A stretch of 64,000 nt of DNA, from the NCBI RefSeq assembly GCF_000181795.1, contig NW_003526943.1, positions 11,894,007 to 11,958,006 of the forward strand. The letters run 5' to 3'. The DNA comes from Trichinella spiralis (lineage: Eukaryota). Under the pieces are notes generated by a model, which worked only from the letters and a program-made list of their open reading frames with translations, was not told where the DNA came from and made no database searches. Within the stretch, counting starts at the first letter, position 1. Each line of letters begins with the position of its first letter. Shown piece after piece: positions 1-64,000 of this stretch. The position numbers and the translations under genes are program-made.

Positions 1-894
1 TGCCATTTACAGCAGCGTTAACACTGATCTGTTTGGAACTGCCTTCGATGTGAGTATTTCATTTTGTTTTCTTCTTTAGCAATGCTAATATTTGTTATTT
101 AGTGATGCAGTTTATTCTACGCTAAAGAAAAATCCATCTGAAGAAATGTTACTTATCATACTTGCAAAAACTGCAGCATGGTAAGCAATATATGGTTCAT
201 CCCTATTCATTCTCATAATCAGAATAAGTTTTAGCTATTTCTTTGGTTTTCAAGGTTCTCTGATAACAGGATGTAAAGAAACCGCTTTACTATATTTCAT
301 GATTTTTTTAATTTATGTAAATTACCTGATTATTAATTACTGCCATGCATGTGATAAGGTGAGATGCTTGGTTCAGATGTTGTGTTGCTCATTATTTCTC
401 ATCTGAAATTATTTCAGGCCCGTGCAGTGCAAAGTTTTAAATTATGTTTTGCTGTATGTGCATGTTTTCAGTGCTTTCTTTTATTCAACTGGAAAAATCC
501 AATTCTGATTTCAGCATTTAATATATATGCAACTGTATTCGTTGCTTTGAACGTCACATCTGCACTTTATAAAATAGTACTTTATATATGCTTTATGATA
601 ATTGACTCGATCCAGTAATGTTATTTTTCATTTTGCAGAAGAGAGCGATTGAAGAAAAATCAACGAAAAACTTTTCATTTTCAGAATGTAGTTTAAATTT
701 AATTTTTAACTTGCAATTAGCCGTTTATTCATTTTTCAATAGTGAACTCAGCAGAACTGTAAGACTTTTACCAAATATTTCTTACTTGCTATTTGTAATA
801 TAATTTTTTGCATTTTTAGAGCATTTTCATGGTATATGTAGCAATTTATGCCTGTGCAATGCTCTTAATGCAACTTTATCCGCAATCAAACTAA
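1..894 (+). CDS. 3' part of a multi-exon hydrophobic membrane protein, possibly a divergent MtN3/SWEET-like transporter (5' end outside the window)
   Basis: Short exons bounded by GT..AG. They translate to hydrophobic stretches (..FAVCACFQCFLLFNW..; KRAIEEKSTKNFSF..LAVYSFF; SIFMVYVAIYACAMLLMQLYPQSN*, stop 892-894). KST and terminal LYP resemble the SWEET second repeat; the family call is weak. Confidence 0.4.
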
Positions 895-2760
895 ACTGAA
901 TGCACAATATATGCAAACATTTAAGTACAACAACCCTTTATTCATAAAGCTTATTGAATGGCTGCTTATAATGGTTGCTGCACAGAATATTTACTTATTT
1001 CTAATCTTGTAAATTATCAGAATGCTATGAATTACTATTTTCTAAATTAATAAAATTAATATATCTAATAAATCATAAGCAATAAAACAGTGATTTATTT
1101 TCAGCACAGAGTTTAAGTATAACAAGAAGAAAATTAAAAATTAACTATAAAGTATCCATTTATTAGTTATAAAAAGCTATTTTTCAAAGATTGAAAATTT
1201 TTTTCAAAATATTCAGAATATGAATGTAATTTAAAACTGTAAATATATTAAATACAACTATCATCAGCACTGTCAAACAAGCTTACTAGTGCATTATAAA
1301 TATATACATTCATCAAGTATAAACTGATGAATTGTATTTTGCTATTATACAAAAAATTAAAATACATGCTCTGTATGATACTTTAGGTTTCAGAAAAATA
1401 TTCTACTAAAGTCTGAAGTTAAGTTGTTAATAATTTTAAGTTTAATTTACCAAAAAACTTTTACATCCTCATCCTACTGTCTACTATGTAAAAGCTCTAA
1501 ATCAATAGTGCACCTAAAAGACTAAGAGCTTTTTTCAATTAAAAAAACTATTAAAATTATGATGCGCATATTTATGATTTTTTGCAGTAAAGTTAAACTT
1601 CTTAATTTTTGAATGTTCAAATTAATATATTTCATTTTATTTATGTTTTGATAAAGTTTACAAATAAAAGCATAAATTTAACTTTGATTGAAAATGGCAC
1701 GTTATTAATTTAATTAAACGTTGTATTTTAATAAATTATTGTAAAATATTTTTCATATAGATAAGTACTAAAAATGCTATTATAGTTTAGTCTTTATTCA
1801 TTGCATAATTACTATAAGAATTTATCATTTTTACCAGTTTTGAATGAAAAGAGCAACGTTGATGTTTAATCAGAAAACAGAAGTTCTGTCAATCTTTCAT
1901 TGGTTGACTTCTGCTATTGTGATAGATGCCAATCTTTTACGAATGCTGTCATTTTGCTGTTGATAAAAATTATTAAACGCTGAGCTTTAAACGAATTGAA
2001 ATAATTACATTCTCTACATTGCATTTTCAAAATTGATTCAGCACACTGCATAGAGATGTTTCAGTGTAACAAAGAATTTCTTTTTTTCTTTAAATTTTTA
2101 TCAAATATTCATTAAACATTTCAAATTAAAATGTAAATGCAAATAATATGATGTTGAAAGAATTTAAGAAAAGTTAAAACATTTTCCGGGTAATTTTCAC
2201 CTTATAAAATATGCACATGTATATAAGCAGTATAATAAATATTTCTTTTCACCATGATCAACGCAAGTTTTTTGAAAAGCATTTTTTAAAAATAAATTTT
2301 AAATGGTTTAGAGTAATTGAAACGGTGCAGATCATTAAAAAGAAAATTTGTTTCCTTTTATATTACATTAGTACATTACTAATGAATGACATACTATGAT
2401 CTTATAAGAATAATTCAATTTAAAAAGAGAAAGAAAACTGAAAACACAAAGTTATAAATTAAATTTATTAAAATTGCAATAAGCATAAATGCAGAAATAT
2501 CATAAATGATGACAGAATTCATTTTCTTACAGATGTTACATTGTGCAATATTCATTAATGTCCAACAGAAATTTAAACCATCTTGTTCAATTTTAAACTT
2601 ATAAACTCATCATGGAAAATGTAAGCATTTCCAATTTTTATGTTCAAAGTAAGGAAAATTTTTGTTACATATTTTATTTTTACTAATTAATATGCTTACT
2701 GTTAAGAAGATAATGATAATTTGCAATAACTGTCTAAACAAATATCAGTACAGTTTGAAT

Positions 2761-2763
<3 letters not shown>

Positions 2764-2794
<31 letters not shown>
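2764..2794. repeat. (TA)n microsatellite
   Basis: About 15 consecutive TA units. Confidence 0.9.
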
Positions 2795-2800
<6 letters not shown>

Positions 2801-5800
2801 TAAATTTCTTTAAGTAACGACATTTACAATGCTGTTCAAGCATAATAATCTTTTGTCAGCAGATGTTTATTAAATTAAAAATGATAATCATATTATTTTC
2901 AAAAGTCCAGCTTTAAGATACAAATTCATCTACAAAATGGGTTCATTTTTTCTTTGGAAAATAAATAATTTCATTTATTAATGGACTATTTTAAAATGAG
3001 TTTGTACTTGTAAAATCTAAAATAAGCTAGAAAATTTTCAAATGAGTGAATTTATAAAGTTAATTACTGATAGTTTAATATTATTATAGCACCAGTAGAG
3101 GTGAATGTATGTAGCATCAAATGAATGCTGTGCTTCAATATATTTCAATAAAATTTTATATCATGCAGTTTATGACGCCACTTGAAGACTTATGGTTATT
3201 TATGATCAGCACTGTTTAACAAACGAATAAATTATTCGCGTGGCATTGTCTATGGACAGAGTTACAGTAAGGCACTTTAATCACAATCAGCTGCTATAAG
3301 TGAGAGAACGACAATCGAGGTGAGCTTGTTTAGGCGGTTCAGCTCTTTTATACTGACGCTTGATAATAGATTTTGTATAAAAGCCAAACCTGCGGGAAGT
3401 CGGCATGACAGCAAAACGGCTAGCCAGGCATTTGTAATTGACTGTTCAGAATATGGGATAAATTTCGATTTGTCTGATTCGCATCTTTTGCTTTGGTAAT
3501 GTTGTCTTGAATTCGGTGAAATCATTCTCTTGGGATGGGCATCTTCAACCTCATAATCGTGTCCCTAATCCGATGCTAATTACTTGTGCAGGATCGTTGG
3601 TCAGATCAGGCTCACGACTCGATTTCTGATAAAGCGTTCAATTTAGTCAACCATTAATAAAATTTTGTCCAGAAAATTGGATGTTGGAAATTGTGCGTCA
3701 AAACTGTTACCACAGCAAAAGCGCGTCTGCTTTGCTTTCATGTGGCGATCAAATTCTCTTTCAACTTACAACCGGGCACAGATCGCCAAAAACGCCACGT
3801 CATTCTGATCATCGTAATTGCTTGGCAAATTGATTCTAGCTAGCTAGCAAGTGAAATTCATCCTTCATACAACAGCTCAGAGTAGCTGTACAAAAACTGA
3901 AGTGTAAAAAAATTATGCATACACACCCTTAAAAATACACACATACATGTGTGAGTATTTGCGCTTATGAGTGTATGCATATTCTGTTATAGTGCTCATA
4001 ATACTATAAATTCCATTACAAAAATGAATAAGTGAACTTAAATTTGAAATTGATTTTTACTGTTAATATGAAATGCAATATTTAAATAATTATCTACTGT
4101 TGATTAAATTATATCAATGATTAACAACATTTTATTGCATGCAATTGAACCCATGTATGATTTTGCAAAATATAGTAGCTGATACTGAAATTGAGTTGTT
4201 TTATAACAAGAATATCTATTTTATAATATTTCAACTTTATCATGGCTTTTGTAATTATTGCCCTTGTAACCACTGACAAATAATAAATTAGTAATGATGA
4301 CAATAAATCTTTGCTGATAAAGTTGTGTGAAATTCTAAAAAATATTTCGGTTTAATTATTTATATATTTGAGTAATCTTATAAAAAATATTTTGCTAAAA
4401 AAATGTGTTTTATATAAAAACGATATTCCTTTCAAAAAAATTTCATGATTAACAATTTATGATATATTCCATTTAAGCAAGATCGTGAAATGCAGAATAT
4501 TTCATTTTAATATTGCACTTTAATTTTTTTATTTTCAAGTTCAAAAATTGTGTTCATTTTCTTAAATATAAATGTAAATTTATAAATACATTATAATTAT
4601 TGTACTGTACGGTATAAGCGGTGCATGTAACCTAATAAAATTCGAGCAAAATAAAAGTTACCATATGAATTATTAGATTAAAAAAGGCAAATTAAATTAT
4701 TATCAAAACAATTAAAGAACATCCTTATACTTTTCATTATTATTTCCTTTATAAAATGAATAAAAATAGTTTCCAGTTGATTCCCTTCTACTTGTTTCAT
4801 CTTTTTTTAATACTTTAATTTTAAAGTAACAGTTAAATTCGCATGCTCTTTATAAAATGGAGAAAATGTTTTCAAGCTTCTATTAAAATGTATTACATCG
4901 TCATTGTTTTCTTGTTTCAGAAATGATTAATTTTTATTGTACAAAGTATTTTATTAAAGTTTGCTGAAATTAATCAAAGTGAAATTTATCAAATAATTTT
5001 CAGCGTTTTAAAGTAAATGCTGAACATTTCATTTATAATTATAAATAAGTAGAGTTATGGAAATAAAATTATATTTAATAAAGTAAAATTTCAGTAAATT
5101 AATTTATACTGAACTGATAGAATAGTTTGAATTGCATTATTAATCATAAAATTATTATAAATATGCATTTTTAAATAAAATTTTCAATTTTTGAGCATTA
5201 ATAATGTTATTAATCTATTTACATTCCACATTCAGTAAGAGTTGAAGATGTTTCACTGGTTATGTAACTGTCTCAAATGCAGTTTATTTCTGAAAGATAT
5301 CAAGCTTGAATCAACGTTGAAATTAGGCAGAAAAAGTTTTCCAACAAACTTATTTCAACATTAAATGAAAAACAGATTTAGATTGTACATTTTGAAATAG
5401 ATAACAAAAAGAAGCGAATAAAGTTAGTTACTGCTATTGAAAGTAAAGAAAAGCATAGCTGAGATGTGCATTTTGTATGTTTTTGATGATTAGTAGCTTT
5501 ATCATGGCTATTATTGGCACCATATTGAGCATGGTTGGTCGCAGGTGGCCAAAATGTGTGGTTAAATTGAAATGTTTTGAGATGCAAATCAGAAAACAAA
5601 AAGTTCCTCATAGATGAAAGTGACAAGTGCCTTGCAGAATGATTGGATGTGGGCGGTGGAGGAAATTCAATTCAGTCGTTTGGTTCTGAATCGAATTAAC
5701 ACTTTATCCCACAGCGTTCCATAAACAATCATTGTTTTTCACACTGGCTGATCAGATAGCGAATACACTGGTGCTGCGGTAGGAAATCGAAAGATTGTCG

Positions 5801-6144
5801 AATGAATATATTATATAAGGCTTTGCTTTGCTTGCGAAAAAGGCGGAGTTAAGCTCCATTTCATTTCTACCAATCAGATGTAGCGTTGAAAGCGATCGAC
5901 ACCGAATTACTGCCACTGGTCAATGAGCTTAAATTAACAGGTCAGCGCAGACTAAGAAAAGCCATATCATACAGTAAAGCGAACAAGCAAAAACTAATCT
6001 TTAAACGTGCATTTGATTTCTCAGCTTTTACTTTTTCTACCATATCCATTCATTCATACTGTTATTACAATTGTTAAAATCTTCCAAAACAAAATTCGCT
6101 CTGTTAAACCTACTAAATTCGCCTACTAGAATACTTCACATCCA

Positions 6145-9100
6145 ATGGATGAAAAATTGGCTGAAAACTTAGATCAACAGTTGGAAGAAGCTTCTCCAAG
6201 TAAAGATACCGTTTCTTTGGAGCAAATGCCATCAAATCAAAGAATCATTGGAGGTGATGATGAAACAACAAACAAAACCAAGCTCACCCTACCTATTCAC
6301 AACTCTTCAGATTCTGATAAAATAGGTAAAAATTACTTTTTAAATAATAATTTCAGATATTTCATTATGTATTTCATTTTAATTAAGAAATTTTTTTACT
6401 TGTATTTTTTGTATAAAAATAATATCTGTTTGTTTTTTATGATATATTTTAGTAGATGAATATTTTTGCAATGATTTCAGTAGAATTTCTGAAGTAGAAG
6501 TAATTTGCATAGAAAAATGTTTTTTTCACATTTGCGAACAATAATTATTGCATTTATTTATCGCTGTAATAACAAGTTTGTACGAATAATAGTATTATTG
6601 TCATAGCAAAAAATAAGAAAAATAATATCTTGAAACATTAATTAAATGTATACTGTATTATTATTCCAGACGTTTTTTAAAGTTCAGAGTTGCATTTTTA
6701 ATGGAAAAATGACGAATATTGTCGCACCTGTTATTTGAATGCATTAGTTATGTTTTTTTCTTCATTTCATACTCATGAATACGTATGAAAAATATCTATA
6801 CCAATTCAAGATATAGCGTAAAGGTATGATTTCCATTCATATTTCATACAGTAGAGTGTTGACAACATATGGTGATAAGTCTTTATTGCACCATTGTTTT
6901 GTTGAGATGAAAAATATTCCATGAGCAGAGCATAAAGTGTTCAGATTTCATAATAATTGCGTTTCAGTTAATTGCTGTTCATAATGTGTGAACGTCATTT
7001 CAACAAAAAGACATTTTTATTTACACATTATATTTCACATGCTTAAAAAATAGAGCAAATAAACTGATGTGAAATTTGACAACGAATGCAATTTGTCTAG
7101 CAATCACTTTTGTATAGCTCAATGAAATTACATCATATTTTAATTATTTTAATATTTAATAAGAAATATGAATGGAAAAAACAGTTTCTATTTTGAAATT
7201 AAGATATCATTTCAAACTGCTCCATAACAATGGAAACTGATATTAGAAAGTGTTTTGCTAGTGCTGTCAATTGGAAATGCAATTGCAGCTGTCAGTTTAA
7301 CTGTAAGTCAAAATTTTCACAAGTTTTGGAAAGTTGGAGAAGTTATGAACAACAGTTAGCATAAAAGCTGAAAATTATAATTCATAATTCATTCTGCTTA
7401 AATGTTTTATAACAGTTGCTTCAAAGTGGATGATTTAAAAAATGAGCAAGTATAAGTAAACATAACATAACATGACATGCAATACCACGTATTTCATTTC
7501 ATTATAGAATAAATGTACTAAATGTGAATTAATTTTTATTTTTTCATTTTTATTTTAAGTGTAATTGATTTATTTGTCAAATTAATGACTTGTTAGGATA
7601 ACAGATCATGTGCCTGCAACTTATCATTTGCTTCTATTGTAAGAATAATGTTAATGCATCATTTGAAGACAATGATTAAATTCATATAAATTCTAAATCA
7701 GAATATGTTGTGATCATCATTATCATATCTTTATTTTCCTGCTTATTGATTCAAAGAGACAATACGACTGATAATTTTGCTAATACTAGATTTACAAATA
7801 CAAAATAAGAGACTAACCTGAACTGCAATGTTTTTATATATCATCACCACAAAATTTCAGAATGTGAGTAAGTATTAACTTATATAAACTTATTTTTAAG
7901 ATATCACTTGCACAATTTTGATAATTACATTTCTTCATATTTAATTATAAAAGGATTTATATATTTATATAAATATATTTATTCACATATTTATTTTCAT
8001 TTGCATCTTGCAATATTTTGCAAAAGCTTATTATGATAATTATGTAAATTTTACCTTTGAATTATTAAATTTAGCTATAAAATACAACATTGCATATATA
8101 CATTGCTTTAATTAGAATATTACATGCTAAATAGTAATAGTACAATTCGGTTTCTTATTCTTTAAAGTTTACTATGCATGTACGTGCACTTCTACCAGCA
8201 TACAGTCGCACGGCTTGCTTATCAACGCTTAATTTAAAAATTTTAAAGCATATACATTTGAGTAGTGCTTTAAAAGCTGCAGCGTCAAGAATTTTCAAAG
8301 TTTTGATTTATAAAAAAATTTAAATTGCCAATTGAAAATCAAATACGCAAAAATAAAGTCCTATAAAGTTGTGAAAATGCAAAATTTAACATAAAATATA
8401 TTTAAAAGTAAGCTTTTGGAAGAAATGACAATTGCCTAAATAAATTTGAAAAGATATGTCCTACCGTAGCATAATTTTTGCATTGTATTACAAATGTTTT
8501 ATCCAAAATTAATATCAAATTCAATAATGCGCAGCGTGTTTTTAAAGTGAATAGTTCTGGTTATAAAAATTCGAAAATTGCAGAAACTGTTTTTTGATTA
8601 GATTAGATTAAATTATACTTGCAGTGTGCAAAAGTTTAGTTGCAGTCCAGAATTATCTTAAGTTTATTAAATTTAAAAATGAAAAAAGTAAATCATTTAT
8701 TAAATTTATATTTAATGTGAAAGAATATTTGTAAGAAACCAATCAGATGGATTGCAAGAAAATTATCAAAAGAAGTAAGAATAAGTACAGTTTTGGTATA
8801 TTATTTAAAAGTATAAAAAAAATTTTTCTACAATAATTTATTCAAGATCATAAGCTTGTGCAACTTATAAACAAAAACAGTGATAAAATATATTTTCATT
8901 GCATGTTACTCAGAATAAGCTGTATAATTGTCTTGAGAAGCATTAAATTTGTTGAATTATTCTCCACTTATTTTTCCAATTATGAAAACTCAGTTAGGAA
9001 AGTGGGTAATAAACATATAAATATATAATAAATGAAAAGACTGAAATTCATCTTAGTTCAAAAATAAATATTTAAATAAAATATTCCAGCAGATGCGATA

Positions 9101-12100
9101 ACAGTAAAGTTTGGTTGAAATTTATAATTTTAAATATTAAAATGCAATAGATTGGATAGAATAAAAAAACAATTTTTATTGATATTTTTAATTTCTGAAT
9201 TTTACCCTTACTTCAAAGAGAAATAAATGCTTTGAAAGATTAAGCATATTTTGTTTGAATTGTAGTTGAAAAGTGAAAATTAATAATTGTGCTTTGCATT
9301 TTGTTCATGCCCACACTTAAGCCGGATTTGATTGAAATCGAGCGATCATGATCACCTGCTTTGGACAAACTAGAGGGATACTTTGTGCACCAATCTCCGA
9401 CTGAGAGCAAAATTATTGTTTGCAGCAGGGGATTAAAGGCTATTCTTGGCTTGTAACCGTTCGTGCGCAAAGGCAATTGCTTTTCTGAGCAACCAATTCT
9501 CGAATATATTCAAACGTTGCATAATCTGTACAAAATCATATATTGATAGTTGACATTTATCTCTTTAATATGCTTCTCTACTGAAAAGTTGATTTTCAAG
9601 CTGTGCCGTTTGCAGTATTTTCCAAAATTATGCCAACAATTTGCTACTTTTTAAATTATTCTTATTATAGCTTTATTAATAATTTTTTTACTCACTGATG
9701 AGTAAATATTTTATGACAATAAATGAAATAAAATTTGAAATCACTTCTGTGCATCCTACTGAAGTTAAACTTGCAGATAGCATGATTATTAAAAAATATT
9801 TAATCACTAATATAGCCGCAAATCAAATAGATTGATCCGCAAAACAATGCTACATTCGAAATCTGCCCCTGACTTGTGAATTGCAAATTGGAAAATAATT
9901 TCCAATTTTATTTTACTAAATTTGGAAATTACATTTATAAATATTTTAAATATGAAAAATCTAAATAAACATACAAAAAGAATTATATATTGCTTTTTGA
10001 TGTCATGTTTACAGTTAGTAAATAAAATTGTCTTCGTCGTATGTAATTTGATGAGATTGCATGGAAAAGGAAATTGCAATCTATTTAGAAGAGCATGATC
10101 TGAATACGTCTCTGCAATAAGTGATTTTTCAATTTTGTCTTTTTACATATATTATTGAATATTGTTTTCTGCATTTTAATCATCATCGTTTATTTACCAA
10201 GAAAAGATGGCCGAGGGATGAATTAAATTTACGAACAACGATGTTTGCTTACCAACATACGTAACGGCATACAACAAAAATTCCATTTGCCGCACAAACA
10301 GTCATTTTTCAACGCTTCATAACGAATGGTTAACAATATTGCATTAATTACTTTCTACTGCTTGCACCACTGCTGGCAGGTTTAAAAGATATTCCATTTT
10401 TCACTTTTCCCTTTCTCTTCATAAATGATAATCACGGGTAACATTCTATTTACTATTTGTTATTTATCAAATTTTTTACTTTATCATTTTTGACTTTCCA
10501 ATACAATTAATTGGAAAAAGTTTTTCAAAGTTTATGCTTTTTGATCTGCTATTCATCATTTTGATTTCTCATTTTGTGAGTTCTCATCTCATTTCTAAAC
10601 CAAATTATCTTTCATTGAATAATAATTCGTTGAAAAAAATTTGCTTTATTTCAAATTTATATGATTATATATATTTATCTTTTTTTGATCATGTATAACT
10701 TTATTAAAATTTTAAACAATTTTTATTCTTTAAAAGTTTTTTTAAATGTAAATTTCAAACACGGTTATCATTATTCTTTCATTTCTTCGCATTATTAAAC
10801 AATCTGATAAATAATAATCATAATAAATATTAAAAAGTTCTTTTATTTAATTTTTTTTTCATAATAAGCAAGTTAAATGTCAAATTCAACTAATTTTTAC
10901 AGTAATGATAAACAAATCTTTTTATAATCGAATCACATTTTAGCAGTTAATAATTTGCACATGGAAAAAGCAAACAAAACGTAAATATTCACTAATAGAA
11001 AATGTAAGAGCAAATTATAAAATAATGTTTGGTTTTTTCTTCAGAACGGTGAACAAACATTTATATCACAGATACAGACTGTCACTGACATGCGTAGTAT
11101 GCAATAAAATGAATTCGAATATTCAGCAAATAATATTTCCCTTCTTGTACTCCAATTCCAGTTATGCAAACGTTGACTGAAAGAACTATTTCAAATATTG
11201 CATTTTTCACTAATTTATTTTTTAAATTAAAATTAAAAATTCGTCTTTAATGCATTTCAGTTATATATATGTATATAATATGGAATAGAATAACAAACTG
11301 GCGGAAATGAATGTTTATCTGTTGTAGGACCATCGCACAAATGCACATACAGTTTTTTCTCATTTATGTTAAGGTGAATTAGATTTTACTTTAAAATATA
11401 ATTAATTTGGTAAAATTAAATAATTAAATTGTGGGATTGAGTTTTATAACATATAAGTGAAAAAAGTTGCTTGTTTTCATTTCTGTAATACAAATATGTC
11501 AAATATATTATGTCATATATAAAAAATGATGTTGTATAATTAAATTTTCCAATTGATTTTATGAATGGAAAAGCAAAACATCTCAAGTATGAAATATGAA
11601 TTTTTTTTCTTTTCATTTTCAGAAACGTTTGTTGAAGAGAACAACGACAACAGCAGCAAAAAGTCAAATATCAGAGGTGTGGAAAATTCCAAATCTTCTT
11701 ATTGCAAAACCACCGGACATATTCCTTTGAATTACATGAGTCCGAGCGCATTTTCACCATTGCCACTGCCTTCGAACTCATTTCCAACTTCTTTTCTCAG
11801 CACAAACTTTGGATCCACTGTTCACACGGTCAGAGAATTGGTCAGAAGTTCCAAAACGGCTTCCGAAAGTCAGATGGAATCTCCACTTGGAACAATGATC
11901 ATCCAACCTACTCCTGGAACAATTGTCAATCATACGTATTCCGCTTTTAAAACAAACACCAGCTCTTCTTCTGAAAGGAAATCTTCTCCACTACTTGTTT
12001 GTTCTGTCTGCGGCGACGCATCATCAGGAAAACATTATGGAATATTGGCATGCAACGGATGTTCTGGATTTTTCAAACGTAGTGTTCGTCGTAAGCTTAT

Positions 12101-13904
12101 TTACAGGTAAGCGAATAAAATCAGCAACTACAACAATAACAACAATGTTTTTTTCCTTTATCAAGTTAATTAAGTTGATTTAAAAATTTTCCAGTTTCAT
12201 AAATCATAATTTGTTGTTATTATTATTATTTAAAAAATAAAATTCGATTTGAAATTGTTTTCAGATGTCAAGCTGGAACGGGAAGTTGTTTAGTAGATAA
12301 AACTCATCGCAACCAATGCCAAGCATGTAGATTGAAAAAATGCATCGAAATGGGAATGAACAAAGATGGTAAATTGGATTTTTTGTCCAATCAAATAAAT
12401 TAACAATAATATTATCAATTCAAATGTACAATAATGATGAGATTTAATTCGATTTGTTTGCAAAAGTTTAGCAGTTCAAAACGAGCGTCAGCCACGTAAT
12501 ACGGCTACTGTGCAACCTACGATGGAGATGAGCATGGGTCTGATGGCCAACGAAAGAGCTTTACGTGAATACGCGAATGCGGTGTCAGCCGCATTCAGCG
12601 GAGGATCGACAGTCGCGATTGCCCCCACCCTTTGCTCTGCTTACTTCATGCCGCCTACGTCGACCCCGTGCACTGGTGATCTGCTTGTCAGCGTAGTTGG
12701 ACCAAATCGTCCAGAGTTTGCTGTAAATTCGATCTCAAATGACCGTGCAACAAGTGCAAAGACAAAATTTGCAACAAATTTACCAAATGCAGAATTGATA
12801 CCCCAGACGACAGATACAATTCGCCAAATCGGCAACGTCAACTCTGACGATACAGCGGATGTTGATCGCAGTGGCAATGCTGAATCCGGTGATTGTAAAT
12901 CTGCAGGTAATTTCAATTCTTTTCTACTTTTTAAATTATGGAAACAGACAAATTTGCAGAAAATGACTTAAATTATGCCACTTCTCCTGTACAAGATTCC
13001 GTTTATGAGACTTCCATGAGATTGTTGCTCATGGTCGTCAAATGGGCTAAGAGCTTACCTTCGTTCATGGCACTTTCGTTTCGAGATCAGGTGAAAATAT
13101 AGAAACAGTTGTGGTGTTTTTTTTGTAAAATTTGTACAACAGAGCCAAAATATACGCTTCCAGTTTAGAAATGCATTGTATAATTACTATTTGACTTTGA
13201 TTTGAATGAAATGAATCCATTATCAGGTGATTCTTCTGGAAGAAAGTTGGAGCGATTTATTTCTACTCACACTTTACCAGTGGTCAATGCCGATGGGAAG
13301 TTCAGCTCTGCTATCCCATTCGAGCTTTGTACAATTTGCCGGAGGCATCAATTCCAATATTTTCCGCCCATCTGATTTGAGATATTTGCAAGATTTGCTC
13401 GCGCGATTCAGAAGCTGCGCTCTCGATCCTGCAGAATTTGTCTGCTTAAAAGCGATTGCACTTTTTCGACCGGGTAAGAAAGAAGAATAAAAAAAAATAA
13501 TCGTAATCATTAACGTTCATTAATAAACGTTTGAAAGTAATTTCAAAAATAAACACGACAGTGAAATGATTTGAAAAAAATTTAACTTGCTTCAGAAGCG
13601 CGAGGTTTAAAAGACCCCGCACAAATTGAACTTCTCCAAGATCAAGCGCAGTACATGCTCATCCAGCACACTCAGATCAGTCAACCAAATCCAGCTCAAC
13701 GGTATGTAGATGGTTATTTGTTATTGGAAATAAACAATAATAATTAAATTGAATTGAATCGCGCTTTTCAGATTCGGAAGGTTGCTGTTAATGCTTCCCC
13801 TGTTGCGCACAGTCGGCACTGAGAAGATTGAAATTCTCTTCTTCAACCACGGCATACGATGCATGCAGATGGAAAAAATATTATGCGACATGTACAAAAG
13901 TTGA
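6145..13904 (+). CDS. fax-1: Nuclear receptor NR2E3 (PNR / unfulfilled / FAX-1 orthologue), 8 exons
   Basis: In-phase exons 6145-6325, 11623-12106, 12265-12368, 12472-12906, 12960-13090, 13227-13473, 13596-13701, 13772-13904. [45 protein letters not shown]...CRLKKC and T-box [13 protein letters not shown] are PNR-type. LBD includes [20 protein letters not shown] and [10 protein letters not shown], ending [11 protein letters not shown]. Exon 1 is assigned on phase match only. Confidence 0.9.
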
Positions 13905-13955
13905 ACAACAACATCGTAGATAATTGAATCATTTTTATTTTTCAAAAAAGTTTTA

Positions 13956-16900
13956 TCAAATTTCACCACTATCCAATCTCTCAATGTCGTCCTGGTCCAA
14001 CTGCTCGTTGATGAAATTGTAAAACAGCTGCGCTTGTTTTCTTTTCATTCTTCCCAGACGCATCAGATCTTTAACTGAGCTTAAACAGCACACATAGATA
14101 AATGTATATGCGCAATTTAGCATATGATGGTATTTTTTGCTCGAAAGAAAGAGAATAAAAAAGAACCACTATTCATTACCTGGACAGCACCGCCTGCAGT
14201 GATTTTGAACATTTGACCAAATTCATCGCCGAAGCATAATTCGTACCCGCAATGGATAAATAGAATTTCAACAGATCGTTTTCACTTTCTGTCAAATTCA
14301 TATCAAACTGCAAACCGTAACCACGATTCATCTCTTGACGTGCAAGCTGAGATAAAAGTTTGGCACTTGCATCTCAAAAAATAACAAAGCATTTCACCAA
14401 AACTTTCATTGAAAAAAAAACAATAATCAATATTTACACCCAAAATTATTCTCACACTATTCAAAATATTCCATTACACTTTTATAAATTTATCATATTT
14501 GATTGCTTGCTATTTTAGTCTTTTTCATTTTATTTTGTTTTCCTTCATTTATTATAATAAAATTAAAATTGTTTCACTGATTTCAAATGTCAATACTTAC
14601 CAATATGATCTGAATATAAAACTTTTAAACTTGGTTCCACTAAAGCTTTGGCTAAAAATTTTCTAGCAGCTTTTGAACGGCTCAAATCGACGGATGGCTG
14701 AACTGTGCTGGTCGTTCGTGAATTGCTCTTCTTCTTCTTCGGACGATCTTTTTCCAGCAGAACAACAACAACATCAAACATTGACAAAAGACGACCAATC
14801 CTTTCACGAATACCCCTGAAGCTGGATGTAAAATCTGAAACATTTCAACGTGTCAAAAATACAAATACAAACTATATCCAATGAATAAAATTAATTATTG
14901 AATTAATTAAATTACCGCTGTAAGTTTCACGTACCACAGCCATACGATTGCTTACAATATAGTCGGAGTCTTTCAAACTGCAAACATGAGCCCTAACATT
15001 GTACTGCGTTCTCAACGTTGCCAAGAGATGCTGAAAAAAAAACAGTTCGATCAGTTTCCAATTGGTCATAATTTTGTGCAAGAAAATAATACTTGAGCAG
15101 AGGTTATTTCTTGGCTCGCTGCCAATATCAACGGTTTTCTGAGCGGTTCCGCTGATGTGGTGGTAGCTTCAGCAGTCGACGAAGAAGGCATAACAACAGC
15201 TTCGACCAGTGATGCCTGAGCTTCTTCTTCTTCTTCTTTTTTATCTTCCTCTTCTTCTTCTCTAAAAGATGAATTCAAATATGCTGATTCCATGTTCTTA
15301 CGAACAGCCGTAGATGTATCCGGATTAAATTCGCTTGCAGAACAAGATGCACCATCGCCAACGTGGTGATGAGCATTGTCGCTATTAGATGCAATTTCAA
15401 GTTCTTCATCTGAATCGGATGAAATTAACATCGGCTTTCGCTTTTTCACAACTGCAATTTCAGTGGAAGAATTTAAACCTTTGGAGCGTTTAATAGCCGC
15501 ACGTTTCTTTTCATCCTTTCCACCCTGCTCGTGCTCTGCTTCAGATTCGGGTGAACTGCGAATTATTACACGTCTCGCTGGAGCAGGTTTCACTTCTTTT
15601 TTGTGCCTCTTCTTGCGACATGCCTTCTCCAACTTTTCCAAATTATCATCTCCACTGCTGTCATATTCGATCACATCATTCGGCACAACGAAACTGTCCA
15701 ACGCGGCTTCAACGTCGTCGTCACTTTCTTTATCAAAACTGTCCTCAACTTTTATCCCAAGTCTACCTCTCCAGTGGAGACGATAAAGCGGACGGTAGTT
15801 CCCACGCCCACGCGACGAAATTTGACTATCATTCAACGATCTCACGTAATGACCACGCATTTGAGATGCAGCTGAAACATCAAAGAGAGAAAAAAAAAAT
15901 TAACAAAAACAACACGTTCTCAATAAAAAATGCCAATATTCACTTATTTCCGATGCTTCCTGAGTCATGTTCCCCGCATATGGAGAGCTGACAACAAAAC
16001 TGTCATCGTTCAACAATTGTTCTTCATCTGTACTTTCTTCAAATTCATCCCCAGACGTCAGAGCATTGCTGTCTCGACTCAATTCAGCCTCAAATTCGAT
16101 CAAGTCGTGATCAAATTTCTTCATCTGAAATAAAAGAAAAATCTAATAATAACAAATTCATTCAAATGCTGATTGGGTAAAAATTATTTGCAAAAATAAT
16201 GCGGAAACTTCCATAACGAGCATTGCTATCTAATAAATCTCAAAAATGCCAGACAGCAAACAAATTACTACAGTGCGAATACAATTTGTTTTTAGCGCTA
16301 TCTTCCTCTTGTCAAAAACTTTGCTTTCAATATATATACATTTCTTTAAAATATTTTTTCTTTAAAAAGTTTAAAAATTGATAACCATGGAAAAAATGCC
16401 CGCTGCTTTGCCATCTTCTTACGCTAAAGCGTAAATGAATAAATCATGCAAACAAATTTCACGGTCAGAATAGCGCAATTGGAAGAGGGGGAGGGGAGGA
16501 AAGAAAAAATTTGCTCCCCAACTTGAATTGCCCCTGAAAGCAAAAAGTAGAAATTTTTTATTTATTCATTTATAGATGTAGATACATAATGAAAAAGAAG
16601 CTGAAAATATTGCAATGGAGAAAAATTTTTATGAACAAAAAGAAGAAGAAGAAAACTGAAATGTGAAAAGAAGTAAATTTTCACAGGTGAAAATGCTTAA
16701 ATATGACTGTATATTTCATATTTGAATTTAAAGAGCTGCAAAAAATGAACAAAAAAAAACAAATAAATAAATACAAACCTTTTTCGGTTTCTTTTTTGAA
16801 TTTTTTCCCTTTAAATTCCAATCTAGGGATGCGTCAGACAGTGAAGAGTTGGACAGTAAAACATCTTGTGTGGAAGAATCACCAGCGTTAATGGAGCGGT

Positions 16901-19900
16901 TGTTCTTGTTCTTCTTGGCGTTGTTGGAAATTTTTTCAGTTTGAAATTGCTCGTCATTGTTGCTTTCAATGTCCGACAGAGTAAAATTGAAATTCAAATT
17001 CAAAATTGGAGAATTCGGCATATTCTTTCTCGACTGAAGCACTTGGGATGAACATTGTTCCATCAGTGATGAATAATTCTCGTTATTGTTGAATTCCAAA
17101 CGGCTGCAATCAGGATCACCAGCATCTTCGTCGTCGGAATGTTGAAAAATTTCCGCCGCCAATTTCAACTGCATCTCTTCGAAACTGTTCTTTTGAAAAT
17201 GGTCCCCTTCTTCAGGGGAGCTGCTAAATTCCAACTGCACTTTGGAAAAATTCCACTCCTCATCATTGTCATCCTCTTCGAACACAACTTTGGAAAAATC
17301 GAACGGCTCCACAACAGCATACACTGAATTTGATAACATTCCCACGTTGGCCGTCGGACTGTGGCCAGTGTCCAGTACGGTCGCGTCGAATGCAACATCA
17401 TTGATAGCCGATTCGAACAACAACGGAGACAAATTCCCATCCTTCCATTCTTCACCACACCCGTTCGCATGTTCAGAATGTTGACCCGTTAGAATATCCT
17501 CATCAACTGGCAATATCTCCTCATCCTTCGTAACCAATTCCCCATCTTGAGCAATATCATTCGACAATGCTGCAAGTCCATAATCAAAATGCTGACAAAT
17601 AGCCGCTTCAAAACTATCCACACTGTGCGACTGTTGCTTTATAGATGCATCGTCGTTTTGTTCGTCATCTTCTTTGATAGTGCTCTTATTTTCTATCAAA
17701 GCAGTGGTGGTGTTTTGATCAGCTATTGCCAATTTTGCAAAGATCTCTTCAGCTCGATTCAAAGTCAGACCAAAAGTTGAATTCAACTCAGCTTCAACTG
17801 CTTGCAACATAGTTGCAAAATCTGAGTTCGGCAATTCATAATTTTCATCAACATAACTCGCTTCTTCTACATTGCAAAATATACTTTCAGGGGATGGAAA
17901 TATTTTTTCCAAATTAACATCTTCTTCGTTGTTCACGGTGCCCATACAAGAGGGACGTTCATTTGCATAATTAACACTTTCATCACTGATCGTATCACGT
18001 CTTACATTGTTCGTTCTCTTCTTGTCATTGATCTCAAAATTCAGATCCAAATTGAATGTTTCCTTTGTTGAAATGTTGTGCTCATTTACAACTTTTGGTG
18101 TTGAACTTTTCAGCAATTTCGACATTACTGATACAAAAGAACGGCAAAGCGACGAATGCTCAACTTCAAACTGAGACTGCAAAGATGTCTGCAATCTTAA
18201 ATGCGACGTCAAATCCAACGGATTCCAAACTTCTAATTTTTCCTTCAATAAATGATAATAAGCAAAACAAAAACTCCAATAAATAAATAAATAAATTAAT
18301 TAATTAATTAACACTTACACCAAAGGTCAAAAGTGATTTGTTGAATATATTCGACATAGCGGTTGAATGTTCTGCAAATTTTTGCTTATATGCTTCGTAA
18401 TGAGTTGCACTATCTGCAAGAAATTCACGAAAACTCAAAAAAAATAATAATAAATTTTTAAACATACCTTCCGCTGAATCTTGCTTTCGACTATTTGATT
18501 TGTAAGGTTTATCATGTATCATTAAAAGTTTCAAACATTCAGGCTTCAAATCTCTCGGTATCATTCTAGGATTCGAAGAGTACATGGTAAAATTTGTTCG
18601 TGCACCGATGGCTCTGTGAATGCGATTCTTTGTACTCTCGCTGTGAGATTGCATCTGAATATATTTTTAAAATATTCACATTTTCAAAATTTTTTTATAA
18701 ATAAAATTTTAAAAAAAGCTAAAATATATATATGTTCATAATAAATCAAATGAAAAGATGCACGAATAATTAATTTAATGTCACAAAAATTATCAGTTCA
18801 TTTTAAATAAAAATAATAACAATAATTTGGATTTACATTTTGTTCTTTGCCTTTTGTTACTAAAATTAAAATTTCTCCTTCACGCTTGCGTGCAGTTCGA
18901 CCCATTCGTTGAACAAGCCGTATCGGTGAAGTCGGTGAATCGTAACAAACAATCAAATCCACTTCACCTATATCAAGTCCTTCTTCTCCTACACAAGTCG
19001 AAACCAAAGTATTATAGCAACCTCTTTGAAATTCTTTTACCACCTGAATTTACTTGCACACCATAAATTTGATTATTAATTAAATTATTTATTTATTTAT
19101 ACTAACCTCGAGTTGTTTTTTCTGTGATATACCTTTGCTTGTGCTACGACCATAACTTTGGCCGACAAATTTCATCGCTTTTATCAATGGACGCAAATTG
19201 TTCAACATTTCAGTAATTTCAGATACACTATCTCGATATGAAGAAAAAACAATTACCCGTGTTGAAAGTTGCTCTGAAATAAATCGAATCAAATTATTAA
19301 AATATGAAGAATTAATTCAAAATTAATAAATGTATACTTTCTTTATTTTTTTGAAAATGATCTAGAAGAATTTCGATCAGTTTCACCATTTTTGGATGAC
19401 TAGTTTTAGCCAATTGTAAAGTTTCCAAGACCCGATTGTTCCACTCTTCTTCGGAATAATTGAAATCAGTGTTTGCAAATTTGCTTTGTGTTGCTTTGAG
19501 AATTTGTTCATTCGAATCGAACGTTTGCCTCAGCGTCTGGTAAGCGTCCAGAAATTCACAATTACAAGAAAGTTGCTGACGAAGCCTGGGCGTCGCCTGA
19601 TCACCAATAACTTTATCTAGAAGAAAATGAAAACAAAAAAATTATCATTATTCTCTCTTCTATTTAAATTTTAATCTTTTCTCATTCGAACCCGTCAAAT
19701 AGTTGAACAGCGATTTGAATCCATGCATTGTCATCAATTCGTAACCATGATATAAGCTGATTGCGCCATGGAACAAACTTTCAATGCGACTTCGGTCACG
19801 CTGATGCACGAAAAATAAAATATAATAATTAATTTCAATTTGATTGAATTTAATTATTACAAAATTTAAAAAAAATCCTACAGAATTGGCGTTAGTATTA

Positions 19901-21635
19901 GCGCGATATTTGTCCCTTTCTTGGAGAATTTGCCATTTGGAATAATTTTCCAATTTACGGAATGTCAAAACCCGCTCTTGTGACAACCGATCAAAATATG
20001 TTTGCAATACCTAAAATTTCATCATATTCTTAATGTGAACAAACAAATCAACAACAAGAAAAATCATCCACCTACATTTATGTATTTTTCAGCTACAGTA
20101 ACTAACACCGGTTCAAACGGGACAACAATCTTCTTGATCGCACGACTGTGCGTGTATTGTTGCAATTCAGCAGAATCTTCAGATCGTATTTCCAAATGAG
20201 CAATCAACAAATTTTGAATTACCTGTTGAACCATCTACAAAAATTTGTTACTTGCATATCTTTAAAATAACCGCTTTAAAAATTATTCAAACCTTCAAAT
20301 CGGAGCCTGGAGTTGCACTTAAAGCTAAAACCCGAAAATGACTACCATACTTAATCATTTCATTTATCACCTGAAGATGAAAGTCGCGCGATTTTTCAAA
20401 ATTCGAAATCAAATACGAAACAGTAGAAAAAAAATGTCAAACCTGACAATAAGCATGATTGCCAGTAGCTCGGTGCGCTTCGTCTACCACAAGACATTTA
20501 ACATCAGTAACGGGACATGCTAATCGAGACAAATCGTTCAAAAATACCTGAGGAGTGAGAAAAAACATTCTTTTCGTTTCCCATTCTAATTTTCTCGAAG
20601 CTGGATTTTTACAACCTTAAAAATTGCTCATGTTCAATGAAAACATTCTATTATTAAATGTTCTTATTTGAATGCGATAAAATTAAAATTGAACAAATAC
20701 CCGTCATTTCTGCAACTGCTTCATTAGGTACACCCATAATTTTGTAGCATGCTTCAACCTGCTGTGCTACTAACGGCTTGGTAGGAGCCATGAAAACAAT
20801 CTTTCCAGATGGATACCATCTGCAAAATAAGCATTTACAAATAATACAATGCAATACAGTCAACGCTAAAATTTTGCTTTAAAAATCCTAATCTTCTGAA
20901 TCACTACAACTGAAATTATTACTTTTCTTATTTTATAAAATTTTTATTCTGTCAAAATTCAAAATATTCAACCGATGAGCTATATAATATTAGTATAAAC
21001 TAAAAAAAGAAATCACAAGTGATTAATAATGAAAAATTACATTCACTAGAAATAAAACTACAATCTAAAAGCATTTACCGATAAAAATTGTACATCACTA
21101 CAGCAGCAATAAGCGTTTTCCCCAATCCAGTGGGCAGTGTAACTAACGTATTGTAATACAGTGCTTTTGCAGCAATTTCAAATTGATACTGCCTTAAAGG
21201 AACATTCGATGGGTAAATCCAGGTGCGACCAGCACTTTTGTCAAATCCATCAATTTCCATCGGCTCATTTAAAGATGAATCTTCATTTAAATAATTTCGT
21301 TTAATTTCGTCAGTTTTGAATGACTGATGATGAAGCCCTGAAGTACCAGCTACACATCGTGCATTGTACATCAACTCCGTGTCATCCAAGGCCTTACAAA
21401 GCAAATCATCCTCTATATCGTCAAAGTCAACTGATACATCGTCGTTTAGTGGTTTATCGTGAAAAGCTGTTTGAGCAGAATAATCGCATAAAGTTGTAAC
21501 TAAATTTTCAGATTGGGAAGAAGATGCAGGCTTAAACAATTTTCTAGGAACAGTTGATCCGGTTAAATCTTGCCGACCGACAAAAGAATCGGATGAACAT
21601 TTCCAAGTGTCAAATAGTGTCTTTTGTCGAAGCAT
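13956..21635 (-). CDS. FANCM: Fanconi anemia group M DEAH helicase/translocase with C-terminal ERCC4-like and HhH region (multi-exon)
   Basis: Motifs [69 protein letters not shown]. Acidic middle region, an MM3-like EFEAELS..SGDE motif, and ERCC4-like [18 protein letters not shown]. Start ATG about 21635; stop at 13956-13958. Confidence 0.92.
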
Positions 21636-22619
21636 ATCAAAACGTTTTAAAACATTTAAAAAATACAAAAAACGTATAAAAGCAAAAATAACATGCCCTT
21701 AAATTATATTCTAATCCATTCTATTACAGTTCAAAAAAAAGAATGTAAGTATTAATTTTAGTTTACTGTAATTCTTGAATGCATTCAAGTTATTGAATAA
21801 ATTAAACATAAATTTGATGCATTGATTAATTCAACTATTTATTGAACTATCATATTTTATTATATGAATATTTTAAAAGTTATGTAATTATAAGGTGTTT
21901 TAAATCAGCTAACATAAAACTGAATAGAGCGAATGTTTTCGCTAAAAGATTATGCAGTAGAAAGCTCATCAAATTTCATTCCGCTCATCTGAACGTTTAT
22001 CTTAAATAGCTATAATAGAGCAACAATCATAAATCGAGTTGATCAAGTTTGAGATATCAGATTTCCACTGAAATATTTTTTGTAAAAAATCTTCTTCAAA
22101 ACTAGCAAAGAAAGTAAAAAAACTCAAAATAATATAAAAGAGTTTTTTCTATATTTTGGAACAAACAACAATCTGATTTCATGTACTATTTCCACCGTTG
22201 GTAAACGTCATCCTGAAATTTTAAATTAGTTGCTCATTCTTGATCAATGATATATTTGAGCAAGTTTTGAATAGTTAGTAAAATGTTTGCATAGTTTTAC
22301 AAAATAGTTTGAGCAGTCTAGTTACTAAAAAATTTTAAACAAATATGCTTAACAAATACCAGCAAGTGGCTATAGCTACTATAAACATACATTTCCTTTT
22401 TCTCTGTGATATTTTAATTTTACTTTTTCAATGCAAAAAAATTGAGCAATGGAATATCTTTTATTTGAACATTATCCTTTATGGCAAAGTAATGAGCAGT
22501 GGTCCAAATTCAGTAAATTATAAGTTTAAAATCAGCAGTTTACAATGTGATTAAAATATCTCGTACAATTCAACGTTTACCAAGTTCAATTAAATTGATA
22601 TGCAAGAAAACTGAATTAA

Positions 22620-22959
22620 TGTGAAATAAAAAAGTGAATGAATAATGAAGTGAATTAAAAAGAAAATTAATGTGATAAATTTTAATGCTTGGCGAGAACG
22701 AAATCAAAGTTCGGGGCCAAGGTTCCGGGAAACGTTTTACTCGTTCAAGACAAATATTCGCAAACAATAACGCTATCAACAGAATAAAACACACACGCAC
22801 ACAATACAAAGCCGTTCAATCACACACACCAAAAATCCGGGGTCCCGCGCACACCAACACTTCCTCCTACGGTAGATGGCCGACACTCAAGTTCTAGCAC
22901 TCCGGTGACGTCGCCGTGACGCCATCTTGCGTCATCCCAAAACGGCCCATCACAACACA
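22620..22959 (-). mobile_element. Solo LTR insertion
   Basis: Absent from the paralogous region near 27785. TG...CA ends, ATTAA flanking both sides (22615-22619, 22960-22964). Inner core 22671-22954 has TGTGAT..ATCACA ends and an ATTAAA on the minus strand, so exact boundaries are ambiguous. Confidence 0.65.
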
Positions 22960-23297
22960 ATTAATAAATCTGTTTTCCAAAATATGTTAAATATGATACA
23001 AATGTATAATCCCATGTGAAGATCTCTTTCTCACAGTATAAGAACAATTCTTTTTTGAGATTGCAGTCTGGGTATTCTTTACTATCATTTACAACAATGA
23101 TGATATGCACATTCATTACTTGTTTCTTTCAATAATCCACAGAATTTTTTGTTTCTTGATATGTTTCCATAAAATAAGAACGGTACTTAAACATGAAAAC
23201 TTGCTGCTTGGAAAAAATGCAAACGATACCATCATCTAAATAAAGCGGACTGAGAAAGTAATAGCATCACAAAGTGAACACACAGAATAATAACAAT

Positions 23298-23513
23298 TGA
23301 TAGATTTTATTTAGCTTAAACAACCAAAGTAAAGACCGTGTAACGCAGTTGTGCGCGGAAGAGCTAAGTGAAGTGAAAATAGATAGCGCATTCATTATAT
23401 ATATACGAAAATGACGTCACAGTGACACGTTCTAACGATCAGCTCTATCGTAGGCTAGAGCTTCCGCCTAAATTGCCAAAGACTAGAGGTCACGAGAATG
23501 CTTTTCTCCAACA
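23298..23513 (-). mobile_element. Solo LTR insertion (216 bp)
   Basis: Absent from the paralogous site near 28125. TG...CA termini, near-TSD ACAAT/ATAAT, TATA-like run and AATAAA in minus-strand order. Confidence 0.65.
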
Positions 23514-23975
23514 ATAATGAAATACAATGAAAATAAATTGACAGTAATACATGCAAAAAACGTGGCCGTTTTGCAATTTCAATTGCGTAACTTTATGAAA
23601 ACAAATCTTTCTATGTATATAATTAGAGATAGTACCTAAACAATATGAGTAATATCTGATGTAGTATTAACACATGTTACTCACTTCCAAATAGGCAAAA
23701 ATGTCTTCATAAATATAGATGCAGCCACAGATGAAGCGTAGCAAATAGAGAAAGCGCTAAATTGAACTGCATAATAGGGTCAGCATTTTGTATTGCTTAT
23801 TTCTTTAAATAGCAACAATTGATCTACATTACAAATGCAAACCAATATTTAATTCATTATCATACTTTAAAAATTACAGTATGTTTTATAAAATTTTATT
23901 TTCAATTTTACAAAGAAGATTCCAACTTTTCAATGCACAAAATTAATTACATGCACAGTAAACAGTATAATTATA

Positions 23976-25293
23976 TTAGGTGCATGCATCCAAGTTCTTC
24001 GTGGTGATCATCTTTCTGAATAAGTCAGCTGCTTCTTTGCTCAAAACGCAAGCAACGCTTGCTCCATATTTTGCATCATTCGCCTAATTGATTTTAAATT
24101 TAGTAAAGGAAAGAATGAAAAATTTATTCAATCATACCGTTCTTCCAGTATTGCTTAAGCATATGAAATCAGAATCTGATTTCGGAACAGACCATCTTGC
24201 ACTGTCTTGTCCTATTGGAATTACAGTGTCTTTAACAGTTATTGGCCCTAATACGTTTTCCACTTTTAATGTGCCAGCGCATGATTTTCTCAAAACAGTT
24301 GCAGTTGTTCCAGGTGTGTAAACTTGGAAGGATTTTTGCATAATTTTAACGATATAATTCAAATATATATCTGAAAATACAATATTTTTTCTGTTTAATA
24401 TATTTTTTATTAATTTTCTGAATTCAGATGTACCCGATGAATATGCTACTGGTGCTGATGCAAATATTTTCACAGTTCCTGGTGCAGTCAAAGTCGCTAC
24501 GCCATCACCAGAAGCAGATGCAGTTGGCTGATATGTATGCAAGCCATTAACGAGTCTTTGAATTTCAGTTGAATCATAGAAAGCGGGTACTGTTGCAGAT
24601 TTCTGAGCAAAAAATACGATGGGTTGTTCATAATCGATTATTTTTGCTAAAATTAATTGGGTTTTTGAATTGAATTTTAAAAAATATAACTGTATACCAA
24701 TAGCCCTCAAATTGACATCAGAATATGACATGCATAAAAATGCAGCTGCTTCCTTTGTGGTCTTTTCATTCGAAAATAGATCTCCTATAGCAAGTGCTAA
24801 ATTTGGAAAATACTTTGCTGTGTGTACCAACCAAAATCCTTTATTATTATCTTCAGCCATTATTACACCTAAATAAGAAATCATGTTGTCATAATTTTAA
24901 TGTGATGCATTTCTCATATACCTTTTCCAGGACTCATGGGAAGTTCAAATTTAAAATGTGGAGGATAATTGCTGTATGCTACAATATTTGTATTGGGCTT
25001 GTTTTGTGAACCAATATAAATATTCATTGTAGAATGAATTGGTTGCTGTTGGGCATCTATATCTGCTGCAGCTGACCAGTCTGTTGCAGCAGTTGGTAGA
25101 AGATGATGTGAAGATTTCCCTCCTGGCAATTTATAGACAAAGAACCTGAAAAGTATTATTAAATAGTTAGATTTATTGTGCACTTGAATTTTCATTACCA
25201 ATCCACATCATTATTTTGTTCTTTGCATTGGTAATCAATGGGTGTTACACCTAACTGCAAGGTATATAGAGCTATAACATAAAATATGAACAT
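23976..25293 (-). CDS. Secreted DNase II-like (plancitoxin-like) protein, copy 1, multi-exon
   Basis: Signal-peptide-like MFIFYVIALYTLQLGVT, then VDW|FFVYKLP, AYSNYPP, GFWLVHTAKYFP, FLCMS, WSVP..FICLSNTGR, ending DACT*. GT-AG introns restore the frame. Confidence 0.88.
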
Positions 25294-28200
25294 TTTTCTA
25301 ATTTTAAACAACGTCTGCTCAGAGTGCACTATATATACAGATGCGTTTAGACACTAAATAAACAAGAAAGCAAAAAGATTATGAATTTTTATTGTCATGA
25401 TTTTTGTTTTGCGTGATCGTTATTTTTTTTCATTGTTTAATAGTTTGTTGAGTTTGTAGTATAATTTTGAGTGTACATTGAATTGTTGCATCTGTCTGAA
25501 TTCAAATAACTCCATATTAATTGTGCAGCATCAAAATTTGTTATATTAATGCTCTTTTAACAGCTAATTAAATTTAAGGATTGAAGCTTACTGCAATGTT
25601 ATCAATAAAAAATTTCTGCTTTTGTCGTACGTAAATTTTGTTTTGTGTTTTATCAAATTTTTAATGTTGCATCAAATTTATTAAATTTGTTTTGTGTTTT
25701 AATTTTGCTATCCTGTGAAATAAATTTAACACTGCTTTGAAATATGCTGTGGAATATTTTTTATCATTTTACTTTATTTCACACTGCAATTATATTTATA
25801 GCCTCAACTAATGTTAAAATACAGTTTATGAAAACCTCTTCTTTTTTAATGTTTTTTTGCTGTAGATATTTACATTTATAATTGTGACAAAACTAAAAAT
25901 TGCTATTTTAATTTGCTTCAGTAGATTTTATTATTAGTTGCTTTGAATATAATTTTGGCATATTTTATTGAATACTGTCTTAAATAGAACTATTATAAGA
26001 TTAAACAAATTTCATTACATTGAAATTAATGCTTAAAGGTTAGCTCAAAGGAGGCGATTTATAATTCATTTCAAAGATTAATTACTCATAAATACGTTAA
26101 AACACTTTTTATAAATTTGATGGATGAACAACTTTTGTTAAAGCTAAGTTTAAAGTGCAAGTTTAAAATTTGTTTTAAAGTTCAACTTGTTTAAAATACT
26201 GTAAGAAATTTTAAACAAACTTTATGGCTTAAAATTGGTGTTTAAACTTAGTTTAAAGCAAACAGTTAAAAATTCATTTTAAAGTGAAGTTTATTTAAAG
26301 TACTTCAAATTAATTCAATTACTTTAATGTGTGTTTAAAAACATTATATCTCAAATCGTAGCTGGGCTCCTATGAATTTGTATTGAAATTTTTGTTTTCT
26401 TGAATATGTTATTTCAAACAAAGTATTTATTTATGAAATATCTTCCTGAATAGATGAAATAACATATCTCTTCTATTTCCCTAATTAAATTATTTGCACA
26501 TTGTTTCTGATTGGCAAATTTATCTTCCAGTGAATACTTGCTTTCGACGACATGCAAATCTCTTCTGTTTGTGCTGTAGGTTGATTATTCTCTTCGAATT
26601 TCGTTGTTGTGCGCGTTTTCTGTCTGAATAAACTGTATTATTTTACTTTGCAGGTATAGTATTTTTATAAAGATAGTTTAACTTAGTAATTGTATTTTTA
26701 GGATAAGATTTTAAGCATTCCAATAAATTGAAGTACTATTTATAAAAAATAAAAGTGAATTTATCATCAAAAAATGCTCTACAGTCGCTTTTGCAAATAT
26801 TCATTTTATTGTAATTTAAATTGCAAATACAAAGCGCTTGTTGTTGACGCTGCATAATGGAAACGAAATGGATAACGTTTTCAAAGCAGTTAATGAGAAA
26901 GTATCCACGATCCCGTGTGTTTCCAGACCGTCTCTGATTCTGGTTGTCCCGTTAGCCCAACGTTGGCTAACTTTGCAGATCAGGCGGAATGCAGTGCTTT
27001 CAACGTACTATGATCGTAGAGATTTACTCTGTTAATGACGAATCCATTTGAACCCACTTTAGCTGAAAAATATATTTAGCTGAAAAATATAATTTCCATT
27101 TCAGCGGTGTCGTTTCGGCTCATTTTCCACAATTACTCTGCAGCAATTTTATAACTTATAAATTTCCATTTGTTTTTTTTGATTGCCAAAGCCATTCCAG
27201 GCAAATAAAGCCCAACAAAGCGATCACTTTAATCGTTGAACACGAGCAGAGCAACATTTCACATTCAACAGCATAAAACATCAGTTTATTACACTGAACA
27301 AATGGTAAATTATCCGTCATAAATACATAAATCCAGTACTGTTGCCAATATCAATAGTACAATGCTGGCGCTTGAAACGGAGCAAACAAACAGACAAACA
27401 AACAAACAGCAAAAATTATGAACAATTAATTTTACATTTCGTTCAAATTTACTAAGCAGTGCTTTTCAATTGATTGAATACCAAAATTATTCTATGACAA
27501 TCAAGCTGTATGGGGAAGGTAGAGGGACAGAAAGTTTATTTTCATCACAGCACATCAGTTAATCCACACAATTTTTGGATAAATCAACTGGCTGAACAAC
27601 CAGAAAAACGTTACATTCAAAGCACAATGATTACTGATGTGATATGCTTTATGGCACAGTAATTTACAGCATGCCTAAGTTGGTGAACTATGAGTTTAAA
27701 ATCAGCGGCTTACAATGTGATTGGAAAATATTTCGTACAATTCAACGTTCACCAAGTTCAATTAAATTGATATGCCGGGAAACATCATAAATCAATAGAT
27801 GTGTTTTCAAAAATGTGATAAATATCCTACAAATGTATAATCCTATGTGAAGATTTCTTTCTCACTGTATAAGAACAATTCTTTTTTGAGATTGCAGTCT
27901 AGGTATTCTTTACAAACATTTACAGTGATGGTGATGTGCACATTCACTACTTGTTTCTTTCAATAATCCACAGAATTTTTTGTTTCTTGATATGTTTCCA
28001 TAAAACAAGAACAGCACTTAAACATGAAAACTTGCTGCCTGGAAAAAGTGCAAGCAATACCATCATGTAAATAAAGCAGACTGAGAAAGTAATAGCATCA
28101 CAAAGTGAACTCACAGAATAATACAACTGAAAAACAATGAAAATAAATTGACCGTAATACATGCAAAAAAGGCGGCCGTTTTGCAACTTCAGTTGCGTAA

Positions 28201-28585
28201 CTTTATGAAAACAAATTTTTCTATGTATATAACTGGAGATAGTACCTAAACAATATGAGTAATATCTGATGTAGTATTAACACATGTTACTCACTTCCAA
28301 ATAGGCAAAAATATCTTCATAAATATAGATGCAGCCACAGATGAAGCGTAGCAAATAGAGAAAGCGCTAAATTCCACTGCATAGTAGGGTCAGCATTTTG
28401 CATTGCTTATTTCTTTAAATAACAACAATTGATCTACATTACAAATGCAAACCAATATTTAATTCATTATCATACTTTAAAAATTACAGTATGCTTTATA
28501 AAATTTTATTTTCAATTTTACAAAGAAGATTCCAACTTTTCAATGCACAAAATTAATTACATGCACAGTAAACAGTATAATTACA

Positions 28586-38714: not shown

Positions 38715-41092
38715 ATGGTTCAATTGTATCATCGCATTCCTCTGGGTTTCGTTCCGCATGTGCTTTAATCACATTCACTGCAAGGGAAGGAGAACACGCT
38801 ACCCCGAAACACACACGGGTAAGGCGATACACTCGCACCGGAGTCCTGTACGCAGTTGCGCCACAGGAAACGACAAGCATCGCAGTCTTCCACCCTTTCC
38901 ATGGCTTGCAGTCGTTGCTCGGCCAGTGAGCGATTGTTAGGTAGCCGGATTCCACCGGGTTTCCACAGTAGCCCCACAGTATACCGTGAACCATCATGTG
39001 TTAGATCGCTGTGAAACTTAGCGCTTACCAAGTCTTGAGTTGGATTCTCTTCTTGGGGTTTGATGCCGATGCAGTCCAGCTCCCAAAATTTCTTCAATGT
39101 CCGTTCCATTTCCTTTTCAATCTGAACACAATTGACTTGGGATATTGTATTTGGCGAGGGATTTACCGGGCCAAACACGACCCATCCCAGCGTCTTTTCG
39201 ATTGCTACCGGATCGTCATGGCCACCTCGCAGAATCTTCTCGCCGAGAAGTCGACCGCAGAAATCGAGACCGATCAGAATATGGATTGGGAGATTCATAT
39301 CCCGTTCTTCTGGTAGGTGTAGCTGTCCTAGGTGTTTCCAGTTCTTGTTCCGGTAGGGCACCGATGAAATGTCATCACATATATTAGTGAGCATCAGGGC
39401 TTCAATGGGTTGGTTGACTCCTTCGTGAGGATGGCTCTTCAAAGGACTTAGTTGTAGCTGAATTCTTCAGGAGGCTGCAGAGTGGCAGTTTATGCCATGT
39501 ATTCCTTTCACTGTGATTGCTTCTATTGGTGCTGCAAGTCCCAGGGTTTGTGCTACGTCTTCTCTGACCATAGTTTTTTCTGCGGCGCTGTCGAACAGAG
39601 TTCACTGTCATTCGCTTTCCTTCGGCGCCATGTGCTATTGCGCGTATTGTTTGAAAGTGTATTCTAGTGGAACCATGAGTGCTGGTGAGTAGAACATTCG
39701 CACTTGCTTCCGTTTTCTCTTCGAGACGCGACTTCTTTTGGGTTGGTTGTTTCTCGTTGTCTGCATCTGCTTGTCTTCAGGTTTGTTGATTTGGGCTCGT
39801 TGATGTTAGTAAACGGTGCAAGATCCAACCCCGACCCTTCAGTTTGCACTCTGTTGCTTGATGTCCGTGTTGCAAGCATTTGAAACACAGATGCAGTGTC
39901 CTGGCAGTTTTCTTGCGTTCTTCCAGCCATTGGCTTAGAAATCGCTTGCAATTTGGTAGACGGTGGTCACCTCGGCACACTGGACATTTAGGAGTGATTG
40001 AAGAGTGGAGCGCATCGATCGTGGTGTGTTTTCGTGTTTGTCTTCGAATATTCTGTCGTGCCGATGGGGACCGTGTTTTCCTGTTGGCCAAGTTGTCCGT
40101 GTGATCCATACAGAGAGCTTGTTGACTGAGGAAGGATAGGAACGCCTTCGATGTTTACTCTTCTTTAGTCAGTTTGGTGCTGTGCTCCTTCCACTTCGTT
40201 CGAGTCCGTGGCGGCAGCAAGTTGGCTAGCCTGGGCAACAGCATCCGAAAGCCAGATATATGCTTGGGTCACGTGTGTCAATGTCTCTTCCAAGTGCGCG
40301 TATCTACAACAGGTGGCTGTTGATTTCATCGTGTAACCGCAGCAGCTCCTTTCGACTGTGGTTGGATGCTGGCTGCAATTCATGAAGACGGTTAATGTGG
40401 GCGTCCAAGATGTCGGTTGTTCTGTGAAAACGATCATGAAGTAGTTTCACTAACTCTTCGTAATTCTCTGCCATGACGGTCAGGCCGTTAGCAAGTTGGA
40501 GAGCTTCGCCGGATAGGCATGATTTCAGATGGACAAATTTGGTGACATTGTCGAAGTCCTTTCTATGGTGCACTGCGCCATCGAATTGGCCCCAGAATGC
40601 GTTGAATTCAAGAATGTTCCCGTTGTAGGTTAGTAGCTTGCGGATCTGGACAATGGCGCTCAGCGGCACGCATTCACCTTGATGTAGCGTTGCGGTGTTC
40701 TGTGACAAGTCCGGCTGCTGGCTGGAGTTTTTTAGCAGATCGTTCGCTTTGCTTTGAAGCCGCGTAACTAGGCCCAGCAGCTGATCGTAGTCGGCAAGTG
40801 CCTTAGCCTTTTCGCTGTCGGGTAGTTCTTCCTGTCTCGCTCGGCGGGAGTTGATGAAGGCTTCTTTCCCTTCATCAACTGCGTTTATTGCATCGCGGAT
40901 GGCTACCAAGTCTGATTCGTTGTCACACAGACGCTGAAATCGCTGGATTCGGTGTTCTAATGACTTTCTTTCCGTGTCAAAGGGGATGATCTTCTTCTTC
41001 CCAGGATGCCTCATTTTACAACGTTGGCGATGAATCGCGAACCTGATCCATAGGTCGCTGGTCAGTCGAGAATCCGGCTCGGAGGACCAAAA
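38715..41092 (-). mobile_element. Degenerate BEL/Pao LTR retrotransposon: gag, zinc knuckles, protease, RT remnant
   Basis: gag ORF 40304-41014 (FWGQFDGAVH..KFVHLKSCL), CPVCRGDH..C and CFKCLQHGH..C knuckles, LFDSAAE protease motif, FWELDCIGI, RVCFGVACSP. PBS TGGTCCTCCGAGCCGGAT (41072-41089, tRNA-Tyr type). Confidence 0.9.
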
Positions 41093-41684
41093 TGTTAAGA
41101 AATCTTTCGTTCAAACTTTAAGATCATTTTTGTAGTGGACTGTATAGAATAATTATCGAAAATCAACGACGCGGGTGTGACTGAGATTTTATTTATTCAG
41201 AATAGTGAGTAACAACAATGATGTAGCGAGAGAAAGTAGTTCAGACGGTTCCGTGTTCTTTGTATGTGTTGGAAATCGTGTATTGTTGTTCCCTCCTCCC
41301 TCCTCACTCATATCATATATATATATATATATCTTTTTTTTGGCGTCACTCCGCATCTGGCGACCTAGATAAAATGAAAAGCAATTAAGAAGTCAGCTTG
41401 GGTACGCCACCCCTTACACTGTGCAGCTTAGCCGGAGTCTGAACAGGTGCGCTGTCAGCCACATTTCAGTTTTGACGCTTTTTCAGCAACTGACCACCAG
41501 AGTTGTGGCAGATATATTACAGGACGCTGACTTTGTGATGATTTAATTGCCATTCCATTGTTTTCCATCAAGAAAAAGGATGCAACTGGCGTTGCGCAAC
41601 TGTTGTTTTCTTACCAGGAGCAATGCTTTGTTACCACGGGGATTTTTAGATGGTGATGAGTAGGTAGTGAGACAAGATTTCTCA
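41093..41684 (-). mobile_element. 5' LTR of the BEL/Pao element
   Basis: Adjacent to the PBS, terminal TGTTAAGAAATCTT, homologous along its length to 57416-58011. Outer end is clipped by a few bases. Confidence 0.85.
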
Positions 41685-44600
41685 TTTGTGCTGGTGAAGG
41701 TGTCAACCTCATTTAACTAAGAATCTGTTAACCTTGCGTTCGTAGTGCTCATGCATGTCTGTGCCCATTTGCCAAGGTATCGCTACATCGAGGATGTGGG
41801 CAGTGTTCCCTTTGATCAGGATTAGATCAGGCTTGTAGACCTGGCCTCCTGATTTCAGGGCCTGATCCAAGTGCACCGTGAATTCTTCTTTCCGTGCGTG
41901 CACCCCAACAAAATGCACTATCTTGTTGTGCAGTTGGATGAACAGGCGTTTGGTATGGGGGCATTTCTGTGAGATGTGTGAGGCAGTCTCCCGTTGACCG
42001 GTTGAATGTCCACAGTGTCTGCACAGCAGCACCGCTGGGTTGTGGGGAGTTCTCCCCCTCCATTTCTGGGAGTCGGTTTCAATCACCCCAAAGCGAAGTT
42101 TCCCAAGGTACCGCCACATCGAGGACGTGTGCGGCGTTCCCTTTAATCAGGATGAGGTCAGGTTTGTAGACCTGACCCTCTGACTTCAAGGCATGTTCAA
42201 CGTGCACCGTGAACCCTTCCCTCCGTGCATGCTCCGCAGCAAGATGTACAATCTTGTTGTGCCCCTGAATGTACAGGTTTTTCGTCTGCGGGCATTTCTG
42301 TGAGATATGCGCGGCAGTCTCCCGTTTACCGGTTGAATGCCCGCAGTGTCGGCACAGCAACACCGCTGGGTTTTGGGGAGTTCTTCCCCCTGCATTTCTG
42401 GGAGCGAGTTTCAATCACCCCAAAGCGGAGTTTAAGCCCAGTGATGAAGTCCTGGCGTCGCATACCGTTAAGTCCGCTCAGTCAGGATTTACCCACAGAC
42501 CTTTTCCTGAACGTCGGCAGACAGCTTCCTTGGTACGTCTCGGTTAGTTCGGCGATTTCTGCGCGGAGCGGTTGTCGCTTACCCTTCTTCAACGCGTCCT
42601 TTGTGGCTGTCGGTACGGAGAAGTGCTGGAGTGCAGCATGCAGGGATTTCTGGTGTTGCGGCATGCTGGCTATGGCTTGTGATGTCTGGTCAACACTGTT
42701 CATCATGCTGTTGGTACCGACAGCGACGCGTGCAGTGTTGCGTGCGAAGCAAGCGCAGGCCTAGCCCGCCATCTTTCACAGGCATGGTGAGGAACATGTT
42801 ATTCATGCCGGTGTAAGGGAGGTGCAGGAAACGCTTGACAGTTTGCCAAATGGAGGCATCAACCTCCTCTAATACTCTCTTACCCACTCCGGGGACACTC
42901 AGCTGGAACTCTAGGGCGGGTATGAAGTAGTCCCGCACAGTGGCAAGTTTCTGTGCGGGTTTTAGGGGTGCTTTACGGATCCTCTCCAGGGTCCCTTCCA
43001 GTGTGCCTAGATTGAAAGAGGGCTTACCGTCTGGTATTATGGAGACCCCCAGGACTTTGATGAGTTCGCCTGGGCCAGCCAGTGGAATATGAATGCGTTT
43101 CTCTCCGGTGTCAAGGACTTTAAAGGCTTTAGAGCAGGGATAGCCAAACTTTTTTTTATCATCGACCCCCTATAATTTTCCTTGATGCCTCATCGACCCC
43201 CAAGCTCATAAAACAAGTATTATTAATAATAAATTTCTTTATTATAATGTATCATCCTTTTATTTATTTTTAATTAATCAAAAATTTTAATCCATCATAA
43301 TTTTTAATCAAATTTATTCTTTACCCTTTTCACAATTACTGATTCTCTATCAGCTTTATTTTACCTTTGCGTTTAATCATCCTTTCGTCAGTTTGTATAT
43401 CTGTTCCTATAATGGCCATATTCATGTAAATTCAAAGTAGTTAGTAATTTTTTATTTAACTATTATGATATTTTTTATTTAAACCGCTTGGCATCGTTAA
43501 TGTGAAGGATGTGTTTGATGAGCAGCTGCAAGGGCCTTGATATTTGACTGGAAATTGATGAGTTTCAGGCGCAAGTCTCCACGCATTTCCAGGTTCAGTC
43601 TGTTCCTTTGCTTTGATAAAATCGCATTTACCAATTCATCTGATGTAACGAAAGATGCGAAAATATCTAACAAAGGCCTATGCAACACATTTATCAAACT
43701 CTTAGAACAAAGCCGCATTTTGTCTAACTGGCGTCTAAACGACCAGTAAGAAAAGGTGGTGAAAATTTAGCCTGAAGTCGAAAATACTCTTAGCATCGCG
43801 CAAAATTAATTTCTGGTAGTGTCTGTTGATAGTTCAGAAAAGTATAAATTATTGTTACAAAATAGTTCTCGACGAAATAAATTACTCAGATGGGATTTCG
43901 AAGTTATATTCGATCCCGGAGTTCATCGACCCCCATTGGACCACTAAGCTTTTTTCGACCCCTTAGAGAGTCCCTTCGACCCCGAGGGGTCGATATCGAC
44001 CACTTTGGCTACCCCTGCTTTAGAGGTATCTTGAACTATCGACTTTGTTTTAGGCGTGCGGACGAAGCGCATACCTTTGCATTTCTTGATGTTTACTCTA
44101 AGACCCCTCTCGTTGACGAAGTCATGGGTGATGGAGAGAAGCTTCTCCATTACCCTGTGACTGCTACTGACTAGAGTTACGTCGTCCGCAAACGCCAGCC
44201 TAACGACCTCTGTGTTGCCGATTTTATAACCCACTCCGCTTTGTTCTAGACGCTCTATCAACTCGTCCATGACGGAGTTGAGGAGGAGAGGGGGAAACGG
44301 GGTCTCCCTGGCGTACACCTGGTTGATTTCTATTTTATTACTAAGTACCCCTCCATCTCCCTTGATGACGGTCGTGCTTACGGTGACCATTTCCCAAATG
44401 AGTGCTCGTGAATCGGTGTCGAGTCCATGCATGCGGAGGGGTCGATCGATCGAAGAGTGACTGACTGTGTCAAATGCCTTTGCTAGATCTACACTGACCA
44501 TGTTGAATTCCTTCCCGGACTTGTGCGCCTCTCTGATGATAGTCGTAAAGGTAGTGATATTCTCAAAAGCGCCATCCGTGCCTAACCGGAAGACCTTTTG

Positions 44601-45170
44601 ATGGGGGTTGAGGGGGGTCACTTCACTTAGCCGGCCGTTACAATCTTGCTGAACAGCCGGTATATATACGCACGAGCCAACCGTCATTGACCGGAAGTCT
44701 TCAGCATCGGACCGGGGATTGTCTACTTTCGGAATGACGGCGGTCCGACAATCCTGTAGGATCTGGGGGATGTGTCTCTCCACAGAAAAGTCTTAATGAC
44801 CTTAGAGAGACAGTGGGGCCAATTTCACGGAGGTTGGACACTTTGACTCCATCGGGGCCCGATGCAGAGCCAAGGTTCATCAGTTTGAGGTGTTCGCTCA
44901 CCTCACAGTATATACAGTATTGTTTATCGGAGCGCGCTTCAGAAAGAAGGGGGCGCGGTCAGTAGATGGCTGCTTACCCAGTCTTACTGCAGAACTACAG
45001 TATACCAAACCGTAGAGGATTAGGAGCTTTCTGATGGTCTTTCAGGACCTCCAGATGCTTTCATGGAGTGCGGATTGTGGGAGGCGACTGAGTTAATGGA
45101 GAGAAACGGCTTCCTGCAGATGCTACAATGCAATGTGAGGTGTAGAGAGTGTTTTGTGCAGTGCGACTTC
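41685..45170 (-). mobile_element. R2-type (family A-related) fragments: zinc finger, RT, linker and two head-to-tail REL segments; interrupted by a hAT element
   Basis: CSICRKPFLSINSVASH, SGPDG, DLAKAFD, AFADD, DGGLGLR, two copies of CRHCG..ET..HISQKC/YKPDL/DVA.PW joined near 42096. Confidence 0.85.
43135..44017 (-). mobile_element. Non-autonomous hAT (Buster/Charlie-like) element, 883 bp
   Basis: TIRs CAGGGATAGCCAAA / TTTGGCTACCCCTG; perfect 8-bp TSD CTTTAGAG (43127-43134, 44018-44025); subterminal TCGACCCC repeats; transposase C-terminal remnant KQRNRLN..DLRLKL..HPSH. Confidence 0.93.
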
Positions 45171-45580
45171 AACCAGGAGAAAACACATTCGGTTGCGTTG
45201 CAAACTATTCCACATTTGACAACAGTCCAAGAACGTTGTTGTCCAAACACGTCTGTTCTTCCGCTGTACTGCATACATAAAACGGCATCCAGATGAAATG
45301 TCAGTCATTGAAACAGAAACCAGTGACAGGATGGTAAAATTTGAATGACGTCTTCACATGCGAAATCATAAAAATGATTTATACGATCAACATCAACAGA
45401 ACCAACTTCCAGAAAAATTTCTGATTTTTTCAATTTGCGCAAACAAACTTCATCAACATTTCCAATTTTACAGTTTGCGAGCGAAAACCGTGTAATCGGC
45501 ATCATGATTACTGGGACAAATTAAAATGAAAACATCCAACCATCATAACCACGTGCCAAAGCTGACATCACCAAAAGAAT
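44689..45580 (-). repeat. Left arm of an 892-bp near-perfect inverted repeat
   Basis: Reverse complement of 58724-59615. Identical ORF translations appear on opposite strands in the track; about 4 mismatches seen by eye. Confidence 0.95.
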
Positions 45581-46459
45581 GCCGTAATTCTGAACAGGAT
45601 AGACCCGATTTTCCTCCTGACTCCGCCTACTTCTTCGCAGTAAAATTTCATTGGTTTCTGCTCTGACACGCTTCTAAATTTCATTTGTTGTCATTCCTCC
45701 GCATTCTATTTGTCAAATTTTATTTCATTCTATTTGTCAAATTTTACTTCTAATCTTTTGACTGTTTTCAAATAATTCTGTTGTTCTCAAACTGAGAAAA
45801 GTAAGAGAATGAAATTCCGATGAAAAAATAAAAAAACAAAACAAAACAATGCAGATACAATGCAATGCAGTACAAATAAAATACAATCCACCACTTGAAT
45901 GGTCGTATTAACCTTTATCTTACTGAAATTTTATGCGTTAAATTTATATTGTATTTACATGAAGTAACAGAAATTGTAAAGAAATTAAGTAAACAATGTT
46001 TAAAGCATAAATTCAAGGTTTTTCTCATAATTTAATGATGAGTAGAACTGAATTTCCAAAAGGGAACTTCGCCTGCTTTTTCACATTTAAATGAATGATT
46101 GTCGTACTAAAAAGTTCCATTTGCTAAATATTCCTTTTCTATCAATGGTAAGTTTTCTAATTCGAGGTTACACTGTTTTTCATTTATGTATTCATGGCAT
46201 GGCATCATAGCTGATAATTTTTCTTAACTTTATGATATTGCATATTTAATTTTTATAGAAAAAACAGAATTTTTTGATTGATATAAAAAACGGAAGTGCT
46301 GTTCATATAGATGCAGCGCAACATTAAATGGTGCGAAACAAATAAGTTGATAAAAAGCAAACTTTTTAAAAAAAACAGTTATTCTCGTCGGTGCCATTTA
46401 CAGCTTTCTTTCTGTTAGCATTCTCAAAGTGGTTTACTTTTATCACGCCGAATGCATAA

Positions 46460-49200
46460 ATACTGTTCAGAAGAATCCCAACCCTAACAGTTGCTTTGCT
46501 TGTCAGATAAATTACATTTTAGCTAGCAATTATGTGAGATTTATGCATAAGATGCTTTTCCGTTTGTCAGAAAATATTCTGATTAGCTAATGGCGATTGT
46601 AATACAATGGAAAAATCAACAAGTGATGAATTGTCCACAGCTGCTGTTGTCAGCTAAAACTAGGCATGGCAACTGCTAACTTGTTAGCATTTAAATACTT
46701 TTCAAATTTCAGGCTGACTGTTCTCTGAAAATGTTTCCTGATGGCAATTAAAGATTTCATTTTCAAATTCAGAAAGTTTTGACTTCTTTCATCACTGCTA
46801 TTGTTTAAAGTCGCATATTTTATTTAAATAGAAAATTAAAAATCTGCTATATTATTTACAAGTCAAAAAACAAATTTATTTATATATTTCGTGTAAATTG
46901 TAAACTTTCTATTTTAACATCTGAACGAAACCGACTAGTGCGCTGGTGAATACCAGAAATTAGAATTTCAGTATTTGTGTTCAGCATGATGCCGTAGAAA
47001 TGCGCAAGGCATAAATTCAATCAATAATACTACTAGTCTGGAATTTTTACAATACATCAGGCAGACGTTTTCTCAAATGGATAATTCACTGCTTGATCCA
47101 GGCAGCAAACCCTTTGATATTGCCCAGATATTGTTCACTCCAAACAATGGGATGAAAGTTATGGCAGCAAATGAGAAATCAATATATGCTTCATGCTTGC
47201 CGACGATGATAATCAGCAATGATCATATTTTGGCAGAAAATATGCAATGCTAGAGGAAGATAACGTTCCTACTTATGATAAAGTGAACTTGAGATGAAAA
47301 ATAATTTTCTTTTTCTTTCACTTTAAATGATTTTTAAATCCAACAGATACTTTTTGATCTGGAATGTACAACATGTGGTTATCATCGTAATACAACAATT
47401 GCAACTTGAATGTTTAATCAACCAAGTTGTCGGTTTTACTTTAGATATTGAAAGAGAAATTTAATACAATTTACACAAAATATATAATTACAAATTTTTT
47501 ACTTTAAACAAAATTCCAGATTTTATTTTTTATTTAAATGAAACATAAGAAGAAAAACAATAACTCTTGTGAACAGCATCGAAAGAAAGATTGGAAGATT
47601 AAATTCTTTTGCAAGCCAGAAATATTTTCAAAGAACACTACAGCTGAAATCAGAAAAGTGTTTCGATGCTAACATTCAGCATTCACCACTCCAACTTTTA
47701 GCTATAAACTGCAGCTTTAGATAATTTATAAATTTTAAATGTTCCCATTCTACTAAAATCGCCATTAGCTACTCAGCAGAACAATTTGTGGCAAATGGAA
47801 AAGCATCTTATGCATAAATTTCATATAATTGCCAGCTAAAGCGTTATTTATCTGATGGGTGAAAAAACTGTTCGTTGCCATTCTATTTGGACATTGTACA
47901 TTGTATTTGCTTGCCTGTTGTAATAACTCATCATAAGAAATTGATGAATCATATATCCGATATCGTGTATATGAGATTTTTTGTTTGCTGAAATTCTGAT
48001 GGATACGGCTTTCTGGACTGGACGGCAATGAACAGAAAATAAACACGGAAATAGATTCCGTTATTATTAATACTGGAGTAAGCGGAAGTACACTATAAAG
48101 CAGGAAGTAAAATGCTGCTGGACATAAAGCTTGATGCAGCTAATTAAGCTAAACAAATCAACCGGAATGGTGCAAATGCTAATTTCTCTTACTGCTGTGT
48201 ATAGCGTGAACTTCCTTGTGCTCTTTTCCTTATCGTTCCTTTGATATCTTTTCATAATGGAGGCAAATAATGATTTAATTCAGTTTGTAATTACAAAAAG
48301 GTACTAACAGAAATTAGTATTGAAAAGAAAATTCTACACACTGAATCGGATAAATCGTAATGATAAATATTGGATGTGTGCTGAGATAAGCAGCATTATG
48401 ATTGTAATATCACAATCAAGTCATTTCTTTTCGCGTCCACTGAAAAGTGAATTTGAAGCAGCTTCAAGCGCTTCTGTGCTTCGTTGGTGCTGTTCATCGC
48501 TTTCTTTCTGCTTTCGAAGCGCTTGACTTTTATTTATCCATTCGAGTTTAAAATTAAAAATACCGTTCAAAAGAAATGTCAGCCAACAGTTGCTTTCAGT
48601 CGTCATATAAATTACCTTCTTAGCTAACAATGAAATCAGATTTATGCCTAAGGTTCTTTTCTATTTGTCAGATATTGTTCTGATGAAGGCTAGTTGAAGG
48701 CTACTCAAGTACAAAGAGAAAATCTAAAATTGATAAATTGTCTACAGCTGCAGTTTTCAGCTAAAACTGGGAGTGGTGATTGCTGAATGTTAGCATCGAA
48801 ACACTTTTCTGATTTCAGCTGTAGTGTTCTCTGAAAATGTTTCTAGTTTGCAGAAGAATTTAATCTTTCCAATCTTTCTTTCGCTCCTGTTCACAAGAGT
48901 TATTGTTTTTCTTCTTATGTTTCATTTAAATAAAAAATAAAATCTGGAATTTTGTTTAAAGTAAAAAATTTGTAATTATATATTTTGTGTAAATTGTATT
49001 AAATTTCTCTTTCAGTATCTAAAGTAAACCCACTACGGGGTTGATTAAACATTCAAGTTGCAATTGTTGTATTACGATGATAACCAAATGTTGAACATTC
49101 CGGATCAACACGGAATTTTTCAAAACTGCAGTTGCCAGCCAACAAAAGGAGTGGTGATTGTTTAATGTCAGCATTGACTTATTTTTCTGATTTCCGCTTC
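46460..49200. repeat. Cluster of alternately oriented ~540-bp repeats (A+ 46460-46990, B- 47354-47895, C+ 48560-49108, partial D+ 49122-49200); candidate hairpin-RNA locus
   Basis: B and C are reverse complements, near-perfect over about 47377-47700 vs 48760-49085. A is a diverged direct copy of C. Confidence 0.85.
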
Positions 49201-50545
49201 TGGAAGCACAAACTTTGGAACATCCTTAGTTTTTCACCCGTTTGCCGGTATATCTCAATTTGTACGCCTTGCCATCATATACAAGAAACGTACCACCACT
49301 CCTTCAATTCCGTACAGTTCCGTTGGATTTGGATTAATAGCTAACCGGGAGGTGAACATTTCATACAGCTTCAGTGTCAATCAGAAATGCTAATTAATGC
49401 AAACGTTGTTGTCTTCAGTTATGCTAAAGTGTACAAGCGGAGGCAAGATATGGCCTTCCTTAACTTCACTAAATACTGTTACGGTTATTCAAAATTTATT
49501 AACATTTATTCGAACAGACTTATGAAATTTTTTAATATAAAAATTATAAAAAGGCTAACAAAAATCCGGAATAAAATTGTGATTGTTATGATTTGTAAAA
49601 GGCATTGACAAATGAAGTTTTCAAATAATAAAACAGTTTACTATTTTTGCATGCATCGTTTTTACAACGACGTGTTGAAAATCAAATTTAATTACATATA
49701 AAACTTATGAATTCAACATCTTCAACCACTATCTTTCAACAACTGTCGAAATATTCCCATCTATAGTTATAAATTACAGTACTTTTTGCAAGTTGAAAAT
49801 ACTTTCCAAATTTCCTATTCATTCCGATATTTCCTGTCTATCATCGATGACGATTAATTTAATCTGGTCTGGTATTAAATGCGCAACATTTAATGTAATG
49901 ACCGTAAGGTGATGGACTATGAACGCGATTTACGAAGCATCCTTTATTTTGAATTATCAAGAATTTATGAATTCAGTTTTTACAAAAGTAACCATTCGTG
50001 ACATTATATTACAGTACACATTACAATTTACTATATATGAATATCAAAAGCAAAAGGCTATTATTTAGCAGTCATATTTGAATTCACTTTCAAAATGTAA
50101 CATATTATAATTAGAATTTGTGAAACAATGATAAACAGCCAAGAATTGCAGTGATTTGAACGGCACAATATTTTATGTAAGTCACGAGGAAACTTCAACC
50201 AATAGCTCATCTCGGAGCAATGCACCAATCACAGTGAAGATTGATGCGATTGGTATTTGAATAATTAAATTCGCTATCACGTGATGTGGAGACATTCATT
50301 ACGATAAGTGGAAACGAACGCTACTCATTCAAAGTTGAAAAGTTGACGCTTGCTGGCATATTTTTAACATTCTATCATCACAGAAAGTTCTATTTTATTC
50401 TTTTCTTGATTTTTTTAACCAAGATTAATATTCTCAGTTTAACTAAAGATTAGGTACAATTTGATTACTGTGCTTACTGTAAATCAGCGTTCATTTGCCC
50501 AGTAAACTGTTGTTGCTGTTCTATTCTCAACTTGTATTGCTTCCA

Positions 50546-53500
50546 ATGTCTCAACAAAGTAAGTATTGTTGTTATATTATGTAAAATGTTGATCGTAGCA
50601 TCGTCTATTGTTGTTTGATTTTTAATTTTTCAAAAAGTGGTGGCCTAGCTGCAAAATATATTTGACCAAATTCATGAACCGCATCTTATTTCACCAACTG
50701 TTGAGCAATTTTTAATCACTGAATTATTTTTAGGCCAAGATACGAATTTAGCTGCAGATGAACTGTCGCAGTTGGGTTTAGTAAGTATTATTTAATGTTT
50801 TATTAAATTATTTCTTATTGTTGTTGTTGTTGATGCTTTTTTAGAAAGAATTAGTGAAGCGTCCTGGATACGGGACTGTTGGCAAGCCGATAAAATTAGC
50901 ATGCAATTATTTTCCACTGATAAAATTACAGAAAGGTGATATTGTGGTTAACAGATATCACATCGACATACAACATCCACGTTTAAAGTTGAATTGGTTC
51001 GAGTTTAATTTATTGTTAAGTTTTATTATAGTTTTAATGTGTTTTTATTTTCTGTTCAAGTGATGACAATCGTGACGTATTTTGGGCATATGTAGTGAAG
51101 CGTTCAGATATTTTTGGCGATCCATTTAAATTAGCGTACGATGGGAAGAGTACTTTGTTCACAGTTGAGAAATTACATTTGAAGCAAGTCGGTGAAACAG
51201 CAGATCCGGTTCGTTTTAAAAATTAATTCTGGAGTTTTATAAATTGTAATTTTCAAATATGAATATTTGTATATTTTAAGGAAAAGTTTTCCTTCAAAAC
51301 TGTTCGAGAAAATAAACCATCAGAGTTATCTATTTTGATGCAATTCACTGGTCTGGTTCACTTGGACTTCAGAAATGCAGAAGCCGGTTCGCTGGATGAA
51401 CGTGAAAAGGGTCCAATTCAATTTTTGGATATATTGTTTGCACAAGGGCGTTCATCTCCATTATTTGAGTAAATTGCAGTTTAATAACAGTTTTAATTTA
51501 TGAATTGGAATAATTTCAGATTGTCGAAATCATTCAAAGCAGTCAGGAATTCATTTTATTGCATTCCACAAGGTGCTGGTGTGGACGTGAAATATGGCAT
51601 TGAATTATGGAGAGGCTTGTTCATTTCTGCGCGCGTAATTGATGGTTTTCGACCAGCGATTAATATTGATGGTGTGATGGAAATTGTTTTTCATTTCGGT
51701 GAAAAAAAATTTTAATAATTGAAATGGATTTTAGTATCACACAGTTGCTTTTACAAGCGTCAGTCACTGATAAATTTGATTTGCGACATATTGAATGGTG
51801 ATGAACGTGAAGTAAGATTTCATCCAAATCAGCTTAGATTGAATACCCAACTTCAACCAGAACATTTGAACTTGTTGATACCAGAATTAAAAGGTAATCG
51901 TCAATGGAATATTTGAAATATATTTAAAATTGTTTTTCTTATTAATTTAGGGGTCTGTATTCATACAACACATCGAAATCAAGATCGAATTTATCGTATT
52001 AAAAATATACTCAGTACGGCAGTATCGATGAAATTCGAAAAAGACGGAAAAGAAGTTTCAGTTGCGGAATATTTTCGTGATGTTTATGGGCCATTAAAGT
52101 ATCCAAACTTGCCGTTGGTTGAAGTCGGCAGTAAATCAAAACCAATTTATTTCCCAGTTGAAGTATAAAAAACTGACAATTGTTTCAACGTTTTTTTAAT
52201 ATAATGAATTTATTTTGGTCAATTTAGCTTTGTCAAGTGGCAAACTGTCAAAGATACAACAAGAAATTGAAAGCGTGTCAAACGACTTCTATAATTCGAG
52301 TATGTTAATGATTTTAAATATTGATAATAATAATAATAATAATAAATTGTTATATATCTAGTTTGCTTCGACAGACGCTCCTACTCGAATTCTAAAGTGT
52401 ATGGACATGGTCAAGAAATCAAATTTCAATAATGATCCATTTTTGAAAAGTTTTGGCGTTCAAATTAAAGCGGAACCAATGATTGTTAGTGGACGAGTTT
52501 TGCCTCCGCCTAGGTTGGAATATGGTAAAGGAAATGGAGGACGTGTAAATAAATAATAATTATGCATATCATTCATTTTGAAAAATATTTGTTTCATAAT
52601 TTGTCTCATGTTTTTAGCAAATAATTCTTACACCAAAAGATGGAGCATGGAATTCGAATGAATTTAAATTTTTTGAATCTGCTTCTTGCGAATCATTTGG
52701 ATTTGTATCGTTTCTACCACCACATAAAGCATCAATGTTACAGTAAGTATTGCAAAATTTCATTAATAAATCAAATTAGCTTTGTTGATTATTTGCTTGA
52801 TTTTTAGGGAATTCTGTCTGCAAATTGTCAGAACATGTCGTAGTACAGGAATTGAAATGCCGGACAGCCCAAAATTTTACGAACAAGCGCGAAAAAATGA
52901 TACGGTAGAAATGGTATTAAAACGTATTGCTGACAAATGTGACAGAGATGGAATAAAATGTGATTTGGTATTTGTCGCGTTATTTTCATCTGAACAATAT
53001 GGTAATAATTATTTTGTTGTTATATGGTGAAATTTATTTTATTAATGTTGAATGTATTTTTACCTTTTTTAAGCTCAAGTGAAATCTTGTGGTGATATCA
53101 CTTTTGGATTGGTCACTCAGTGTGTATTACCGAAAACAATAAGTGATGTAGCAATAAAGAAGAGTTATTCGACGATGTTAAATATTGCGATGAAAATAAA
53201 TATGAAAATTGGTGGCATCAATACAAAATTACTGGAAGATGAAATGTATGATATTGAATTGATGAATGCGTATGAAAAATTCTTGAATGGAAGTTTTTTG
53301 TTTAGTTTGGATAATTATTTGTATAAAAATAATGCATTGGTAATTGGTGTGGATGTGGTTCATCCATCTGTTGTAGAAACGCATTTACCATCAATAGCTT
53401 CGGTGGGTATTATTCATGGTATTGTACTTTCGAATTATTGAAGGAATGTTTTTGATTTGAAGGTTGTTGGAAATGTGGATACAAAAGTGACGAAATTTCA

Positions 53501-54422
53501 TGCTTCGGTGAAACTACAACCAGCGAAACAAGAACTGATCACAGGATTTATCGAACAATTTTCTGAACGTTTACTGGAATATCTTGATGTTAATGGTACG
53601 GCTCCGAAAAATATTATTGTTTATCGAGATGGAGTATCCGAAGGTCAATTTATGCAGGTGAAATTGTGTTGTATCATTAATTAAAGCAAAGTAAAAATTT
53701 ATTTTTTTAAAAAGGTTTTGGAAGAAGAACTGCCTGCTCTTCGTAGGGCTTGCAAATCATTTGCAACAAATTACCGGCCGTTGATTACGTTTATTGTGGT
53801 TCAAAAGCGACATCATGCTCGATTTTTTTGTTGTGATGAAGCTGCAGCACGAGGACGCGGGAAAAACATCCCTGCTGGTACTGTTATCGATAGAGTAGTG
53901 ACATCTCCTGATGAATATGATTTCTTTTTGTGCAGTCATCATGGAATTCAAGTATGACTTTATCAAATATTTTGAATCTTTATTATTAATATTATTTGAA
54001 TTGCAGGGAACTAGTAGACCGACGCGATATCATGTGCTGTTTGATGAAAGCAACATGGATGCGAATGTCATGCAATCGATTACATACTATTTATGTCATC
54101 TGTATGGTAGATGTGCTCGTTCTGTCAGTATACCAGCACCAGTATATTTTGCAGATTTAGTTTGCGCCCGTGCTCGTTATCATGTTCTTGCAGCGTTGTA
54201 AGTTTGATTAATTAACTTATTTAAAAATGAATGAATTATTGGTTTTTATTTTTTAGAAATTCTGGTCTAGTGGAAAAGTATTCTGATGAAGACAGTAATA
54301 GTAGTAGTGGTAGTAGTAGTAGTAGTAGTAGTTCCAGCAGTAAAGCCGAATCCGTGAAAACAGAATTGACTAATATAATTGCACTTCACAAAAGAGTTAA
54401 AAGAATCATGTACTTTGCATGA
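50546..54422 (+). CDS. Argonaute protein (AGO clade, ALG-3/4-like), multi-exon, apparently intact
   Basis: MSQQ start with micro-exons 50546-50558 and 50734-50780. [26 protein letters not shown] ([23 protein letters not shown]), [60 protein letters not shown], ending MYFA*. Subfamily call is from remembered similarity of the ADLV..RAR motif. Confidence 0.93.
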
Positions 54423-55544
54423 TCTATATCAACGATGGAAGCGTATTTTAGTCTAGTATATTGTTTAGTATTCATTTGTAAGCACTAAATATATTTGTGT
54501 TTGTTTTCGTGTTGTATTTATTTCTGTCTCTGTGTGTGTCCATGTGTGTATTTCTTAATGTTTTTAGATTATAGCTTTTCGTTTCACACATTGTTGTGAT
54601 AAAGAAAATTAGTATACATCATGTAATGAGGATGGTTCAATATCTGTGCATTATACTTCTTATGATCAGTTCATTATACCATTCATATTAAATGTATAAT
54701 ATTGAGGTGAAGATGTTTGTTTGCATGATAAATAAAAGAGATGGGAAACAAAAATGTATGTATGATTAAGTAAAGAGTTGGAGAAAATTGTTATCAGGGT
54801 TTTAAATGTGAAATATGCGGACAGTTTTGAAATATTTTCTTATTCTTGATGCTTAATATGTTTAACAGCACTGTAATTTTTTCGTCCAATGCTAGCGCTA
54901 TTAGTGCAATCCTAACCATTATGAATATGAGCAGTATTTCAAAGTTCATCGTTGTCACTGCGTGGGAGCAGCAGCAAAGTAACTAAAATTGTTGAAATAA
55001 ATTTATGACGCAAAAGTACTTGTTCATACATCAATAAATGAGGAAAGTCAATGAATGAAATGTGCGTGTGTTTGTCTATGAACAGTACTGTTTTCTGAAG
55101 GCTTCATCTATAGCTAATTGCAGATATTTATTCTCATATTATTATTGATTGTTGATTTTTGATGACCATTAACGGACAAATTGATAACCATTTTCTAAAG
55201 AAAAAATGAAATTAAAGTTTGAATTTTACTTTGTCGTGAGAAACCAATTTGTATGTTTTACTCTTTCATGGAAATATCTCAAATCAAAATTGCCGTCTCC
55301 ATTATTTTTGTGATTAGATATTAGAAATGTGAAAGATATTGCTTACTGTTCAGTTTTCTTTCATACTTTTGAATATAATTAACTTCCATTTTTTATAATA
55401 CAGTCGAAAACACCAATTCATATAATAAAAATCTGTATATTAGAAAATGAAAATTAGTTGTCATTAGCTTAAAAGAATTTTAACCAGTGACGTATTAAAT
55501 TTATGAAAATAATCATAAAGAAGGAATATTAGCTTTAGACGCGT

Positions 55545-57320
55545 TTGAAAAAAGGTTCTGCGGAATGGAACGGGACATCTTTGAACAGCTGTCCCGACCG
55601 AAATGGAACACTGGAACGTCTCATTCGGGTCACGGCATATTGCTGTAGGTTCCTCCTGAATGTGAGAACCCACGCAGGGGAACGGAAGATCAGAGCCCGG
55701 CTGTCCTTGCTGGAATTGCAAGACGCTGATAAGCTGTAAGTGAAAGCGATTCAAGCGGAGGCGTTTCCAGTAATGAAGTCCGCCTCAGGGCCCATCCCTG
55801 TGCGACCAGGGGATTCCCTTTCAGCCTTGTCTCCATTCGTAAACACGGAAGGTTTTTTGCGAGTGGGAGGGAGATTATCAAGGACAGCGCTGCCTTGGTG
55901 CCACCACCATTCCTTACTCCTCCCACGCAACGGACCGGTCGTTGAGCTCATCGTGCGACGAGCTCATGAATCAGAATTTCACACTGGGCTGAACCAAACC
56001 TTGACAGCCTTGCGGCGTCGCTTCTGGGTAGTTCGGGGCCGGCAAGCAGTCAAGAGATGCACCGGAGCTTGCATCATTTGCCAGAAGCACGACGCTCCTC
56101 CGTTCTGCCCACTGATGTGCGACCTCCCGCCTGAAAGAGTGACACAGTCACTCCCATTCAACCGAGTAGGGTTGGATTTTGCAGGACCGTTACACGTGAA
56201 AGATTAACATCGGCCTCTGCAAAAGGTGTACATCTGTCTGTTTACGTTCATGGTCACTCGAGCGCTGCACTTGGAACTGGTGTTGGATATGACCACGATC
56301 AGCTTCTTGGCCGCACTTCGCCGATTCATCGCCAGACGTGGGAAACCGAGTGTGATTCACACTGACAATTTCCGGACGTTTAAGCAAGCAGATTCCTTTT
56401 TGCGAGATCTGCTCCACGGGCAGTTAGCTGAGAAGATCCAGGAGGACTTGGCGATGCGGCAGATCGAGTGGAGGTACAGCACCGATCGAGCCCCCTGGTG
56501 CGGTGGCTACTGGGAGCGGCTTCTCAGATCGGTGAAGAACGCTCTGAGGAAGGTCTTGGGGAAGGAATTGCTCCGCAGCTGGGAGTTGCACACAGTGTTG
56601 TGTAAGTTGGAGGCTCCGATCAGTGACCCTGTTGAGCGATAACCCTCATGACTGTGCCCGGTTGACGCCGGCGCACTTCCTCATTGGATGAGACCTGGCA
56701 TCCCTCCTGATTCCCGCTGCATCCGCATCAGCGCCGACAAACGCATCCGGCCTGCGCAAGCGTTGGCGACACCAACAGCTGCTGATGAAGCATCTGAGGA
56801 ATCGATGGTTGGAAGAGTGTCTGGTGACTTTCAACTCACGAGGAAAATGAACTAAGATCGGACGACAGCCGGAAAAGGGAGACCTAGTGTTCCTGGTGGA
56901 AGAAGGCGTTCCGCGGAACTGTTGGAAACTAGGTGTGATCACAGTGCCGTTGACGGGAAGCGACGGAGTCACAAGGTCAGTGAAGGTACGGACCGCCAGG
57001 GGTCTTCTCAGCCGGCCGAGCAGATCGCTGATCCTCCTGGAGCCAACATCGGTTAGGTGATGGACCATGGTCCATCACGAAGGTAATTGAAAACTCCCTC
57101 CGGTTGAGCCTGACCATCCGTAGCAGCTACCGTAACGGGTGATTGGGGTGGTGACGTAGTGGTCACGTGCGAGCGTGTTTGAACGTGCGTGTGATCTGAG
57201 CTTCTGCGTGTGCGTTGGACTGTGATTGTTTTGTGCGATTTTTCGGAATAGAGCCTAGTTCCGCGCCGTTGTTTTCAATTGTTAGCGAAAAGCAACTGAC
57301 ACTCATAGTTGTATTCAACA
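55545..57320 (+). mobile_element. Degenerate BEL/Pao pol 3' end (RNase H tail, integrase) and partial 3' LTR
   Basis: LIRVTAYCCRF, GFLRVGGRL, HH-CC zinc motif, VGLDFAGP, TDN, APWCGGYWERL..SVK, VRTARG; several stops and frameshifts. Confidence 0.88.
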
Positions 57321-57415
57321 TACACAGTTCCACGTTATAACTAAAAGCTTTTTCTTTATAAAAAAATATTAAATAATTATTTATGTCCAAATAAAGTAAT
57401 CTAATGGAATGCACC

Positions 57416-58011
57416 TGTTAGGAAATCTTTCGTTTAAACTTGAAGATCTTTTCTGTAAGTGGACTGTATAGGTTATTTATAGAAAATCAACGATAGCGGG
57501 TGTGACTAAGTTTCGACTTATTCAGAACAAACTGTGAGTAATAACAGTGAGATAGCAAGAGAAAACGGTTCAGGCGGTTTTCGAGACGGCGTGTTCCGTA
57601 TTATTCGTATTTGGAAATCGTATGTGTATCGGTGTTGTTCCCTCCTCCCTCCTCACTCCTATATATATATCTTTTTCTTGACTTCACTCCGCATCTGGCG
57701 ACCTAGATCATCGAAAAGTAATTAGAAAATCCGCTTGGTTGCGCAATCCCTTAGACTGTGCAGCTTAGCCGGAGTCTGAACAGGCGCGCTATCTGCCACA
57801 TTTCACTTTGACGGTTTTTCAGCAGCTGACCACCGGAGTTGTGGCAGATATATGACAAGACGCTGACATTTTGACCGCTTAATTGCTATTCCATTGTTTT
57901 CCATTGAGAAAAACAGGGGAAGCGGATGGCGTAACGTCACCATTGTTTTCGTACACTGAGCAATGTTATTTTAGTACTGATGAGCAGGTATTGAGAAAAG
58001 ATTTCTCAACA
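57416..58011 (-). mobile_element. Solo LTR of the same family as 41093-41684
   Basis: Inverted termini TGTTAGGAAATCTTT...AAAGATTTCTCAACA; collinear but clearly diverged from the other LTR; no adjacent PBS; flanks GCACC/GCAAG are only a partial TSD. Confidence 0.85.
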
Positions 58012-58723
58012 GCAAGCATATTTGGAAAAGAGTTCATAAACAACAATCACCCAATCCTTGATCACAGCTGAATAGCTAATCAAATGGCACAGTTATTCAC
58101 ACAACCACTTATCATATTGATTAGCTAATAAAATAGCAGAAATCATTAGCCAATTACCAAACAATCGCCCGACAACATATCAGCGAACAGTCAATCACAA
58201 CAATGGGATCGAATTTACGCGGAAGAGTTCAGAACAAACCTCCGAACAAAGCATGTTCCTTTATTACTACTAATGGATACTGTAGCGCTACAGTATTCCT
58301 GGAAAACACTTCGCGAGGCGTACCAGATTTTGTTTGAAAATTGTTCATCTGCTATTCAAGTCTGAATTGTTTGTCTTGAATATTTTTACTTGCAAGTTTC
58401 TTTAAGTGAAACTGATTGTCTGGAAAAGATTCTTCTGTTTGTATATGATTAAAATATTGTGTTTGGTGATAGAATTTGTTTGCTGTAACTTTGGCCGTTA
58501 CAATTGCGATTGATGATAGAATTAATTATTAATTGAACGTTGCAGCAGCGTTGCAGTACAAGCTCTTCCAATTGATATTAGATGTATTTAAAATTGGAAA
58601 CGCCACTGGCAGGTTCTCATCTGAACTATCAAGAAGCTTTGTTAATGCACATGGCACGAGCTCAATTTTCAACAGTTGATGCTGCACTGAAGGTGTGCGA
58701 AAATCATTGTTCAAAGTTACGAG

Positions 58724-59615
58724 ATTCTTTTGGTGATGTCAGCTTTGGCACGTGGTTATGATGGTTAGATGTTTTCATTTTAATTTGTCCCAGTAATCAT
58801 GATGCCGATTACACGGTTTTCGCTCGCAAACTGTAAAATTGGAAATGTTGATGAAGTTTGTTTGCGCAAATTGAAAAAATCAGAAATTTTTCTGGAAGTT
58901 GGTTCTGTTGATGTTGATCGTATAAATCATTTTTATGATTTCGCATGTGAAGACGTCATTCAAATTTTACCATCCTGTCACTGGTTTCTGTTTCAATGAC
59001 AGACATTTCATCTGGATGCCGTTTTATGTATGCAGTACAGCGGAAGAACAGACGTGTTTGGACAACAACGTTCTTGGACTGTTGTCAAATGTGGAATAGT
59101 TTGCAACGCAACCGAATGTGTTTTCTCCTGGTTGAAGTCGCACTGCACAAAACACTCTCTACACCTCACATTGCATTGTAGCATCTGCAGGAAGCCGTTT
59201 CTCTCCATTAACTCAGTCGCCTCCCACAATCCGCACTCCATGAAAGCATCTGGAGGTCCTGAAAGACCATCAGAAAGCTCCTAATCCTCTACGGTTTGGT
59301 ATACTGTAGTTCTGCAGTAAGACTGGGTAAGCAGCCCCCTACTGACCGCGCCCCCTTCTTTCTGAAGCGCGCTCCGATAAACAATACTGTATATACTGTG
59401 AGGTGAGCGAACACCTCAAACTGATGAACCTTGGCTCTGCATCGGGCCCCGATGGAGTCAAAGTGTCCAACCTCCGTGAAATTGGCCCCACTGTCTCTCT
59501 AAGGTCATTAAGACTTTTCTGTGGAGAGACACATCCCCCAGATCCTACAGGATTGTCGGACCGCCGTCATTCCGAAAGTAGACAATCCCCGGTCCGATGC
59601 TGAAGACTTCCGGTC
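58724..59615 (+). repeat. Right arm of the 892-bp inverted repeat
   Basis: Reverse complement of 44689-45580. Confidence 0.95.
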
Positions 59616-62600
59616 TATCACGATTGGCTTTTGCATGTACCGACTCTTCAGCAAGATTGTAACAAACCCGCTCAGCGAATTAACACCCCTCAACCCCTGT
59701 CAAAAAGCCTTCCACTCAGGCACGGATGGCGCTTTTGACAACGTCAGCAACGTGGCTTCGCTCCTCGAACTGTTCCGCAGAACAGGTAAGGAAATTAATG
59801 TTGCATGCATAGACTTAGCCTATGGCTTTGACACAATTAACCACACCTCAATCACACGTGCTCTCTGCAGACATGGGGTGGACTTTGGCTCAATAGAGCA
59901 TGTCGAATCAATGATAGGCAGTCTCTCAGCAATGTAAGCTGTCCGATTGATGTCTACGACTGCGATTAAGCCAGTGCCCTGAAGTAGATGCAGCGCTTTC
60001 ACATATAAACATCCCGCCAACTCTAAAAATATACTGAGCCCCATCTTTCTCGAGGAGGTTACGCTGCACCTCCAAAAAATGAAGGTGAAAACGTCAGCAG
60101 GCGCTGACTTAATGCAGGTGTCGCACCTTCGTACGTGCGACCCGGTGTGCCTAACGAAGGCCTCTAACCTTTTTCTACTCACTAGGTGCATCCCCCAACA
60201 GCTCAAGGATTGTCGCACCACTCTCATTCCTAAAACCGACAGTCCCCACCCTGATGCTGAAGACTACAGGCCTATAACTGTTGCTTCCTGCTTGTACCGG
60301 CTCTTCAGCAAAATTGCAATGAGGCAGCTAGAAAATTCTTTTTCCCTCCATCCACGTCAAAAGGCCTTACCGTCAGGCACAGATGGTGCTTTTGATAATA
60401 CGTCCACATAGAAGACCATTATCAGGGAAGCGCACAAACGCGGTAAGGGACTCAACATCGTCAGCATAGACCTTGCCAAAGCATTGGACACCGTCAATCA
60501 TAGTTCAATAGACGGGGCACCATGCATGCAGGGCTTGGATGTAGACTCACGTAACTTAATCGCACAGATGGTCACAGGAAGCAGCACAATTATTAAGGGG
60601 GATGGAGGGGCACTAAGCAATAGGATTGAGATTAACCAGGGAGTCCGACAGGGAGATCCAATTTCCCCCCTCCTCTTCAACTCAGTCATGGACGAGTTGA
60701 TAGAGCGCCTTGAACAAAGCGGAGTGGGTTTTAAATTAAAGGGAGTTGAGGTCATAACCCTGGCGTTTGCGGACGACGTAACCCTTATTAGCAGAAGCCA
60801 CAGGGGAATGGAGAAATTGCTCTCCATTACCCTGGACTTCCTTAACGAGAGGGATCTAAAACTCAACGTTAACAAATGCAAAGGTATCCGACTCATCCGC
60901 ACGCCCAAAACCAAATCACTAGTCGAGGATACCCGACTGCAGCGGCATTTGCATCACCGCCATCCTGAGTTATCAAAAAAACCTGTGGAATACTTTTGCG
61001 CTAAAAGAGATTCCCTTTCTTAAATGATACTTGACAAAAAAGGCAAGTATAATCAGGAGACTGCCAAGGCTGTGAAAGTATCATATGAAATAGCCATGTT
61101 GATTGCCATGAATAAGAAACCACATGCTATTGGAGAAAATCTTGTTAAGCCCTGCATTGTGAATGCAGTAAAGATTCTGCTTGGGGATGACATGGCGAAG
61201 CAATTTAAAAATATTTCTTTTTCTGATTCAACAGTTAAACGCCGAATCGATGAATTGGCTGATGATATAAAACAGCAAGTTCTTGAAAAGGTAAAGTGTT
61301 CTCCTTTTCTTGCTATAAGTTGTGATGAGTCCACAGACCAGGCAAACTGTGCACAGCTCATTGTATACGCACGGTTCATTGCAAATAACACAATTGAAGA
61401 AAAACTACTTTTTTCTGAACCACTAAAAACTACAACGAAAGGAGCTGATGTGTTCCAAGCTGTGTCACAATTTTTTGGAGTAAATAGCGTGATGTGGGAA
61501 ACACTTGTTGGTGTATGCACTGACGGTGCACCCGCAATGCTTGGCTCTCGGTCTGGCTTTGTGAAGATGGTCAAATCAAAAAACCCATCTATTTTTGCAA
61601 TGCACTGTGCAATTCATCGGCAGGCTTTGGTTGCTAAAACTCTGCCTGATGATCTCAGAGAAGACCTTAATTTTGCCGTGGAGGTTGTCAACTATGTGAA
61701 AAGCAGTGCATTGAACACTCGATTATTTGCGTCACTCTGTGAAAGTTTGAATGCTGACCACATGGCACTTCTCTATCATACAGAAGTTTGTTGGTTATCA
61801 AAAGGAAACATGCTTGGCCGGATTTATGAACTGAGAGAAGCAGTGGCAGAGTTTTTGGAGCAACGAGGAAGACGCACAGTGTGTCGAGCTTTCAAAAGTG
61901 AACATTTTCAGCTTAGCCTGGCATATCTTGCAGATATTTTTGAAGCGCTGAATTCACTGAATTTGAAACTGCAAGGAGCAAACGCGAATGTTATGGCTCA
62001 CTATGATATTGTTCAAAGCTTCACTGCAAAAATTTCTTTATGGTTAAAACAAGTTGAAAGAGGAAATTTAGCATGGTTTTCAAGACTCAACGAGCTTTTC
62101 AGTGATAAATGTCTCAGCGAAGATTTGAAAAGAAAAATGAAAGGGCACCTTAGAAGCCTACAAGACGAGTTTTTTCACTATTTTCCTGACGTGAAACCTC
62201 AAAACCTGATCTATAAACTTGTGAGAAATCCATTTTTAGTTAATGTCGAAGACCTTTCACACGATCTTCAAGAAGAAGCCATTGAATTGCAATTCAACAA
62301 CCTAGCTAAAGAAAGCTTTGAAAGTACGCCATTAGAAAACTTCTGGGTGAAGTTACAAGCAGAATATCCTAAAATAAGTTGACAAAGCTTACGTATATTG
62401 GTTCCTTTCTCCTCAACGTACCTTTGTGAAACGGGATTCTCAGCTATCATGACACTTAATATGCAACACCGAAACAGGTTAAACGTTGAAAGCGATTTGC
62501 GATGTACTTTATCACCCACTCCACCAAGAATAGACAACTTAGTCGCAAATAAGCATTGTCAATATTCTCATTAAATTTTTATTGTGAATCATTCAGGAAT

Positions 62601-63986
62601 GTTTTACTGTGGAAACTAGCTTGGCTTGATGCAACCATAAAGCAAAATGTTGCTTTCCGTATACTGAATACATACCGCACTACTTTTCATTAGAGGGGGG
62701 CATTAACTGCAGAACATTTATTAAGGGGGGGAGGGCGTGCGCTGACACAGTTTGAGAAACACTGCTCTAAAGCGTTTAGAGTCCCCACTCGCTGAGAGGA
62801 AAATCAGTACATCCCCATGGTGCCCCCGACGGCGAACTAAATTCCTAGGCATAGAAATCACTCTAACGGCATACCCCATTTCGACTTAGCTTCCTTTGGA
62901 GGGACCCTAGAAAGAATCCGTAAAGCCCCCCCCCCTCAAACCCGCACAGAAACGTGCCACTGTGCGGGACTATCTGATTCCATCACTGGAATACAGACTG
63001 GGAGTCCCCGGGACATCTAGAAAACTCTTGGAGAGCGTAGATGGGGCAATAAGGTGAACAGTTAAACGCTTCCTGCACCTTCCAACCACCGGCATGAACA
63101 GCATGTTCTTGTCCATGCCAGTTAAAGAGGGAGGACTTGGATTGCGTCCTCTCTCTACAGAGCACATTACACGGGTAGCGGTGGGTACTAACAGCATGTC
63201 TAACAGCACTGACACCGTCTCTAGAGTAGTGGCTGACACTACAACTTTGCGGAAGCAGTTGCTCTCGGCATTGGAGCACTTTGCAGTTCCGGCAGCTACC
63301 AAAAGTGCTATCCGGGAAGGAAAGCGTAACCTCCTTCGGGAGGAGATCGCTCAGCTCTCAGAGACGTACCAAAGTAGCTGTCTTTCGTCTTTTAAAAAGG
63401 CGTCTCTGGTAAACTCTTGGCTGCGCGGCACTAGCGGCATGCGTAGTCCGGACTTTATCACCGGGCTGAAGCTACGGTTCGGCGTCATCGAGACCCGTAG
63501 CCAGAAGTGGAGGGGCCGAACTCCACAAAACCCGGATGCGCTGCTGTGCAGGCACTGCGGTCACTCGTCTCACAGAAGTGTCAGTTGGCACAAGCGATGA
63601 TCATCCAGAGACACAACAAAATTGTAAATCCTGATTTGGTATTGGTCAAAGACGGCGCTGCGCATATTGTAGACGTTGCGGTCCCTTGGGAAAAGGGAAC
63701 TACCATGGATGAAAAGCATGTGAGAAAGGTTAGCAAATACACAATATTAACAGAGGACGTCAAAGCACTCTTTGGCGTGCAAACCTGCACAGTCGGAGCT
63801 ATCATAATCGGAGCGCGTTCGAGCTGGTGCCCTTTGATTAATTGTTCTTTGAACAATTAATCTTTGAACAATAAATCACTAAAAGCATGCAGCCTGCACG
63901 TGCCAAAGAAGTTCAAGCGACTACTTTGCAGGGTAGCCCTCGAAGGTACCTGCAAAATATTCCAGAACTTCTTCACACGCACATAA
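59135..63986 (+). mobile_element. R2-type (family A) fragments: zinc finger, duplicated RT N-terminus, RT, linker, REL; interrupted by a hAT element
   Basis: CSICRKPF..SVASH, two RPIT/GAFDN blocks, GVRQGDPISPLLFN, AFADD; resumes at 62773 with GGLGLR, CRHCG, PDL, DVAVPWE; ends NFFTRT* (63984-63986) like the copy at 33424. Confidence 0.88.
60934..62764 (+). mobile_element. 5'-truncated hAT (Buster/ZBED5-like) transposon with pseudogenised transposase
   Basis: KKPHAIGENL, CDESTD, CTDGAPAM, HCAIH, EVCWLS, FSSTYLCETGFS, RNRLNVESDLR. In-frame stops at 61021 and 62380; true stop 62572-62574. 3' TIR ..AGTTTGAGAAACACTG followed by target octamer CTCTAAAG. Confidence 0.92.
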
Positions 63987-64000
63987 GCACAAAAAAGATG

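What the first reader, a model, noticed from the sequence alone, without database searches (positions are those of the whole stretch)
44689..59615. Candidate small-RNA module: Argonaute plus hairpin-RNA repeats in an inverted-repeat-bounded cassette inside a TE/rDNA fragment cluster
Seen: an intact Argonaute gene, a hairpin-forming repeat cluster 1.4 kb upstream, an 892-bp near-identical inverted repeat around both, and broken R2, BEL, hAT and 28S sequence on either side. Known: clade I nematodes such as Trichinella lack the PIWI/piRNA pathway and rely on Dicer/RdRP small RNAs, and ALG-3/4-like Argonautes are reported to be expanded in Trichinella. Inference: effector and guide source may be physically linked here, either as a piRNA-independent TE-memory locus or as a self-amplifying Argonaute cassette.
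Basis: partly seen in the sequence, partly recalled or inferred. Interest (0 to 1): 0.85.

Follow-up and report, generated by a model that had tools for sequence, protein, structure and literature searches.

The report
Co-amplified Argonaute and inverted-repeat unit
This is an intact, spliced gene of the already known Trichinella Argonaute expansion, and it likely was multiplied about 50-fold as a 10-kb block together with a transcribed inverted repeat upstream that might supply small RNAs, whereas the 892-bp inverted repeat around it is likely transposon debris and not the end of a mobile cassette.

Summary
An 18-exon, 900-aa Argonaute has no stop codons. RNA contigs show 14 of its 17 introns as splice joints. 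Upstream lie three ~500-bp repeats plus a partial fourth, one inverted (87.5% over 536 bp). An 892-bp inverted repeat has 4 mismatches. The window is Trichinella, and the gene belongs to the known expanded family.

The interpretation mostly fails. The 892-bp arms end inside R2 reverse-transcriptase sequence, have no target-site duplication, and are low-copy (1.4-8x). The block 45.6-55.6 kb (repeats plus Argonaute) is high-copy (Argonaute 40-65x, upstream 21-61x, a rough depth proxy). So the amplified unit is not the cassette. The upstream repeats match no transposon in the window, and siRNA clusters are reported as virtually absent in T. spiralis, so transposon memory is unlikely.

What survives: the upstream repeat is multi-copy like the gene, is present in other Trichinella taxa, and is covered by RNA apart from the mRNA. 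Linkage in each paralogue, strand and small-RNA output are not shown. Best reading: segmental amplification with gene conversion. A guide-source role is possible (about 0.2) and testable with existing small-RNA data.

The parts
45600..55590 (+). High-copy unit (approximate ends): upstream non-coding DNA, Argonaute and about 1.1 kb downstream
   Evidence: DNA contig depth about 30-110x baseline in the bins tabulated, except one dip, in three runs; proxy only
50546..54422 (+). Intact AGO-clade Argonaute of the Trichinella expansion (tag-76-like), 18 exons, 900 aa, tetrad D622-E662-D694-D832
46458..46937 (+). Repeat copy A (about 73% identical to B and C)
47354..47882 (-). Repeat copy B, inverted relative to A and C
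   Evidence: predicted ORFs from five other taxa run co-linearly into it
47883..48557 (.). Spacer between B and C; highest RNA cover upstream of the gene, peak near 48050-48140; strand unknown
48558..49108 (+). Repeat copy C; 87.5% complementary to B, 128-nt perfect run
49114..49198 (+). Partial repeat copy D
49340..49973 (.). Stretch that few copies of the unit carry in this form (5-17x; bin limits)
   Evidence: one contig joins 48967 to 49783 (X15 record 2)
44689..45580 (-). Left arm of the 892-bp inverted repeat: start of an R2-like RT, a degenerate C2H2 finger and an unidentified segment; its inner flank is the context seen in other species
58724..59615 (+). Right arm, 4 mismatches to the left arm; this junction form also occurs in T. 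spiralis and T. britovi gene models
43944..44792 (-). R2-like RT fragment that runs through the outer end of the left arm
   Evidence: R2 proteins E 1e-36, LINE-1 E 1e-9
59512..59937 (+). R2-like RT fragment that runs through the outer end of the right arm
55593..57074 (+). Broken BEL/Pao integrase region; its junction with the unit is single-copy
   Evidence: (X12 record 12, depth 95.6)
57416..58008 (.). LTR-like segment, 77% identical to 41093-41684
   Evidence: the LTR reading is inferred

Best explanation
This is one intact, spliced copy of the expanded Trichinella Argonaute family, likely multiplied as a 10-kb segment (upstream repeats plus gene) by unequal recombination and gene conversion in transposon-rich DNA, and the 892-bp inverted repeat is likely a low-copy R2-junction fragment homogenised between two sites. 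Shown: gene structure and splicing; high DNA depth across the block and low depth on the arms; no target-site duplication; the upstream repeat in other Trichinella taxa; RNA cover of the B-spacer-C region apart from the mRNA. Inferred: the recombination mechanism; that most paralogues carry the repeats in cis; that the protein is a slicer (DEDD tetrad, intact 5'-phosphate pocket) loaded mainly with Dicer-made 23-25-nt siRNAs from loci spread over the genome. On this reading the upstream transcript is a co-amplified non-coding passenger or regulatory element, and the transposon fragments are the substrate and by-product of amplification, not a guide archive.
For: Depth proxy: Argonaute 40-65x, upstream single contigs 21-61x, arm bins 1.4-8x in runs X12, X7 and X5. 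Five small runs of one sample (3-7 million letters) still hold 40-50% of the sampled words, as expected of a high-copy sequence. Many T. spiralis Argonaute records are fragments on contigs of 0.2-2.6 kb, and several gene models fuse repeated Argonaute parts. The arms end inside RT coding sequence, the outer flanks stay mirror-homologous at lower identity, and there is no TSD. Both arms share three amino-acid-level changes absent from a right-form T. spiralis model, and the one of these covered by a left-form model is absent there too, as local conversion predicts. Contigs join repeat A directly to 49345 and repeat C to 49783, so copies differ by deletions near the repeats. Expanded Trichinella families are reported to sit in TE-dense DNA (PMC7846577).
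Against: Depth of Logan contigs is not a copy number by the tool's own warning. I chose the baseline contigs by hand and left run X1 out of the ratios. No contig spans repeat cluster to start codon in one piece. 0 of 11 upstream-spacer records share a contig length with a listed Argonaute record (the Argonaute list is incomplete and only the longest contig of a record is shown), so the repeat may also occur without the gene. Two arm-like models lie on one 15,062-bp T6 contig, which could mean that the two-arm layout is old. Persistence and transcription of the inverted B copy suggest more than a passenger.
Confidence: 0.62

Rival explanations
1. Effector-plus-guide module: a transcript through B-spacer-C folds into a roughly 530-bp stem, is diced into 23-25-nt siRNAs, and these load the co-amplified Argonaute to regulate the unit itself or unknown targets.
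For: 128-nt perfect run and 87.5% identity between B and C; predicted duplex about -360 kcal/mol over the outer 268 nt. RNA cover is highest in the spacer and lower on the distal stems in 4 of 4 runs, as processing of a stem would give. B keeps its inverted orientation in models from T6, T8, T9, T. murrelli and T. britovi. Another model links C, spacer and the start of B with a B-like C arm (P0164).
Against: No small-RNA data were available. Strand and read-through are unknown, and divergent transcription outward from the spacer would give the same cover without a hairpin. There is no clear editing-like excess of A>G or T>C in the RNA contigs. No target was found in the window. No Rfam match. 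0 of 6 words were found in 11 supplement files with T. spiralis miRNAs.
Confidence: 0.2
2. The near-identity of the two arms is an assembly artefact: one repeat consensus placed at two junctions.
For: Contigs in X7 and X12 run unbranched over 44407/44421-44804 with 16 differences, and one in X1 over 59496-59744 with 8. So in those samples the outer 100 bp or so of the arms are probably not identical. The window has an N gap at 30589.
Against: The arms differ at 4 sites. Both outer ends are bridged by those same contigs. Both inner junction forms exist in independent gene models. This rival touches only the arms, not the gene or the upstream repeats.
Confidence: 0.1
3. piRNA-independent transposon-memory locus: the surrounding R2, BEL and hAT fragments are an archive that programs the neighbouring Argonaute.
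For: Dense transposon debris over 30.6-64 kb. T. spiralis has anti-transposon 23-25-nt Dicer products (PMC4323106). R2-junction DNA accompanies Argonaute in two other species.
Against: The same paper reports that such siRNA clusters are virtually absent. The flanking debris is low-copy while the gene is about 50x. The hairpin shares nothing with the debris. Argonaute protein acts in trans, so adjacency gives no loading advantage (established knowledge).
Confidence: 0.05
4. Mobile cassette with terminal inverted repeats (Pack-type or Maverick-like) that carries the Argonaute.
For: The size of 15 kb and the 99.6% identical long arms resemble such elements (recalled). Two arm-like models lie on one 15-kb T6 contig.
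Against: No TSD of 4-20 bp within 5 bases of either end. The termini lie in RT coding sequence. No transposase, polymerase or capsid ORF was seen inside. The arms are far rarer than the gene.
Confidence: 0.03

Closest known systems
T. spiralis 'bloom' of 119 ALG-like Argonautes (Buck and Blaxter 2013, PMC3782831)
   Same: Same family: 97% identical to a T. spiralis tag-76 record over 817 columns and nested in the Trichinella clade. The function is stated as unknown in that paper.
   Different: The passages read count genes only and say nothing on an amplified unit, an upstream repeat or DEDD. The depth proxy here suggests about 40-65 copies, and many records are fragments on tiny contigs, so 119 may be an overcount (inference).
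TE-associated expanded Trichinella gene families such as DNase II (PMC7846577)
   Same: Multi-copy genes in transposon-dense DNA; a tandem DNase II pair lies in this same window.
   Different: Argonaute is not mentioned in that paper's main text (0 hits). Here the copied unit includes 5 kb of upstream non-coding DNA with an inverted repeat.
Drosophila hairpin-RNA (hpRNA) loci and testis Ago2 duplications (PMC10292708, PMC12697358; search listing and abstract starts only)
   Same: A long inverted repeat that could be diced; recurrent expansion of RNAi effectors.
   Different: Those hpRNAs have demonstrated siRNAs and targets. No siRNA or target is shown here. Linkage to an Argonaute gene is not part of that model as I recall it.
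R2 non-LTR retrotransposons
   Same: The arm-flanking RT matches R2 proteins best, and R2-like pieces are interleaved with 28S fragments.
   Different: All copies are broken. The arm is an internal fragment fused to an unidentified segment.

Membership tests
AGO-clade Argonaute | N-PAZ-MID-PIWI architecture in one open frame, closer to AGO than to PIWI | tested here: met
   close relative P0015 matches human AGO at E 1e-146 and PIWI proteins at E 1e-39
AGO-clade Argonaute (slicer) | Catalytic tetrad and 5'-phosphate pocket | tested here: inconclusive
   Y548, K552, Q564, K589 and D622, E662, D694 align with animal AGO2-like proteins; the fourth residue is D, not H. Activity of DEDD in other Argonautes is recalled; no assay.
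Trichinella ALG-like Argonaute expansion | Falls in the Trichinella-specific multi-copy clade | tested here: met
   Quick tree of 33 rows, support 100, sister to Trichuris; many paralogous records
ALG-3/4 subfamily | Groups with C. elegans ALG-3/4; sperm 26G-type guides | not tested
   No ALG-3/4 sequence was in my set; the placement is taken from PMC3782831
TIR DNA transposon or Maverick-like cassette | Defined termini with target-site duplication | tested here: not met
TIR DNA transposon or Maverick-like cassette | Termini as numerous as the cargo | tested here: not met
   Arms 1.4-8x, cargo 40-65x; proxy
Hairpin-RNA (hp-siRNA) locus | Long inverted repeat able to fold back | tested here: met
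Hairpin-RNA (hp-siRNA) locus | One transcript crossing both arms | tested here: inconclusive
   RNA contigs cover the region, but they are unstranded and no listed piece spans both arms
Hairpin-RNA (hp-siRNA) locus | Phased Dicer siRNAs from the stem | not testable with these tools
   No small-RNA raw reads were offered
microRNA cluster | Conserved stable pre-miRNA hairpins with a known mature read | tested here: inconclusive
   Core hairpin z -2.5 (B), -2.0 (C), -0.5 (A), -0.8 (D). 3 of 23 consensus pairs show a double change, none in more than one copy. 0 of 6 words found in supplements. The full list of 213 novel miRNAs was unreadable.
piRNA-cluster-like transposon memory locus | High local density of antisense small RNAs | not testable with these tools
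   No small-RNA reads; such clusters are reported as virtually absent genome-wide (PMC4323106)

The most novel reading that the evidence does not exclude
Encapsulated Trichinella amplified, about 50-fold, a self-contained RNAi unit in which each DEDD Argonaute gene carries its own upstream fold-back RNA gene. The stem is diced and loaded into that Argonaute, giving the unexplained Argonaute bloom a dedicated guide source and a testable target set, possibly in the host.
Probability: 0.17. Interest if true: 0.78.

Novelty: new member of a known kind. Interest (0 to 1): 0.42.

Why it matters
The Trichinella Argonaute expansion was reported in 2013 with unknown function (PMC3782831). This locus gives it an anatomy: a roughly 10-kb unit, near 50 copies by a rough proxy, with a transcribed inverted repeat upstream and an H-to-D change in the tetrad in all Trichinella records checked except T. 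pseudospiralis. I found no description of that unit in 10 literature searches. It makes one question directly testable with data already published: do the B/C repeats yield small RNAs?

Tried and rejected
No whole genome is held for this window, so the paralogue census could not be run. The run search listed no holder on record as RNA; this blank is not used as evidence. The four guessed RNA runs were accepted as RNA because they show splice joints.

Rfam found nothing in 44500-50600 at E up to 5. A pre-miRNA cluster is not supported by folding. I compared the repeats by eye, not by computation, with 62 miRNAs of Table S8 of PMC10660789 and 35 of Tables 1-2 of PMC3212509 and saw no full match. 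The supplements of PMC3212509 and PMC7445429 could not be read, and the R data files of PMC4323106 are binary; they may hold miRNAs or siRNAs from this repeat.

A protein-coding reading of the upstream region was rejected: frames are short, have no significant Pfam hit, and match only short hypothetical models. The unidentified segment in the arm got no name: no Pfam hit and Atlas scores at chance level (0.77). PMC5035012 does not mention Trichinella. The careful tree did not finish; the quick tree is used and carries a long-branch warning. Four look-ups of earlier findings returned nothing.
Full report
ORIGIN AND GENE. The longest Piwi exon retrieves Trichinella 'tag-76' or 'argonaute-3' records at 80-97% identity, then Trichuris at about 70%. 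I built an 18-exon model at 50546-54422 with 17 GT-AG introns, 900 aa and no internal stop. Single exons carry PAZ, L2 and Piwi domains. Contigs of four runs from three studies show 14 of the 17 introns as joints. Introns 3 and 15 are supported by pieces or loose ends, and intron 9 is not in the cut output (15 joint rows shown, 37 hidden). The RNA contigs differ from the window at some letters, so they show that the family is expressed, not this copy specifically. A quick tree of 33 rows puts the protein in a Trichinella clade, sister to Trichuris. The pocket residues Y548, K552, Q564 and K589 are kept, and the tetrad is D622-E662-D694-D832. Among stored records with the motif, 50 have D and 20 have H, and every H is from T. 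pseudospiralis or Trichuris (isoforms count separately). [quoted passage not shown] I could not test that placement.

THE 892-BP INVERTED REPEAT. It is exact: 44689-45580 against 58724-59615, 4 mismatches. It is not a transposon end. No direct repeat of 4-20 bp lies within 5 bases of the ends. The outer ends fall inside RT coding sequence that continues on both sides at lower identity, and that RT matches R2 proteins best. The arm holds the RT start, a weak C2H2 finger and an unidentified segment. Gene models from T. murrelli, T6, T9 and T. spiralis run across the inner end of the left arm. Models from T. spiralis and T. britovi run across the inner end of the right arm. So both junction forms are old. 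Yet the window's two arms share three amino-acid-level changes that the right-form T. spiralis model lacks, and the left-form model lacks the one it covers. This points to recent homogenisation at this locus. Contigs from three runs bridge the outer ends unbranched, with 16, 16 and 8 differences. I infer that in those samples near-identity starts about 100 bp further in. A conversion tract of variable length fits, and so does assembly collapse.

WHAT IS AMPLIFIED. I laid 4 of the 24 listed runs as DNA. Against hand-picked low-depth contigs (medians 92, 6.6 and 26 in X12, X7 and X5), single Argonaute contigs are at 40-65x and single upstream contigs at 21-61x. The bins tabulated from 45.5 to 55.7 kb are at 31-112x, except a dip to 5-17x at 49.3-50.0 kb. 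The four arm bins are at 1.4-8.3x. Run X1 was left out of the ratios because it is split into 15,414 laid pieces; its profile has the same shape. Two X5 contigs at 44-46 were left out of the baseline as apparent two-copy sequence. The tool warns that this depth is not a copy number, so only the contrast is relied on. The BEL junction at about 55.6 kb is bridged by single-copy contigs. The amplified unit is therefore about 45.6-55.6 kb, and the flanking debris is mostly particular to this locus.

Linkage elsewhere: 2 of 15 arm-segment records share contig length and near-adjacent accessions with an Argonaute record (T. britovi KRY45468 and KRY45462, 20,832 bp; T. nativa KRZ48408 and KRZ48406, 15,014 bp). 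0 of 11 upstream-spacer records do (the Argonaute list is incomplete). A T. nelsoni model chains the spacer, the arm with its RT, and the spacer again. One contig joins repeat C to the promoter-proximal stretch and another joins repeat A to 49345. So cis-linkage is shown for some copies and inferred for most.

THE UPSTREAM REPEATS. A, B, C and partial D are copies of a roughly 500-bp unit, with B inverted. B and C are 87.5% identical with perfect runs of 128, 50 and 48 nt. Spurious ORF models from T6, T8, T9, T. murrelli and T. britovi run from the A-B spacer into B in the same orientation, and one such sequence is recorded on six contigs. RNA depth over 47787-48809 is 470-667, 310-356, 52-66 and 182-383 in the four runs. 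It is 23.8, 1.6, 0 and 1.8 over 46082-46422, which is high-copy DNA, so DNA carry-over does not explain it. It is zero over 49492-50173 in three of the four runs, so the transcript is separate from the mRNA (that stretch is also low-copy). Strand is unknown. Local hairpins are at background density, only B and C fold better than most shuffles, and covariation is negligible. There is no Rfam match and no match to listed miRNAs within the limits given under Tried and rejected. The repeats share no match of 16 bases or more with the transposon region or the Argonaute gene.

LITERATURE. T. spiralis lacks piRNAs and has 23-25-nt Dicer-type RNAs antisense to transposons, spread evenly, with dense clusters virtually absent (PMC4323106; passages, section 13, supplement list and part 1 of the archive). 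Expanded Trichinella families lie in TE-dense DNA (PMC7846577, passages). A member of this family (KRY38162.1) was reported in infected mouse serum with 9 peptides (PMC8912135, passages), but no Argonaute was found in secreted material (PMC10660789; passages, Table S8, word search of 11 supplements). Also seen: PMC3212509 (parts 2-3 of 6), PMC7445429, PMC6468775, PMC4640811 and PMC4105696 (passages), and PMC5035012 (word search, no hit). Ten searches found no description of the unit. Most subscription papers are not in the library, and unread supplements may hold small RNAs from this repeat.

VERDICT. The features are real. The gene is a member of a known expansion. The cassette and memory-locus readings fail. 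The most likely mechanism is segmental amplification with conversion (0.62). The lead worth keeping is the co-amplified, transcribed inverted repeat (0.2 as a guide source). Interest 0.42.

Noticed in passing
window 43135-44017: Non-autonomous hAT-like insert with terminal repeats and a perfect 8-bp target duplication. The hAT-like element ending at about 62765 abuts the reverse complement of the same 8-mer in a related R2 copy, so there may be two insertions at one site.
   Followed up: partly
window 22959-26015 and 27790-30588: Tandem pair of DNase II genes on the minus strand, 86-90% identical; a known expanded Trichinella family.
   Followed up: partly
window 33983-34342: 28S fragment interrupted by non-rRNA sequence just before what I recall as the R2 target site (about 34230); R2-like pieces lie on both sides.
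   Followed up: no
window 57582-58215: A second short high-depth stretch (peak near 58105, about 100x) next to the LTR-like segment; identity unknown.
   Followed up: no
window 47981-48190: The most strongly RNA-covered part of the spacer has many diverged relatives among unnamed short predicted proteins; it may be the functional core of the non-coding transcript.
   Followed up: partly
window 50174-50514: RNA cover just upstream of the Argonaute start is high in one run (1052) and 24 or less in the other three, and the ratio of Argonaute to upstream RNA differs strongly between runs; a stage- or sex-specific start is possible.
   Followed up: no
protein P0153 (T. pseudospiralis): A gene model fuses BEL/Pao domains to a full Argonaute, so a paralogue there also abuts a BEL element.
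   Followed up: partly
proteins P0088 and P0090 (Trichinella T6): Two arm-like models on one 15,062-bp contig; possibly a two-arm layout in another taxon.
   Followed up: no
window 26902-27021 (-): Diverged 5S rRNA copy between the two DNase II genes.
   Followed up: no
window 11565-13905 (+) and 16728-21698 (-): Ordinary genes left of the repeat zone: a nuclear receptor with a C4 zinc finger and a helicase that looks FANCM-like (weak ResIII hit; the name is recalled).
   Followed up: no
window 30589-30599: Assembly gap of N between the AT-rich gene region and the 28S/transposon zone, so that join is a scaffold join.
   Followed up: no
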